From contig JAGTQE010000003.1 of the NCBI GenBank assembly GCA_018396635.1, forward strand, positions 46,642-110,641: a DNA stretch of 64,000 nt, written 5' to 3'. The translations under genes and the position numbers were made by a program. The stretch is from Candidatus Bathyarchaeota archaeon (GTDB taxonomy: Archaea; Thermoproteota; Bathyarchaeia; Bathyarchaeales; DTEX01). Shown here one piece after another: positions 1 through 64,000 of the stretch. The first letter of the stretch is position 1. Each line of letters starts with the position of its first letter. The notes beneath the pieces are model-generated. The model saw nothing but the letters and a program-made list of their open reading frames with translations. It did no database searches and was not told the origin of the DNA.

Positions 1-1
1 C

Positions 2-889
2 TCCAGATTCCACATAGAGCATTTAAAGGACCTCATCAAAGAGAAGGAGACCTATGGGGTTATACTCGTAGATTCTAGTGAGGCGACGTTTGCAACTATA
101 AAGGGGCGACGCCTAGAGATAGTTGACGAGATAACCTCAGGGATACCGGGTAAGCATAGGGCTGGAGGGCAGTCTGCTAGGCGTTTTGAGCGTATACGTG
201 AGGCTCAAGTCCAAGAGTTCTTTAAGAGGATCGCCTCGCACGCCAACGAAATTTTTCTACCCATAGAGGACTTGAAGGGAATAATTATTGGTGGACCTGG
301 GCCGACAAAATACGACTTTGAGAAGGGTGCATATTTAGACTATAGGCTCAGAGAGAAGATTATAGGCATCGTTGATACAGCCTACACTGGGGAGCAGGGG
401 ATTAAAGAGGTTCTTGAGAAGGCTCCTGAAATAATGAGGAATGTAAGATATATCGAGGAGAGGAAAATTGTTCAGAGATTTCTGTACGAGATTGGGCGTG
501 ATACAGGCTTAGCAACTTATGGTGAAATGGAAGTTAGAAGGGCTCTTGAGGCTGGCATAGTTGACACGCTCTTGCTATCGGAGGCTATTGATATAACTCG
601 CGTGACAGTTATCTGCACACTATGCGGACACACTTATCATGAGTCGATGAAGAGCCATGAGGTTCTGGCGTTTACCCAATCACTTGTAGGGAAAGCTTGC
701 CCAAAATGTGGGAATCAAACGCTTGAGGTTGCTGAGGAGAAGGATCTGATTGAGGAGCTGGCTGAGCTAGCTGAGGCCACCGGCTCAAAAGTTGAAATTA
801 TATCTCCGGAGACGGAGGAGGGGCAGATGCTATTAAAGTCGTTTGGCGGCATAGCCGCCATTCTAAAGTATAGGGCGGAGCAACGTTAA
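2..889 (+). CDS. prf1: Peptide chain release factor aRF1 (5'-truncated by window edge)
   Basis: Frame open from nt 2 reads ...GIPGKHRAGGQSARRFER (GGQ motif), then GGPGPTK, a C-domain CxxC...CxxC insert and terminal FGGIAAILKY. Confidence 0.96.
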   Translation, partial: SRFHIEHLKDLIKEKETYGVILVDSSEATFATIKGRRLEIVDEITSGIPGKHRAGGQSARRFERIREAQVQEFFKRIASHANEIFLPIEDLKGIIIGGPGPTKYDFEKGAYLDYRLREKIIGIVDTAYTGEQGIKEVLEKAPEIMRNVRYIEERKIVQRFLYEIGRDTGLATYGEMEVRRALEAGIVDTLLLSEAIDITRVTVICTLCGHTYHESMKSHEVLAFTQSLVGKACPKCGNQTLEVAEEKDLIEELAELAEATGSKVEIISPETEEGQMLLKSFGGIAAILKYRAEQR

Positions 890-931
890 TAATATGCTAT
901 AACATATTATGTTCTTTTAAGGGGGTTAAGA

Positions 932-1309
932 ATGTCGGATCTAGAGCTCGAGATGATAAGGCTTAGGAAGCTTATGGAGATGAAGAGGCGTCTAACAGAG
1001 AAAACCGAGGCTGAAAAGCCTAAGGAAATTGATCCACATGAGGTTTTAGATAAAGTTTTCATCGATAGGGCATGGGAGGTCTTTAATGCGGCGAAGGCCC
1101 AATATCCAGAGGTTGCGCAATACGTTGAGAGGCTTCTCGTTAAGCTAGCTCTAGAGGGTAAGATTAAAGAGAAGATAACGGGCGAGGAATTGTATGGGCT
1201 CTTCCTACGCCTCGGATATAAGGTTAGGCTTCAAACACGCATTAACATTATAGAGCATGGAAAAGTGAAGAGCCTAGAGCAGAAGATTAGGGAGGAGCTT
1301 TCAAGTTAG
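932..1309 (+). CDS. PDCD5/TFAR19-family DNA-binding protein
   Basis: N-terminal ELEMIRLRKL, RAWEV...A..QYPEVA and KITGEELYGL pattern typical of the archaeal family. Confidence 0.75.
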   Translation: MSDLELEMIRLRKLMEMKRRLTEKTEAEKPKEIDPHEVLDKVFIDRAWEVFNAAKAQYPEVAQYVERLLVKLALEGKIKEKITGEELYGLFLRLGYKVRLQTRINIIEHGKVKSLEQKIREELSS

Positions 1310-1332
1310 CAACCTTTGAAAGAGAATTATTT

Positions 1333-2766
1333 TTAGATTATTGGTGTCAGCTTAGGTATTGGATAGCCCTTTGACACATCCATCTCCAGTACATGGAGGT
1401 TTGTTCTGGGTTTCACGCCGTAAACAAGAACTGATCCATGCTCCCGCGTAATCCTTAAATGTACATCTGCCATCGCCGAAAGGATTTTCGCTACTCTCGG
1501 ATAACCCGGCTTAAGCAATATTATACACAGGCTTTCTGTCTCCCTCGCCCTCATAGCGCAGGCCCTAAGCGCCGAAAGAGCCTCCTTAACTCCATACGTG
1601 TCTATTAGCGTGTCTGCGCCAACTATGCGCAGCACTGGTTGACCTGTTTCCTTCATCAATTCGTACTCGGCATTGAAGCAGCTCATAACATACTCTGTAA
1701 TACTTTCACCCTCAAGCGTTACTACGAAGGGTTCAGGTTTAAATCCAGGATACTTTCTGATGTAAACTCTCAGAAGTCTATTTATCTCGTCCTCCGTCAA
1801 CCCGCCCTCCTCAGCCTTCTTCCTTATGAGATTATGGTCCACGCCGCTAGATGGTATCAGAATCACTCCTCTTCCCTGAGTAGTAAAGTTGTAGGCTGTT
1901 ATGGCAGAAATCAGATGATATTGCAGCGTTGCGATCTGCTCACCAATTTCGATTAGCACTAGCGAGCCTCTTGGATAGCCTCCGCCAAGCATCTCGTCTA
2001 GGTCTTGCGACCCGGTTGAGAAGAACTTTTTCGTGTCTGGCCGAGGCTCAAACCTGCATGGCTTCTCAATCACCTTGACCTTGAATGGTGGGAAGGCCTT
2101 AAAGCCGCCTTTAAGCGTTAAGACCAGCTGCGTTTCAGGCGTCGGCATACCCCTCATCTTAAGTATCTCCAGATCCCTCAGGATTCTACCATCCAATCTA
2201 CTCCTCTTCAGGAGGATTATGCCGTCAGCAACAAACTCCTCTATACCTAGCCCCACCCTTTCCTCACCATATGGCACTTCCACAATCAGGATCGTTGTGC
2301 AACCCAGGATTTTCGTGATGCGGCTCAGGATTGTGTGTAAGATTATTCTGGCTTCATAAGTCTCCCTGAACGCTTGGGCTAGTGCTGAGAACGAGTCTAT
2401 TACTAGGCGTTTAGCTTCTATTCGGCTTACCTCACTGATAATCATCTCTAGAGTTGTTGACACAGCCCCCTCTTTAGCGGTCATGAGGTCTAGAAAGCTG
2501 AATCTTTCCTCCGCTTCAAGCCTCTTAAAGTCGAATCCTAGTTCAAGCATATTACTTAAGAAAGTCTCCTTACTCTCAGCAAAGCTGGCATATATACCCC
2601 TTTCGCCGTAATTGGCTATACCGTTATAAAGGAAAGAAGCTGAAAACATAGTCTTACCTGTGCCAGGGTTCCCAGCCAAAACTATTAGACCGCCCCTTGG
2701 AAAGCCTCCGCCGATAACCGCATCTAAGCCGCTTATCCCTGTTGGAACCCTACTAGTGCCACTCAT
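1333..2766 (-). CDS. KaiC/RAD55-family ATPase with two RecA domains, the second degenerate (GvpD-like)
   Basis: RVPTGISGLD, Walker A GNPGTGKT, Walker B RLVIDS, ILKMRG; second domain starts STGSQDLDEMLGGG but lacks GKT. Confidence 0.88.
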   Translation of the reverse strand: MSGTSRVPTGISGLDAVIGGGFPRGGLIVLAGNPGTGKTMFSASFLYNGIANYGERGIYASFAESKETFLSNMLELGFDFKRLEAEERFSFLDLMTAKEGAVSTTLEMIISEVSRIEAKRLVIDSFSALAQAFRETYEARIILHTILSRITKILGCTTILIVEVPYGEERVGLGIEEFVADGIILLKRSRLDGRILRDLEILKMRGMPTPETQLVLTLKGGFKAFPPFKVKVIEKPCRFEPRPDTKKFFSTGSQDLDEMLGGGYPRGSLVLIEIGEQIATLQYHLISAITAYNFTTQGRGVILIPSSGVDHNLIRKKAEEGGLTEDEINRLLRVYIRKYPGFKPEPFVVTLEGESITEYVMSCFNAEYELMKETGQPVLRIVGADTLIDTYGVKEALSALRACAMRARETESLCIILLKPGYPRVAKILSAMADVHLRITREHGSVLVYGVKPRTNLHVLEMDVSKGYPIPKLTPII

Positions 2767-3133
2767 TCTTCATCCTCCCACCTACACAATCAGCTATCCT
2801 CTTTAGAATTAATCGCATTTCTTCAACTGATCTTTGATCACTGCTATGCATGAGATCGATGAAATGCTCCGCATTTATATTTAAGCCGTACTTAGCGTTA
2901 ATGTTCATTACCATTAGATTAATTATGACTTTAGCTCCAGCGCCAAGAATCCTCTCCATGGCATGATAGAAGGTTTTCGGATCCTCCCAAATAACCTCAT
3001 AGGGATCACGCCCCAAATTTATCCTCATAAAAAGCAACACGGCACCTCCAGCAGACTCGCCGAGAGAGGAGTAGAGGATCTCCCTGAAAAGTTCACGAAA
3101 AAACATAATAATTGAGCGGTCATTTTTCAACAT
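2753..3133 (-). CDS. Small alpha-helical protein associated with the KaiC gene (DUF3227/NitrOD5-like)
   Basis: LGESAG..VL, EDPKTF..AMERILGAGAKVI pattern; overlaps the KaiC-like gene start. Confidence 0.6.
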   Translation of the reverse strand: MLKNDRSIIMFFRELFREILYSSLGESAGGAVLLFMRINLGRDPYEVIWEDPKTFYHAMERILGAGAKVIINLMVMNINAKYGLNINAEHFIDLMHSSDQRSVEEMRLILKRIADCVGGRMKNEWH

Positions 3134-3274
3134 ATGTATACACTAAAAGCAATATCTATGTAGTGGGTTAAAAGGTTAATTATGTTTAAATATATACGAT
3201 GGGTCTAGATATACTTAACAATAATCTAACATGTTTAATTATCTCTTGAAAAATATTTAGGGAGGAAAATTCTA

Positions 3275-3529
3275 TTAGCCCATAAATTTCTTAATTGTTC
3301 TAAGCGCTTCTAAGAAGGCTCCACCTCTTTCAGTCAATCTATAAACCTTTCTACCGCCCATATTATCTTCCCTCAATAAGCCTTTTGAAACTAAAAAATT
3401 GACCACGCTCTTAGCCCTATCAACCGGAAGCTGAGCACTATAAGATAACTTCGTTATTGTTATAGCGCCCTTCCTCCTCACAGCATCAAGTACATCAAAG
3501 TAGATCTCGTATCTCGTCCTTCTCTTCAA
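3275..3529 (-). CDS. Small winged-helix transcriptional regulator
   Basis: RRTRYEIYFDVL...ITKLSYSAQL...YRLTERG archaeal wHTH pattern. Confidence 0.85.
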   Translation of the reverse strand: MKRRTRYEIYFDVLDAVRRKGAITITKLSYSAQLPVDRAKSVVNFLVSKGLLREDNMGGRKVYRLTERGGAFLEALRTIKKFMG

Positions 3530-3552
3530 TTATAAACACTTTACCCTTTAAT

Positions 3553-4224
3553 TTAGCTTTTAGGTTTCAGATAAATCTTGCCTCCTAATATGGAAGTATT
3601 TGGTATCAGCACCCTTGTGCCATCACTTTTCACGACTACCGTGAAAAGCGTTGCAACATCATCAACAACACCGTCCTCCCCAGCTAAAACAACTGGGTCG
3701 CCAATTTTATAGGGTCTTGATATTAATAGAAATAGCCCCGCAACCGCTTGTCCTAAAACCTGCTGGGAGGCAAAACCTATAACTATGCCTATAAAGCCTC
3801 CTAAGGCAACTCCAGCTGCGCCACCAGCTACTCCGCCAGCTATAGCCGCAACTAAAGCCCCAATGCCTATGATTTTGACAACATTCCTAACAGCTGCTGC
3901 TGTAGCATGCTCATATTTCGCCCTCATAGACCAATAGAAGAAGGATGCTACTCCACTCACAATAAGATAACCGAACGCTATAGCAAGTAATATCTGAACA
4001 TACCCAATGTAATCCACAATATTTATCCCAAACTGTAGCATAAAGCTCGTAAAAAGCCATTGGATAACTGCCGCAACAGCTACATAAAGCACTATGTAAA
4101 GAACAACCTTAATCATAGCCTTAGCTGCATTTCCCGCAATCTCAGCCTTATCTAACTGCTCCTTTTTGGATGATGAACTGGCACACAAATTAATCACCAT
4201 TCCATTATATCTCGCTAACAGCAT
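3553..4224 (-). CDS. mscS: Small-conductance mechanosensitive channel (start may be TTG at 4188)
   Basis: Hydrophobic helices, GFASQQVLGQAVAG and RPYKIGD...IPN MscS motifs. Confidence 0.9.
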   Translation of the reverse strand: MLLARYNGMVINLCASSSSKKEQLDKAEIAGNAAKAMIKVVLYIVLYVAVAAVIQWLFTSFMLQFGINIVDYIGYVQILLAIAFGYLIVSGVASFFYWSMRAKYEHATAAAVRNVVKIIGIGALVAAIAGGVAGGAAGVALGGFIGIVIGFASQQVLGQAVAGLFLLISRPYKIGDPVVLAGEDGVVDDVATLFTVVVKSDGTRVLIPNTSILGGKIYLKPKS

Positions 4225-4251
4225 ATATTATTATCGCCGGCATATATGTCA

Positions 4252-5547
4252 TTACGCTGGTGGGTTTGGTAGGGAATCTACTTTCTTAGGTTCCTTAGCT
4301 AAGTAAACTTTTTCTTCGCTAGTCAACTCTTCAGTGTACTGGAGTTCACCCATAACCTTACAGTACTTCTCCAAATACACTTTCCTAGCATAAATGTTTC
4401 TTGCGCTAGCCCTCTCCTCCATTATTACGATGCTTGCATAAATGTCTTCGACGTCAGCCCTCTCATCAATATGTACTTCCTCCGCCACAACTGGCCCACG
4501 TATTTTACCTCTCTTACCTATCCGAACACGCCCAGCCTTTAACCCATCCGTAGTGGTGATCTCTCCGCCAACATCAACGGAATTGATTGCTTCTATGCGC
4601 TGAGCCTTCAATCTGCCGCCAACATCTATAGATTTAGCCCAAAGCGTTCCACCAACATCTACCACTCCACCAACATCCAGATCGCCAGACAGCTTTAGGT
4701 GCCCCTCAACCTTAAGCTTACCACCAACATCTATCTTAATCCCTTCAGCGTTGCCGTAGATGACAACAGACCCCCCAACATCAATCTCACTAAAGATTAA
4801 ATCTCCGTCTACCTCTAATGTTCCGCCAACATCAATCTTCTCACCCTTAGATAAGCCGGCCAATTTCACGCTTCCACCAACATCAATAATCCTGAAGACA
4901 AGCTGTTTGCTTGAGCGGAAAGCCCCGCCAACATCAATCTTATCCCTTATTTCCCCGCCAGCAATCTCAGCTATACCACCAACATCCAGATCCTCAGCAA
5001 AGACTTCAGATTTGGCACGGAAAGAGCCACCAACATCAATTTTATCTACTTTAACAATACCTTCCCCATAAAAGGAGCCGCCGACATCCAGTAGCGCACC
5101 AACCGTTGAGCCAGCCACCTCAACAGCTCCACCAACATCTATGGCTTTTGCATTTACACTCCCTCCCACATTAAGCCTCCCGCCGACATCAACGTTCTCA
5201 GCATCCAAGTCCCCCCTGACACGCAGCTCCCTATCAATATCAACATTCTTAGCTTTCATACTGCCCTCCACAAATAGTGAACCCTTCTCAATCTTTACAG
5301 CCCCCTCAATCAGCAAGTCCCCCTTAACGGTTACCTCGCAATCCTTACCCCTCAGCTGCGCTGAGGAAACACTGCAATTAAATATACAATCGCCATAACA
5401 TTGAATTATTCCGGAGACCGTAATCTTCTGAAGCCCCTCCTTAGCCTCAATTGTTGCACCCTCCTCCACATATAAGTTCCCCTCAACAGCATCTAGGGAA
5501 ATTGTTGCTCCTTGTGGAACCCTAATATCGCCCAATATCCTCACCAC
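4252..5547 (-). CDS. Beta-helix repeat protein, bactofilin/polymer-forming cytoskeletal-like
   Basis: 14 DVGG motifs, mostly at 17-aa spacing; V/I/G-rich; no signal peptide. Confidence 0.7.
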   Translation of the reverse strand: MVRILGDIRVPQGATISLDAVEGNLYVEEGATIEAKEGLQKITVSGIIQCYGDCIFNCSVSSAQLRGKDCEVTVKGDLLIEGAVKIEKGSLFVEGSMKAKNVDIDRELRVRGDLDAENVDVGGRLNVGGSVNAKAIDVGGAVEVAGSTVGALLDVGGSFYGEGIVKVDKIDVGGSFRAKSEVFAEDLDVGGIAEIAGGEIRDKIDVGGAFRSSKQLVFRIIDVGGSVKLAGLSKGEKIDVGGTLEVDGDLIFSEIDVGGSVVIYGNAEGIKIDVGGKLKVEGHLKLSGDLDVGGVVDVGGTLWAKSIDVGGRLKAQRIEAINSVDVGGEITTTDGLKAGRVRIGKRGKIRGPVVAEEVHIDERADVEDIYASIVIMEERASARNIYARKVYLEKYCKVMGELQYTEELTSEEKVYLAKEPKKVDSLPNPPA

Positions 5548-5604
5548 AAATCATCACTTAGAAGGATATAATATAAGGTTAAGTCACAATATAATTAATA
5601 CAAG

Positions 5605-5629
5605 TAATAGTCACATTATGTTACTATTA
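5605..5629. promoter_or_regulatory. Near-perfect palindromic operator candidate TAATAGTCACAT-T-ATGTTACTATTA
   Basis: 12-bp arms with one mismatch, in the divergent intergenic region between the beta-helix gene and valS. Confidence 0.5.
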
Positions 5630-5678
5630 AGCCTGAAAACAATTATCTTTATATCTTAGTCCTTAAAGATTAGTATTT

Positions 5679-5767
5679 GCGGCATTATTGCTGGGAGGAA
5701 GGCGTCTTGAACCGCCGCCAGCGCCAAGTACATTAAATGACACTAAGATAGGCTCTAATGCGCCAGA
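5679..5767 (+). ncRNA. Candidate structured small RNA or leader upstream of valS
   Basis: GC-rich island ~25 nt after TATA-like CTTTATAT (5647-5654); GCATTA/TAATGC terminal stem with nested GCTGG/CCAGC and GGCG/CGCC stems. Confidence 0.4.
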
Positions 5768-5820
5768 AATGCTCTTTAAAGATAATTTTAATTTGAAAAT
5801 TATTGGTATGGTGACGCTTT

Positions 5821-8280
5821 ATGGGAGGAGAGGAGGTCATAAGCTTTAAACCTAAAATAAAAGATAAGACCTGGGACCCCGCCAAGGAGATGATCTTATT
5901 CAAGAAGTGGCAGGAGGATGGAATCTACAAGTTTAATGAGACCTCTAATAAGGAGGTCTTTAGCATAGATACCCCACCCCCATACGTTAATACTCCAGTC
6001 CATATTGGGCAGGCATACACATATGTTTGGATGGATATATTTGCGCGTTATAAGCGTATGATGGGCTATAACGTGCTCTTTCCAATGGGCTTAGATAAGA
6101 ATGGTTTGCCAATAGAGGTTCAAACTGAAAAGACGTTCGGCATAGTTATGCATGAGACCCCTAGAGAGGAGTTTATAGCGAAGTGTAAGCAGCTGCTCGA
6201 AGAGAGCGGTGAAGCCTCACTAGAAACGTTTAAGCGCCTAGGTTTAAGCTGCAACTCATGGAACCTCGAGTACAAGATTGGAGGCAGATACGATACCGAT
6301 GACCCAGAATATAGGCGCCTGACACAAGAAACCTTCATAGAGTTCTGGAAGAGAGGCCTCATCTACGAGGATGAGAAGGTTACAAATTATTGCCCAGTCT
6401 GCCGCACAACAATATCTGACGCTGAAGTCGAGTATGAGGAAGAGGAAGCTACACTAAACTACATAAAATTTAAGGTTCAGGAGACTGGTGAAGAAATACT
6501 TATAGCCACAACTAGGCCAGAATTATTGTGCTCATGCCGCATAATCCTTTTCAATCCAGCGGATGAACGCTACCAGCACCTTAAAGGGAAGCATGCCATC
6601 GTCCCAATATATGGACACGTCGTTGAGATCATTCCACATCCCTATGCCAAACCAGACTTCGGCTCAGGCCTAGTTATGATATGTAGCTTCGGCGACTACA
6701 GTGATATCAGGATACTCAGGGAGCTCGATTTGAAGCCGATATTCGCTATAAATGAGAAGGGCGAAATGAACGAGAACGCCGGAAAGTATGCTGGATTAAA
6801 GGTTGAGGAGGCAAGAAAACGCATAATAGAGGATCTTAAGGCTGAGGGGCTGCTCGTCAAACAGGAAAAGATTATTCAGCGCAAGCCAATCTGTTGGAGA
6901 TCCAAGAATCCAATAGAGTTCATTCCAATGAAGGAGTTTTATCTAAAGCAGGTTGAGTTTAAGAAGCGGATACTTGAGCTATCTGACCAAATGCGCTTCT
7001 TCGCTCCGGAGAGTAAGCAGATACTTATAGACTGGATCAATTCCATTGATATAGATTGGGTTATATCAAGGCGTAGATATTATGGAACTGAGATACCTTT
7101 ATGGTACTGCAAGACTTGCGGCTACGTCTATGTGCCCGAACCTGGAAGATACTATCAGCCCTGGAGAGAGCCGCCGCCGATAGACAGATGCCCAAAGTGT
7201 GGCGGAAGAGAGTTTCGTGGCGAGGAACGAACATTTGACACATGGTTCGACTCAGCCACCTCTGAAGTCTATATACTTGGCTATCTATGGAATAAAGAGT
7301 TCTTTAAAAAGAACTTCCCATGCTCACTTAGACCACAAGGGAAGGAGATTGTTAGGAACTGGCTATACTTTACTATTCTAAAGTCCTTCTTACTCTTCGG
7401 AAAGGAGCCCTTCAGAAATGTTTGGATACATATGCATGTTGTAGACGAGCAGGGTAGAAAAATGAGTAAAAGCGCAGGGAATGTAATTGACCCGCAGGAT
7501 GTTATAAGAATGTTTGGCAGCGAAGCCTTCAGGATATGGACTGCGCTTGAAGGTAACATAACTAAAGGCGACATAAGATGCTCATTTGAGAGGATACGTG
7601 GAACATCAAAATTCCTAACAAAGCTATGGAACATAGCCAGGTTCATATCATCTTTCCCGCAGGTAAGCGAGGATTACGAACTCGCACCGCTGGATAGAAT
7701 GATATTGGCTAAGCTAAATGAGGTGATATCTGAGAGCCGGAAGGGTTATGAGGAAATGAACGCATTCCATGCTGGAACAACTATAAGGAATTTCACATGG
7801 AACATTTTCGCCGATCACTATATTGAGGCTGTTAAGTCAAGAGCCTATAACAGAGATAACCTATTCAGCCCAAGGCTTCAGCGCGGCGCATGGTATACAC
7901 TTCACAAGTGTCTGGAAACAATACTTAAGCTTTTGGCGCCAATATGTCCATTTATAACCGAAGCAATATGGCTCGAATTATACTCTAAGGAGAGCATACA
8001 TGTCCAGCGCTTCCCTGAGGAGAGAGATGAGTGGAAAGATAACATCGTTATTCTGCTGCCAAAGTTCATGGAATTTAATAACGCAATATGGCAGTACAAG
8101 AAGAAAAATAATATCGCCTTAAACCAGGACCTGAACGTTGCAGTCTATGCGCCACCCGACCTGAAGCCGTTTGAAGAAGATCTGAAGGCTATGCATAGAA
8201 TTAAAACCCTAATATTTGGCAAGCCGGAACACGAGACTGCGGAGAAGATTTCTGAGGAGGTCTTTATAGCCAAGGCTTAG
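5821..8280 (+). CDS. valS: Valine--tRNA ligase
   Basis: IDTPPP..HIGQ, ATTRPE, DWVISRRR and KMSKS class Ia motifs; archaeal-type length. Confidence 0.93.
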   Translation: MGGEEVISFKPKIKDKTWDPAKEMILFKKWQEDGIYKFNETSNKEVFSIDTPPPYVNTPVHIGQAYTYVWMDIFARYKRMMGYNVLFPMGLDKNGLPIEVQTEKTFGIVMHETPREEFIAKCKQLLEESGEASLETFKRLGLSCNSWNLEYKIGGRYDTDDPEYRRLTQETFIEFWKRGLIYEDEKVTNYCPVCRTTISDAEVEYEEEEATLNYIKFKVQETGEEILIATTRPELLCSCRIILFNPADERYQHLKGKHAIVPIYGHVVEIIPHPYAKPDFGSGLVMICSFGDYSDIRILRELDLKPIFAINEKGEMNENAGKYAGLKVEEARKRIIEDLKAEGLLVKQEKIIQRKPICWRSKNPIEFIPMKEFYLKQVEFKKRILELSDQMRFFAPESKQILIDWINSIDIDWVISRRRYYGTEIPLWYCKTCGYVYVPEPGRYYQPWREPPPIDRCPKCGGREFRGEERTFDTWFDSATSEVYILGYLWNKEFFKKNFPCSLRPQGKEIVRNWLYFTILKSFLLFGKEPFRNVWIHMHVVDEQGRKMSKSAGNVIDPQDVIRMFGSEAFRIWTALEGNITKGDIRCSFERIRGTSKFLTKLWNIARFISSFPQVSEDYELAPLDRMILAKLNEVISESRKGYEEMNAFHAGTTIRNFTWNIFADHYIEAVKSRAYNRDNLFSPRLQRGAWYTLHKCLETILKLLAPICPFITEAIWLELYSKESIHVQRFPEERDEWKDNIVILLPKFMEFNNAIWQYKKKNNIALNQDLNVAVYAPPDLKPFEEDLKAMHRIKTLIFGKPEHETAEKISEEVFIAKA

Positions 8281-9119
8281 GGTTGCAGAAAACTACTTAA
8301 ATCCCTTCCCTTCCTCAACCTACCACCAAAAACTATTTCTTTCCCAAGTATGACCCTCATACCATCGAAAGCCGCTTTAGTGGGCACACCTGTTCTCTTC
8401 TCTATCAATTCAGCCTCCTTCTCTGGTCCCCTGAGTATCATCTGCATCCCAAAGTGAGTTATTAAAGCCATCTCAGGCCTAGTTTCCTCAATTATCTTTA
8501 TGGCGTTGTCTGTTGTCATATGTCCCTCCCATGGCTGGCCAGACGGTCTTAAAACAGACAGTATAAGGAGTCTCAGTCCACTATAAAACTTTGACACATC
8601 ACTAAAATATTCTGAGTCAGGCATATATGCAAAGCCGCCAAACCCTTTTACCTCAAATCGGAAGCCAACAGCGTCTGGATCCGAATGGACTGCTTTACAT
8701 GCCGTAACATTTATTCCATCAATCTCTACGGATGTGCCGACCGTCGCCTCAACAACTTTTTCAGGCATAGCCTGATGATATCTCGATATAGAGTTTTCAC
8801 AAATCTCATTACCCCTTAAAACGCTGCGAGCAGCCAGCAGGATACCACGCTTCTTAGTAGTCCCTTCACTCATGGCCTCTATGAGCGGCTCAGCATCATT
8901 AGCGTGATCGAGATGCGAATGTGAAACCAATATCGCCCTGATCTTCTGCGGGTCCAACCCCATCTCCAGCGAATATATAAGCGCGCCAGGACCGGGATCA
9001 ATATGCATGTTTATGTTGCCCTGCTCAGAGATAATCCTTATCCCACCAGTCCTCCTCCTTTGAGTTATCGTTGCGAAACGCCCGCCTCCGGTCCCGAGAA
9101 AAATAATCTCAAGCATCAC
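8277..9119 (-). CDS. MBL-fold metallo-hydrolase
   Basis: FLGTGGGR, DPGPG, SHSHLDH and THFG motifs. Confidence 0.9.
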   Translation of the reverse strand: MMLEIIFLGTGGGRFATITQRRRTGGIRIISEQGNINMHIDPGPGALIYSLEMGLDPQKIRAILVSHSHLDHANDAEPLIEAMSEGTTKKRGILLAARSVLRGNEICENSISRYHQAMPEKVVEATVGTSVEIDGINVTACKAVHSDPDAVGFRFEVKGFGGFAYMPDSEYFSDVSKFYSGLRLLILSVLRPSGQPWEGHMTTDNAIKIIEETRPEMALITHFGMQMILRGPEKEAELIEKRTGVPTKAAFDGMRVILGKEIVFGGRLRKGRDLSSFLQP

Positions 9120-9383
9120 CGCAACCCCAAATATTTCATGAGAGACCTATACAAAGAATAATTTAGCATCTCTTCCACATTAACAATATGGTGACCTGCA
9201 AAACGCACGTCAAAGCCGACCAAACAGTTAAAAACGAGGAGATATTATTTAGGAGAAAAAGCGGCCACGATCCAAGAAGATTAAAATGTTACTGAGCAGT
9301 TAATCGGGCGAGAAGTCTAGCTGAGGGAAGGATTTATTTAGAATAACGTTAAGGATAATATGATTTACTTTGGTGGCGGAATA

Positions 9384-10058
9384 ATGAAAGTTGTTGTAAG
9401 GATTGGCGGCTCAGTTATAGCTTCGCCGCCAAACCCAGAATTAATCCGCAAATACGCTGAGCTAATCATGAACTTAGGGAAAAGAGAACATAAGATCGCC
9501 GTCATTATAGGTGGAGGAAAGCTGGCCCGTGAATTCATAAGCTTAGCACGTGAGCTAGGCTTGCCCGAGCAGGAGCAGGACGAACTAGCAATATCAGTCT
9601 CGAGGCTCTTTGCCCAAGTATTATCTATGATGATTGGCGGGTATGCATGGAGGAAGATACCTGAAAACATTGAGGAGGCCGTAAGGGCTTTAAGTGAGAG
9701 AGGAATTGTTGTCATGGGCGGAGTGAAGCCCGGCATGACCACAGATACTGTAGCAGCATTATTAGCCTCAGAGATTGGGGCAGACCTAATAGTTAAAGCG
9801 ACCGATCAGGAGGGCGTATATACGCGAGACCCACGAAAATATTCCGACGCCAAAAAACTTGATGAGATAGGCTTTAATGACCTAGAGAAAATATTATCTG
9901 AGGATAGGCATAGGGCTGGCATACATCAGATAATTGACCCGGAAGCTGTCCGGATACTAAAAGAAAAGCGCATAAAAACAATAGTTGTTAATGGTTTTAG
10001 GCCAGAAAATGTTCTTCTAGCTATTAGCGGCGCAAAGGTTGGGACAGTAATACACTAA
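9384..10058 (+). CDS. pyrH: Uridylate kinase
   Basis: VVRIGGS, GGGKLAR, PGMTTD, GVYTRDP; start placed at MKVVV. Confidence 0.93.
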   Translation: MKVVVRIGGSVIASPPNPELIRKYAELIMNLGKREHKIAVIIGGGKLAREFISLARELGLPEQEQDELAISVSRLFAQVLSMMIGGYAWRKIPENIEEAVRALSERGIVVMGGVKPGMTTDTVAALLASEIGADLIVKATDQEGVYTRDPRKYSDAKKLDEIGFNDLEKILSEDRHRAGIHQIIDPEAVRILKEKRIKTIVVNGFRPENVLLAISGAKVGTVIH

Positions 10059-10134
10059 TCTTTTCTCTGGAACCACATATAGCCATCTTTTGCTTGCTGC
10101 AATGCTGCGGCTACCTCTCAATACCTTGAGGTCG

Positions 10135-10464
10135 CTAGGATTGAGATTTCGGCCTTAAATACTCTATTCTCATCTGCAGCTTTTCTTTCTCCTCACTATA
10201 TCCTTTTATCTTCCTCTCTATCTCAGTCTTTTTTGACTCAATTTCCTTCCTACGCCTAGAGACTGCGTTAAGTCTCACCTCAAGACGGCTGTACATATAC
10301 TGATCCCTGCAGCGCCGCATCTCCTCAAATATCCTATTTTCCTCATTTAAAACGGCGGAGTACTCTTCCTCAATCGCCTTCCTCTCTGCCTCTAAATCGG
10401 CCAGCATTCTCTCAATCTTTTGGAGCTCAGCCCTCAGTTTTTCTAATACTGTTGTCTGCGACAT
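10135..10464 (-). CDS. Hypothetical coiled-coil protein
   Basis: 109-aa E/K/R-rich heptad pattern. Confidence 0.7.
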   Translation of the reverse strand: MSQTTVLEKLRAELQKIERMLADLEAERKAIEEEYSAVLNEENRIFEEMRRCRDQYMYSRLEVRLNAVSRRRKEIESKKTEIERKIKGYSEEKEKLQMRIEYLRPKSQS

Positions 10465-10536
10465 ATATAATAAATCATAGTAGCATAAAGATAAATTTAT
10501 CTTTATTCGACCTGTGGCATATATTATATATAAGTC

Positions 10537-12447
10537 TCAAGACTCCCAGGGAAATCTGCAGCGGATTAGATCGCTCATTCCATCATGCCATTCGCTACCC
10601 GCTATGGTGAAGTGAGCCTTTAAAGGTTCCTCGCCACGAACAAGCTTGATCATAATATGGTTCCAACCACTCTTAATCTCAGCAGACTTATAGTTTGACC
10701 CATCACCGCCGTAATTTGGCCTTAGTGGTAAAGGCTTAACAGTTTCATGAAGCAGCTCACCATTAAGCCATATCCTCATTCTACTATTGTTTGGTACACC
10801 GACTATAACTCTCCTATCGCTTGGCGAATAAATAAAATGTCTCAGGTATATTACTCCAGGCCTTCCCATGAAGAAACTCTCAACCTCAAGGGAATTTTCA
10901 GGCCATGAGACCTCCTTCCACTTCTCGCCAGCACAATAAAGGTTCAAATCTCTCTCCGGAGGTAAAGATGCCTCCAGAGATAGTGGTTCACGATAGACTT
11001 CAGAAACTAGCCAACGAAAACTTCCTACAAAAACCACTGGAATTATTGCTGGTCGCGGCCTCTCATCTAATATCACCTTAATTAAACATTCATTTGAAGG
11101 GTTTACGTGAGCTGCTGGCGCGGTAACTGAGAACGCAAAGCTTGCCCTTTCCCCCGCCCGTAGCTTGATTGGCTGGGGAACGTTAGGCTTTAAAATCCAT
11201 TCCTTAGGTGCGTAAACCTCCACTCTACCTGATATCATAGTTAACCGCGTATTTTCAATCGTTACCGTGAATCTATTCTCCTTATATGGAATGACTGCTG
11301 GGCCATCCTCGTAGGTCACTGAAATATTCACGCTCGCTAATTCGTGGCTAATGGTATTGGGTGAAAGATCCCATAAACTTTTAATTCTGCTTATCGAGGA
11401 TTGAATTGCTTCCTCGGCGCCCGTGAAATCATCCTCTTCCGATATTTTAACTAGAGTATCGAAATATGAGAGAACTTTTTCACCTATACTGCATACAATA
11501 TCCGTTAGCTCGCCAAGCGTCTTTGGAACATAGATATTCCTTATACCATTGCTCACGATAACGGATTCTCCCAGAGGCTTAATCCATTTCTCTGGAAGGT
11601 TCTCTCTACCATATATTATTCCCCATATAGCGCCTACCGTTGCCCCAGTGCAATCAGTATCCCACCCACAGTTCACCGCCTTACAAATAGCGTCTCCGAA
11701 ATCCTCCCCATAGAGTAGACCAATCGTCTGAAAGCCCAGGTTTATAGGCGAATACTGGGCTATGGGGCTATAGACGGTCTCCTTAACCCTCTCACGAGCT
11801 TCCCTCCAATCTAGCCCATTTAAGTAGGCCTCCAGCGCTAGCCTAATGGCCTTCGAAGTTAAAGATTTTTCAGGAATAGCTGCCAAACCAAGCTGCACCA
11901 GCTTAACTCTGTCCTCTATAAAGAATGCTGCTGACTCGACGACCGCGTTAAATATTTCGCCGTAAACCGATTCGCCTCCCGCATGATCGCATATAGCATC
12001 TTGATAGGCATATTTAGCGGCGACATGCGGTGCGCCCGGCGCTATACAAGCCCATATCTCCGACCTTATTGGGCAACCCATACAATCCTTAAACCAGTTA
12101 TTATACCATCCTGAAACCGGAGGCTGTAGTCCTAGTTTAAGATTCATCTTATGTAAACCATACTCATCATAGTTATAGAGAACGCAGTCAAGCCAGTATT
12201 CAGCTAAATCTCGCGCCGTCAATGAAAGCCCGCGGTCTCTAAGCGCCTGAAGCCAGACAAGCTGAATTTCTAAGTCGTCATTAGGCATACCACCCTCAAT
12301 GATCTTAGGATACCACCAAACATCAAACATCTCCTCCCGCCCATAAAGAGATTCTAGAGGGCCGCCAACGGTTCCGCCAGCATTCTTACCTAGCCAGCAA
12401 CCGTAAACCTTATTCCGATAAGTTTTTCTACTAATGTGCAATTCCAA
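10537..12447 (-). CDS. ADP-ribosylglycohydrolase-family protein with C-terminal beta-sandwich domains
   Basis: GCWLGKNAGGT.G, NDDL and DTDCTGAT motifs; Ig/NEW3-like and PA14-like C-terminal region. Confidence 0.85.
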   Translation of the reverse strand: MELHISRKTYRNKVYGCWLGKNAGGTVGGPLESLYGREEMFDVWWYPKIIEGGMPNDDLEIQLVWLQALRDRGLSLTARDLAEYWLDCVLYNYDEYGLHKMNLKLGLQPPVSGWYNNWFKDCMGCPIRSEIWACIAPGAPHVAAKYAYQDAICDHAGGESVYGEIFNAVVESAAFFIEDRVKLVQLGLAAIPEKSLTSKAIRLALEAYLNGLDWREARERVKETVYSPIAQYSPINLGFQTIGLLYGEDFGDAICKAVNCGWDTDCTGATVGAIWGIIYGRENLPEKWIKPLGESVIVSNGIRNIYVPKTLGELTDIVCSIGEKVLSYFDTLVKISEEDDFTGAEEAIQSSISRIKSLWDLSPNTISHELASVNISVTYEDGPAVIPYKENRFTVTIENTRLTMISGRVEVYAPKEWILKPNVPQPIKLRAGERASFAFSVTAPAAHVNPSNECLIKVILDERPRPAIIPVVFVGSFRWLVSEVYREPLSLEASLPPERDLNLYCAGEKWKEVSWPENSLEVESFFMGRPGVIYLRHFIYSPSDRRVIVGVPNNSRMRIWLNGELLHETVKPLPLRPNYGGDGSNYKSAEIKSGWNHIMIKLVRGEEPLKAHFTIAGSEWHDGMSDLIRCRFPWES

Positions 12448-12503
12448 ACCGAGCGCCCCGAAGAAATTAGCTATTTTGTGACTTAAAAAGGCTCTTTCAA
12501 TTG

Positions 12504-12911
12504 TTATTCTCCCATTTCAGTAAGCCATCTATAAATCGTCTTTAGCGGTATATTGAGGTGCTCCGCTATTCTCTTGGCACTATAGCCTTTATTCTTGAGC
12601 TCCCTAACGATTTCTTTCCTCCGTCTTCTCTCGGCTTTACTATACCTCGCCTTATTCTCGAATATTACCCTGTCTTCATAACCGAATAGTGAGAGAGCAA
12701 GCATAAAAGCCCTAATATAATTGCGGCTCCTATCAACATAGCTGATAATCTTGATCCTATATTCTTCAGCAAGATAGCCCCTTAATTGGCCTAAGGCTTC
12801 CTCCATCAAGTCGAGATTTAAAGGCGAGGAAAACCTAATCTCCACTAACCGACACTCAGGCCTGACAATTATTGAGTACTTTTCTTTTTCAGTCATTTTT
12901 ACTCCCTTCAC
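12504..12911 (-). CDS. Protein with C-terminal helix-turn-helix domain
   Basis: GYSAKRIAEHLNIPLKTIYRWL. Confidence 0.8.
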   Translation of the reverse strand: MKGVKMTEKEKYSIIVRPECRLVEIRFSSPLNLDLMEEALGQLRGYLAEEYRIKIISYVDRSRNYIRAFMLALSLFGYEDRVIFENKARYSKAERRRRKEIVRELKNKGYSAKRIAEHLNIPLKTIYRWLTEMGE

Positions 12912-13034
12912 ACAATTACTTATATCCTATGACTGATGGCAGTACGGTATAAATTTTTCGCATTATAAAAAAATACAAAAATGAGAAAAATTTATAAGTC
13001 TCTTCTCAAATTATAAAAATTGAAAAATGAGAAA

Positions 13035-13133
13035 ATGGAGGCGACGACCATTATTGGGAAAGTAATATTAGAGATAATCAGTAATAAGATAACTGATCGA
13101 GGGCCTCCGATCAAAACCACACCTGACGCTTAA
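13035..13133 (+). CDS. Putative 32-aa peptide containing a DRGPP motif
   Basis: ATG..TAA reads MEATTIIGKVILEIISNKITDRGPPIKTTPDA; TATA-like TTTATAA upstream and a T-run downstream. Confidence 0.4.
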   Translation: MEATTIIGKVILEIISNKITDRGPPIKTTPDA

Positions 13134-13264
13134 AACCACAACTTTTTTTAACTTACCAGTCCATTCTAACAATTTTTAAGAGAATGAAAAAGCATTTAAA
13201 CAGAGCTAGTAACACTTTTTCATATAATCGTAATATCATGGTATTAAATCGAGGTGAGAGCGGA

Positions 13265-13684
13265 TTGATTGAAGATAGTAGGATTGAGAGAGCCCTGCTC
13301 AATGAAGCCGCCAGGTTTCATGGTCACCTCGGCCCCTTCCTTGTGCTCGGATTGAAAGCAGGACTATTTGCTAATAAGGTTCTTGGTAAGGATCCTTTTA
13401 AGACTAAAGCGATTGTCGAAACGAAGCTTAGACCCCCATACTCCTGCCTCATTGATGGGATTCAAGTCGTTACTGGATGTACTATGGGAAAAGGAAATAT
13501 TGAAGTTAAGGATGGAGAGGCGATACTAATAAGATTCACTAAGGGCGATAAGGTTCTTGAGATGAAACTTAAAAGAGAAGTTCTTGAGAGCTTAGAAGAC
13601 ATGCGCAGTGGAGAGGATGCCGAGAGGAAGGCTTTAGATGTCATGCTTAGACCAGTTAACGAGCTATTTGATATAAAGTTATAG
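13265..13684 (+). CDS. fmdE: FmdE/FwdE-family protein
   Basis: FHGHLGPFLVLG and C.IDGIQVVTGCTMGKGN; TTG start after GAGGTGA SD. Confidence 0.88.
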   Translation: MIEDSRIERALLNEAARFHGHLGPFLVLGLKAGLFANKVLGKDPFKTKAIVETKLRPPYSCLIDGIQVVTGCTMGKGNIEVKDGEAILIRFTKGDKVLEMKLKREVLESLEDMRSGEDAERKALDVMLRPVNELFDIKL

Positions 13685-14314
13685 CTGTAGGAACCATATA
13701 CTCCTCGCTATAGCAGGTATTTTCTTCAAAGCCGCCTTCAATATAAGTAGAGATGTTACTGAAGACAGTGGTACATGAGCCATATTGAAAATCCCAGTAA
13801 ATATAAGTGTCCATGTTAAGATATCAAGCGATGAAGAAACGTTTAAGCCCATCGCTCTAAGTATCGTCCCCGTAAATTGGAGATACCTTGGATCTATATA
13901 TAGGAAAAGAGCAATGTTTGTGAAGGTACAGACAATAACTCTTAAAAGCGCTCCAAAGATCGTACCGAACAGGAAAATTTTTAAGCTTCCAGCTTTTTCA
14001 CGCATAACCTTTGTTCCGATTTTAATCCCAATCCAAAAGCCAATGATCATAGATATTACTGCCAAAAACTTCATTAAAGGTCCGATCCACGCACCGCTCC
14101 TAAAAGTTAATCCCATCCAATGGATGATCTCGGCGACTATAGCTGGGACTGGGCCGCAAAGCATGAAAACTATCATAACAGGGACCTCAGCGAAATCAAA
14201 CTTCAGATAGGGAAGCAAAGGATAGGAGATTTCAACCCTCGAGATCGCTAACACTATGGATAGACTCGAGAAAACGCCGATATAGGCTAAGATTACGCTT
14301 CTCCTGTGAAGCAT
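13679..14314 (-). CDS. ECF transporter S component (RibU-like)
   Basis: PYLKFDFAEVP motif with about 6 hydrophobic helices. Confidence 0.85.
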   Translation of the reverse strand: MLHRRSVILAYIGVFSSLSIVLAISRVEISYPLLPYLKFDFAEVPVMIVFMLCGPVPAIVAEIIHWMGLTFRSGAWIGPLMKFLAVISMIIGFWIGIKIGTKVMREKAGSLKIFLFGTIFGALLRVIVCTFTNIALFLYIDPRYLQFTGTILRAMGLNVSSSLDILTWTLIFTGIFNMAHVPLSSVTSLLILKAALKKIPAIARSIWFLQL

Positions 14315-14430
14315 TTATCTTCCCCGCGTTCCGTAAACTTCATTATAGGTTTACTTATTTAAAAGTTATTACTCAAAAATTGGTAATAAACGTTTAACTA
14401 TCAAAGAGTGATCCTAGCTTTGATTAAGAA

Positions 14431-15051
14431 ATGCAGAACATCTGGAATATAATAAAAGGTAGGAGAAGCATTAGGAAATATTTACCGAACGCTGTCCCAA
14501 AGAACGCTCTCCTCAGGATTATTGAGGCTGCCAGATGGGCCCCTTCAGCCCATAATGCTCAACCTTGGCGTTTCACTATAATAACCGATTTAAAAATAAA
14601 GAAGAGACTAGCCGAAGAAATGGCTTCTGATTGGTTAAGGGATCTCGAGAAGGATGGTGTCCCCACAGAAGTCTCTAAAAAATTGGCTGAAGAGTCTATT
14701 AGACGCTTTACTGAGTCCCCAGCCATTATTGTTGCTGCAATAGATATGAGGGAGATGCACAAATATCCTGACAGGCGTAGACGGAGATTTGAGCATCTAA
14801 TGGCAACACAAAGCCTAGCTGCCGCAATACAAAATATTCTCTTAGCTGCCTACGCTGAGGGTTTGGGAACGTGTTGGTTCTGCGCACCTCTCTTCTGTCA
14901 AGAGACAGTAAAGAAGGTTTTGGGGATGCCGCGAGACGTGGAGCCCCAAGCCCTAATAACAGTAGGCTATCCGGCCGAAAAGCCTGAGCCTCCGCCCAGA
15001 AAACCACTTAAGGATATAGTCTTCTTAAATTATTGGGGTGCCTCCATATGA
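14431..15051 (+). CDS. Nitroreductase-family protein (resembles the FbiB C-terminal domain)
   Basis: RRSIRKY, APSAHNAQPW, GLGTCWFCAPLF; overlaps cofD. Confidence 0.88.
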   Translation: MQNIWNIIKGRRSIRKYLPNAVPKNALLRIIEAARWAPSAHNAQPWRFTIITDLKIKKRLAEEMASDWLRDLEKDGVPTEVSKKLAEESIRRFTESPAIIVAAIDMREMHKYPDRRRRRFEHLMATQSLAAAIQNILLAAYAEGLGTCWFCAPLFCQETVKKVLGMPRDVEPQALITVGYPAEKPEPPPRKPLKDIVFLNYWGASI

Positions 15052-15977
15052 TAACTGCTTTAGCTGGCGGTGTTGGCGCCGCGAAATTTCTCTCAGGCCT
15101 CATTAAAATAGTTCCGGAGGAGGAGCTAACTGTCATAGTCAATACTGGAGATGATATGGAGCTTTTTGGGCTACATATTTCGCCGGATCTCGACATAATA
15201 ACCTATACTCTAGCTGGCATAGTGGATGAAGAGAAGGGTTGGGGAATAAAAGGGGACACATTCAACTGCCTCGAAATGTTAGAAAAATATGGTTATGAGA
15301 AATGGTTTAATTTGGGCGATAAAGATCTTGCAACACATATCCATAGAACAATCCTCCTGAAGAAAGGCCTAACGCTCTCTCAAGTGACAAAAGATATATG
15401 CAGAAGACTTGGTTTAAAGGTCAACATCCTTCCAATGACAGATGATAAATTTGAGACATGGATTGAGACCGATGCAGGATTAATGCACTTCCAAGAGTAT
15501 TTAGTCAAAAGGGGAGCAAGAGATAGGGTCTTAGGCGTAAAATATGTCGGTGTGGAAAGCGCAAAGCCTGCGGAAGGCGTCATTGAATCTATACTTAGAA
15601 GTAGCCTAATAATCATTTGTCCAAGCAACCCGATAGTTAGTATAGGTACAATACTATCAGTAAAGGGTGTGAGAGAAGCCCTCAGAAAAAGTCATGCACG
15701 AAAGATCGCCATAAGCCCTATAATATCGGGAGCACCATTAAAAGGCCCAGCTGATAAATTAATGAGCGGACTTGGATTGGAAGTGTCAGCATTCTCGGTA
15801 GCATACCTGTATAGAGATTTCCTAAACGTTTTTATATTAGATCAATTAGATAGAGGAGAGAAAGAAAGAATAGAAAGCCTTGGAATAAGAACCATTTTAA
15901 CTAACACAATAATGAAGACATTAGAAGATAAAGTTAATCTCGCCAAAGTAGTCCTCGAAGCATCTAAAAGTATCTAA
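15048..15977 (+). CDS. cofD: 2-phospho-L-lactate transferase (F420 biosynthesis)
   Basis: LAGGVGAAKF, NTGDD, SPDLD, LGDKD, HFQEY, PSNPIVSI. Confidence 0.95.
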   Translation: MITALAGGVGAAKFLSGLIKIVPEEELTVIVNTGDDMELFGLHISPDLDIITYTLAGIVDEEKGWGIKGDTFNCLEMLEKYGYEKWFNLGDKDLATHIHRTILLKKGLTLSQVTKDICRRLGLKVNILPMTDDKFETWIETDAGLMHFQEYLVKRGARDRVLGVKYVGVESAKPAEGVIESILRSSLIIICPSNPIVSIGTILSVKGVREALRKSHARKIAISPIISGAPLKGPADKLMSGLGLEVSAFSVAYLYRDFLNVFILDQLDRGEKERIESLGIRTILTNTIMKTLEDKVNLAKVVLEASKSI

Positions 15978-15980
15978 TTC

Positions 15981-16613
15981 TTACACTTCGTATCTTAGGG
16001 CTTCAGCTGGCTTCAATTTAGCTGCATACAAGGACGGGTAAGCTGCAGCAGCCACGCTCACCAAAACAGCTATTCCTATCGCCGTCCCAATAATATACAT
16101 GTACCTAGCTATTGCTCCCTCAAAGAAGACCAAGGGACCATACTGAACATAGTAGATTACTATCGCAGAGAGCCAGCCAACTATCGCGCCAATAACTCCG
16201 CCTATCAAACCCAGCAACAGTGCCTCTATTAGGAATATTTCTAGAACCGCTGTATCCGTTGCACCCAAACATTTTATGGTTCCTATCTCCTTATAGCGTT
16301 CAGTCACCGACATTAGCATTGAGTTCACTATTCCAACCCCGCAGACAAGTATCGCTATTACAGCTACCCACATCTGGTACTGAGGAGGAGCACTGCCGAT
16401 TCGAGCAAGTATTTCGCTCATAGTCATAAGCGAGACGAGGAAAGCTATACTTAGTAGGACTGAAAGCGATGTTATCATTGTTCTCGTAAAGCGCTTTCTA
16501 ATACTTTCCAGGCAATATTTAAATGCATCACTTATTGGAAATTTTATACTTCCAATTTCACCTACTCCTGGCTCTACTTGACCGCTCATATGCACTGTCT
16601 CCGCTTTCCCCAT
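15981..16613 (-). CDS. FtsX/MacB-like ABC permease (short form)
   Basis: GIVNSMLMSVTERYKEIGTIKCLGA and AAKLKPAEALRYE. Confidence 0.88.
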   Translation of the reverse strand: MGKAETVHMSGQVEPGVGEIGSIKFPISDAFKYCLESIRKRFTRTMITSLSVLLSIAFLVSLMTMSEILARIGSAPPQYQMWVAVIAILVCGVGIVNSMLMSVTERYKEIGTIKCLGATDTAVLEIFLIEALLLGLIGGVIGAIVGWLSAIVIYYVQYGPLVFFEGAIARYMYIIGTAIGIAVLVSVAAAAYPSLYAAKLKPAEALRYEV

Positions 16614-16808
16614 TTTATCTTATCTAGAAAATTTGATACTATGTTTCAATATATTAAATTTTTGTTTAATGAGCAGACAGAGCTTGTAAAAAGTAACGGA
16701 GTGATTCATCCAAGTTGGGTTTACTTCTAGAAAAATTTATAACTTTAAGTTTTTATATCCAAAAATAAGAGAGAATGGTACTCAAAATATTTTCCGTTAA
16801 GCTAGGTT

Positions 16809-17105
16809 GTGGCAGCCTTGTCTGAGGCAAAAAAATGTTTTCCATCATGCAATAGATTCAGGTGTGGAAAGAATTTTTTAGCGTTTCGCGGAAAAACTCC
16901 TTGGTGTCGATGGACTGATGAAGCATGTAATCCAACAAATTGCAACTATGCAATGTGCATGATTAGACGCTTGCTTCCAGGGGGTATATGCGGAGAGACG
17001 CTGAAAAGAAAGACTGTTGAGAGAGGGCCGGAAGAAGAAACCATACCGTCTATAAAGGTCAGAGGAAAGGTTTTTAGAAAGATTGGTGAAAAAGAAATCT
17101 TCTAA
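16809..17105 (+). CDS. Hypothetical Cys-rich protein
   Basis: 8 Cys in the N-terminal 62 aa (C.P.C..FRC, WC.W..E.C...C.YA.C). Confidence 0.75.
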   Translation: MAALSEAKKCFPSCNRFRCGKNFLAFRGKTPWCRWTDEACNPTNCNYAMCMIRRLLPGGICGETLKRKTVERGPEEETIPSIKVRGKVFRKIGEKEIF

Positions 17106-17132
17106 GAATCTATTGACGATCTCGCCGCCACC

Positions 17133-17990
17133 TCACTTATATTTTTTGTTTACAAAGTATATTCCAGCTGATATCAATATGAAACCTAGGAGTGAGTTGT
17201 ATTCGATAACCTCTCCTAAAAAGATGCTGCCGAAAATAAGTGCCACAGCTGGCACGGCAAGACTTGATGTTGAGACAACTATTGCCTCCTCAATTTTTAT
17301 AAGATATAGCCAAATCGTGGATGCTACCGCCGATCCAACTATTGCAGTATAAAGTACCGAAAGAACATAAACCATATTTGTACTGAAAGTTAATTTATCT
17401 AACATTGACGTGAGAAGTATGAGAAAGGCTGCTCCTACAGGGAATTGCATAACGTTAACGATTTCTGGGTTTACGTATGCTAAAAATTTCTTATAAAAGA
17501 TTATTGTGACAGCCCAGAGGAAAGCTCCCAAAATAAGAAAAAGAGAGGCGCTTGAAAGTCTCACCTGGTTAAGTCGTCCCATATAAATGGCTACCACGCC
17601 AAGAAAGCCAAAAACTATCCCTAAAATTCTGGTTAGGGTAACTTTCTCGCCTAAAAACAACGCAGCTAGACAGAAAACGAATAATGGCTGCGTATAGGTT
17701 AGTATCGAGCTAAGGCCTGAAGGCTCGTAGAGCAAGCCAACATGGGTGGATGCCATGCAGGCAGCATTCACTACACTAATTGATATAAGTTTAAGCCATG
17801 TAGCGCCATCCTTTGGCAGCTTTCTTTTCTCCACAGCTAAAATTGGCGATAGCGCTATTGAAGCAAAAAGAAGCCTTTGTGAAACAAGATTTAGCGGACT
17901 AACAAACCTCAAACCAATCTTCATTACAGTCCAGTTAAAACCCCATGCTAAAACTACTATGACGAAAAGTAGCAACCCCCGCTTCTTCAA
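17133..17990 (-). CDS. EamA/DMT-family transporter
   Basis: WGFNW..MK and YTQPLF..LA.LFLGEK; two EamA repeats. Confidence 0.92.
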   Translation of the reverse strand: MKKRGLLLFVIVVLAWGFNWTVMKIGLRFVSPLNLVSQRLLFASIALSPILAVEKRKLPKDGATWLKLISISVVNAACMASTHVGLLYEPSGLSSILTYTQPLFVFCLAALFLGEKVTLTRILGIVFGFLGVVAIYMGRLNQVRLSSASLFLILGAFLWAVTIIFYKKFLAYVNPEIVNVMQFPVGAAFLILLTSMLDKLTFSTNMVYVLSVLYTAIVGSAVASTIWLYLIKIEEAIVVSTSSLAVPAVALIFGSIFLGEVIEYNSLLGFILISAGIYFVNKKYK

Positions 17991-18131
17991 GCTCTAAACC
18001 TCCAACAAGTCAATATGTGAGCATTGTTTAAGGTCATATCCCTCCTTAGCTCAGTAAATATTAAAGCAATCCAACTTCAATTTATAAGTTAAGTCTAAAT
18101 CCAAAATCTTGACGGGCCTGAAGGTGTTAAT

Positions 18132-18968
18132 ATGCCGAAGATGAAGCTTGGTATAATAATTTCGTTAAGGAGAGAATTAGAGGAAGAGATTAAAAAAGTC
18201 CATGAGTATGGTTTTCCGACATGCCAAGTTGCGTGCTGGGATGTAAGCTTATATAGCTCTGAAATGGCTCATTTACTCAAGAGACTATCAAGCGAATACG
18301 ACGTTGAGGTTACAGCTATATGGGCAGGTTTACCTGGTAAGTATGTCTGGGATTTTATAGAGGGCCCCAGCACAGTAGGTCTAGTACCTATAGAGATGAG
18401 GGAGGTTCGCGTGAAGGCTCTGAAGAAGGCATCCGACTTCACTAGAGAATCTTGTGTCGAAGATATTGTGACCCACGTTGGATTCATACCTGAGAACCCA
18501 AAAGATCCTGTTTACATTTCACTTATAGATGTGCTTAAAGATATAGCCAGGTATTGTGCAAGAAATGGGCAGTTCTTTCTCTTTGAAACTGGTCAAGAAA
18601 CTCCCATAACTCTTCTTAGAACCATTGAGGACGTTGGTATGGATAACCTTGGAGTAAATTTTGATCCAGCTAACCTCTTAATGTATGGGAAAGCTAATCC
18701 AATAGATGCTTTGGATATACTTGGCAAATATATTCGGGGCGTTCATGCGAAGGATGGCGAATATCCTACTAACGGGAGGAAGCTAGGTAAAGAAAAACCT
18801 TTAGGAGAAGGGAGGGTAAACTTCCCTGCGCTAATATTGAAGCTCAAGGCGTTAGGCTATAATAGGGCTATAACTATAGAGCGTGAAATCCGCGGGCCGC
18901 AACAGATAGAGGATATACTTAAAGCTAAAAGAATTTTAGAGAAGCTCATCTATAATACCTGGGCTTAA
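18132..18968 (+). CDS. Sugar phosphate isomerase/epimerase (xylose isomerase-like TIM barrel)
   Basis: FETGQE, NFDPANL, VHAKDG, TIERE. Confidence 0.9.
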   Translation: MPKMKLGIIISLRRELEEEIKKVHEYGFPTCQVACWDVSLYSSEMAHLLKRLSSEYDVEVTAIWAGLPGKYVWDFIEGPSTVGLVPIEMREVRVKALKKASDFTRESCVEDIVTHVGFIPENPKDPVYISLIDVLKDIARYCARNGQFFLFETGQETPITLLRTIEDVGMDNLGVNFDPANLLMYGKANPIDALDILGKYIRGVHAKDGEYPTNGRKLGKEKPLGEGRVNFPALILKLKALGYNRAITIEREIRGPQQIEDILKAKRILEKLIYNTWA

Positions 18969-19945
18969 AATTCTCTCGGGGCAGTTAGGTCAGATATATC
19001 AACACTATGATCATATATTCGGTTCAGTAGTGAAATAACTGCAACTAGATCTTGGGCTCTCTCAATAGGCAAAGCTCTAATTATAGATTCAGTTCTTCTA
19101 CTCAATTCCTTAACATTTGCCTCCCTCTCTCTTACAGATTCAGCAATAATAATATTACGTGATAGAAAAGCTGTAACCGCATCATTATAACAATCATAAA
19201 TTGCTTTATAGAGCTCATGCAAGGCCTTAGACAAATTTTCACTAATCTTTAAATCCCTAAATTTAATCGTATACTCAGATATTTGGGATGACTGATCAGC
19301 CACCGCTTCAACAGAGCTTGCAGCTAACCTATAATCTAAGCAATCTATGGGGTGCATGTTCAGCTTCTCACTTAAACTTGGATTTTGTACAAGAGTCCTC
19401 AAAACTCTGACAAGTAAGAAGTAAAGTCTATCTACTTCATTATCCCTAGCAATAACATTTCTAGCCAAGTGAATGTCCCCTTCTAGGAGGGCAGTGATAG
19501 AGTCTCTGCACATGCCTGAAGCTATCAGATGCTCGCGGCGCAGAATTTTCTCAGGTGATAGAGCTGAAGGCTCCAGCAAACATTGCATAACGATCTTACT
19601 GTAATCTTCCTCAATTATCTCTAAGCCTATAAGGCGAGCTGCCGTCTTCTTAATTATGTCCCTCTCTTCAGGTGTTATTCGCCCCTTCGCCTCAACAGCT
19701 ATAATATCATAGCCAAGAAGATATTTACTAATAATCTCTCGGCCCAGATGCGGCCCAGGCTTAATAACAGTTGATCTCGGCGCTGATTCAACATTATATT
19801 TCGGGTCAATTATCAATTTGCCATCCGGTGTTTCCATGCTTGCAACTATTGTTCCACGAGCTATGCCGTTCCGTATGGCCCACTCCTTTGGCAATGTTAC
19901 AAAAAATGTTCCGCTCCTTGTCATCTGTATTCTTCGAAATTCCAT
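18965..19945 (-). CDS. phoU: PhoU-family phosphate uptake regulator with AbrB-like N-terminus
   Basis: RRIQ..GTFFVTLPKEW, YLLGYD, DNEVDRLY. Confidence 0.9.
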   Translation of the reverse strand: MEFRRIQMTRSGTFFVTLPKEWAIRNGIARGTIVASMETPDGKLIIDPKYNVESAPRSTVIKPGPHLGREIISKYLLGYDIIAVEAKGRITPEERDIIKKTAARLIGLEIIEEDYSKIVMQCLLEPSALSPEKILRREHLIASGMCRDSITALLEGDIHLARNVIARDNEVDRLYFLLVRVLRTLVQNPSLSEKLNMHPIDCLDYRLAASSVEAVADQSSQISEYTIKFRDLKISENLSKALHELYKAIYDCYNDAVTAFLSRNIIIAESVREREANVKELSRRTESIIRALPIERAQDLVAVISLLNRIYDHSVDISDLTAPREF

Positions 19946-20060
19946 CCTTTTTCCCTAACCTTAATCGCTCAAATATAATATGTTACTTCAGCATATATAT
20001 ACATATATTTAATTAGGAAACAGTTTAGTTTCACGCGCTAAAGCTCAATAATGAGATAAG

Positions 20061-21587
20061 ATGTCAGACAATATGGAAAGTTTAAAGGCTGCAATATCTC
20101 TCATAATTGAGGCTGGATACCAAATTGATAAAGATGCCTTTGAACTCCTAAAAGATCTTTCGCAAAAAGTCAACTTAACCTCTCTGGTTAAAACAGTTAT
20201 TGATGAAATTAATTCTCTCTCTGAAAGACCCATATTTATAACGCGTAAGTTTATTGAAGAAAAAGTCGGTAAAATCGTTCTAACAGAGGAAGTGAGAGGT
20301 ACAAGCTACGTTACTGGGAAAACAGGCTTCCAGCCATATGCTAGAGGCGTTGAAAGCGACTTTAAAGTAATAAGCGATCCTACGGAAAAGATAAGTAGCA
20401 TAGGTTCTCTTGAGGATTGCATAGAATATTTTAGGAGCAGATTCAAAAAGTTAAGCAGGATAATAAGGAGCAGGACGGATGCTAAGGATGCTGGTAGCAT
20501 CTCTGATGCTCTAAAAGCATCAGAGAATTCAAAAGTAAAGTTTATTTGTATGGTGACCGAGAAACGTGAGACAAAGCGTGGAGTTTTCTTTAGGGTTGAG
20601 GACTTAGAGGATTATGCCATAATCTTTGTGCCAGCAGAAAAACATGAAGTATATTTAAAGGCCCAAAAAATACTTTTAGATCAAGTTATCTGCATAAGCG
20701 CATTACGTGGAAAAAATGACTTACTTATAGTGGAAGATATAGTATGGCCTGATGTCCCACTTAAAAAACATAATAGGGCTCCAATACCTATTTGCGCCGC
20801 TCTACTTTCAGATCTTCATGTGGGGAGTAAAATGTTTATGGAGAAAGAGTTTAAGCGCTTCGTTAGGTGGCTGAGAGGTGAGATTGGTGGAGATAAACTC
20901 AGAGAGTTAGCGGGCCGTGTAAAATATTTGATTATAGCTGGCGATGTCGTTGATGGCGTTGGAATATATCCTCAACAATATGATGAGTTAGAAATAAAAG
21001 ATCTCCACAAACAGTATGAGAGGGCTGCTAAGGAACTTGAGGAGATCCCTGACTACATTGAAATAATCATTATACCGGGCAACCATGATGCGACAAGACG
21101 GGCTCTTCCTCAACCAGCTATTTCACGGGAATACGCCAAGCCACTTTTAGATTTAGGGAGCCATCTTTTAGGCGACCCTTCCGTCATAAGTCTATATGGA
21201 GTGACGATTCTTTTATCACATGGACGAAGTTTAGATGATATCATAGCCTCGTCTCCAAGTATGAGTTTTCAATCTCCTGAAGAAGCTATGAAAGTTCTCT
21301 TACAGTGTAGGCATCTGGCTCCAATTTATGGAATGAGGACATTAATAGCTTCTGAGAAAGTAGACCATCTAGTTATAGAACACGTGCCTGATATATTTCA
21401 TGCAGGACATGTTCACATGATGAAATATACTACTTATCGAGGAATTCTTGTAGTAAACTCAGGAACATGGCAGAAACAAACAGAGTATCAGAAGGAGATG
21501 GGTCATATACCTAATCCAGGCATAATTCCCGTGGTAGACTTACAAAGCTTTCAGGTTTTCACAATAGATTTTGTCTCAGCGATTTAA
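20061..21587 (+). CDS. polB: DNA polymerase D small (exonuclease) subunit DP1
   Basis: SDLHVGS, AGDVVDG.GIYP, PGNHD, HGRSLDD, RHLAP, GHVH. Confidence 0.96.
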   Translation: MSDNMESLKAAISLIIEAGYQIDKDAFELLKDLSQKVNLTSLVKTVIDEINSLSERPIFITRKFIEEKVGKIVLTEEVRGTSYVTGKTGFQPYARGVESDFKVISDPTEKISSIGSLEDCIEYFRSRFKKLSRIIRSRTDAKDAGSISDALKASENSKVKFICMVTEKRETKRGVFFRVEDLEDYAIIFVPAEKHEVYLKAQKILLDQVICISALRGKNDLLIVEDIVWPDVPLKKHNRAPIPICAALLSDLHVGSKMFMEKEFKRFVRWLRGEIGGDKLRELAGRVKYLIIAGDVVDGVGIYPQQYDELEIKDLHKQYERAAKELEEIPDYIEIIIIPGNHDATRRALPQPAISREYAKPLLDLGSHLLGDPSVISLYGVTILLSHGRSLDDIIASSPSMSFQSPEEAMKVLLQCRHLAPIYGMRTLIASEKVDHLVIEHVPDIFHAGHVHMMKYTTYRGILVVNSGTWQKQTEYQKEMGHIPNPGIIPVVDLQSFQVFTIDFVSAI

Positions 21588-21595
21588 AGGATACT

Positions 21596-22879
21596 TCAGG
21601 AATCATTCTGGCGTAGCGATATAGATTTTGGCTTATAACTTATTATATATCTAAATCTATCATCTTCAGAGAAAACATCCATTATGATTCTCCGTGATAC
21701 ACCCAAACCTATCTTCTTTGTTCGCCCGTAGCGTCCAAGGCTAACGATGCGAGAATTTAATAGTCCCATAACATCTAATTCATTTATTAATCCACTAACC
21801 CTCCTCTGCGTCAGCGGGCTTATGCCCATTTGCTCGCAGATCTCTAAATAGAGATTATAAATGTCTCCTGTGAAGCATCGATCAGGATCCATCTTATTAA
21901 TAAGATACACACTTAAGAGAACTAGTTTTGAGTGCGTTGGTAGACTTTTTATGCTCTCATAGACCTGATCATGCTCTATTCTTTCCTGGGCTTCTCTCAC
22001 ATGCTCTTCAGTAATCCTTCTATCACCCTTCCTCTCAGCTATTTCACCAGCAACACGTAGAAGGTCGAGAGCTCTCCGCGCGTCGCCATGCTCAGACGCC
22101 GCTAGGGCAGCACAAAGTTTAAGCGCACCTTCTGAGAGAACGCCGTCATAGAACGCTATTTTAGCCCTCTCCATGAGTATATCTTGGAGTTCGTCAGCCG
22201 TATAAGGTTTAAAAACCATCTCCTCTTCACTTAGTGTGCTTAGAACTCTTGGATCAAGAAGATCCTTAAATTTTAAGTCATTAGATATGCCAATTATTGA
22301 AACCTTACTCTGATTTAAGCCCTCATTTATTCTAGTAAGTTCATAAAGTAATTCGTCGCCACGAATCTTTATTAAGGCATCAATCTCGTCTAAGGCAACT
22401 ATGAAGATTATACCTTGAGATTCTAAGTTTTTCCTGAACCTATCAAAGATCTCACCAACAGCCAGGCCTGTAAAAGGAACCTTAACATTAATGCTTGAGC
22501 ATAAAGCCGCCAGGACCCTATATTCTGTTCCTGCAAGCCGGCAGTTTACAAAGCAAACTTTAACTGGTGAACCTACCTCTTCAGCTTTTTGGGCAAGTTT
22601 ATTTAACACAAACTTAACAACAGCAGTCTTTCCAGTACCAGTTTTCCCATAAATTAAAACATTTGAACATGGCGACCCCTTTAAGGCAGGAGCTGTTATC
22701 TCACCTAAGCGAAGAATCTCTTCTCTCCTATGCGGGAGATTATCAGGAACGTAATCATGTCTCAAAACCTCTCTATTCTTGAAAATCCTTGACCCCTTAA
22801 GAAAATGCGCGAATACCTCGTCTAAGATATTTTCCCGCTCTCTCATCCGTCTAAACCTCGATGAAAGATCTCTACTCAT
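21596..22879 (-). CDS. cdc6: Orc1/Cdc6 replication initiator
   Basis: YVPDNLPHR, YGKTGTGKT, LDEID, GDARRALDLLR, and wHTH wing SLGRYGRT. Confidence 0.97.
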   Translation of the reverse strand: MSRDLSSRFRRMRERENILDEVFAHFLKGSRIFKNREVLRHDYVPDNLPHRREEILRLGEITAPALKGSPCSNVLIYGKTGTGKTAVVKFVLNKLAQKAEEVGSPVKVCFVNCRLAGTEYRVLAALCSSINVKVPFTGLAVGEIFDRFRKNLESQGIIFIVALDEIDALIKIRGDELLYELTRINEGLNQSKVSIIGISNDLKFKDLLDPRVLSTLSEEEMVFKPYTADELQDILMERAKIAFYDGVLSEGALKLCAALAASEHGDARRALDLLRVAGEIAERKGDRRITEEHVREAQERIEHDQVYESIKSLPTHSKLVLLSVYLINKMDPDRCFTGDIYNLYLEICEQMGISPLTQRRVSGLINELDVMGLLNSRIVSLGRYGRTKKIGLGVSRRIIMDVFSEDDRFRYIISYKPKSISLRQNDS

Positions 22880-22964
22880 TTAAAAGCAGGGAGAATAAGT
22901 GATTAAAGGGCTCTCCTACAAAAAAATAGACAAATAATTAAAAGGTATTAAAGAGGGGAGACCC

Positions 22965-22986
22965 ACCCCTTTGTTTCTACTGGAAA
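22965..22986 (-). promoter_or_regulatory. Origin recognition box ORB1 (TTTCCAGTAGAAACAAAGGGGT)
   Basis: Matches archaeal ORB consensus TTCCAnTGGAAAnnnnGGGG with G-string. Confidence 0.88.
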
Positions 22987-23211
22987 TAGTCTCAGCAAAC
23001 TAAAATTATTTTTGTTTTCTTTTGGAAAAATAGTCTCCCATTTTAGTTAGGAAATTTCTATATTTAACGAGATTTATACAATATTGTATACTATTTCAGC
23101 AAAATATCTTGAAATATTTCAACATAATATTACTTAAAATTTTATAGAAATCACATGGAAAAATGGCAAAATATCGCATCAAAAAATTATTATACCATAT
23201 TCTTCGCTTGT

Positions 23212-23233
23212 TTTCCAGTGGAAAACCAGGGGT
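23212..23233 (+). promoter_or_regulatory. Origin recognition box ORB2 (TTTCCAGTGGAAAACCAGGGGT)
   Basis: Matches ORB consensus with G-string. Confidence 0.9.
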
Positions 23234-23399
23234 CTGGGTGATTTTTCTTATGAAATTCTGGCAACAATTCACAGCTTACCTTATGTTTTTCATTAACTTT
23301 AATGTGAATTAACTGTTAAAGGAGTATAAACATTGTCATAATTCTGTCTTCTTCGAATAACTGTGGAAAAATTAAGGTAAAATTTTTGTTAATGAGTTC

Positions 23400-23421
23400 A
23401 CCCCTTCATTTCCTGTGGAAA
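23400..23421 (-). promoter_or_regulatory. Origin recognition box ORB3 (TTTCCACAGGAAATGAAGGGGT)
   Basis: Matches ORB consensus; inverted relative to ORB2. Confidence 0.88.
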
Positions 23422-23619
23422 ATACTGAAAATTTTTGTTTATTTGTCTTTTTAGAAAATATCCAAGCTGTTAACTTTGTTAATTTAAAAATTTGCAAATT
23501 TTCTTTCTTTTTGAAAAATAGTTCATTTTTTTCTTTTTATTTTCCTTATCATTAACCAAATAATTTATAACCTGTGAAATGATAATTGTTAATTGCTGGC
23601 GGGAGATTGGGGAAGACCG

Positions 23620-24027
23620 TTGCCTATAAGAAAAATGAAAATTGAAGTTTATGATGAATCGGGAAACCGTTACACAATTAGTTTTGAAGGAAGAATTACT
23701 AGAGAAAAGGCTCAGAAAGTTTTTGATATAATTGAGCTACTCGGGGGTATACCTGTAGCAGAACCATCTACTTTTTCACAGGATCTTTCAAAAATCGAAA
23801 AGGTTCTTTTTGTTGTAAAGAAGAACTTTCCTTTCTCTTGGTTTTCAGCTAAAGAAGCGCAAGATGCATATGAAAGGGATGTTGGCGAGCCAATAAGCTT
23901 AAGCGCTATCTCAACATACCTTTCCAGATTGGCAGAGAGGGGCATTCTACTGAAGAAAAAAAATGAAAACAAAACATTCTTCAAGATTGTTTCACAGGAA
24001 GTGAAAGGAATAATAAAATCATTATGA
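23620..24027 (+). CDS. Origin-adjacent hypothetical protein with C-terminal winged helix
   Basis: ORF 23593-24027, probable TTG start 23620; WFSAKE..AYE...EPISLSAISTYLSRLAERGIL wHTH. Confidence 0.8.
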   Translation: MPIRKMKIEVYDESGNRYTISFEGRITREKAQKVFDIIELLGGIPVAEPSTFSQDLSKIEKVLFVVKKNFPFSWFSAKEAQDAYERDVGEPISLSAISTYLSRLAERGILLKKKNENKTFFKIVSQEVKGIIKSL

Positions 24028-24723
24028 ACCAAATAGCCTTTCCTTTTTCAAAATCTCCTCCATATCTTTATTGAGTCGATACACGTAAGGAATTTTATCC
24101 TCCTTTCTCTCCACATAGCCGCGCATATATAGACTCTTCAGTAAACGTGCCGTATGCTCTCTTGTCAACTTAATTCTATCCTTTATTTCAGAAGCTGTTT
24201 TCTCTCCTTCATTTGCCAGAATCTCAAGAACTTTTAATTCTGTCTCAGTTAGTGATGTAAGAACTTTATCTCCTCTTGGAAGTATGGGTGATCCGGTCCT
24301 GTTGATCTCTTTCTTTTCAGTTTCGAAAATCTTCTCTTCTTCAATTTTACTAATTTTTTCTACCACTTCATTATATTTGAGCATTAAGCTATCGATCTTG
24401 TTCTTCAAGTCTTTATGCTCTGAACAAATCGTCTCATTATTCCTAATTAAATCCTCTACTTTTTCCTTAAGATTAAGAACTAGAGAGCGCATTTCCTCAA
24501 GGTCCCTGCCAACAGAAACTTCTCTATGGCTCTCTATGATCTCTTGGATTTTCTCTTCAATTCTCTTAAGATCCTTGTTAAAACTGAAGATTACATCTTC
24601 AATAATTTTTCTTGCTTCTATGTACTTTATGGTCTCACTCCTTATCCTCTTAAAATAGAACAGCAGGAATACTGATGTTATGCAAAATATGACCGTATAG
24701 GCCAGTAATGCTATGATCTCCAT
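24022..24723 (-). CDS. Membrane-anchored coiled-coil protein with C-terminal MarR/TrmB-like wHTH
   Basis: N-terminal hydrophobic helix (aa ~3-24), heptad region, LTETELKVLEIL...LTREHTARLLKSLY.RGYVER. Confidence 0.82.
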   Translation of the reverse strand: MEIIALLAYTVIFCITSVFLLFYFKRIRSETIKYIEARKIIEDVIFSFNKDLKRIEEKIQEIIESHREVSVGRDLEEMRSLVLNLKEKVEDLIRNNETICSEHKDLKNKIDSLMLKYNEVVEKISKIEEEKIFETEKKEINRTGSPILPRGDKVLTSLTETELKVLEILANEGEKTASEIKDRIKLTREHTARLLKSLYMRGYVERKEDKIPYVYRLNKDMEEILKKERLFGS

Positions 24724-24950
24724 GATATCACCATCTGTGACATCACAAACCTTGTGATCCTGAAAATCACAATGTGATCATATCACAATCATGGTTATAA
24801 TCACATCAAGGTCCAAATAAAATTTTCGTTTCTCTATGGTCATGTCGCCAAAAAATAGAATCTGAATAAATATTTGCTTGGTCTTAAAATCTCGAGAGCT
24901 GTGATTTTTCACCTAGTGATGTTACGTGATGTAGCTTTGTGATGTCACAA
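24723..24950. repeat. Array of TGTGA/TCACA half-sites and GTGAnnTCAC palindromes
   Basis: 14 GTGA/TCAC tetramers in ~225 bp; TGTGACATCACAAA (24736-24749) and TTTGTGATGTCACA (24936-24949) are exact inverted copies. Confidence 0.75.
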
Positions 24951-25439
24951 TTTTTTAGAGAGAGATTTCGGCTTCGAGAGGGTGAGTAAGCTTTTTTCTA
25001 TTTCGCTTTGAAGAGTCTGGAGCACTTTCACTTGATCCTCATCTATCTGGCCTTTTTCCCATATCTCCCGATATCTTTCACTGTAGGCGCGTATCTTATT
25101 TGCTATCTCAATATATATGTCAAGTCTTGGATCTTCGAATACTCCTAAATAGCCCAATAAGATTACTGTATAGATTGATCTAATCACGTTTTTTCTTGCT
25201 TGCGCTAGGGTTCTATTAAAGGATCCGCGGCTCACACCCGATTTTAGAGACCTTAATTTAGCCTTATCCTCGTAAGTCATTTTTTTATCGACTATTTTTT
25301 CGGCTAAGATGTCTATCAGAAACGTTTCTGCCTGTACTTTTGTTAAATTGCTATTTTTAAGTAATATTTTGAAAATTGGGTCATTATTTAATGCTGTTAA
25401 CCATCTTTGAACTTCTTCTTTTAAGCTTGGATCTACCAA
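24945..25439 (-). CDS. Hypothetical protein with possible HTH
   Basis: 164-aa ORF; SNLT..Q.E...GVSRGSFNRTLAQAR helix pattern. Confidence 0.75.
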   Translation of the reverse strand: MVDPSLKEEVQRWLTALNNDPIFKILLKNSNLTKVQAETFLIDILAEKIVDKKMTYEDKAKLRSLKSGVSRGSFNRTLAQARKNVIRSIYTVILLGYLGVFEDPRLDIYIEIANKIRAYSERYREIWEKGQIDEDQVKVLQTLQSEIEKSLLTLSKPKSLSKKL

Positions 25440-25644
25440 ATGTTTTTCCCTCTAACTGGATACATTCTTGTCTACAAAACATTTAAGCTTTAATAGTTTC
25501 ACTAACGGTGGGCTCTCATGTTTGTCCGTTAAAATGTGATATAAAATATCACGGTAAGTGGGTCACAGATGTTAGATCTCCTAAATCTTTAAGAGTAGAA
25601 ATATCTTAAATATTTTATTAATGTTTTAATGCGTTGGATTGCCT

Positions 25645-25887
25645 ATGGGAAGAAGGCGGAGAAAAGTAATTCGGATACCAAAGAAGAAGTTGCCTAAAGT
25701 CTTCATTTGTCCAAGGTGTAGTCAAGAGTCTATAAGAGTAGAAATTATGGAAGGTGAAGAAGGACGAAAAGCAATAATCAGATGTGGTAATATAAATTGC
25801 GGTTTCATAAAGGAGGTTCAAGTAAAACCCTTCTTTAGAGAAGTAGACGTTTATTGTCAATTTATAGACGAATTTTACGGAGATTGA
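25645..25887 (+). CDS. elf1: Transcription elongation factor Elf1
   Basis: MGRRRRK...[10 protein letters not shown]...C..C...VDVYCQFID zinc ribbon. Confidence 0.92.
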
Positions 25888-25903
25888 AGGAGTTGAATAA
25901 TAA

Positions 25904-26689
25904 ATGGTCAGTGTTGGGAAGGTCGAGGAATATATATTAAGGCGGATCGGAGACGAGGGAGCAATTCACATGGCTCTCATTGATCCGGAAAAGGTAACCC
26001 CTGAACTTGCGGCTCTATTGTCGCAGGAAAGCGAAGCCTCCGGCTCATCAGCAATAATGGTTGGGGGCACAACCTTAGCATCAACAGAGTTACTTAATGA
26101 CATTGTAAAGGCGATTAAGCGATCAGTGAAAATTCCAGTCATATTATTTCCAAACAATGTGACTGGCATAAGTGAATATGCAGACGCCATATGGTTTATG
26201 TCCCTGCTAAATTCAGCTGATCCGTATTTCATATTCGGCGCGCAGGCCCTCGCAGCACCATTAATTAAGAAGATGGGGTTAGAAGCAATACCGCTTGGAT
26301 ACATAATTGTTGGCGAAGGGGGATCTGCAGGCGTTATTGGCAAAGCATGTCCAATCCCATATAATAAGCCTGAACTAGCCGTGGCTCACGCTTTGGCAGC
26401 TCAATTTCTTGGAATGAGATTCGTTTATTTGGAGGCTGGGTCAGGGGCAAGCAAACCAGTTCCAGCTGAAATGATCAGAATGACTAGAGAGACCGTGGAC
26501 GTAAAGATAATTGTTGGAGGTGGTATAAAGACTAGGGAGCAGGCTGAGCGCGCCGCTAAAGCTGGCGCTGATATAGTGGTTACTGGCACTATACTTGAGA
26601 GCGGTCAGAGAGAAGGGGTTAGAGCTAAACTTAATGAAATAATAGAAGGTATAAGGAAAGGAGCTAAAAGTAGATCTAGGGGGTTTTAA
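25904..26689 (+). CDS. Geranylgeranylglyceryl phosphate synthase
   Basis: LIDPEK, IMVGGT, PVILFP, FMSLLNS, YLEAGSGA, VGGGI. Confidence 0.93.
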   Translation: MVSVGKVEEYILRRIGDEGAIHMALIDPEKVTPELAALLSQESEASGSSAIMVGGTTLASTELLNDIVKAIKRSVKIPVILFPNNVTGISEYADAIWFMSLLNSADPYFIFGAQALAAPLIKKMGLEAIPLGYIIVGEGGSAGVIGKACPIPYNKPELAVAHALAAQFLGMRFVYLEAGSGASKPVPAEMIRMTRETVDVKIIVGGGIKTREQAERAAKAGADIVVTGTILESGQREGVRAKLNEIIEGIRKGAKSRSRGF

Positions 26690-26690
26690 G

Positions 26691-27002
26691 TTGACGGCAT
26701 TCGAGCATTATTTTGAGTCTCTAAAAAAGGCTTTAGGCCGAAATAATATTTATGATATTTGGCCGGATTTTGAGCCGGAGTATGATGAGCGCGAATATGC
26801 ATGGGCAACCCTGAGGGGATTAGGTGAATCATTGCTCCTCAATTGTGGTCGATGCGACGGCCCATCTGATATGAGACACAATAAATGTAGGGCTTGTGTT
26901 GATAGGAGGAAGAGCATTGCTGAAAAAACATATGAGAAAGTTATGGGGCGGCCAATTGAGAGGTGGAACGCAATAATTCTCTGTAGAATTCATGTCGAGT
27001 AG
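26691..27002 (+). CDS. Hypothetical Cys-motif (putative Zn-binding) protein
   Basis: CGRC...CRAC; tightly packed between GGGP synthase and DP2. Confidence 0.75.
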   Translation: MTAFEHYFESLKKALGRNNIYDIWPDFEPEYDEREYAWATLRGLGESLLLNCGRCDGPSDMRHNKCRACVDRRKSIAEKTYEKVMGRPIERWNAIILCRIHVE

Positions 27003-27004
27003 CG

Positions 27005-30000
27005 TTGATCAACATGGAAGCTGAATACAGAATAAGTGAAGAATACGCTGAATACTTCTCAAATCTACTTAGCTCTCTAGAAGAAATCTATGAAATTGCT
27101 AAAAAGGCTAGGCTGAGGGGACCAGACCCTAGGCCTTACCCTGAAATAGAGTTAGCGAGCGATTTGGCGAGTCTAGTAGAGGGGTTTATTGGGCTTCCAG
27201 GACTCGCAGAGAGAATAAGAGCGCTATCAAAAACCATGTCTAGGGAAAGGGCCGCATTCAACATAGCTAAGGAGATTGTCTGTGGAAAATTTGGGCAGCT
27301 GAGTGATGAAAAGGCGGCTGATTTAGCAATCAGAACAGCTTTAGCAATATTAACAGAAGGGGTCACAGCAGCAGTTTATTCGGAGGGCATAGCCAAGGTA
27401 GCTATAAAAAATAATCCAGACGGGTCGAGATATCTGGCAGTCTACTTTGCTGGACCAATACGCTCAGCTGGCGGAACAGAGGCAGCTCTAACACCGGTTA
27501 TAGCGGATGTTGTTCGACAGTTATTGAAGTTAGATCGCTATAAGCCTACTAGGGAGGAGATAGAGCGCTTCATTGAAGAGTTAAGACTCTACGAGCGCGA
27601 GGTTGGCCGCTTTCAATATAGCGTTTCGGATGAGCAATTGAGGTTTGCACTGGAGCATCTTCCAGTTGAAGTCACTGGGACACCATCCGATCCAGTTGAA
27701 GTTGCTTCTTATCGCAATTTGCCGCGCATAGAGACTAATCGCGTTCGCGGCGGGGCGCTTAGAGTTGTAAATGACGGCATTGTTGGTAGGGCCTCAAAAG
27801 TCTTGGCCGTAGTTGAAGATCTTGGGATCAAGGGCTGGGAGTGGCTTAAGGAGATTAAGGAGATAGCAAAGGAGAAGGGTAAATCTTTAGCCAGCTTTAT
27901 GGAGGAGGTTCCAGCTGGGCGTCCAATATTATGTTTCCCATCAAGAAAAGGAGGTTTTAGACTTAGATATGGCAGGTCAAGGAATACGGGGCTCTCAGCA
28001 GTTGGGGTTCACCCACTAACTATGATAGTTTTACAAAACTTTCTGGCTGGTGGAACACAGCTTAAAATCGAGGCTCCTGGCAAATCAAGTACCGTGATGC
28101 CTGTAGATTATATTGAGACTCCGATTGTCAGGCTGAAAGATGGATCCGTGGTTAAAGTCTCTTATGAGAATATAGAGTTAGTTAAGAGGGAAGCTGAGAA
28201 GATACTTTTTTTGGGCGATATACTTATAAGCTTTGGTGACTTCCTCTATAACAATAAGCCTCTTTTGCCTCCGGGATATTGCGAGGAGTTTTGGCGGGAG
28301 GATCTTAGGAGAGCCATTATCGAAGACTTTAATGGGAATATTGAGGAAGCCGCTTCAAGAGTTGGGTTACCGTCTTCCTCGCTAAAATCTTATCTTGACG
28401 ATCCATTCAACAATAAACCTAGTATTAATGAAGCAATAACCTTAAGTAGGACCCTCAAAATTCCTTTACATCCATTATACACGTATTTTTGGTTCAGTAT
28501 ACCTGTGAAGACCCTTAAAAATATCCGAAGATGGCTTTTGAATTCCAACATTAAATTTGACGGCGAGTTAGTGGTTGAGGTACGTGGCAGCTATGATGCT
28601 GAAGTTAAAGAAGCCCTTGAGGAAATATGCATCCCGCATAGGGTTATTGGAAAATGCATTGTCATTGAAGGCTATGACGCACACTCCTTCGCTGTATCAC
28701 TTGGATTAAATAATCCTTCAGCTGAAATCTCTGAAAATTTATCAATTCTAGAGAATTTATCACGTTTAAGCGGCTTAATTTTTAGGGATAAGGCGGGAGC
28801 ATTTATAGGGGCTAGGGTTGGGCGGCCGGAGAAGGCTAAGGAGCGGGAGATGAAGCCACCAGTACATGTCTTATTCCCAGTTGGCTTAAGTGGCGGTGCT
28901 CAAAGGGATCTTATGAAGGCCTATGGGAAAGGCATGGTGAAAGTTGAGATCATTAGCCGGATTTGTCCTAAATGCCAGACAATAACTTTTAAAAGAATAT
29001 GCTCAAATTGTGGGACGGAGACAAGCCTTAGGTTCATTTGCCCAAGATGTGGTAGAGACCTTGACAGAGAAGATTGTCCGATATGTAAAATTGAAGCGAG
29101 AAGCTTTTGTCATCAGATAATCTCCATTAGGGATTTAGTCGACGAAGCTTGCCGAAAGATTGGCTATAGGCCTGAGCAGGTTAAGGGTGTGAGGGGCTTA
29201 ACAAATAAGACCAGGGTGCCAGAGCCAATCGAAAAGGGAATATTGAGGGCTAAATATGGGCTCTCAGTCTATAAGGATGGCACTATAAGATTTGATGCAA
29301 CCAATGCGCCATTAACCCATTTTAAGCCTTCAGAGATAGGTGTTTCTCTAGAGAAGCTTAGAGAGCTTGGCTACACACACGATTATTTAAATAATCCACT
29401 GACAGATCTGGAGCAGATCTGTGAGCTTAAGGTCCAGGATATTATAATTCCATGGAAATGCGCTGAATATCTTGTCTCTGTAGCAAAATTTATTGATGAG
29501 CTTCTTGAGAAGGTTTACGGGCTTCCTCCATTCTATAAGATAGATAAGCCACAAGATTTGATTGGCCACTTAATAGTTGGTTTGGCGCCACACACGTGTG
29601 CCGGGGTTTTAGGTAGAATAATAGGCTTTACAAAGCTGAATGTATGTTTTGCCCACCCCTTCTGGCATTCAGCTAAGCGGAGGGATTGTGATGGGGATGA
29701 GGATAGTATAATGTTGGCATTAGATGCTTTCTTAAACTTCTCAAGGGAGTATCTTCCAGATCAGATAGGTGGGATAATGGATTCTCCACTATTTATAATC
29801 CGAGCGGTTATGCCGGAAGATGTTCAGAGACAGGCACATGAGTTTGACGTTGCAGATAAATATCCTTTAGAATTTTATGAGGAGGCTGGTAGGTGTCGGC
29901 CAGCTAGGGAACTGCTCCCCCTCATAGATATAGTTAAGCACAGGTTTAATTCGGAATTAAAACTGCAGGGCTTTATGTTTACCGTGCCAACATCGAACAT

Positions 30001-30454
30001 TGAGGCAGGGAATAAAGAGAGCATATATAAGACCCTAAAGCGGATGAGCGATAAGCTGAATGCTCAGCTAGGGTTGGCAGAGAAGATTAAGGCGGTTGAC
30101 GCTCATATTGTTGCAGAAATAGTTTTAAATACACATTTCATCCGCGATATCTCTGGAAATTTGAGGGCTTTTGCAACGCAGAGCTTTCGATGCAAAAAAT
30201 GTAATAAGCGCTTCAGAAGGGTTCCGCTCAAGGGCGTGTGCTTAGAGTGCGGTGGTGAGTTGACGTTAACCGTGCATAGGGGTACGATAGAGAAGTATTT
30301 GGAGGACGCTTGGCGCTTAGTAAGAAAATACGGGATGTCTGAATATTATACTCAGCGTTTAACTCTGATCGAGGAGGAAATTAATTCCCTCTTTGAGGGT
30401 AGCAGAGGTGTAAAGCAATCTGACCTCTCGAAGTGGCTTCCTGACGAGAGTTAA
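27005..30454 (+). CDS. polC: DNA polymerase D large subunit DP2 (no intein)
   Basis: FAGPIRSAGGT, GGFRLRYGRSR, RVGRPEKA, AKRRDCDGDED and C-terminal Zn finger. Confidence 0.97.
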   Translation: MINMEAEYRISEEYAEYFSNLLSSLEEIYEIAKKARLRGPDPRPYPEIELASDLASLVEGFIGLPGLAERIRALSKTMSRERAAFNIAKEIVCGKFGQLSDEKAADLAIRTALAILTEGVTAAVYSEGIAKVAIKNNPDGSRYLAVYFAGPIRSAGGTEAALTPVIADVVRQLLKLDRYKPTREEIERFIEELRLYEREVGRFQYSVSDEQLRFALEHLPVEVTGTPSDPVEVASYRNLPRIETNRVRGGALRVVNDGIVGRASKVLAVVEDLGIKGWEWLKEIKEIAKEKGKSLASFMEEVPAGRPILCFPSRKGGFRLRYGRSRNTGLSAVGVHPLTMIVLQNFLAGGTQLKIEAPGKSSTVMPVDYIETPIVRLKDGSVVKVSYENIELVKREAEKILFLGDILISFGDFLYNNKPLLPPGYCEEFWREDLRRAIIEDFNGNIEEAASRVGLPSSSLKSYLDDPFNNKPSINEAITLSRTLKIPLHPLYTYFWFSIPVKTLKNIRRWLLNSNIKFDGELVVEVRGSYDAEVKEALEEICIPHRVIGKCIVIEGYDAHSFAVSLGLNNPSAEISENLSILENLSRLSGLIFRDKAGAFIGARVGRPEKAKEREMKPPVHVLFPVGLSGGAQRDLMKAYGKGMVKVEIISRICPKCQTITFKRICSNCGTETSLRFICPRCGRDLDREDCPICKIEARSFCHQIISIRDLVDEACRKIGYRPEQVKGVRGLTNKTRVPEPIEKGILRAKYGLSVYKDGTIRFDATNAPLTHFKPSEIGVSLEKLRELGYTHDYLNNPLTDLEQICELKVQDIIIPWKCAEYLVSVAKFIDELLEKVYGLPPFYKIDKPQDLIGHLIVGLAPHTCAGVLGRIIGFTKLNVCFAHPFWHSAKRRDCDGDEDSIMLALDAFLNFSREYLPDQIGGIMDSPLFIIRAVMPEDVQRQAHEFDVADKYPLEFYEEAGRCRPARELLPLIDIVKHRFNSELKLQGFMFTVPTSNIEAGNKESIYKTLKRMSDKLNAQLGLAEKIKAVDAHIVAEIVLNTHFIRDISGNLRAFATQSFRCKKCNKRFRRVPLKGVCLECGGELTLTVHRGTIEKYLEDAWRLVRKYGMSEYYTQRLTLIEEEINSLFEGSRGVKQSDLSKWLPDES

Positions 30455-30481
30455 TTGACGAAAATCACTGAGCAATTTATA

Positions 30482-31375
30482 TTAGCATTTTTCTATTTCC
30501 CCTTTAAGCGCTCTCACAAATATTGGCGCCACAGAAACTTTGGCATACTCATTTGTAACGCTATCTGTTCCCACAACCTCCTCAGCACCGCTCTCAATTA
30601 TAATTTTTATTGAGTCCTTAAGGAGCAGTATGTGAGATGCGCCAACAAACACTCTATCAGCACCCTGATCTTTGAGTATTTTGACAGCATTGGCAGCAGT
30701 TTTGCCAGTGCTTATTATGTCGTCAATTATTACGATATCTCTCCCTCGAACCTCAAGGGCCTTTGAGAAGGTAACTATCTCCCCAGTATAGCGGTCCCTT
30801 CTCTTCTCTAAATAATTCCATTCAGCATTAAGCACCTTAGCAGCATGTTTAGCTCTTCTTCTAGCAAGATCCTCATCATCGGGTGCAATTACAACAGGGT
30901 CTCTTAGGTTCTTATTGGAGAAATATTTAGCTAGTTCTCCTGAAGCCGTCAAATTATACACTGGAATTTTATACATTTTCAAGACGTTCTCATTGTGTAC
31001 GTCAATTGTGTAGAGAGCATCTGCGCCCAAAGTCTCAATTACTTCAGCTATCATGGCTGCGCTTAAGCATTCGCCTTCTAAGTATCGTTCATCTTGTCGA
31101 CTATAGGCGAGATATGGCACAAATAACTTAATCGTGTTTGCGCCTAGGTCTCTCGCTGTATGGAGGATTAAGAATAATTCCATGGCGTGGGCGTCTTGGG
31201 GGGGATATAGGCTTTGTATAATTAATAGGTCTTCTCCAGAAATATCCTCCTCAAACTTAAAGTAGAATTCTCCATCAGGGAAACGCTTTGTCCTAACATT
31301 AACTAAGGGAATATTCAGGGCGCTACTTATTTTTCGAGCTAAGTCTATGGAGCTTGGCCCACCTACTATCTTCAA
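30482..31375 (-). CDS. prs: Ribose-phosphate pyrophosphokinase
   Basis: RFPDGE, PYLAYSRQD, IDDIISTGKT. Confidence 0.95.
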   Translation of the reverse strand: MKIVGGPSSIDLARKISSALNIPLVNVRTKRFPDGEFYFKFEEDISGEDLLIIQSLYPPQDAHAMELFLILHTARDLGANTIKLFVPYLAYSRQDERYLEGECLSAAMIAEVIETLGADALYTIDVHNENVLKMYKIPVYNLTASGELAKYFSNKNLRDPVVIAPDDEDLARRRAKHAAKVLNAEWNYLEKRRDRYTGEIVTFSKALEVRGRDIVIIDDIISTGKTAANAVKILKDQGADRVFVGASHILLLKDSIKIIIESGAEEVVGTDSVTNEYAKVSVAPIFVRALKGEIEKC

Positions 31376-31466
31376 CCTTTCTCCTCCGCGATAGAAATTT
31401 ATTTAGAATACGAAATTAAAATTTAAGCATTAATTTTTATGTAGGATAGATCTTTTTAGTTGAGTC

Positions 31467-31859
31467 ATGAAAGTTTATACTATAGGTTATGGTGGAAGAA
31501 AAATTGAGAGCTTTATTAGTATTCTGAGGAAATATGGAATTACCGCAGTCGTTGACGTTAGGCGCTTTCCTAAGAGTAAGGATCCCTCGTTTAGCAGAGA
31601 GATGCTGGAAAGGATTCTTGGAGAAAATGGTATAAAATATTACTTTTTGGGCGAGAAATTGGGTGGATTCGTGAGGGGAGGATATGAAAAATACATGGAG
31701 TCTCAGAATTTTAGGGAGGGAATAGAGATGCTTCTAAGCATAATTAGGGGAGAAGTAGCGGCTATAATGTGCAAGGAGAAGAACGTTAAGTATTGCCATA
31801 GACGCCTGATATCTAATTACCTGGAAGGTTTGGGCGTAAAAGTTACACATATTGAGTAG
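31467..31859 (+). CDS. DUF488-family protein
   Basis: YTIGY, VDVRRFP, MCKE....CHR. Confidence 0.9.
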   Translation: MKVYTIGYGGRKIESFISILRKYGITAVVDVRRFPKSKDPSFSREMLERILGENGIKYYFLGEKLGGFVRGGYEKYMESQNFREGIEMLLSIIRGEVAAIMCKEKNVKYCHRRLISNYLEGLGVKVTHIE

Positions 31860-31875
31860 ATTTCCAGAAAAATAA

Positions 31876-32946
<1,071 letters not shown>

Positions 32947-33019
32947 AATATTCTTTTAATTTTATCAATATTTTTATTTGGCATCTACTCAGATAATAAA
33001 ATAATGGAGGAGAAATGAT

Positions 33020-34249
33020 ATGCCGAAATTTTTGACCCTTGATGATTTTGACGTTAAGGATAAGGTTGTTCTTGTGAGAGTTGACTTCAACTCGCCAGTT
33101 GATCCTCAAACGAAAAAAATAATTGACGATAGTAGGATCAGAGCTCATGGCGAGACGACAATAAAGGAGCTATCAGAGAAGGGCGCTAAGGTCGTTATAT
33201 TGGCGCACCAGGGGAGACCCGGCGATCCAGACTTCATACCCTTAGAGCAGCATGCCCAAATACTAGGCAAGATTTTAGGCAAGCCAGTTAAATATGTAAA
33301 CGATGTCTTTGGCGAGAAGGCTAAGAAGGCTATAAGGGAGCTTAAAAGTGGCGAGATACTTGTCTTAGACAATGTTAGAAACTTTCCTAGAGAGGCTAAG
33401 GATGCGCCTCCCGAAGAGCATGCTAAATCTGAGCTGGTTGTAAACCTCGCTCCTTTAGCAGATCTTTTCGTAAATGATGCTTTTGCTGCAGCCCATAGAA
33501 GTCACGCTTCAATAGTTGGTTTCACAGTGGTCCTCCCAAGCGCTGCTGGCAGAATAATGGAGAAGGAGTTGAAGGCTCTAAGCAAAGTTATGGAGAACCC
33601 TGAGAAGCCATGCATATATATACTTGGCGGAGCTAAGGCGGACGACTCGCTTAGAATCTCAAAATATGTTCTTGACAATAATATTGCGGATTACGTCTTA
33701 ACTGCTGGAATAACTGGGCACTTATTCCTGGTCGCTAAGGGTTACGATCTAGGTAAGCCAAACATGGAGATCCTTGAGAAGAATAAGCTGCTTGATCTTG
33801 TACCAGGGATAAGGGAGCTAATTAACAGGTATCCAGAAAGGATTGAGACGCCCATAGACCTAGCGATCGAAGTTGATGGAAAGAGAAGAGAGATAAGTCT
33901 AAAAGAGCTTCCAGTCAACTACCCAATATATGATATTGGTGAGAATACAATTAAAAGGTATACTGAAATAATAATGAGAGCAAAATCGATAGTTTTCAGC
34001 GGTCCGCCAGGCGTATTTGAGAGGGAAGAGTTTAAGAAGGGAACTAAGGCCCTCTTTGAAGCTATTGCCTCCTCAAGAGCCTTCTCCTTGGTCGGTGGAG
34101 GTCATAGTGTAGCAGCGGTCCAGAGCCTTGGATTAGCGGATAAAATGGGCTATGTAAGTACCGCTGGAGGTGCCTTAATAGAGTTCTTGATGGGCAGAAA
34201 GCTGCCAGGCGTGGTAGCACTGGAGGAAGCTGCAAAAGGAAGGCGCTGA
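33020..34249 (+). CDS. pgk: Phosphoglycerate kinase
   Basis: VRVDFNSP, AHQGRPG, NDAFAAAHRSHAS, GGAK, STAGGA. Confidence 0.96.
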   Translation: MPKFLTLDDFDVKDKVVLVRVDFNSPVDPQTKKIIDDSRIRAHGETTIKELSEKGAKVVILAHQGRPGDPDFIPLEQHAQILGKILGKPVKYVNDVFGEKAKKAIRELKSGEILVLDNVRNFPREAKDAPPEEHAKSELVVNLAPLADLFVNDAFAAAHRSHASIVGFTVVLPSAAGRIMEKELKALSKVMENPEKPCIYILGGAKADDSLRISKYVLDNNIADYVLTAGITGHLFLVAKGYDLGKPNMEILEKNKLLDLVPGIRELINRYPERIETPIDLAIEVDGKRREISLKELPVNYPIYDIGENTIKRYTEIIMRAKSIVFSGPPGVFEREEFKKGTKALFEAIASSRAFSLVGGGHSVAAVQSLGLADKMGYVSTAGGALIEFLMGRKLPGVVALEEAAKGRR

Positions 34250-34314
34250 ATTAAGTAACATAAGCTGCCAATTACCTTTAATTGTTTTTCTTTTTTACTC
34301 TTGGAGGATTTTAT

Positions 34315-35427
34315 TTGAATAATAGGGAAAGGACTATTATTATTTTCAACCGCAAGATTCCTGACCGCTTAGTATGGCAGCCTAGATTACATCATTGGTA
34401 CTATGTAAATAAGGCTAGAGGAACTCTCCCAAAGAAGTATGAAGGCTACGATCTTCTTGAAATATATGATGATTTAGGGGCGTCGCCGCGTGCTTATCAT
34501 TACTTTAATGACACGATAAGATGTGTTGAAGGTGAGGGTGTTGAGCTTCATAGGATGGAGGATCGGGATTACATCTACACCAAGTATGTGACACCTAAGG
34601 GCAAGTTAATTCAAGTTGAGAGAAAGACAGAATATGGTGTGGCGAGCATGAGGGTTGAATATTTCCTTAAGAGTACTGATGACTTTGAGATCCTAGCTTA
34701 TATATTGAGGCGGCAGAGGTTTGAGTTTGACAAGGAGCTTTATCTAGAGAGGGAGAAGCTTCTAGGAGACCGCTCCGAACCAATAATAAATGTCCCATGG
34801 GGATCGATACAAAGGCTCTTCATCGCCTACATGGGCTTTGAGAGAGGTTTAATAGCGCTTTGGCGACACAAGGAGAAAGTTGAATGGCTGCTTCAGGTAT
34901 TCGATGAAAACGATGATGAGCGATTTAAAATTATCAAAAGGGCTCCTTTTAAAATAGTTAACTTCGGCGATAACATTGATGAGAATTTATGTTCACCATC
35001 CCTCTTCAAGAAATATATGCTGCCATATTACCAACGTAGAACAAAAGAGCTACATGAGGTCGGAAAGTTTTGTACCTCACATTGGGATGGAAAAGTTAAG
35101 CATTTGTTACCCTTAGCTAAGGAGACTGGTTTAGATGGCTTGGAATGCGTTCCACCCGAGCCGCAGGGTAATGTAACGCTCAAAGAGCTCAGAGAGGAGC
35201 TCAAACTTAATGGCATGATTTTAGTTGATGGTATACCGGCAATCTATTTCTTACCGATTTTCGATGTTAATAGGCTGAAGTCCTTCGTCTATGATCTGCT
35301 AGATCTCTTCGCACCTAACATAATAGTTGGGATCTCAGACATGCTGCCTCCAGACGGCGACATAGAAAGAGTTCGTTTAGTAGGTGAAATAGTGGCCAAT
35401 TACATCCCTAACGCCTATAAACTATGA
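34315..35427 (+). CDS. Uroporphyrinogen decarboxylase/MtaA-like TIM-barrel protein
   Basis: GDN...SPSLFKKY.LPYY, SHWDG, ECVPPEPQG; TTG start after GGAGG. Confidence 0.75.
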   Translation: MNNRERTIIIFNRKIPDRLVWQPRLHHWYYVNKARGTLPKKYEGYDLLEIYDDLGASPRAYHYFNDTIRCVEGEGVELHRMEDRDYIYTKYVTPKGKLIQVERKTEYGVASMRVEYFLKSTDDFEILAYILRRQRFEFDKELYLEREKLLGDRSEPIINVPWGSIQRLFIAYMGFERGLIALWRHKEKVEWLLQVFDENDDERFKIIKRAPFKIVNFGDNIDENLCSPSLFKKYMLPYYQRRTKELHEVGKFCTSHWDGKVKHLLPLAKETGLDGLECVPPEPQGNVTLKELREELKLNGMILVDGIPAIYFLPIFDVNRLKSFVYDLLDLFAPNIIVGISDMLPPDGDIERVRLVGEIVANYIPNAYKL

Positions 35428-35709
35428 ATTGAAATTCTATTGTTTTTCCTTTCGCTCTTGCAACGTAACATAAAAGATGAATCTAGAGTTTTCCTTTATA
35501 GAAAACCATAAATTCGTTCTCATCCACCAAAAAATATTCTTGGGGGCCCGGTAGTTCAGTTTGATAAGAAGGTCTAATTCGCACTTAGGAGTCATTGACT
35601 CCTCAGCTTTATTATTTTTGGAAAGGGGTAGTAACGCTGGATCTAGCGATCTTAGATTTAATGGCTTGCCTTTCTTAATTGCTAGTTAGGCATAAATGTT
35701 TGCCTTTTT

Positions 35710-37221
35710 TCAGCTAAAATGCTTCGCCATTTCCTCATTTCCTGGAAGCTTTAGTATAGCATCTATAGCATCGTTTATTTGTTGCATGCTTTTTGTTCTT
35801 ACATCCGTTATAAGCCAGTGGATAAGCGTCTCCCTACCGCCCTTTAAATTAGCCTCTATGGCCCATTCAGCCCTCATTATTCTATGTAACATGACATATT
35901 TGTAGAGTTTATCAGGGATCGCACCTTTAAGCACAGGGTGAATGCCCCTTCCATTAACTGTCACCTGCGTTTCAATAGATATGTTTTCAGGGAGATTTGA
36001 GATAGTCCCTTTATTTATGATGTTTACGTAAATTGGAGCCTTAATCTTGATTCCATAGAAAGAGATATCGTAGCTGGTAGCCTCCACATCATTATAAATG
36101 GAATCTATTAACGTAGCTATTACCTCACCACTAGGACTAGGCGGTATTGAATGTGACACCGGCTTTGAGAAATCAAATGCCACTCTGCTCATCTCCTCAA
36201 TATTTCTTCTTACCTGCATTATTCTTATCGCGCAACCTATCTCAGAGTCTGGGCCGCCATATGGTCCATACCAGTACTGTTTGGTTTTTAGATCCCAGTG
36301 ATATTTCCATGTCCCTCCACGAACGCTGTCCCCTATAGGCAGATAGCCATAAGTCTTATACATGTCTATAGCAGCTGGGCACAGATCTAGGTCCCATGGA
36401 TTTGTTGTGTGCTCTCTCCATACGGCCCAGTATTCTTCAGCATCTTCTCTAATCCAGTCGTCTAAGTATTTGTATCCATCCTCACCCTTATACTTGAATT
36501 TAGTCAGCCATATGACGTGATTTAAGCCAGCCATATCAACCTCAACCTCGCTAAAATCTATTAGATTCATTGTCTCCTTGCTTTCTCTCGTTCTCTTAGC
36601 TGCGTAATGAGGCGTTACATTTTTTCCTAGTTTCTCCTTAGCTAAGCGCATAGCTAAAACTTCCAGCGCTGCCCTGTAACCTAGGAATCCGTGACATATG
36701 CCTGCAACATTAACCTTTGTTTCTCTGCTTACCATCGTTGTGAGTTCAAGGACTGGATTTGAGACTATGAGGAACCATGCATCTGGAGCGTTTTCCTCAA
36801 TATCTCTAGCAATATCCATGTGTAATTTAAATAAGTAGTAGCCCCATATGGTATGATAGTCTCCAACATAGTTCCATTCAACGCTATTGATACCTCTATA
36901 ATATCCGTGCTCTTCAGATAGGTCTCTCATCCTCTCATAATATAGGTAACCCTTCGGTAAGGCTGTTGAAATAACAAAATCGGCATCCTTTATTGCCTCT
37001 CTTCTATTTTTCGTTGCATAGATCTCTACAGGAACTTTCAACTCCTCAGCATACCTCTTAGCCAAAGTCGATATAATGCTGAGTCTATAGTCGTCGATAT
37101 CCATAAGCCATATTTTGGAACCCCTCATCCCTTCGTTCATAAAAATGTCAATGAGTATCCTGCTAGTCCATCTGGCGCTTCCAGCACCTATAAAAGCTAT
37201 TTTAGGCCCTTCAGGCAACAT
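35710..37221 (-). CDS. GH4 NAD-dependent alpha-glucosidase/alpha-galactosidase
   Basis: KIAFIGAGS, SNP, GICHG, AGLNH. Confidence 0.92.
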   Translation of the reverse strand: MLPEGPKIAFIGAGSARWTSRILIDIFMNEGMRGSKIWLMDIDDYRLSIISTLAKRYAEELKVPVEIYATKNRREAIKDADFVISTALPKGYLYYERMRDLSEEHGYYRGINSVEWNYVGDYHTIWGYYLFKLHMDIARDIEENAPDAWFLIVSNPVLELTTMVSRETKVNVAGICHGFLGYRAALEVLAMRLAKEKLGKNVTPHYAAKRTRESKETMNLIDFSEVEVDMAGLNHVIWLTKFKYKGEDGYKYLDDWIREDAEEYWAVWREHTTNPWDLDLCPAAIDMYKTYGYLPIGDSVRGGTWKYHWDLKTKQYWYGPYGGPDSEIGCAIRIMQVRRNIEEMSRVAFDFSKPVSHSIPPSPSGEVIATLIDSIYNDVEATSYDISFYGIKIKAPIYVNIINKGTISNLPENISIETQVTVNGRGIHPVLKGAIPDKLYKYVMLHRIMRAEWAIEANLKGGRETLIHWLITDVRTKSMQQINDAIDAILKLPGNEEMAKHFS

Positions 37222-37235
37222 GCATCACCAGAATA

Positions 37236-38294
37236 TCATTTTAAGGTTGAGATTGTTTCCTGTAAGTCTTTTAATATCTCCTCAAGCTTAGGAGTATCAA
37301 AGAATCTTCTTCCTGTCATTTCGTTTGCTGCCGCCATATACATTTGGCTTATTAAAGTCTTAAGTCTAGGCTCTAGATTTGGTGGTGGTGTTTTTACCAA
37401 GGTTCTCCAGTTCTCTATTCCTCGCTCTCTAGCCTCCTTTTTTGCTGCCTCGACTTCCTTAGCCCAATCCGTCCGCCTGTAATATATGCGGGCAACTTCC
37501 TTGCTCACATGCATTCCCATATACGTAAACCTACACTCATCTAGAGTTCCAACAACATCTACGACCATTAGTCTCCTTTCTGGGTCAAATGCCAGCTCTA
37601 TCTTACCATCCTCATTTACTAGACCAGCTCTTTCAGCTATCCCAGTTATGGTCTCATTAACCCTCAGAAGTAGATCCTTGATTTCCTCAACCTCCTGGTC
37701 TGTTAAACCAGCTATTCTCTTGGCTTCCTCCCAGCTAACATATCTATCGCTCTCTTCGAGCTTTGTGCTAACGTCGAAGATAGGTCTGGGGAGGCGCTCT
37801 CCAGGCTTTGGCATGCACTCTAACCCCAAATCTTTCAGGGTTATAAGGCCCTGCTCAAGTCTTTTGAAAATAGACGAGCCCTCAGGCAGACCATTTCTGT
37901 AAATTATTTCCAAGGGGAGTAGGTAATTTCTTAGCGTAGGCGTGTAAACGCTATAATCATATTTGAGCTTACCGCAATTCACGTAAGCCTTGGGCCTATA
38001 TATATTCACTAAATTAATTTCCATTATGTTTGTTGGTTCATCTAGGTCATCGAAACGAATTACCTGTCCCCTAGCGTTAACGAGTCCACGATAATGCGTT
38101 CTTATGCCTTTCTCCTCAAGTCTCTCAAAGCAGTAAGCCCCCATCAGGCATAGAGCTGCTCCCTTACAATCTATATGGTCGGGCATCTCGCCCCAATCGA
38201 AAACTGAATATCTGTCTGAGAAGTGAAATCTTCCCACACCCATACTCTCAATAGTTGGCTTTTTAATCACCTCAAGATCCTTGACGCTACCCAT
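37236..38294 (-). CDS. purC: SAICAR synthetase
   Basis: MGSVKDL, FSDRYSVFD, STKLE, DGKIE, GTLDECR; start placed at MGSVK. Confidence 0.93.
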   Translation of the reverse strand: MGSVKDLEVIKKPTIESMGVGRFHFSDRYSVFDWGEMPDHIDCKGAALCLMGAYCFERLEEKGIRTHYRGLVNARGQVIRFDDLDEPTNIMEINLVNIYRPKAYVNCGKLKYDYSVYTPTLRNYLLPLEIIYRNGLPEGSSIFKRLEQGLITLKDLGLECMPKPGERLPRPIFDVSTKLEESDRYVSWEEAKRIAGLTDQEVEEIKDLLLRVNETITGIAERAGLVNEDGKIELAFDPERRLMVVDVVGTLDECRFTYMGMHVSKEVARIYYRRTDWAKEVEAAKKEARERGIENWRTLVKTPPPNLEPRLKTLISQMYMAAANEMTGRRFFDTPKLEEILKDLQETISTLK

Positions 38295-38413
38295 GGAGGT
38301 TACACCTACATTTAAAGGGCTGAGGCTTCTAATATTTTTAGCGTTTGGTTCCCAATGATCAAATTTTGGCAAAACTAATTTTATAAGTTTGTTATATTGA
38401 TCTTAATAATTGT

Positions 38414-38740
38414 ATGTACTTGCCATGCGAATCTCTTGGAACGCGTCTAACACCGATGTTTAGAGCTTACATAGCCAAGGAGCTTATTGAAAAACACGGG
38501 TTTACGCAAGTTGAGGCAGCCAAGAAGCTTGGAATAACGCAGGCAGCTATAAGCCAATATTTGCGCTCAAAGCGTGGAGCTAAGGATTTAAGGGAGCTTA
38601 AAGCCTTCTTACCAGTAATAGAGTCAGCTGCGAGTGAGGTGGCTAACAAAATAGCCTCTGGTAGAATCAATTCGAGTGAAGCAGCATTAAAAATATGTGA
38701 GATATGTCTCTATATACGAAAGAAGAATCTTGGAATATAA
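38414..38740 (+). CDS. HTH transcriptional regulator (ThiR N-domain-like)
   Basis: PCE...P.FRA.IAKEL, TQ..AA..LGITQAAISQY...KRG; directly upstream of thi4. Confidence 0.85.
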   Translation: MYLPCESLGTRLTPMFRAYIAKELIEKHGFTQVEAAKKLGITQAAISQYLRSKRGAKDLRELKAFLPVIESAASEVANKIASGRINSSEAALKICEICLYIRKKNLGI

Positions 38741-38781
38741 ATAGGGGATTGTATCCTTTAGAGAACGAATGGTGATAATAT

Positions 38782-39603
38782 ATGATGTGCGAAATTAAGG
38801 ATATTGAAGAGGAGACTATAACTAAGGCGATAATTAAGAAGACTACGGAAGACTGGTTAAGCATAGTTGATACAGATGTTGTAATTGTTGGCGCAGGGCC
38901 TGCTGGACTTACAGCCGCAATATATGCTGCTAAGGCTGGTCTGAAGACTGTGCTTTTTGAGAGGCGTCTCTCATTTGGCGGAGGCATGGGTGGTGGTGGA
39001 ATGCAATTTCACAAAATCGTCGTTGAGCGTCCGGCAGATGCTATTTTAAGGGAAATCAACTGTAAGATGGAATGGATAGAAGATGGATTATTTATAGTTG
39101 ACGCCGCTGAGATGATTGCCAAGCTAGCGGCTAAAGCCATAGACTCTGGAGCGAAAATAATTTTGGGAGTGACAGTTGATGATGTAATCTATAGAGATAA
39201 TCCACCCAGAATAACTGGAGTAGTTATTCAGTGGTCATCGGTCATGATGGCTGGGCTTCATGTAGATCCTCTTGGAGTAAAGGCAAAGGCGGTTGTTGAT
39301 TCTACTGGGCATGATGCTGAGGTTTTATCAGTCATATCAAGGAAAATTCCTGAACTGAACATTTCGGTTAGAGGTGAAAAATCTATGTGGGCTTCGCAGG
39401 CCGAGAAGATGGTTATTGAGGGTACGAGAGAGGTTTGTCCGGGCCTTTTCGTTGCGGGGATGGCGGTTGCAGCAATAGATCGAATTCCAAGGATGGGGCC
39501 AATATTTGGTGGGATGCTGTTAAGCGGGGCAAAAGTGGCACAGCTAATTGCGAATAAGATTATGGGGGAGAGGGCGCAGAAAATAATACCGTTCAGCCTT
39601 TAG
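38782..39603 (+). CDS. thi4: Thiazole synthase Thi4 (non-Cys, sulfide-dependent type)
   Basis: [20 protein letters not shown] (His at the suicide-Cys position), RMGPIFGGM. Confidence 0.93.
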
Positions 39604-39669
39604 AGTCTCTCCTTTTAAATCGCTCTTTCTTGGATTAAATGATGGGTAAATAATTTCAATGGGAAATTT

Positions 39670-40527
39670 CTATTCCTTCCGCAGCCATTCCAATATTTGC
39701 TCATCCAATGGTTTTGTTTTTCTCCGCCTCTTCCTAAGTTTAAATAAGTATCCTCCTATGGTCTTGTAAGCTTTCTCGGCAAGGATATCGGCCTCCCCGT
39801 CTTTAAATTCACGCCAGTTAGGGTTATGTATGAAATCTTGTGGGTTAATCCAATCCGGCCTGAATTTTTCGATATCCTCTATCCTCATGCATATGCATAC
39901 AGCGTTTAACTCTCTATGCAAACTTAATGGGCAAGTGAAAACCCTCGCCAAGTCGATCTTGTTTTCCACGGATATTTTGCCGCTGGATGACGATTCCGCT
40001 ATTTTCGACGATATTTTAGACTTTACATATTCGACAATGGCGTATGCTATGTCTAGGGGATTGTACTTTTCACGGATGCTCTCCGATATGCTCCTCTCAT
40101 TTATATGTACGTGGCAACCATTACCAGACCATTTGACGTAAGCAGACACTTTAATCCCCCATTTGCCTAAGAAATACAGAATTTCTCTCGCAACTTGTAT
40201 CGTTTCTCTCCAATTCACTAATTCGCTATCAATATCCCATGTGGGCGTACAATAAACAATATTCTCCAGGTTATATGCATCCTCAACCTCTTGAAGCACC
40301 TCATAAATGTTAATAGTAGCATAGATTGACTTTAATGCGCCGTTATTCAAAGCATCTAAGTCGCTTTCACCCTCTATTTTTATGGGTTTCTTCTCATTCG
40401 AGTATCTTTTAAAGATTAGATTTCCCTTTGAGTCGACATAATGTAGGGCGACCCATCTCCCTCTACAGAAATCTAGAATTTCCCTCTTAACATCTTGGCG
40501 CGAATAGTGCCTATATGCGGTACTCAA
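39670..40527 (-). CDS. AEP-superfamily primase/polymerase-like protein
   Basis: WDID, SGNGCH, ID..RVF..PLSLH motifs. Confidence 0.7.
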   Translation of the reverse strand: MSTAYRHYSRQDVKREILDFCRGRWVALHYVDSKGNLIFKRYSNEKKPIKIEGESDLDALNNGALKSIYATINIYEVLQEVEDAYNLENIVYCTPTWDIDSELVNWRETIQVAREILYFLGKWGIKVSAYVKWSGNGCHVHINERSISESIREKYNPLDIAYAIVEYVKSKISSKIAESSSSGKISVENKIDLARVFTCPLSLHRELNAVCICMRIEDIEKFRPDWINPQDFIHNPNWREFKDGEADILAEKAYKTIGGYLFKLRKRRRKTKPLDEQILEWLRKE

Positions 40528-41315
40528 GGTATCTCAGCTTCCCTTCTCTCAGCAGCTCTTTGAATACGCTCCATAATATGTCTGGGCAGAGATATATCCT
40601 CCCTTCGCATATCAACTGGCCTAACTATAGTCAAACCTTTACCCGGTAAAATTGCTATTTCATACATTTGTAGGCTATGATTTGTCTGTCGCATCTTCTC
40701 GATTAAAATGTAGCGTTTCAGAACACCGTTTCTAACTGCTCTGCGAAACCTTATTATGCCATCAGCTATATGTTCTACGCCCCAGCCAAAGGCCTCAGAC
40801 GTCGTTATAGCATACTGGGAGGTTGCCATAACTGTAAAGTCCCACTTAAACAAAACCTTCTTCACAAAGTAGGAGTATCTTCTGGCCATAGCTGGCTTAT
40901 CAAGCCAGAAAGCTGAGAGCGAATCTATGACAAGGCGTGCCCTACCGTAGCCTAAAGCCTTCTTCGCCTCAATAACTTTGTTTACAAGCTCCTCAACATC
41001 TAAGCTCTGTAGAGACCATTCATCCTTAGCTCCCATTAACGCATCAATAATTATCATCTTCTTCTCAGAGATTCCCCGTGAAAAATCGAAGCCGAACTGT
41101 GCTGCCTGAGTAATTATGGATTCACGGCTCTCCTCTGTCGTCACGTAAATGCATTTATCCCCCTCAGATACCCCCTGAGCGATAAAATGTATGCAGAGTA
41201 TAGTTTTTCCAGTACCAGGTTCACCGGTAACAGCAACAGTAAAACCCTTTGGTATTCCGCCCTCAAGCATGGCATCTAATTCTCGCACTCCAGTAGACAA
41301 GCGCTCAATAGACAT
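40524..41315 (-). CDS. Single-domain KaiC-family ATPase
   Basis: GEPGTGKT, TTEE, RLVIDS, AFWLDKP, EKMRQT. Confidence 0.9.
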   Translation of the reverse strand: MSIERLSTGVRELDAMLEGGIPKGFTVAVTGEPGTGKTILCIHFIAQGVSEGDKCIYVTTEESRESIITQAAQFGFDFSRGISEKKMIIIDALMGAKDEWSLQSLDVEELVNKVIEAKKALGYGRARLVIDSLSAFWLDKPAMARRYSYFVKKVLFKWDFTVMATSQYAITTSEAFGWGVEHIADGIIRFRRAVRNGVLKRYILIEKMRQTNHSLQMYEIAILPGKGLTIVRPVDMRREDISLPRHIMERIQRAAERREAEIP

Positions 41316-41396
41316 TTAGATCATCTTCCCTAATGTTTTCTCTTCTTAAAAAAAGATTGTATTAACAGCCAATATACGGTTTTTATAGAATACAAA

Positions 41397-42020
41397 TTAT
41401 TGAAAAATATTTGGCTTAATATTCAAATATACCAGCGGGCCCCTCTCCTTCGGTAGTCGCGCTATTCTCGCACTCAGAGCATTATGGATCTTTAGTGGGT
41501 CTATTGCTATTATCCTTGATTCTTTACCAGCCTTTTGGATATATTTCGCTATCTCTTCAACTATCAAATTTTCAGCTATAAACTCAACCATGCATATTTC
41601 GCCGTGCTTTATAAGCTTCCTAACAGCAATATCCTTTAAATCCTGCCTATAATCCATATGCTGATACAATTTTCTCGCAGTTTTAATGTTCTCTAAATGA
41701 TTCTTCGGCATTTCAAACCTTGTTGATAAGACTCTAACTCGCTCCTGCCACTTCTTAAGCCACATACCGGCCCAAAAGTTTATTGAAGCTCTCAAATCTA
41801 ATGGATTCTTTCTAAAGTATTCCTCAATCTTTCTATAGACCGTTTTAGTATCCTCTGTGTCTAACTTTACCTTCAGCCATGTCTCTAAATCCCTCGAGGC
41901 GTATACAACCATTTGGTAATCAAGCGTGTACGGCTTAAACTGGGGAATATAATTTTCGAACTCCTCGACAAGCAATGAAAAGAGTCTATTGCGGAAATTT
42001 ATGGCGCTCATCAGATACAC
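41397..42020 (-). CDS. Hypothetical protein
   Basis: 207-aa ORF with no recognised motif. Confidence 0.7.
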   Translation of the reverse strand: MYLMSAINFRNRLFSLLVEEFENYIPQFKPYTLDYQMVVYASRDLETWLKVKLDTEDTKTVYRKIEEYFRKNPLDLRASINFWAGMWLKKWQERVRVLSTRFEMPKNHLENIKTARKLYQHMDYRQDLKDIAVRKLIKHGEICMVEFIAENLIVEEIAKYIQKAGKESRIIAIDPLKIHNALSARIARLPKERGPLVYLNIKPNIFQ

Positions 42021-42094
42021 TCACACATTAACTTATTATGGAAAATTGTCCAATTTAAAAGTTGCTAATAGACCATAGATGTAATCCTAAGTTC

Positions 42095-43003
42095 TCAGCG
42101 GAGATCGCATGGTAAATCCTCAAACCTTGGAAGTCCATCCCTTGCACCCATCTTTGTTAAACATCTTGATGCAACAAAGTTGCCGAGAACTCCACATTCT
42201 CTAAGGCTTTTACCTCTGAGTAGCCCGTATATGAAGCCGGCGCAGAAGGCGTCTCCGGCACCAGTTGTATCAATAACTTCAACCTTAAATGGGCTTATTA
42301 AGTGTTCTTCATTGCCGTCCGTGACATAGCAGCCTCTTCCTCCGAGCTTGACTGCAACAATTTGGACACCTTCATTGAGTAGGATCTGGGCGCCCTCTCG
42401 GTAATCTTCTCCAGTTAGGAGGCGTAGTTCACCCTCGCTTGGTAGGAAAGCGTAGGTTCTTTTCACTATAGGTTTAAGGGTATCTAAACCCTTACGGGCG
42501 TAAATGACCCCGGGGTCAAATGTAACTTTAATGTCGGAGATACTTTCAATGAGCTTTTTCTGGGCTTCGAAGGGCAGTTTTCCCGCGAAAGAAGTTAAAT
42601 GTAGAATTTTTGCGCCCCTGACGTAATCTAAGTTTATTTCCTCATATTTTAGCGTGTTATTGACGCCAGGGTCTAGGTATAATGCTCTGTTTCCCTTCTG
42701 ATCTACAAAGCCTATGACGGACCCGCTTCTACCGGTTTCGGAAACGATTATCCCGCTTGTATCGACGCCCTCGCTTAAGAAAGCCTTTAGGAGAAGTTCG
42801 CCCTCTCTATCCTTAGCAACCTTGCCAATATAGCCAACTTTAACGCCGAGCCGCGCCAATCCAACGGCGGTGTTGGCGGCTGAGCCACCGGGGCTTTCAC
42901 TAAAGTCTATTATTACGCTCTCTTCGTCTGCGCCTGCTAATCTATCAACCCTATAGAGCTTGTCGACGTTCAGTGCGCCGAAGCAAACTACTTCAAAAGT
43001 CAT
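42095..43003 (-). CDS. PfkB-family carbohydrate/nucleoside kinase
   Basis: PGGSAANTA and DTTGAGDAF. Confidence 0.93.
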   Translation of the reverse strand: MTFEVVCFGALNVDKLYRVDRLAGADEESVIIDFSESPGGSAANTAVGLARLGVKVGYIGKVAKDREGELLLKAFLSEGVDTSGIIVSETGRSGSVIGFVDQKGNRALYLDPGVNNTLKYEEINLDYVRGAKILHLTSFAGKLPFEAQKKLIESISDIKVTFDPGVIYARKGLDTLKPIVKRTYAFLPSEGELRLLTGEDYREGAQILLNEGVQIVAVKLGGRGCYVTDGNEEHLISPFKVEVIDTTGAGDAFCAGFIYGLLRGKSLRECGVLGNFVASRCLTKMGARDGLPRFEDLPCDLR

Positions 43004-43905
43004 TACATGATCTCCCTTAAAGATATAATATATTTGCCGAGTTTTCCGCCATAGTTCCCGGCTGAGATTCTTACAACGCCTTTAACGTTCATGGCAGCCT
43101 TAATGCCAGCGCTCATGGCTTCTTTAACGGCTTCTAAAGTTAACCCGTTTATCACTATTTCTGGTATATAGCGTACGCCTTCTGGAACCTTGGACTCTGA
43201 CCCAAGCCTATCCTTTAATGAGGGACAGTATGGGTGGTTTGTTGTCGGACCTATTTGTGGGAACTTTGTTTCGGGCTTTGAGCCAGCTGCACATATATCG
43301 AATGGTGTGATTACCCCGTTGACTTGGCTTATAGCCTTTAGGGCTTTTCTTCCAGCCTCTAACACAGCCCTCTTTGTCCGGCACATGTACCAAAAGTTTC
43401 CGCCCATGACTCCGCGACCGTAGCCGAGAAAACGCTCAATCTTGAAGTCTGGAACCATTATGGGCACAATTATCATCTCACGTCCATACCGTCTTTCAAT
43501 CCACTCATATCCGTCGCCACAATGCCCTATCAGATCCATAGCATCTACTTTGCCTATCGGATTTGGACACGCGTCGAAGATCGATGTAAATGGCTTGACA
43601 AGTATATCCTGCCTAATTCTATAAGATAGCTCCCTGTAAAATTTCCTAACAGATTCTTCAATAGGTTTCCGCTCATCTATGCTGCTCCAAAACTGCAGTA
43701 TTACGCCTAAGCGCCCATCAGGAGTTTTTTCTCTCGGAACCCAACTCTCAATACCACCCTCAATACGCCCAATAACTGTTGATGGGGTTGCGGTCGCATC
43801 CTCGGCAGCTTTAATTAGAACTCTCTTATCGCTTGCGGTGACAAGTATCCTAAAGTATAATCCATCGAATGCTTCAGCATACGTATCCTCAATAAGCACG
43901 CTCAT
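43003..43905 (-). CDS. ftr: Formylmethanofuran--tetrahydromethanopterin N-formyltransferase
   Basis: [42 protein letters not shown]. Confidence 0.95.
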
Positions 43906-43970
43906 AACTTCACCATCATTTAATACTTCAATAAATAAAAATTTGGATATTAAATCGCTGATATACCAAG

Positions 43971-44036
43971 TTACTTTTTAGATTCTTCTGTCTTCTTTTC
44001 TCCAGTCTTTTTTCTCTTTCCCTTGCAGCAGGACAT
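43971..44036 (-). CDS. Putative 21-aa basic peptide [21 protein letters not shown]
   Basis: ATG with GGTGA SD 7 nt upstream; fills the intergenic gap, co-oriented with neighbours. Confidence 0.45.
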
Positions 44037-44129
44037 TGAATTATCACCAAAATATGGTTTTAGGCTTTACCGCTTATCTATTTTTCTCCTTTATATTAGC
44101 AGAATATTTATTGTCTTAATAAAGGGTCT

Positions 44130-45209
44130 TTAACCTAGCGCCCCTATAGCTTCTCCCCTAACAGTCTTTCTGAAAGCTACGCTTTCCCGAATTAACCGGT
44201 CCATGTTTTTTGGAGTTATCCTCTCAACCCATGGAGCCCTATCCGGATACAAGCTCCTGATTTTTTCGAAGAGAGCTGGACTACAGTAATCTTCTAGCAT
44301 ACTTACGTCCCAGTTCTCCGCTAAATTGAGCACATGCTCTTTGCCAAACTTTTTAAATTGTTCGGCTAGCACAGCTAATATGATTGCATGATGTGATAAA
44401 ACGGCAATTTCAGCTTCCCTTACAGCGTACTGGTTTCCATTAAATGATACTGTTAAGCCTCCACCTCTCCTTACAAGCCTGAAGGGCTCAACGTCAGTTA
44501 TACTGTCCCCGATATAAATTACTGAGGATAAATTTCCTCCGAATATTGAAACTATTTCCCCAATTGCCTTAGCTTTCTCGTGCCCGCCGATTGGGTTAAC
44601 CTCTCTTATCGCGGCCCCTATCCTCATACTCATAATCTCTTTCCAGAAGATTTCGTCAAGGCGAGCTATTACCCTCCGTGTTTCCTGGGGCAAATCTTCT
44701 AGTGTTTTGGCGTTATCTGGGATCTCTATCATAGGCATCTTTACTATCTCTTCCCTAAGGGATTTTATGCGTTCAGCCTCTTCTCTTGTCAGATCATACC
44801 TATCTATGTCGATTTTTGTGCAGTAAACGTTCTCTACTGGAAAGTCTACGGCTTCGCATAACGCGCTTATGTAGGGCTCATAGCTTGTGCTGACTATGAA
44901 TGAGGGCATTATGGATCTGACGAAATGTAGCGCTTCACTAGCTCCGGGAATTAACAGTAAAGTCTCAGATGAGAAGCGCTTCATGAGGGCGTTCGTCGCC
45001 CCATACGCCTTTAAGAATGGGACTATAAGTCTAAGGGTGTCCCCGGCCTTATAGCCCGGTCTCCTAACTATATCAGCTAAAACATCGTCATATCTACTTA
45101 TTAATGTAAAGAATCTATCGCCCTCCGGAATGAGCCAGCTCGATAGCTCAAAAGCATTATCATTTTTAGAGATCGGCCCCTCACAGTCTGTAATAAAAAT
45201 CCTTACCAT
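44130..45209 (-). CDS. HAD-superfamily hydrolase (EhaR/COG4030-like)
   Basis: TDCEGP..KNDNA, YKAGDTL, STSY, GDSITD, SFNGN. Confidence 0.85.
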   Translation of the reverse strand: MVRIFITDCEGPISKNDNAFELSSWLIPEGDRFFTLISRYDDVLADIVRRPGYKAGDTLRLIVPFLKAYGATNALMKRFSSETLLLIPGASEALHFVRSIMPSFIVSTSYEPYISALCEAVDFPVENVYCTKIDIDRYDLTREEAERIKSLREEIVKMPMIEIPDNAKTLEDLPQETRRVIARLDEIFWKEIMSMRIGAAIREVNPIGGHEKAKAIGEIVSIFGGNLSSVIYIGDSITDVEPFRLVRRGGGLTVSFNGNQYAVREAEIAVLSHHAIILAVLAEQFKKFGKEHVLNLAENWDVSMLEDYCSPALFEKIRSLYPDRAPWVERITPKNMDRLIRESVAFRKTVRGEAIGALG

Positions 45210-46621
45210 GCTTTCCTCCTCAACTCCTCCATATGTTTAATGCTACGCTCAATATGCTCCCTCGAAGCTATATCAGTCCTATACCATAAGGCTCCTCCTT
45301 TAATGGCTTTTATGCCCTCCATCGCTATCTCGCGTGCGCTCTGTATATCTTCAGCGATGCCGAGAACACATACTGCTCTAGAGGATAACGCGTAAAGATT
45401 TCCGTCCTCACGAATCTCCATTGAACCCGGATAAATTCTAATATTATCACCATATTTAGACCTGAGCTTTTCAGCCTCATCCAGGATGATTGGTGTACCC
45501 ATCTCGCTTCTATTCACCAGATGTGGGAACACATCTATATATCCGCCATATTTAGGAGGCACTTTATAAATTAGAACCGCAGCCTTCTTATCTATATCCA
45601 CGCGAGTCAACGTTCCCTCAATCATCCTATAGCATATATCAACAAAATCATCCTTTAATAGTGCCAGAATTGGTATTATTTCCGGATCACCCGGCCTACT
45701 ATTATTTTCCAGTATCATCGGCCCCTTACCAGTATGTATAAATGCCTCATAGAAGGGGACTCCTCTAAGGCATGGGTTTGACCCATCACCCCTAAGCTTC
45801 CTAAATATGGTCTCAACTATCCTCTTCTCCTCCTCCCAATCCTCAATCCTCATGAAGGGTAAAATCTCCCCCTTGTCTTTATATGTGCCCATTCCGCCAG
45901 TGTTAGGTCCCCTATCGCCATCAAAGGCTCTCTTATAATCCCTTGTTTCCGGCAATGGGACTAAATGTTTGCCATCACAAAATGCTTGAAAGCTTGATTC
46001 CTCACCTTCAATCTTCTCTTCAACTATCACTGGTCCAACATTGAAGTTTGCTAGAAAATGCTCTAGAAGCTCTTCACGCGTGTTAAAATGGTCCCCCCAA
46101 ACACCAACCCCTTTGCCAGCGGCCGGAGCGTCGGGTTTGACGGCGACTTTATTATTGAGTTCATCTAGCCATCTAAACAGGTCTCTTTTTACCTCATTTA
46201 AGCTCTTATACTCCTTTGGGTCGAAAACCTTAAACCTTGGATTTACTTTGGGCACAACTTCTTGGAAAAGTCTCCTCTGCATAACCTTGCTCCTTTCGAG
46301 GGCATATTCTTTTGTTGGACAGATCATTGGAATGCGAAGGTTTCCTTCTATCAGATCTCTTATGCCGTCAATAATAGGCTTCTCCGGACCAACTATGCCA
46401 AAATCTATTTTTTCCTTATGTCTCTCAACAAACTTGTATATGGATTCAACGTTAAGATCCGGGATCACGACATGCTCCTTAGCCCTCTTAGCGTTGAACG
46501 GGTTTTTCTGCCTATCCGCAATATATAGGTCAACTTTATATTCTTGGCTTCTCATAAAGGCGTCAACCATAGCAGCTTCTCTGGAGCCATAGGAAACGAT
46601 GAGTATGCCGACGCGTTCCAT
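45203..46621 (-). CDS. purD: Phosphoribosylamine--glycine ligase
   Basis: SREAA, VGPE.P, GKGV, DYKRAFDGD.GPNTGGMG, E.NSRPGDPE. Confidence 0.93.
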   Translation of the reverse strand: MERVGILIVSYGSREAAMVDAFMRSQEYKVDLYIADRQKNPFNAKRAKEHVVIPDLNVESIYKFVERHKEKIDFGIVGPEKPIIDGIRDLIEGNLRIPMICPTKEYALERSKVMQRRLFQEVVPKVNPRFKVFDPKEYKSLNEVKRDLFRWLDELNNKVAVKPDAPAAGKGVGVWGDHFNTREELLEHFLANFNVGPVIVEEKIEGEESSFQAFCDGKHLVPLPETRDYKRAFDGDRGPNTGGMGTYKDKGEILPFMRIEDWEEEKRIVETIFRKLRGDGSNPCLRGVPFYEAFIHTGKGPMILENNSRPGDPEIIPILALLKDDFVDICYRMIEGTLTRVDIDKKAAVLIYKVPPKYGGYIDVFPHLVNRSEMGTPIILDEAEKLRSKYGDNIRIYPGSMEIREDGNLYALSSRAVCVLGIAEDIQSAREIAMEGIKAIKGGALWYRTDIASREHIERSIKHMEELRRKAW

Positions 46622-46767
46622 TAAAGATCACCTATAATGCTTAAAGAAGATTAGTGATCCACTTATGTAAAATTTTTGGATTTGATGGTGGCATGTTAAT
46701 TCCCGGAAAGCAGCAAGTCTTTTAAGGGATGCTTAGAATACCGTTAGGAAGGTGGAGAGAAAGGTGT

Positions 46768-47976
46768 ATGAAAGAACCTGTTGCAATAATTGGTGTGGGA
46801 AGGACCAGATTTGGTGAGCATTATGAGTTAGATCCAGAGGACCTGATCGATGAGGCAGGTTTAATGGCGTTAGATTCCGCTGGATTAGAGCGGAAGGACC
46901 TAGATGCTTGTTACATTTCAGACTATCTTCTCCAGGTCACCAATAAGATAGGTTTAGAGGAAGGCTTCATTTCCCAGCTGTTAGAAATGAATATACCTAT
47001 AGAGAAGATGAGGTCCTTCAGTTCGGCGCTGATGAACGCATGCAATGCTATAGAAGCTGGCAGGTATGATATTGTGCTTGTTGGCGGGATGGAGAAGATG
47101 ACTGATAGATGGAGTAAAATTAGAGACAACCTAATGCTCCTTGTTGACCACTGGAGCTACTATGCTGGTGGGACCCCTGAGAGCATTCATGAATTGCTTC
47201 TTAGAGAATATATTAAGGAATATAATATACGGGGTGACGATAGACAGAAGCTTATGGAGGTTCTCGCAAAAATCTCTGTGAAAAACCACCGGAACGCCGT
47301 ATTTAACGAGTATGCACATTTTCGCAGAGAGATAGATGTTAAGAGGGTTTTTGCTGCTAGAGAGGAGGAGCGAAGGCTCTTAGGGCTGTATGATTTTGCG
47401 CCGATATCTGATGGTGCAACGGCTATAATACTGGCAAGCTTAAAGAAAGCGAAAGAGTATGCTAATGATGCCGTCTACATAATTTCCTCCTCCATGGCAA
47501 CAGATTATATATCTTATCCTTCTAGACCCTATAGAACCGGCTTCATTGCGAGTAAGATCGCTATGGAAAACGCTTTAAAAATGGCGAAAATAAGCTTGCA
47601 TGACATAAAGCTGCTTGAGGTTTATGATCAATCAACGGTTCTTGAAATGATATCGCTTGAGGATTTAGGCTTTGTTAAGAAAGGTGAGGCGTGGGCCAAA
47701 TTATATGAGAGCTTTGAGAATTTTAGCGGCTTCTATTACCTAGATGGGAAGCAGATTTTTGTAAATACTAATGGGGGGTTGAAGGCTGATGGGAACCCGC
47801 TTGGAGCTACTGGTGGGGCGCAAATATTTGAAGTTGTGAAGCAGCTTAAGGGTGAAGCTGGGCAGAGGCAGATAAAGTCGGATGGCGATCTAACATACGG
47901 ATGCGTACAGGAGATTGAGGGTTTTGGGACAAAGGTTTACGTTCATATTTTAGGGAGGGAGAAGGGTGGGAAGTGA
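46768..47976 (+). CDS. Thiolase-fold protein, apparently lacking catalytic residues
   Basis: IGVGRTRFGE, GMEKM, PISDGA.A, NTNGGLKA.G.PLGATG; no ACASG or GHP motif. Confidence 0.85.
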   Translation: MKEPVAIIGVGRTRFGEHYELDPEDLIDEAGLMALDSAGLERKDLDACYISDYLLQVTNKIGLEEGFISQLLEMNIPIEKMRSFSSALMNACNAIEAGRYDIVLVGGMEKMTDRWSKIRDNLMLLVDHWSYYAGGTPESIHELLLREYIKEYNIRGDDRQKLMEVLAKISVKNHRNAVFNEYAHFRREIDVKRVFAAREEERRLLGLYDFAPISDGATAIILASLKKAKEYANDAVYIISSSMATDYISYPSRPYRTGFIASKIAMENALKMAKISLHDIKLLEVYDQSTVLEMISLEDLGFVKKGEAWAKLYESFENFSGFYYLDGKQIFVNTNGGLKADGNPLGATGGAQIFEVVKQLKGEAGQRQIKSDGDLTYGCVQEIEGFGTKVYVHILGREKGGK

Positions 47977-49480
47977 ACCGATAGAGAGAAGAGTAGCATA
48001 TATTGGAGATAGGCTCAAGGGGAGTAAGTGTCCTTTCTGCGGAAAAGAATACTTTAGAACCAGAAAGTACTGTGGAGATTGCGGTAGAAAAAGCCTTGGA
48101 AAAATGATAGACATAGACTTCTTCTATGAGAAGGGTGTTTTGGAGACATGCACGGTTGTTAGAGAGCCAACCAATAGGTTCACGAGATTTGGAGCATACG
48201 TCTATGGAATAATATCCTTTCACAACGGGAGGGTTAGGGTCCCTGGAAGATTGACTGATATGATTATAGGGAGCGATAAATCAGTGGACCTAGATAGTCT
48301 TGAGGGCCGCGAGGTTGTTCCTAGGTTTAGGCGTAGGCATTCGGTTGACAAAAGTGACATTATACCGACAATATCTCTAGCCTTCACCTTCGCTGACGAA
48401 TACTATCCCTACCAGCCCTACGAAATAGTTAAGCCGAGTAAGGAGTATGATGCGCCAGGCATAGTTGGCTACGGGGTATATGTATCAAAGTTCAGAATTA
48501 GGGAGGGGGCGATGGAGCGGTCAGTTCCATTTATAGATGAGGATGCGATAACAGCTGCAGTTGAGGCAGGAAAGATCGCGCTGATACACTCAGGAGTGGA
48601 TCATAAGCTCATAGGTAAAGTCTACGTGGGTTCAGAGTCGAACCCCTATGCAGTCAACCCAATAGCTTCGAAGGTTGCCCAAGTCCTTAAGCTTGGTGAG
48701 GAGGAGAAGGCTGAAGGGGTTCAGGGGATTGACGCGGTTGACACGGAGTTTGCATGTAAAGCCGCAACTAGCATGTTTAAAGACGCTATGGCGCTGGTAT
48801 GCTATCCAAAAGATCCCATGGATTATGCCATGGTGATAGGTGCCGACAATGCTCAAGCCGCACCTAGAGGTGAACCAGGAGGTGAGCTCGACTTCTTCGT
48901 TGGTTTCGGAGGTGCAGCCTTTATATTTGGAATGAAGGATGTTATAGCTGAAGTTGAGGGATGGTATTCATGCACATCTGATACTCCTGACTTCTGGAGG
49001 AGAGATTTGGAGCCGTATCCACGGCATGGTGGGCGCTTCACCGGGGAGCCAGCGTACTTTAAGCACATTATAAAAGCTGGCAGAAAGCTCATGGAAAAGC
49101 TAAATCTAAAGCCAAGCGATATAGATTACTTTGTCTGCCATCAACCTAACCCAGCTTTTCCAGCAAGGGCTGCTGCAACGCTAGGCTTTAAGCCCGAGCA
49201 GTATATGCCTGGCCTGCAAGTCTCAAAGTTTGGCAATACTTATTCTGGGTCATCACCAATAGGCTTAGCGGCTATATTAGATCAAGCTGAACCTCATAAG
49301 AGGATAATGATTGTAAGTTACGGGTCGGGAGCTGGAAGCGATGCCTATCTATTTATAACGACTGAGCAGATTAAGGAGAAAAGAAGTCGACAAAAATTTA
49401 CTGTTAAATATCAAGCTGAAAATAAATTCATCGAGTATGTGGATTACGCAACATACAGGAAATTTAAAGAGGGTCTTTGA
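47966..49480 (+). CDS. DUF35 (Zn-ribbon/OB) domain fused to hydroxymethylglutaryl-CoA synthase
   Basis: N-terminal GSKCPFCG..YF....CGDC; C-terminal GSES, FACKAAT, DFWRR, HQPN, GNTYSGS, SYGSGAGSD. Confidence 0.92.
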   Translation: MGSEPIERRVAYIGDRLKGSKCPFCGKEYFRTRKYCGDCGRKSLGKMIDIDFFYEKGVLETCTVVREPTNRFTRFGAYVYGIISFHNGRVRVPGRLTDMIIGSDKSVDLDSLEGREVVPRFRRRHSVDKSDIIPTISLAFTFADEYYPYQPYEIVKPSKEYDAPGIVGYGVYVSKFRIREGAMERSVPFIDEDAITAAVEAGKIALIHSGVDHKLIGKVYVGSESNPYAVNPIASKVAQVLKLGEEEKAEGVQGIDAVDTEFACKAATSMFKDAMALVCYPKDPMDYAMVIGADNAQAAPRGEPGGELDFFVGFGGAAFIFGMKDVIAEVEGWYSCTSDTPDFWRRDLEPYPRHGGRFTGEPAYFKHIIKAGRKLMEKLNLKPSDIDYFVCHQPNPAFPARAAATLGFKPEQYMPGLQVSKFGNTYSGSSPIGLAAILDQAEPHKRIMIVSYGSGAGSDAYLFITTEQIKEKRSRQKFTVKYQAENKFIEYVDYATYRKFKEGL

Positions 49481-49527
49481 ACACTAACAGAAAACCTTAT
49501 ATGTTGCATTAAACCTTTATTTCAGTC

Positions 49528-49761
49528 GCTAGCATCAAAGCAGTTAGCCGAGAAGCGTGCTTCTCGACTTCTGCTTTGATGTTAGTTCCGCGATACAGGA
49601 CGAGAAACAGATGCCGACTATAATGAGCATGCCGAGAATTTTATGCAATCTAGTGAGAACAGGGACTCCTCTTTTAAAGAATTCAAAGCTCCTCGAGGGT
49701 GCTCTACTTCATACTTTAGTTCAAGCTATTGCTTTGGGTAGTTCTGTTCCTGGATCGCGGG
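49528..49761 (+). ncRNA. Large structured RNA or 5' leader upstream of ssb
   Basis: 16-bp helix 49528-43/49571-86 with inner 8-bp stem, second helix 49587-600/49748-61; G-U pairs favour the + strand; BRE/TATA at 49489-49502. Confidence 0.6.
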
Positions 49762-49791
49762 GAAACATGTTGGGAGGGATATTATGTGAAA

Positions 49792-50082
49792 ATGAAGATT
49801 AAAGAGTTGAAGGATGGGATGCGGAAGGTTGATATTACGGCTAGGGTTCTGGAGGTCTCAGAGCCGCGTGAAGTTATCTCGAGATTTAGCGGGCAAGTCT
49901 TTAGGGTTGCCGATGCCATTATAGGCGATGAAACTGGGACAATAAAGCTAACTTTGTGGAACGAGCAGATTGAACAAGTTAAGGTTAATGACACAATCAA
50001 GATTGAAAATGGCTATGTGAGGTCGTTTAGAGGAGAGCGACAATTGAATGTCGGTAAATTTGGGAAGATAACCGTCCTGTAA
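49792..50082 (+). CDS. ssb: Single-OB-fold single-stranded DNA-binding protein
   Basis: KIKELK.G, GDETGTIKLTLW, IENGYV..FRG..QLNVGKFG. Confidence 0.92.
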   Translation: MKIKELKDGMRKVDITARVLEVSEPREVISRFSGQVFRVADAIIGDETGTIKLTLWNEQIEQVKVNDTIKIENGYVRSFRGERQLNVGKFGKITVL

Positions 50083-50108
50083 ACGCGGAAAAATCAACCC
50101 TATGTGAG

Positions 50109-50378
50109 GTGAGAAAAATGCAGGGTGAAAGGAGGAATAGTAGGAGGAGTAGGCGATTTGAGAAGGGTAAAGAGAGAAGATTTCCGCCTAAGCCAGTCGA
50201 GCTAGGAAAAGAGTATGATGTTGAGGTTAAAGAGGTTAGCCGTAGAGGAGATGGCGTAGCGAGAATACAGGGTCTGGTAACATTCATACCAAACGCTAAG
50301 CCAGGCGACCATATAAGGGTGAAGATAACTAAAATAGGCCGTAGATTTGCTGAGGCTGAAATAGTTTCATCGCAATGA
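50109..50378 (+). CDS. Single TRAM-domain RNA-binding protein
   Basis: PV..G.EYDV....SRRGDGVARI.G..FIP..KPGD; basic N-terminus. Confidence 0.92.
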   Translation: MRKMQGERRNSRRSRRFEKGKERRFPPKPVELGKEYDVEVKEVSRRGDGVARIQGLVTFIPNAKPGDHIRVKITKIGRRFAEAEIVSSQ

Positions 50379-50392
50379 GAAACACTGAGTAC

Positions 50393-51811
50393 CTAGACGC
50401 CAGCGTCAAATATGTCCGGCTTAATTCTCTTTTTACTTCTTTTCAGCCTTTTAAAGCAGAAGAAAAGTAATGCTCCTATAGTTAATCCAGCAATTAAGAC
50501 TGCTGCCAGCTTAGTATAATTTCTTCTCCAGATAGCTTTCACCTCTCTCGGTCCGTCAACATAGACTTTAACTGTTCCTTTATCTAGAATTATGTCCTTA
50601 TCCAGGTTTAACCCTTCAAAATGATCAAATGTTATTGGAATTAAAGAGTCGAATTCTGTTTTTTTAAGCTTTATTGTGGCGTACGTGCCCTTATAATACC
50701 ATCCGGATCCAGTAATCTCTCCATGCTCAGTCTCAGCGGAGACATAGTAAGTATTCTCTTTTGGAATTAGGGCGTTCAATAGATCTTCTCGCCACCTATT
50801 CTCTATCGGGTCGTAAACCCCGAAGCCAGCGCAGAACTCCCAGTAGCACCATGCAATGCCCCTCTTCTCAGCCTCCCTAGCTACAAAATATGTCCATCTA
50901 ACCCTAGAATTCATGTCGGCTTTACTATAAGCCCCAAATTCTCCAAGTAGCAGTGGGATCTCTCCATGCTCTCTAGCCCATTGAGCTGCTATATCTAGCT
51001 CATTTATAATCTGTTTCCGCTCTTCCTCAGTTCCCAGCCATTTTCTTCCAACGGGTGGAGAAGGAGTAACCCATTCGGCCCCCTGATGAGTAAACTCAAA
51101 CGGAGTGTACAGATGAAATGTAACTATTATGTTTTCATCGTCAGGTACAGATAGATTCTTAAGGCTGTGAACACTATTCCAGTCAACTGGCCCTATCACT
51201 ATTTTTCTCGTAGGATTGGTCTCCCTTATAATTTTGACAGCATCTAAAAGCAGAGCGTTCCATAAATCGCTTGTTAAAGCACCATGCGGTTCATTGAGCA
51301 GTTCAAAATAAAGGTTTTTAGGATAATTTTTGTAATGCTCAGATATTTGCCGCCAAATGGCCAGAAAGCGTTCCCAATGCCCTTGCGGGTCGAGCATTAT
51401 CTCCTCATAATGGTGAACATTAATTATCACGGTCAAATTCTGCTCTAAAGCCTTACTTATAACGTGATCCACTCTTCCAAAAAATTCGTCATTAATTTTG
51501 TATGGCGACTTCTCTTCAGCATGCGCGGACCACCTTATGGGTATTCTGATGATATTAAAGCCAGCCTCGCTTATTATTCTGAAATACTCATCCTTTATGT
51601 AAACTCCCCACGCCCCTTCCTCAGGAGCCTCAAGGGCATTCCCAATGTTCACCCCACGCCCAAATCCGCTGGTAGGCTTCTCACTCTCACTTGTTCTGGT
51701 TTGCAGAGGGTGGCTGCATAAAATCCTTGGTGACGCTTGGCTTATCAATGTTGCTAGAAACAGTAGGAGCAGCACTTCATGTATATATAGATGAGGTAAT
51801 CTCATATCCAT
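50393..51811 (-). CDS. Membrane-anchored GH5 endoglucanase
   Basis: Signal-like N-terminus, GVNIGNALEAP, RIPIRW, ELLNEP, FTHQGAEW, LGEFG; C-terminal TM helix with basic tail. Confidence 0.92.
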   Translation of the reverse strand: MDMRLPHLYIHEVLLLLFLATLISQASPRILCSHPLQTRTSESEKPTSGFGRGVNIGNALEAPEEGAWGVYIKDEYFRIISEAGFNIIRIPIRWSAHAEEKSPYKINDEFFGRVDHVISKALEQNLTVIINVHHYEEIMLDPQGHWERFLAIWRQISEHYKNYPKNLYFELLNEPHGALTSDLWNALLLDAVKIIRETNPTRKIVIGPVDWNSVHSLKNLSVPDDENIIVTFHLYTPFEFTHQGAEWVTPSPPVGRKWLGTEEERKQIINELDIAAQWAREHGEIPLLLGEFGAYSKADMNSRVRWTYFVAREAEKRGIAWCYWEFCAGFGVYDPIENRWREDLLNALIPKENTYYVSAETEHGEITGSGWYYKGTYATIKLKKTEFDSLIPITFDHFEGLNLDKDIILDKGTVKVYVDGPREVKAIWRRNYTKLAAVLIAGLTIGALLFFCFKRLKRSKKRIKPDIFDAGV

Positions 51812-51813
51812 AT

Positions 51814-52398
51814 CTACCCTATATCCTGCAGCCTCAGTTTTTTAGCCCCCCTTTCAAGCATTTCTTTTATAGCTTTCTCCACGTCTCCCGGTGTTGCATC
51901 TATTCCCCTCACAGCATCCTCTAGAAGGAATGTTTCAAAGCCGTATCTTAACGCGTCTAAAACCGTGCTTTTAACACAATACTCTGTCGCAAGCCCGCCA
52001 ACAAAAACTCTCCTCACACCAGCCCTCCTTAACCTCTCTTCTAGATCTGTTCCCTCAAACCCGGAATAAGCCTCCCTAGATGGGTCTGTAGCCTTAGAGA
52101 CTACGATGACATCATCTGGCAAATTCAAATCCGGGTGGAACTTCGCCCCCTCAGTTCCCTGGACACAATGCGGCGGCCAGAGACCACCATAATTTTTAAA
52201 TGATACATGATTTGGTGGATGCCAATCCCTGGTGGCGACTATGAGGGCGCCGGCCGCACGAAATCTCCTTATATATTCATTTAGTACCGGAACTACTTCA
52301 TCGCCTCTTGGGACAGGTAATGCACCTCCAGGGCAGAAATCAACTTGAACATCAACTATTATTAAGGCATCTTCCTTCCCTTCAATCCTATACTTCAA
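51814..52398 (-). CDS. pncA: Nicotinamidase
   Basis: VDVQ.DFCPGGAL, DWHP, WPPHCVQ, GLATEYCV; TTG start after GGAGGT. Confidence 0.92.
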   Translation of the reverse strand: MKYRIEGKEDALIIVDVQVDFCPGGALPVPRGDEVVPVLNEYIRRFRAAGALIVATRDWHPPNHVSFKNYGGLWPPHCVQGTEGAKFHPDLNLPDDVIVVSKATDPSREAYSGFEGTDLEERLRRAGVRRVFVGGLATEYCVKSTVLDALRYGFETFLLEDAVRGIDATPGDVEKAIKEMLERGAKKLRLQDIG

Positions 52399-52486
52399 AG
52401 GGAGACCTCCCAGCGCCAAAAATAAGATTGAACTAAAGAAATTAATAAGGATACTTATTTCATTATTAACTAGGGGATGCACCGCC

Positions 52487-55400
52487 TTGAGTAGCGACAT
52501 TAAGGTTTTGGAGAAGATTTCCACAAAAATGGCTTATGAAGTCTTTGAGGATCCCGTACCGTACTTTGACAGCAGACATTACCCGTATACTAAACTCAGC
52601 GTGTTTAGTCCTAAGCCATCGCCTACTGATTATAGAGAGATAGAATTAGAGAATGCTTTCCTTAAAATATCTTTTATACCCGATCTTGGGGCGCGCATCT
52701 TCTCGGCGGTTGATAAAGTATCCGGCCGCCACATCTTCAACCACATAGATCTTATTAGGCCAGCACTGATAGCTGCTAGGGGTGCTTGGATTGCGGTTGG
52801 ACTGGAGTTTAACCTTTGCCCATTCCCATCACATACAGTGGACAATTTTTCGCCAGTAGACTATATTATAGAGAAAGGTGAAGATGGAAGAGTATCAGTA
52901 ATTTTGGGCAGCCTAAATCTAATCAATGGCATTGAGTATGCGGTTATTGTAAAGATAAGACCCTATTCTTCAATGATTGAGACGGAGATAAGAACGCTCA
53001 ATACAAGCTTAACTCCAGAACGGTATTACTTCTGGTCTAATGCTGCATTGCCCACCACTTATGGCCTGAAAATATTTTATCCTGGCTCCCTCACTAATAT
53101 CGGGCGATTCCCAATTAATGAGGAAGGAGTTGACTTAAGGTGGTATAGAAACTACATCAGGCCCACAAGCCTTTTTATTCTTGATTCCGAGGAGGATTTC
53201 TTCGCCGCTTACAATTATGAGTATGATTTAGGATTAGTTCATGTGGCGGATCATAATATTGTTCCCGGAAAGAAATTCTGGACTTGGGGTGTATCTGAAG
53301 ACGGCTTGTTCTGGAGGGATGTATTATCGGATAAGGGGATTCCGTATATAGAAATACAGAGTGGAAGGTTCCTAACGCAGGGGATAGTTGAACTTGCAAA
53401 CCCATTGAGCTTCGAGTCTTGGACTGAGTACTGGTACCCTGTAAGAGGCCTCAGAAACATTATATTTGCAAATAAAAATGCCGCGATCGACGTGGAAGAA
53501 ATTGGAAATGGGAAAATTATATTGAGGGTTTCACCGTCAATGGAGTTTAAGAACGCTAGGCTTAAGATAGTAAGTCCGAGGGAGGAGATAATCTACGAGG
53601 AAATAGTGGATTTATCACCTAAACATACGTTAGTGAGGGAGCTAAGCGTAAATGTTGAGAAGCCAATTCTCAAAATTTTCTCAGAAGATGGGAGGGAGAT
53701 TCTCTCATGGGACTTTAGAAGCTATAGGACTAGCCTACCCGAGACTCCATCCTGGAAAGGCGAAGCGGAAGATTGGGGTTGGAGAGATAGTAATGAAGAG
53801 CTTTGGCTGAAGGGTATTGACGCTTTTAAGAGGGAGCATCCTAAAGTGGCTGAAAGGTTCTTTCAGAAATCTCTGGAAAAAGATCCGGGGTTCTCTAGAA
53901 GCCTAGCTTGGCTCGGCCTACTACGCTACCTTTCCGGTCTATATGAGGACGCTGAAAGCCTCCTCAAGATGGCTTTAAGGAGAAATCCTTATGACGACGA
54001 TGCGCGATACTATCTCTGCTTAACGCTAATCGCATTAAATAGAAATGATGATGCTGAAAGGAACCTCTGGAGACTTTACACTTTTGGGAAGAATAGATCT
54101 TTAGCCCTATATCTTCTAGGAGTGTTGAAGGCTAAGCTTGAACTCTATGAGGAGGCTGAGAAGTTTCTTAGGGAGGCTGCTGCAAGTAACAGTTTTAATT
54201 TGAGGGCTTTGACGTTGCTATCAGCCATATTAAGGAGGCGGGGAAAAAGGGAGGAAGCATTAGAAATCCTTAAAAGATGCGCTGAGCTTATGCCGCTGGA
54301 CTATTTAGTTATTTCTGAAAAGTATCTTCTCTCATCGGATAAGGATGCCGAAAAAGTATTGTTCTCTAATTATCAGAAGGTTCTTGAGGCTTCAAAGGAA
54401 TACATTTTCGCCGGTCTATTTGATGATGCTGCAAAGATATTAGATACGGCTTTAGGGCATGGAATTAAAAATCCTTTGATATACTATTATTTAGGCTATG
54501 CTCTTAAAAAGATGGGGCGGATCAAGGACGCTGAATATTATTACAGGAAAGGTGAGAAGGAGAGTATTGATTATATTTTCCCGCATAGGTTAATGGACAT
54601 TGAGGTTTTGAGGGATGCAGTCTCCTCTCTTGAAGGGTGTCAGACAGCGCACTATCTACTTGGTAATGTTCTTTTCCATGTTGGTAGATGGGAAGAGGCT
54701 TTGAGCGAATGGGAGAAGGCGCTGTATAGTGGGCTAGAGCATCCAATCCTATATCGTAATATAGGCTTCTCATATAATATTCTAACAAATGAATGGGATA
54801 AGATCATTGAAGCCTATAAAAAAGCCATTGAGCTATCACCTAAAAACCATGTGTTGTATAATGAGCTGAGCGACATTTATTCAAAGATTGGCCTCTTTGA
54901 TGAGAGTTTAAATCTGCTTGAGGGCGCTCCAGCCGAGGCTAAGAGATATTCTTTGATCGCTAAGCTATGTTCGGCGTATGTTGATGTGGGAAGGGCAGAC
55001 GAAGCCTTGAAGATACTGCTTAACACTTATTTTGAGCCGACGGAAGGGTATTTTGGCTTCTGGGAGATATATGTTGACGCGTTAATTTTTAAGGGCCTCA
55101 AGATGCTTAGGGAGAATAGGGTAAAGGAAGCTTTAGATTGTTTCATTAGAGCGATGGATTATCCCAGAAATCTTGGCGTGGGTGCCCCTCACCCTAAGTA
55201 TAGGCATGATGTCCTTCAACTATACTACGCTGGGATAGCGTATGAGATGCTTGGCGATCTAGATAACGCCGAAAAACTTTGGAAGGATGCTCTTCAGCGG
55301 TCCGCCGATATGGTAAGTGAGCATAAAGTCTTCCAGGCGCTTATCCTTAAGAAGCTTAAGAGGTTCTCTGAAGCTGATGCGCTACTAGAGAATATAGTTA

Positions 55401-55645
55401 GAGAGGCGGAATTAAGAATTAAGGACATATGTGAGAGGGTTGGTGGCGCTGAGAGTTCCCTGGCACGGCTGCTCCATTACGATGATGTCCTAGCATACAT
55501 GTTTTACGTGGTTGGCATCGCGGAGATTGCTCGTGGCAAAATGGCTCAAGGGCTAGCTGAAATCGATAAGGCTTTGAACATAAATAAGGCTATGAGACAC
55601 GCCCGATGGATTAGGGAAGGGAAATTTTTGTTTGATATAACTTGA
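52487..55645 (+). CDS. DUF5107-like N-domain plus TPR-repeat protein
   Basis: LEN.FLKI..IP.LG.RI, YFWSNA, PGKKFWTWG, YIEIQSGR, followed by many TPR-like repeats. Confidence 0.85.
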   Translation: MSSDIKVLEKISTKMAYEVFEDPVPYFDSRHYPYTKLSVFSPKPSPTDYREIELENAFLKISFIPDLGARIFSAVDKVSGRHIFNHIDLIRPALIAARGAWIAVGLEFNLCPFPSHTVDNFSPVDYIIEKGEDGRVSVILGSLNLINGIEYAVIVKIRPYSSMIETEIRTLNTSLTPERYYFWSNAALPTTYGLKIFYPGSLTNIGRFPINEEGVDLRWYRNYIRPTSLFILDSEEDFFAAYNYEYDLGLVHVADHNIVPGKKFWTWGVSEDGLFWRDVLSDKGIPYIEIQSGRFLTQGIVELANPLSFESWTEYWYPVRGLRNIIFANKNAAIDVEEIGNGKIILRVSPSMEFKNARLKIVSPREEIIYEEIVDLSPKHTLVRELSVNVEKPILKIFSEDGREILSWDFRSYRTSLPETPSWKGEAEDWGWRDSNEELWLKGIDAFKREHPKVAERFFQKSLEKDPGFSRSLAWLGLLRYLSGLYEDAESLLKMALRRNPYDDDARYYLCLTLIALNRNDDAERNLWRLYTFGKNRSLALYLLGVLKAKLELYEEAEKFLREAAASNSFNLRALTLLSAILRRRGKREEALEILKRCAELMPLDYLVISEKYLLSSDKDAEKVLFSNYQKVLEASKEYIFAGLFDDAAKILDTALGHGIKNPLIYYYLGYALKKMGRIKDAEYYYRKGEKESIDYIFPHRLMDIEVLRDAVSSLEGCQTAHYLLGNVLFHVGRWEEALSEWEKALYSGLEHPILYRNIGFSYNILTNEWDKIIEAYKKAIELSPKNHVLYNELSDIYSKIGLFDESLNLLEGAPAEAKRYSLIAKLCSAYVDVGRADEALKILLNTYFEPTEGYFGFWEIYVDALIFKGLKMLRENRVKEALDCFIRAMDYPRNLGVGAPHPKYRHDVLQLYYAGIAYEMLGDLDNAEKLWKDALQRSADMVSEHKVFQALILKKLKRFSEADALLENIVREAELRIKDICERVGGAESSLARLLHYDDVLAYMFYVVGIAEIARGKMAQGLAEIDKALNINKAMRHARWIREGKFLFDIT

Positions 55646-55717
55646 TATAAACAATAAAGCGAAGGGGATGAAAGATTTGTTTTGGTCGCTACTTAATTAA
55701 GCCAGGTCTAAGCATTA

Positions 55718-57982
55718 TTATAGTTTAATCTCTTCCTCCCAAGATTCCCATTTAGTTTTGAGCTCATATCTCCAGTATTCTCTCTCCGTCTTAAAGTAAC
55801 CTTCTCTTTCTATGTCCGGTCTATGACTAAGGTCTATAACTGAGGGTTCATCTGAAGAGAATAATTTGATTCCTTTAAAGAACAATTTCATGCCATCGAT
55901 GAATGCAAATCTCAGGGTATTATCTGGAAGCAGCCCCATATATATGTAGGCTGCATCGCTCTCAATCTCGCCGTAGCGGACTTTTCCGTCTTCGTATGTG
56001 TAAACTGGCCTTATATGGGGTCTAACTAGCCCTATGGAGAGGTCGTGCTTTGCGCATACCGTTATGTCCCTGCTTGGTAGATTGATCCTTATGGCTGTTG
56101 CCCTAGGATATTTATCTGCATCCATCATTCTTATTCCATCTAAAATCTTATCTATTGACTCGTTCTCTTTGTGAGGCCATAACACGGTTGTAAAGGAAAA
56201 GTACTCCCCTCCACGAAAGTCTCTGGAAATCGTTTGGTAAACGCACTTCTCCGGAAGGTAGCAACGCATAGCGTCCTCAACATTAATAGATCCGTCCTCA
56301 ACGGGACTAAAATATATTAGAAGACGTCTCCCCTCCTTATTCGGCCAAGCTAATAGCTTCCTTTGCTCCATTGTTATCTTTGGATTAAAGAGCGCTCCAA
56401 CAACACCAATACGCTCGATGGATGTATCAAAATATCCATCTCCTACTTCATGTATCCTCTGTGTCCAGAAGAGATTGCTTAGCGTAAACTTTCCATCACG
56501 CAGAATTCTTATGCCATCGTGTATTATGAATGCTTCTAATCCTTTCAGATACGTTATGATTCTATCCCAATGATAGCTGTTTCTCTCATCTATAACCTCT
56601 GTGCGGCTAACATCTACATCTTTAAAGATCTTAAAATGAACCCTTCTTGTTCTAGTTTGCTGATAATCTAATTTTTTGCGTAGAAAGCTGAGGAGTTTTT
56701 GGCATGCCGGCTCTCCCTCCCGCACAACTATGCGGTTGTGGTAGACATCCGCTCTATATTCGCCGTTAGGCAGGGCTTCCCGATAACCTCCATCATGAAG
56801 AAGAAATGCTCCATCGTAAATTAACGCTATAATGGAGTTTTCGTCGGCGTGTCCGTGATGCATCTTTTCAGCCGTGACTACTAAGGTGTTTCGCAAATGC
56901 TCCTTATAATACCAGCCGATGTCACCCTCATCCATGTAGTTTAACAGCATGTATGTTGAGCTTTCGTCCCATCCGCTTCTGAAAACGATCTTCTTGCCGA
57001 TGACTTCGTCTAAAGCTTCTTGGCTGAGTATGTGGGGCTTTTTAGGCTCTATTGAGTCATCAGCCCATAGGTAGGCGAAGACCGAGAAGATCCCGAACTT
57101 CTCTTCCTTTCTTGTAAAACGGAAGATCCTGTCCGCAGCATACTTCATGTATGGGTCTCGATAGATTGATGCCCCCTTCTCTAATATCATCATATAGAGG
57201 TCTGTTGGAGAGCCCCATGATGCATCCCCAAAATCAGGAATCATGCCGAGGGGACATAAAAGGAGAGTGAAGTAATCGAAGTAATATTTCAATATTGGTG
57301 ACTGGAAAATCGCATAGTTTTTTTCAACCAGGTCTATGTAGAGAAGTATGTCTGCTAGCCATATCGCTGAGTAGAGTTCGCTGTCTTCAAGAGACCAATG
57401 CCTCAGACTAGCTTCAACTAATATATTGCCAAGCTTGCTCCATAGATGTGCTCTTGGATGTTCTGGAAACATCTTTGCGGCGTAAGTTAATGCTAGCCCC
57501 CTCTTAATCGCTCGGTTATGCGGTCCCCATTCTGGGAAGGCAAAGATTGGCTCCAGTGAGTGGTCGACTATACGCTTAAATTCCTCTACGTCATCTGCTT
57601 TAACTACCCCGCTGTCTTTTATTAGTTCATATGCGAATAGAAAGAGGGTGACACCATTAAACCAATTTACTACTGGATATACTTTTCGCCCGATCTTCCC
57701 CGAAAGAATACCAGGCAGCTTAGAGTATATCAGTAATGATTCCCTCGACTCCTCAGCATACTTAATATCGCTTGTAATAGAGTAAAATAGACTTTCTAGA
57801 ACAGCCCGTGTTACCGGCGCCATTGGCGGATCGAATGTTTTTGTCTCAACAGCTCTCTCAAGCCACTCATTCATTTGCTTGTCAAAATCTTTTACAATTC
57901 TCTCATAATATTTCCTGATAAACTCTAAATATTCCCTTTTGGTAGTCAAAGATCTCTCACCTGTAGATCCGAACAACCGCAT
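55718..57982 (-). CDS. Heparinase II/III-like polysaccharide lyase-fold protein
   Basis: Helical N-domain with HN motif, PDFGD, FRSGW, HHGHADENS, HN.IVV. Confidence 0.65.
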   Translation of the reverse strand: MRLFGSTGERSLTTKREYLEFIRKYYERIVKDFDKQMNEWLERAVETKTFDPPMAPVTRAVLESLFYSITSDIKYAEESRESLLIYSKLPGILSGKIGRKVYPVVNWFNGVTLFLFAYELIKDSGVVKADDVEEFKRIVDHSLEPIFAFPEWGPHNRAIKRGLALTYAAKMFPEHPRAHLWSKLGNILVEASLRHWSLEDSELYSAIWLADILLYIDLVEKNYAIFQSPILKYYFDYFTLLLCPLGMIPDFGDASWGSPTDLYMMILEKGASIYRDPYMKYAADRIFRFTRKEEKFGIFSVFAYLWADDSIEPKKPHILSQEALDEVIGKKIVFRSGWDESSTYMLLNYMDEGDIGWYYKEHLRNTLVVTAEKMHHGHADENSIIALIYDGAFLLHDGGYREALPNGEYRADVYHNRIVVREGEPACQKLLSFLRKKLDYQQTRTRRVHFKIFKDVDVSRTEVIDERNSYHWDRIITYLKGLEAFIIHDGIRILRDGKFTLSNLFWTQRIHEVGDGYFDTSIERIGVVGALFNPKITMEQRKLLAWPNKEGRRLLIYFSPVEDGSINVEDAMRCYLPEKCVYQTISRDFRGGEYFSFTTVLWPHKENESIDKILDGIRMMDADKYPRATAIRINLPSRDITVCAKHDLSIGLVRPHIRPVYTYEDGKVRYGEIESDAAYIYMGLLPDNTLRFAFIDGMKLFFKGIKLFSSDEPSVIDLSHRPDIEREGYFKTEREYWRYELKTKWESWEEEIKL

Positions 57983-58072
57983 ATTTAAAAATTTTCCGTA
58001 AAGTCGCCGGTTTTCAAAAAGTTTATCTAGTCTCGTTATATTTCTCTTTTGAATATTAAATGCGTGGGGAGT

Positions 58073-59062
58073 ATGTCTCAGCAGAAGGTCATCATTAGTG
58101 TTAGGAACTTAACTGTTGAGTTTAGGGTTCCTAGGGGAATTCTTAGGGCTGTTGATGGTTTAGACTTAGATGTCTATGAGGGAGAGGTTCTTGGGCTTGT
58201 TGGCGAGAGCGGTTGCGGGAAGTCTGTTTTTGCGCATGCCCTACTTAAGCTGGTTGACATAAATGGATATATCAAGTCTGGGAAAGTTATATTTGACGGC
58301 ACGAAAGATGTTTATTCTTTAGGGAAGAAGGAGTTAAGGGAATACCGCTGGAAGGATGTTGCATTGATATTTCAGGGCGCTTTCAATTCTCTAAACCCAG
58401 TAATGAAGGTTTTCGATCACATGGTTGACACTGTTTTAGCGCATGAAAAGAACGTGTCAAGCGAGGAGATTAAAAAGAGGTCTATAGAGCTTCTGAAGAT
58501 GGTTAGACTAGATCCAGAGACAGTTCTTGGGCGTTATCCGCATGAGTTAAGTGGTGGGATGAAGCAGAGAACTGTTAGCGCAATGGCACTATTACTTAGA
58601 CCTAAAGTCCTCATATTGGATGAACCCACATCAGCCCTAGATGTGCTGACGCAGAAGTTCTTTATAAGGATCCTTAAAGATTTAAGGAAAGAGTTTGGCC
58701 TTACAATGATATTTATAACACATGACTTAGCTACTGTAGCCGAGATAGCTGATAGAGTGGCTATAATGTATGGTGGAACTATAGTTGAAATCGGCAATGT
58801 TGAGGATATATTTTACAGGTCGAGACACCCCTACACTAGAGCGCTCTTGAATGCAATCCCCTCAATAGTTGGGGATATTAGCAAGCTTAAACCCTTACCC
58901 GGCCCTCTGCCAGATCCAGTTAATCCTCCGCCTGGATGCGGCTTTCACCCGCGCTGCCCCTATGCCATCCAGATCTGTAGGGAGGTTAGACCGGAATTAG
59001 AGAGGATCGATGCTGTGAGTTTTGTGGCATGTCATCGTTGGAGGGAGCTGAAGTTTGACTGA
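58073..59062 (+). CDS. oppD: Opp/Dpp-type ABC transporter ATP-binding subunit
   Basis: GESGCGKS, YPHELSGGMKQR, DEPT, HPYT, C-terminal GC.FHPRC. Confidence 0.93.
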   Translation: MSQQKVIISVRNLTVEFRVPRGILRAVDGLDLDVYEGEVLGLVGESGCGKSVFAHALLKLVDINGYIKSGKVIFDGTKDVYSLGKKELREYRWKDVALIFQGAFNSLNPVMKVFDHMVDTVLAHEKNVSSEEIKKRSIELLKMVRLDPETVLGRYPHELSGGMKQRTVSAMALLLRPKVLILDEPTSALDVLTQKFFIRILKDLRKEFGLTMIFITHDLATVAEIADRVAIMYGGTIVEIGNVEDIFYRSRHPYTRALLNAIPSIVGDISKLKPLPGPLPDPVNPPPGCGFHPRCPYAIQICREVRPELERIDAVSFVACHRWRELKFD

Positions 59063-60059
59063 AACTCCATTAATTGAGGCCAGAAATTTATCTAAGGTTT
59101 TTGCTGTAGGCGGTGGCATGTTTGCTAAGAAGAGGTTTATAAGGGCTGTGGATGATGTCTCTCTTAAAATTAATAGAGGGGAGAATGTTGCGCTTGTTGG
59201 TGAGAGTGGCTGTGGGAAGAGCACTTTAGGAAGACTTCTTCTAGGCCTTCTCTATCCGACGAGCGGCTCAGTCCTCTATAAAGGCAAAGATATCTGGAGG
59301 ATGAATGAGAAGGAGTTTAAGGAGTTCCGGCGTAAAGCCCAAATAATACATCAGGATCCATACTCGAGTATAAATCCTGTTAGAACAATTTTTCAATCCC
59401 TGGCGCCAGCTATGATTCAACATAAAATTGTTCAAAGTAGGGAAGAAGCCTTTAAGAGAGCTGCTGAGTTGCTTGGTTTGGTGGGTCTTAATCCTCCAGA
59501 AGACTTTCTCTCAAGATACCCTTCAAGGATGAGTGGTGGGCAGATGCAGAGGATAATTTTGGCTAGAGCTCTATCAGTTAACCCAGACTTTATTGTTGCG
59601 GATGAGGCAGTTTCAATGCTTGACGCCTGTCTTAGGATAGGCGCCCTAGATTTAATGCTAGACTTACAGAAGAAGTTTCAGCACGCCTACCTCTTTATCA
59701 CGCATGACTTGGCTATAGCACGATACTTTATATTGAAGGGAGGGGGGCGCATAGTAATTATGTATTTGGGTAAAATTGTTGAAGTTGGGGACGGGGACTC
59801 GGTGATCCAAAAGCCAGCTCACCCCTATACGCAGGCGCTTATAGCAGCAACGCCGATTCCTGATCCAAAAATCTCTAGGGAGAGGGAGCTACCTAAGCTT
59901 AAGAGTCTTGATGTGCCAAGGCTCACTGAGGCGATTCCAGGATGCAAGTTTAACACTAGATGTCCATATTCGGAGAAGATATGTGCTGAGGTGGTTCCTG
60001 AGATTAGGGAGGTTAAGGGCCGGTTGGTGGCATGTCACTTCGCTGAAAACTTTATATGA
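59055..60059 (+). CDS. oppF: Opp/Dpp-type ABC transporter ATP-binding subunit
   Basis: GESGCGKST, SGGQMQR, HPYTQAL, GCKFNTRC. Confidence 0.93.
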   Translation: MTETPLIEARNLSKVFAVGGGMFAKKRFIRAVDDVSLKINRGENVALVGESGCGKSTLGRLLLGLLYPTSGSVLYKGKDIWRMNEKEFKEFRRKAQIIHQDPYSSINPVRTIFQSLAPAMIQHKIVQSREEAFKRAAELLGLVGLNPPEDFLSRYPSRMSGGQMQRIILARALSVNPDFIVADEAVSMLDACLRIGALDLMLDLQKKFQHAYLFITHDLAIARYFILKGGGRIVIMYLGKIVEVGDGDSVIQKPAHPYTQALIAATPIPDPKISRERELPKLKSLDVPRLTEAIPGCKFNTRCPYSEKICAEVVPEIREVKGRLVACHFAENFI

Positions 60060-60093
60060 TGAGGTTTAAAATTATATTTTGAGCGATGGTTGA

Positions 60094-60876
60094 ATGATTG
60101 GAAAGAAGCTTCTTCTAATATTATCCTTAGTAATTGTATTAGCGGCGGGTGCATGGTTTTTCTATTTTGTTCCAAACGCCTCTCCTAAACTTTCCTCGCC
60201 GCCTATAGATATCTCTCTTAACGTCTATGTGAACCAGACGGCAATATACGCTTATGAATCTCCTGTTGAATCTATGTTTGGCTCCTCCCTTAAAGTGAGC
60301 ATAGACTACTTTCCTGAAGAGATTATGCTTACAACCGTGAACTATGAGGTTATTCCTCGAGTCTTTCCATATATATTAGAAGTGAATTTGGAGAAGGGTA
60401 AAAACTTCTCTTTCTCTCTTTATGTTACGGCTTTTAGGCCTGGAAGCTACATTGTTAATTTACGTTTCCTATTATCTTATTGGATCTTCTCCCAAGAGTA
60501 TCGGCAGAAGATAATTGTGAATGCCAGCCTCCCGAAACCGCCTGCTCAGGTTAAACCGATCTCAATACTACTCGATAAAACATCTTATACTCAGGGCGAA
60601 CCTATATTAATCACAATCATAAATAATCTTAATGAATCTATTATGTTTGCTAATGCTGCTTGTGAGCTCCGTTTTGAAATTTTTAACGGCACATCTTGGG
60701 TTTATGTTAGGAATGTTTCTGGCGATCCCACACCAGTCAGCTTAGAGCCCGGGGGGAGAATAACTGTGAGGGATATGTTGTATCTTTCCTCAGGCGTCCC
60801 CTTCCAGCCTGGAAGATATCGTGTTGGGACGCGTGATGTATACGTGGAATTCAACGTTGTGAGGCCGATGACATAA
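60094..60876 (+). CDS. Membrane-anchored or secreted Ig-like hypothetical protein
   Basis: N-terminal TM helix; DKTSYTQGEPI.ITI.N and PG.Y beta-sandwich patterns. Confidence 0.75.
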   Translation: MIGKKLLLILSLVIVLAAGAWFFYFVPNASPKLSSPPIDISLNVYVNQTAIYAYESPVESMFGSSLKVSIDYFPEEIMLTTVNYEVIPRVFPYILEVNLEKGKNFSFSLYVTAFRPGSYIVNLRFLLSYWIFSQEYRQKIIVNASLPKPPAQVKPISILLDKTSYTQGEPILITIINNLNESIMFANAACELRFEIFNGTSWVYVRNVSGDPTPVSLEPGGRITVRDMLYLSSGVPFQPGRYRVGTRDVYVEFNVVRPMT

Positions 60877-60955
60877 ATAAGATGTCATCATATTTGTGGA
60901 TTTAAGGGATTTTGAGAAAGATTTAAATTTAATCCTTCCTTATATAGGGTGAGGC

Positions 60956-63277
60956 TTGGAGGAAAAAAAGTTGAAGATCATGGCTAAAGTCTCAATTCCA
61001 TTGATGGCTCTATTGTTACTCCTACTGTTTTCACCGCTAGTAGGTGTTAGCTTAGCTCAGGAGGAGAAGATAGTTTTTAGGAGGCCTTGGGGTTACAATC
61101 CCCCACCAGTTGGGCATTGGAATTACTTTGCTAGCGGATGCCTGCCCACATGGTTGGTTTACGAACCTTTAACACACTACTTCCCAGCAAACGGCTCATA
61201 TTTGCCTCACTTAGCTGAGAACTGGACCTATGAAGACTATATGGTATTCACCTTAAAGCTTAGGAAAGGTGTTAAGTGGCACGATGGTTCAGAGTTTAAC
61301 GCTACAGACATATGGGCAACATGGCATTGCATCTACCTACTTAAGGACAGAGCATGGTACTATCTGAAGAATATAACGATTGTTGATAGCCACACATTAG
61401 TCTTCTACATGAAGGAGAAGAACGACTACTGCCCATTCTATATTCTATGGCACTGGGTAGCCTTACCACGCATGATATACGGGGACATAGCCAGAAGAGT
61501 TTATGAGTTGATTAAGCAGGGCTACGATATATTTGCAGACGAAAAGCCATTCGTTGACCTCAGGACAGAGATGCTAAACCTTAGGCCTGAAAAACCCATC
61601 GGGACAGGGCCATTTAAACTTAAGTCTGTGTCTGAGACTGAGATTGTTCTAGAGAAGTTTGAGGAATATTGGAGGGGAGTTCCAGACATAGATGAAGTTC
61701 ACTTAGTTAGAGTGACGGCTACCGACGTCCTCTGGGCAATGCTATCTGAGGGGTTATTTGACTATCATTGGGCCATTCCAACGAAGGAGCAGCATGACCT
61801 CATGGTGGGCAAACCATACTGGAAGATAATAGGGGTGCCGAGACCAGTTGGGATAACCTTATACTTCAATAATAGGCCAACCCGCCCAGATGGCTCACCA
61901 AACCCACTCTACTATAAGGAGGTTAGGCAAGCTATAGCCTATGGGATAAATAGGACTGAGGTAGCTTATGTTCAGTATCCGGCAGGCGCAACCCCAGCAA
62001 AATATAATGTTGGCTTCAACCCCGCTGGACTATACGCTGTCCTAAATCAGTCCTTTATCGACACTTGGCTTAAAGACTTTACATACGACTATAATCCAGC
62101 GAAAGCTGAGGAGCTGCTGAGAAAAATAGGTTGTACAAAGGGTCCTGATGGCATCTATAGGATGCCGGATGGAACAAAGCTAGAGTTTACAATGAAGGCT
62201 GCGGGATACATTTCAATAGAGGCCATGGAGGCTATAGCAGCCCAGCTATCAAAAATTGGGATTAAAGTAACGCCTATATGGATGGATTCCGCCGTCTTCT
62301 TCTCACCTGAAGGAGACTTCTATCAGGGTCGATATGATATTGGCGTTGGGGTTTACGGCGGAGCCGCATTCAGCTTCGATGAATACTATCACAAATACTT
62401 GCATTTATATCCTGGACATGGGATGAACAAGATTCAACGCGTCCCATGGAGGGCTGAGCCGGTAAATGTTACAGAGCTTATCCTTTATGCGCAAACATAT
62501 CCAGCAAAGTGCACTTTAGAGGAACGCAACGAGATCTACGCTATACTCTCCTACATAACGTGCAGCGAGGTGCCTGTGTTCACATTGTACTCGCCGACGG
62601 CGTACATGTACCTTAATGTGCACACGTTTGGAGGATGGCCTGATCCGAACGACATATATTGGCTCGGCTTAGGCAGCTATGAGGCTCACGGCTCATCATA
62701 TCTATTCAGATGGCTCATGATAAAGCCAAACTTCGACCTAACAATATCCGTTAGCCCAGAGGGTGGAGGAACAACCTCGCCAGCTCCGGGAACAACTAGA
62801 CAAACAAAGGGAACTAAAGTTACGGTTACGGCTACGCCGGCAAGCGGCTTCGCCTTCAAGGAGTGGAGGCTTGATGGGGTTTCTGCCGGAACAAGCCCAA
62901 CGATAACAGTCACTATTGACAAGAAAACGAGTCTTGAGGCAGTATTTGTACCAATGTTCGGCTTAACAATTAAAGTGACTCCCAGTGAGGGTGGCTCAAC
63001 TTCACCAGCTCCAGGAACATACAGCTATGTGATGGGAGATAAGGTTACTGTGACAGCCTCGCCAGCCTTCGGATACACGTTTAAAGAATGGAGGCTTGAT
63101 GGGGTTTCTGCCGGAACAAGCCCAACGATAACAGTCACTATAGATGCTACTCACACGCTTGAGGCTGTGTTTGAAAGGATACCGTACGAGCTATATATTG
63201 GAGTGCCGGTAGCAATAGTTGTAATAGCGCTGGCAGCTTTCTTCCTATTACGTAGGAGGAGAAGAGTAAAAGCGTAG
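60956..63277 (+). CDS. oppA: Family 5 ABC substrate-binding protein with two InlB B-like repeats and C-terminal TM anchor
   Basis: Signal peptide, LRKGVKWHDG, GTGPF, VRQAIAYGINR; tandem 75-aa repeats; TM helix plus RRRR. Confidence 0.92.
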   Translation: MEEKKLKIMAKVSIPLMALLLLLLFSPLVGVSLAQEEKIVFRRPWGYNPPPVGHWNYFASGCLPTWLVYEPLTHYFPANGSYLPHLAENWTYEDYMVFTLKLRKGVKWHDGSEFNATDIWATWHCIYLLKDRAWYYLKNITIVDSHTLVFYMKEKNDYCPFYILWHWVALPRMIYGDIARRVYELIKQGYDIFADEKPFVDLRTEMLNLRPEKPIGTGPFKLKSVSETEIVLEKFEEYWRGVPDIDEVHLVRVTATDVLWAMLSEGLFDYHWAIPTKEQHDLMVGKPYWKIIGVPRPVGITLYFNNRPTRPDGSPNPLYYKEVRQAIAYGINRTEVAYVQYPAGATPAKYNVGFNPAGLYAVLNQSFIDTWLKDFTYDYNPAKAEELLRKIGCTKGPDGIYRMPDGTKLEFTMKAAGYISIEAMEAIAAQLSKIGIKVTPIWMDSAVFFSPEGDFYQGRYDIGVGVYGGAAFSFDEYYHKYLHLYPGHGMNKIQRVPWRAEPVNVTELILYAQTYPAKCTLEERNEIYAILSYITCSEVPVFTLYSPTAYMYLNVHTFGGWPDPNDIYWLGLGSYEAHGSSYLFRWLMIKPNFDLTISVSPEGGGTTSPAPGTTRQTKGTKVTVTATPASGFAFKEWRLDGVSAGTSPTITVTIDKKTSLEAVFVPMFGLTIKVTPSEGGSTSPAPGTYSYVMGDKVTVTASPAFGYTFKEWRLDGVSAGTSPTITVTIDATHTLEAVFERIPYELYIGVPVAIVVIALAAFFLLRRRRRVKA
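62864..63141 (+). repeat. Exact 53-bp direct repeat within the SBP stalk
   Basis: 62864-62916 is identical to 63089-63141 (offset 225 nt = 75 codons). Confidence 0.9.
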
Positions 63278-63296
63278 AGAAGGGGAGAGAAGAAGG

Positions 63297-64000
63297 GTGC
63301 GCTGGGTCATTAGAAGGCTGATTACTGCGGCGATAACGATCTTTGCATCCATAACCATTGTTTTTTTCCTTATACGTGTGATGCCGGGCAACCCAATTGA
63401 CGTGATGGTTGCCCAACTAATTATGCAGGGATTAGATCCCGAGGAAGCTTATCGGAGAGTATTGGCCATAGTTCCATTCGTTCCCACAGACCCGCTTTGG
63501 AAACAGTATATAGATTATATGAGGGGGGTCTTATCCGGAGACTTAGGTAGATCGATTCTCTATGCCGCGCCTGTAACCCAGATACTAATATATGGCATAC
63601 CATGGACAGTCTTCCTAATTTCAATATCGCTTATAATAAGCTTCTCCCTTGGAATAGTCCTCGGAATGTACATAGCCTATAAAAGGGGTGGAATATTAGA
63701 CAGATTCTTCTCAGTCTTCAGCTCGGTTACCCGCGCAATACCGCCCTACGTTATAGCGGTCCTCGTAATAATCATCCTTGGGGTTCAACTAAAGCTGTTC
63801 TGGGATCCATACAGAGGCCCAATAATAGGACCATATGATCCTCGCCTGAAACCAGGCTTTACTCTAGAATTCATATCAAGCGTATTTTATTATGCAACCC
63901 TACCAATATTATCATATGTCCTTACAACATTTGGAATATGGGTTCTGCAGATGAAGAGTAGCACAGTCAGCGTTCTAGGAGAATATTATATTATGGCTGC
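63297..64000 (+). CDS. oppB: Opp/Dpp-type ABC permease (3'-truncated)
   Basis: GTG start reads MRWVIRRLITAAITIFASITIVFFLIRVMPGNPI; frame open to the window end near VLGEYYIMA (EAA-loop region). Confidence 0.9.
   Translation, partial: MRWVIRRLITAAITIFASITIVFFLIRVMPGNPIDVMVAQLIMQGLDPEEAYRRVLAIVPFVPTDPLWKQYIDYMRGVLSGDLGRSILYAAPVTQILIYGIPWTVFLISISLIISFSLGIVLGMYIAYKRGGILDRFFSVFSSVTRAIPPYVIAVLVIIILGVQLKLFWDPYRGPIIGPYDPRLKPGFTLEFISSVFYYATLPILSYVLTTFGIWVLQMKSSTVSVLGEYYIMA

What the first reader, a model, noticed from the sequence alone, without database searches (positions are those of the whole stretch)
23620..25570. Origin-adjacent module: membrane-anchored coiled-coil wHTH, two DNA-binding-like proteins and a palindrome array (candidate oriC tether or segregation system)
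Seen: immediately beyond oriC lie a small wHTH gene, a convergent gene encoding TM helix + ~100-aa coiled coil + wHTH, and a third gene with an HTH-like motif. Between the last two is a dense GTGA/TCAC array, and further sites occur at 25535-25552 and 25558-25567. Known: bacterial RacA/ram, RocS and ParB/parS, and Sulfolobus SegB/segS, use clustered palindromes near the origin, some with membrane attachment. No ParA/SegA gene is in this window. Inference: the TM-coiled-coil-wHTH protein may bind the array and hold the origin region at the membrane, which I do not recall being described for this lineage.
Basis: partly seen in the sequence, partly recalled or inferred. Interest (0 to 1): 0.85.

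Follow-up and report, generated by a model that had tools for sequence, protein, structure and literature searches.

The report
Conserved origin-flanking membrane DNA-binding module
Next to the replication origin of this Bathyarchaeia genome sits an ancient, uncharacterised gene trio whose membrane-anchored DNA-binding protein probably binds a genome-unique repeat array at its own promoter, which would pin origin-proximal DNA to the membrane.

Summary
Beyond Cdc6 and an ORB-bearing oriC lie three genes:
- A: small winged-helix (wHTH) protein.
- B: one TM helix, about 100 aa of coiled coil, and a MarR/TrmB-type wHTH.
- C: all-helical protein with a weak HTH signal.

A GTGAY/RTCAC array lies between C and B. 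It has 11 GTGAT/ATCAC in 250 bp, against at most 4 anywhere else in the 1.45 Mb genome.

- **Synteny.** The block PolD-small–Cdc6–oriC–A–B–C–GGGPS–PolD-large recurs across Bathyarchaeia and in ammonia-oxidising archaea. B lies within 5 kb of the Cdc6 orthologue in 54 of 66 genomes.
- **Motif.** The motif is 27-fold enriched in 20 of 20 C–B spacers and recurs in other classes.

The array flanks B's own TATA box and brackets gene C. It follows B even in Methanomethylicia, where B has no TM helix and lies 50–190 kb from Cdc6. Its core role is therefore as B's operator.

Best reading: B binds the array and regulates itself. Where B is membrane-anchored, this would hold origin-proximal DNA at the membrane.

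DNA binding, tethering and any segregation role are untested. My literature searches found no description of this module.

The parts
21596..22879 (-). Orc1/Cdc6 initiator gene
   Evidence: Pfam Cdc6_lid 3.2e-29, Cdc6_C 8.3e-28
22880..23592 (.). oriC: AT-rich spacer with three ORB-like repeats (22964-22986, 23211-23233 inverted, 23399-23422)
   Evidence: Repeat families D2/I2/I4. GC 0.30. Blocks conserved in 11 of 11 genus members aligned.
23635..24027 (+). Gene A: 130-aa protein with an N-terminal beta-beta-alpha unit and a C-terminal winged helix
   Evidence: Model pLDDT 80. Foldseek matches to ArsR/Fur/MecI-type wHTH repressors. Conserved start MK(V/I)EVYDE in 19 sequences.
24022..24723 (-). 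Gene B: N-terminal TM anchor (residues 3-24), coiled coil (about 36-135), MarR/TrmB-type wHTH (158-216) with invariant helix LTREHTARL
24724..24806 (.). Array cluster 2, next to B's start: GTGAY repeats (mostly GTGA on B's sense strand), including the palindrome TGTGACATCACA at 24736-24747. The last GGTGAT before the ATG is probably the Shine-Dalgarno site.
24899..24949 (.). Array cluster 1, at and just after C's stop codon: RTCAC repeats on the C/B sense strand, including the palindrome TGTGATGTCACA at 24938-24949
   Evidence: This cluster stays at C's 3' end even where C is divergent from B.
24945..25439 (-). Gene C: 164-aa all-helical protein with a possible sigma-4/LuxR-like HTH (SRG(A/S)FNRTL.QAR.N) and a C-terminal helical hairpin
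   Evidence: At least 4382 relatives, all named hypothetical where named.
25458..25475 (-). Palindromic element GTAGACAAGAATGTATCC (order consensus GTATACAAAAATGTATCC) between C's TATA box and its Shine-Dalgarno site
   Evidence: Found with 4 mismatches or fewer in 18 of 20 upstream regions. Also present in L112 and L072.
25535..25567 (.). Further GTGAY sites upstream of C (TGTGATATAAAATATCAC, GTGGGTCAC)
   Evidence: Present in only some genus members. Strong in G040 at 120548-120680.
23564..23593 (+). A's promoter: TTTATAA box followed by conserved CYTGTGAA(G/A)TGATAAT
   Evidence: (20 of 21 upstream regions listed, all but L042, carry TA(T/A)AAC-N2-GTGA)

Best explanation
B is a tail-less, N-terminally membrane-anchored coiled-coil protein with a single C-terminal wHTH facing the cytoplasm.

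**Inferred mechanism**
1. B dimerises through the coiled coil.
2. Its wHTH domains bind GTGAY half-sites. These occur as the 10-bp palindrome GTGAYRTCAC and as direct repeats 7, 11 or 18 bp apart.
3. The sites form clusters on both sides of B's TATA box, at C's 3' end and, in some genomes, upstream of C.
4. Several B dimers would therefore build a nucleoprotein complex that represses B's promoter and brackets gene C.

The anchor is integral to the membrane, and these are the only such clusters in the genome, 1-4 kb from oriC. The complex would therefore also fix origin-proximal DNA to the membrane. The dual role resembles plasmid ParR/parC, where operator and centromere are the same DNA.

**Shown here**
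- the domain architecture;
- the array's uniqueness in the genome;
- its position around the promoter;
- deep co-conservation of B, the array and origin proximity.

**Inferred, not shown**
- that B is the binder;
- dimerisation;
- repression;
- tethering;
- any role in origin positioning, segregation or initiation control.
For: **Uniqueness of the array**
-, as given under the observation check.
- In the complete relative G040, 9 of 15 TGTGAY-N1-14-TGTGAY matches fall within 1.4 kb at the B/C locus. The reversed-pattern control gave 6.

**Conservation of the motif**
- ATCACA/TGTGAT: 103 observed against 3.7 expected, in 20 of 20 C-B spacers.
- The same array lies between the C and B homologues of an AmoA-bearing genome of another class.
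- In 14 of 20 loci from other families, the densest 200-bp GTGAY window touches B's upstream region, the start of its operon, or C's 3' end.

**B tracks the array; A and C do not**
- Array, B and C persist in family f13, where A was not found in 3 of 3 genomes that are 97-100% complete.
- A C homologue without B (L072) has C's own palindrome but no GTGAT array.
- B's recognition helix (S/T)REH(T/V)(A/S)R is kept across classes. Family f22 has EEH/KEH instead, and its two loci show no array.

**Sites lie on both sides of a conserved TTTAAG box**
- In the more distant families, a cluster sits upstream of the TATA box as well.

**Origin linkage**
- B lies within 5 kb of the Cdc6 orthologue in 54 of 66 genomes where both were listed on one contig, covering 13 of 17 families.
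- This includes 9 of 9 complete AOA genomes. A tenth (G041) is adjacent across the numbering start.
- Every TM-bearing form examined lies within 32 kb of the Cdc6 orthologue.

**Topology**
- Only 2-3 residues precede the TM helix, and the flank after it is positively charged. The helix is an anchor, not a sensor.
Against: - No tool here tests protein-DNA binding.
- The array follows B's promoter even where B has no TM helix and lies 50-193 kb from Cdc6 (families f24 and f37). Origin tethering therefore cannot be the array's ancestral or only role.
- The whole neighbourhood (PolD-small to PolD-large) is syntenic across these classes. Origin linkage may simply be inherited gene order.
- The link between TM helix and origin proximity is not clean:
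  - f31 and f26 carry the TM helix but lie 5-32 kb from Cdc6;
  - f22 is adjacent but appears to lack the TM helix, or is ambiguous;
  - the families are not independent of one another.
- No NTPase partner lies nearby.
- Abutting 5-bp half-sites are unusual for MarR-type dimers. This is from recall, not from a call.
- In AOA genomes the strict paired pattern is not strongly concentrated at the locus: 1-2 of 15-21 matches.
- The B profile found nothing at E<=1e-5 in 128 of 301 genomes of the phylum sample.
Confidence: 0.5

Rival explanations
1. This is a purely local transcription circuit. The array is only a multi-site operator through which B, possibly with A and C, regulates B, C and A. Origin adjacency is inherited synteny, or a way to time expression or gene dosage to replication, with no mechanical tether. 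The TM helix would serve regulation, for example sequestration or regulated release.
For: - Sites overlap and flank the TATA box and the region down to the ATG, typical repressor positions.
- The array persists with TM-less, origin-distant B.
- C has its own separate palindromic operator between its TATA box and Shine-Dalgarno site, in 18 of 20 regions.
- GTGA sites also follow A's TATA box.
- The neighbourhood is syntenic as a block.
Against: - If B binds while anchored, the locus is at the membrane whatever the purpose.
- Ten or more half-sites in two or three clusters is more than simple repression needs.
- No site cluster exists elsewhere in the genome, so B would be a regulator with no regulon beyond its neighbours.
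- There is no extracellular or sensor domain to control release.
Confidence: 0.3
2. A different protein binds the array: A, C or an unlinked factor. B would then bind other DNA, or none specifically.
For: - A and C are also predicted DNA binders and are co-conserved.
- A's fold resembles BlaI/MecI-type repressors.
- No binding data exist.
Against: - The array persists without A in f13.
- A C homologue without B lacks the array.
- C's promoter carries a different conserved palindrome, which travels with C.
- The array sits upstream of B, or of B's operon, in 14 of 20 distant loci.
Confidence: 0.12
3. The repeats act in RNA. AUCAC repeats in C's 3' UTR would pair with GUGAU repeats in B's 5' UTR in a C-B co-transcript, or would act as SD/anti-SD-like elements controlling B's translation.
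For: - The two clusters have opposite strand bias: 12 GTGA against 56 TCAC after C's stop, and 83 against 39 before B's ATG.
- MFE folds pair the two clusters, and 5 of 12 spacers fold with z <= -2.0.
- A metatranscriptome contig from a relative runs from C's 3' end through cluster 1 (24851-25028, depth 2.5; DNA carry-over is not excluded).
- The last GGTGAT before the ATG looks like a Shine-Dalgarno site.
Against: - In f36, f40 and f30, C is divergent from B, so no co-transcript is possible. Both clusters persist there.
- In the distant families of the order, a cluster lies upstream of the TATA box.
- Sites form 10-12 bp DNA palindromes, typical of dimeric proteins.
- The bases before the motif are T or TT, not the GG of a Shine-Dalgarno site.
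- 7 of 12 spacers fold no better than shuffles at z > -2.0.
- No Rfam family reached its gathering score.
Confidence: 0.05
4. This is a remnant of an integrated plasmid or virus partition cassette that happens to lie next to oriC.
For: - Low GC, 0.30-0.36, over 23-26 kb of the window.
- Repeat arrays at a promoter resemble plasmid centromeres (recalled).
Against: - The module is conserved in the same place across classes of the phylum.
- PHROGs gives only weak generic regulator hits.
- No integrase, tRNA gene or partition ATPase is nearby.
Confidence: 0.03

Closest known systems
Plasmid R1 ParR/parC and similar type II/Ib partition operators (recalled, not from a call)
   Same: Clusters of short repeats at about one helical turn flank the promoter of the gene for the binding protein. 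The same DNA serves as operator and as the assembly site for a higher-order complex.
   Different: - ParR is a ribbon-helix-helix protein; B is a wHTH on a coiled coil with a TM anchor.
- No ParM/ParA-type NTPase lies nearby.
- This is a chromosomal, origin-flanking locus conserved across classes.
Bacterial origin-region membrane tethers: RicO/ricS of S. aureus (abstract read); RacA/ram, RocS and Noc (recalled)
   Same: A sequence-specific DNA-binding domain is joined to a membrane-binding element and acts on origin-proximal sites, bridging DNA and membrane.
   Different: - Those proteins use amphipathic helices or partner proteins, and their sites are dispersed over the origin region.
- B has an integral N-terminal TM helix, a long coiled coil and one compact site array at its own promoter.
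- No sequence relationship was shown.
- B is archaeal.
SegA/SegB of Sulfolobus (passages of PMC7617429)
   Same: An archaeal chromosomal site-specific DNA binder proposed to organise DNA for segregation.
   Different: - SegB works with the ParA-like SegA. No such ATPase is linked here.
- SegB has no membrane anchor (recalled).
MarR/TrmB-family transcription factors (Pfam PF01047, PF01978)
   Same: The wHTH core matches above the curated cut-offs. The gene is preceded by palindromic sites, as with many autoregulated members.
   Different: - B has no helical dimerisation or ligand domain.
- Instead it has a TM helix plus about 100 aa of coiled coil, and an array of ten or more half-sites.
Membrane-bound archaeal regulators such as ArnR of Sulfolobus (recalled)
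   Same: A DNA-binding domain tethered to the membrane in an archaeon.
   Different: - ArnR has an N-terminal DNA-binding domain with C-terminal TM helices and a sensing module, and it regulates archaellum genes.
- B has the opposite topology and no sensor domain, and it is origin-linked.

Membership tests
MarR/TrmB-type winged helix (Pfam PF01047 / PF01978) | wHTH core scoring above the curated cut-off | tested here: met
   MarR 39.7 bits (cut-off 24.6), TrmB 37.3 bits (cut-off 25.6), residues 158-216
MarR/TrmB-type winged helix (Pfam PF01047 / PF01978) | Canonical MarR architecture: about 150 aa, with helices flanking the wHTH that form the dimer and ligand pocket (recalled definition) | tested here: not met
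   Residues 1-150 are a TM helix plus coiled coil. Only 17 residues follow the wHTH match.
ParB/parS | ParB N-terminal (CTPase) domain plus HTH, with 16-bp parS sites | tested here: not met
   No ParB-type family among the Pfam or NCBIfam hits of A, B or C. The motif is GTGAY, not parS.
Plasmid-type partition cassette (centromere, adaptor and NTPase) | Repeat array at the promoter of the adaptor's gene | tested here: met
Plasmid-type partition cassette (centromere, adaptor and NTPase) | Adjacent ParA/ParM/TubZ-type NTPase | tested here: not met
   No PF13614 or PF01656 match on the window's contig. No such ORF among the neighbours. ParM and TubZ families were not searched.
SegB / ParR-type ribbon-helix-helix adaptors | RHH fold | tested here: inconclusive
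   No RHH family among the Pfam hits. The models of A and C show no RHH. B was not modelled.
Origin-region membrane tethers (RacA, RocS, RicO, Noc): a functional class, not a homology family | A sequence-specific DNA-binding domain plus a membrane-targeting element in one protein | tested here: met
   wHTH plus N-terminal TM helix
Origin-region membrane tethers (RacA, RocS, RicO, Noc): a functional class, not a homology family | Binding sites in the origin-proximal region | tested here: met
   The candidate sites lie 1.8-2.7 kb from Cdc6's start codon. That B binds them is inferred.
Origin-region membrane tethers (RacA, RocS, RicO, Noc): a functional class, not a homology family | Demonstrated DNA binding, membrane localisation and an origin-positioning phenotype | not testable with these tools
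   Needs EMSA or ChIP, fractionation or microscopy, and genetics
Archaeal oriC | AT-rich region with ORB repeats next to an orc1/cdc6 gene (definition from passages of PMC4010727) | tested here: met
   Origin firing itself was not tested.

The most novel reading that the evidence does not exclude
B and its GTGAY array form an archaeal chromosome-to-membrane attachment site, a built-in origin anchor in the sense of Jacob's replicon model. It would be conserved from Bathyarchaeia to ammonia-oxidising archaea.

- Several membrane-anchored B dimers would hold the origin-proximal DNA at the envelope.
- This would position or segregate the newly replicated origins without a ParA motor.
- A and C, with their own conserved operators beside oriC, would couple the complex to replication initiation.
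Probability: 0.3. Interest if true: 0.9.

Novelty: new variant of a known kind. Interest (0 to 1): 0.72.

Why it matters
How archaea position and segregate their chromosomes is largely unknown. A 2024 review names only SegA/SegB and says their mechanism is not understood (passages).

This report identifies an uncharacterised three-gene module with a defined DNA motif. It sits beside the origin in Bathyarchaeia and in ammonia-oxidising archaea. Both groups are abundant, and the second has cultured members whose single origin has been mapped (passage of PMC4010727).

The module gives concrete reagents for a long-open question:
- a soluble fragment of B;
- a 230-bp target DNA;
- a genome-unique ChIP site.

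If B proves to be only an autoregulator, the finding is still useful. A conserved regulatory trio wired into the replication island (PolD, Cdc6, oriC) would be a candidate control point for replication or the cell cycle.

Tried and rejected
**Complex prediction.** B (residues 28-233, two copies) with C as partner gave no answer: score 0.00 against a mark of 0.32, and the controls were not run. This says nothing either way about B-C binding. B homodimerisation was not tested on its own.

**RNA reading.** I considered it because the two clusters are inverted relative to each other. I set it aside for the reasons given under that rival.

**TM helix against origin adjacency.** There is a trend only. 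f31 and f26 carry the TM helix but lie 5-32 kb from Cdc6. f22 is adjacent but apparently lacks the TM helix. The families are not independent. I do not use this as a test.

**A palindrome inside oriC resembling C's operator.**
- TTATACAATATTGTATAC (23074-23091) scores 16.7 with a matrix built from C-promoter sites.
- A related element sits at the same place in the 11 genus members aligned.
- Beyond the genus, most origins score below 8.
- It is kept as a side note, not as evidence that C binds oriC.

**Apparent absence of B and C in G023, G034 and G035.** This is not informative.
- In G034 and G035 the contig with the Cdc6 orthologue ends at or near oriC.
- G023 has no orthologous Cdc6 hit at all.

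**Expression.**
- Three hot-spring metatranscriptomes (raw reads, about 3-5% of each read) gave 0, 0 and 1 read. That is no test.
- One sediment run gave three contigs at 93-97% identity, covering A, C's 3' end with cluster 1, and the start of GGGPS.
- This shows presence in an RNA library only.

**Structure-based naming of C.** Foldseek found no PDB match at E<=0.001. VIA-align matches are helical hairpins at Z<=8.2, within the noise the tool describes. PDB sequence searches found no relative for A (best E 0.062) or C, and only coiled coils and one MarR chain (E 0.0023) for B.

**Literature.** Six searches returned no paper describing this module. That covers only the held library. I opened no supplementary files, so anything there was not seen.

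I obtained lineage names instead from the search for homologous proteins.
Full report
**1. What is there**

The window reads as follows:

| Feature | Coordinates | Strand |
|---|---|---|
| PhoU-type gene | 18965-19945 | - |
| PolD small subunit | 20061-21587 | + |
| Orc1/Cdc6 | 21596-22879 | - |
| AT-rich spacer (oriC) | 22880-23592, 713 bp | |
| Gene A | 23635-24027 | + |
| Gene B | 24022-24723 | - |
| C-B spacer | 24724-24944, 221 bp | |
| Gene C | 24945-25439 | - |
| Elf1-like zinc ribbon | 25639-25887 | + |
| GGGP synthase | 25904-26689 | + |
| Small conserved ORF | 26691-27002 | + |
| PolD large subunit | 27005-30454 | + |

The AT-rich spacer carries three ORB-like repeats, and GC falls to 0.30. 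This fits the definition of an archaeal origin given in PMC4010727 (passages). Record titles of close relatives place the organism in Bathyarchaeia.

**2. The three proteins**

*Protein B*
- It scores above Pfam's cut-offs for MarR and TrmB at residues 158-216.
- Residues 3-24 form the only strongly hydrophobic stretch. Just 2-3 residues precede it, and a +4 flank follows it. The helix is therefore an anchor, with the rest of the protein in the cytoplasm.
- Residues 36-126 show heptad periodicity and match coiled-coil chains in the PDB.
- In 20 aligned orthologues the invariant positions cluster in two places: a juxtamembrane motif (D-x3-SFN-x2-L) and the wHTH, including LTREHTARL.

*Protein A*
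- The model has pLDDT 80 and shows a beta-beta-alpha unit followed by a winged helix.
- Foldseek matches it to ArsR/SmtB, Fur and BlaI/MecI repressors.

*Protein C*
- The model has pLDDT 85 and is all-helical.
- It has no Pfam family and no clear structural neighbour.
- An HTH around SRG(A/S)FNRTL.QAR.N is only weakly suggested.
- C is the most conserved of the three: 70-80% identity within the genus, against about 50-60% for B.
- Its family has at least 4382 members, all unnamed or named hypothetical among the 120 listed.

**3. The array is real and unique**
- Eight of the window's 23 TGTGAT lie within 24742-24943.
- Across the 1.45 Mb assembly, the densest 250-bp window has 11 GTGAT/ATCAC here, against 4 at the next best place.
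- The 12-mer palindrome TGTGAYRTCACA occurs only twice in the assembly, at the two edges of the array.
- In a complete relative (G040, 2.15 Mb), 9 of 15 paired-site matches fall within 1.4 kb around B and C, and the rest are scattered singles.
- No other promoter in the genome shows such a cluster. Whatever binds here has no evident regulon elsewhere.

**4. Conservation within Bathyarchaeia**
- B was found in 37 of 41 genomes of the order, and C in 38 of 41.
  - For G034 and G035, the contig with the orthologous Cdc6 ends at or near oriC.
  - G023 has no orthologous Cdc6 hit at all, so these misses carry no weight.
- In 20 loci fetched from 20 genomes, C and B are adjacent in 20. Cdc6 lies in the same stretch in 18, and the other two are cut by contig ends.
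- Of 27 named Bathyarchaeia contigs, 27 have C next to B, and 24 include Cdc6. Three are cut by contig ends, and one contig is the same as a locus in the first set.
- Some families carry 2.5-3.5 kb insertions between A and B and between C and Elf1. B, the array and C stay together.
- ATCACA/TGTGAT is the most enriched 6-mer in the C-B spacers: 103 observed against 3.7 expected, present in 20 of 20.
- The sites form two clusters with opposite strand bias.
  - Just after C's stop: 12 GTGA against 56 TCAC.
  - The last 110 nt before B's ATG: 83 against 39.
  - Preferred spacings are 7, 11 and 18 bp.
- A conserved (A/T)TTTAAG box, probably the TATA box, lies 15-30 nt upstream of the proximal cluster. 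In the more distant families a further cluster lies upstream of that box.
- The GGTGAT at -8 is probably the Shine-Dalgarno site.

**5. Conservation beyond the class**

A profile of B matched 173 of 301 genomes sampled from the phylum.

*Ammonia oxidisers (family f18)*
- One member carries archaeal AmoA.
- The whole block recurs: PolD-small, Cdc6, oriC, A, B, C, GGGPS, PolD-large.
- In nine complete genomes the B homologue lies 1.2-1.3 kb from Cdc6. In a tenth it is adjacent across the numbering start.
- In locus L112 the B homologue again has a TM helix, a coiled coil and the helix RSREHTSRLMKKLF.
- Repeats such as TGTGATGTTTGTGATGA, TTTGTGATTATGTTTGTGA, ATCACGATAAATCACA and GTTTGTGATG precede it. 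A C homologue lies upstream, with GTATACAGATTTGTATAG before its start.

*Across the sample*
- B lies within 5 kb of the Cdc6 orthologue in 54 of 66 genomes where both were listed on one contig, covering 13 of 17 families.

*Exceptions*

| Family | Distance from Cdc6 | TM helix in B |
|---|---|---|
| f24 (Methanomethylicia by source names) | 50-193 kb | none |
| f37 | 115-128 kb | none |
| f31 | 5-32 kb | present |
| f26 | 15 kb | present |

The TM calls rest. The TM-less f24 B still keeps a GTGA array upstream (8 sites in 200 bp in L126) and the convergent A gene.

**6. Which protein binds the array?**

No tool here measures binding, so this rests on co-occurrence.
- In family f13, the array, B and C persist while A was not found in 3 of 3 near-complete genomes.
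- A C homologue on a contig labelled Hodarchaeota has no B nearby and no GTGAT array. It keeps C's own palindrome, GTCTACAATTTTGTATCC.
- That palindrome (consensus GTATACAAAAATGTATCC) lies between C's TATA box and Shine-Dalgarno site in 18 of 20 loci. It is a separate operator that travels with C.
- In f36, f40 and f30, an HTH-CBS gene precedes B in an operon and C is divergent. GTGA sites then sit at the operon's start, and a cluster still follows C's stop.
- Family f22 has EEH/KEH in place of REH in the recognition helix, and its two loci show no array.

Taken together, B is the most economical candidate.

**7. DNA or RNA?**

The inverted orientation of the two clusters allows long-range RNA pairing, and 5 of 12 spacers fold with z <= -2.0. 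Against an RNA role:
- the clusters persist where C and B are on opposite strands;
- some clusters lie upstream of the TATA box;
- the sites are DNA palindromes;
- Rfam finds nothing above its gathering scores.

A metatranscriptome contig from a relative runs from C's 3' end through cluster 1. At depth 2.5 in a library that may hold DNA, this shows little.

**8. Mechanism**

The best-supported reading is that B binds the GTGAY sites as a coiled-coil dimer. Several dimers would occupy the clusters around its own promoter and around C, giving autoregulation.

Where B carries its TM anchor, the bound DNA is necessarily at the membrane. That DNA is 1-4 kb from oriC and is the only such site in the genome.

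This combines two known ideas:
- a plasmid centromere that is also an operator (ParR/parC, recalled);
- bacterial origin-region membrane tethers (RicO from the abstract; RacA, RocS and Noc recalled).

The TM-less, origin-distant forms show that operator function is the conserved core. Tethering would then be a property of the anchored forms. Whether it serves origin positioning, segregation or initiation control is open.

**9. Comparison and novelty**
- B is a member of the MarR/TrmB wHTH superfamily by domain, but not by architecture.
- It is not a ParB, and no RHH was seen in the models of A or C.
- No partition ATPase is linked.
- Six literature searches found no description of the module.
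- A 2024 review lists only SegA/SegB for archaeal segregation (passages).
- I rate it a new variant of a known kind. If binding and anchoring are confirmed, it would be an archaeal, integral-membrane counterpart of origin-region tethers that also serves as its own operator.

**10. Verdict**

| Claim | Confidence |
|---|---|
| The observation | confirmed |
| B binds the array, with membrane tethering as a physical consequence | 0.5 |
| A dedicated origin-anchoring or segregation function | about 0.3 |

Noticed in passing
window 25458-25475; L112 about 4838-4855; L072 about 5931-5948: The palindromic element GTATAC-N5/6-GTAT(C/A/T)C lies between C's TATA box and its Shine-Dalgarno site. It is kept in 18 of 20 loci of the order, in an ammonia oxidiser, and on a contig labelled Hodarchaeota. 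It is probably C's own operator.
   Followed up: partly
window 23074-23091: TTATACAATATTGTATAC lies inside oriC, between ORB1 and ORB2, and resembles C's promoter element (matrix score 16.7). A related element sits at the same place in the 11 genus members aligned, but most origins outside the genus score below 8.
   Followed up: partly
window 23564-23593: A's promoter is TTTATAA followed by C(C/T)TGTGAA(A/G)TGATAAT. The core TA(T/A)AAC-N2-GTGA is kept in 20 of the 21 upstream regions listed, so GTGA sites also sit just downstream of A's TATA box.
   Followed up: partly
L038 5518-8095 (G040): In other families of the order, two genes are inserted between A and B. They encode proteins of 341 aa and 527 aa, the second with a GSGKT Walker A motif. 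By eye this looks like a NurA/HerA-type pair; it was not scanned against Pfam.
   Followed up: no
L129 6042-6614; L122 about 7330-7990; L135 about 1990-2590: In several other classes, an HTH(XRE-like)-CBS-pair gene lies directly upstream of B in the same orientation, apparently in one operon. GTGA sites overlap its start codon in L122-L124.
   Followed up: partly
L072 5941-6552 and 10077-11603: A C homologue (203 aa, 45% identity) lies on contigs labelled Hodarchaeota and Promethearchaeota, 3.5 kb from a PolD small-subunit gene and next to an AAA ATPase gene. No B or A was found there. Either mis-binning or a real Asgard occurrence is possible.
   Followed up: partly
window 26691-27002: A 103-aa ORF with CxxC-type cysteines lies between GGGP synthase and the PolD large subunit. 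It is 54-91% identical in many of the loci of the class examined and was not detected in a number of the more distant ones. No function was looked for.
   Followed up: no
window 18965-19945: A PhoU-domain protein with an N-terminal AbrB/MazE-like domain (Pfam 7e-19 and 1.9e-4) is also part of the conserved origin neighbourhood. It was found in 16 of the 20 loci.
   Followed up: no
L112 6097-6258: In the ammonia oxidiser, a 53-aa ORF resembling SpoVT/AbrB (by eye) sits between B and A. It is absent from the window.
   Followed up: no
window 23611-23997: A sediment metatranscriptome holds a 387-nt contig, 13 differences from the window and depth 8.6, that spans almost exactly gene A. This fits expression of A in a relative, though DNA carry-over is not excluded.
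   Followed up: partly
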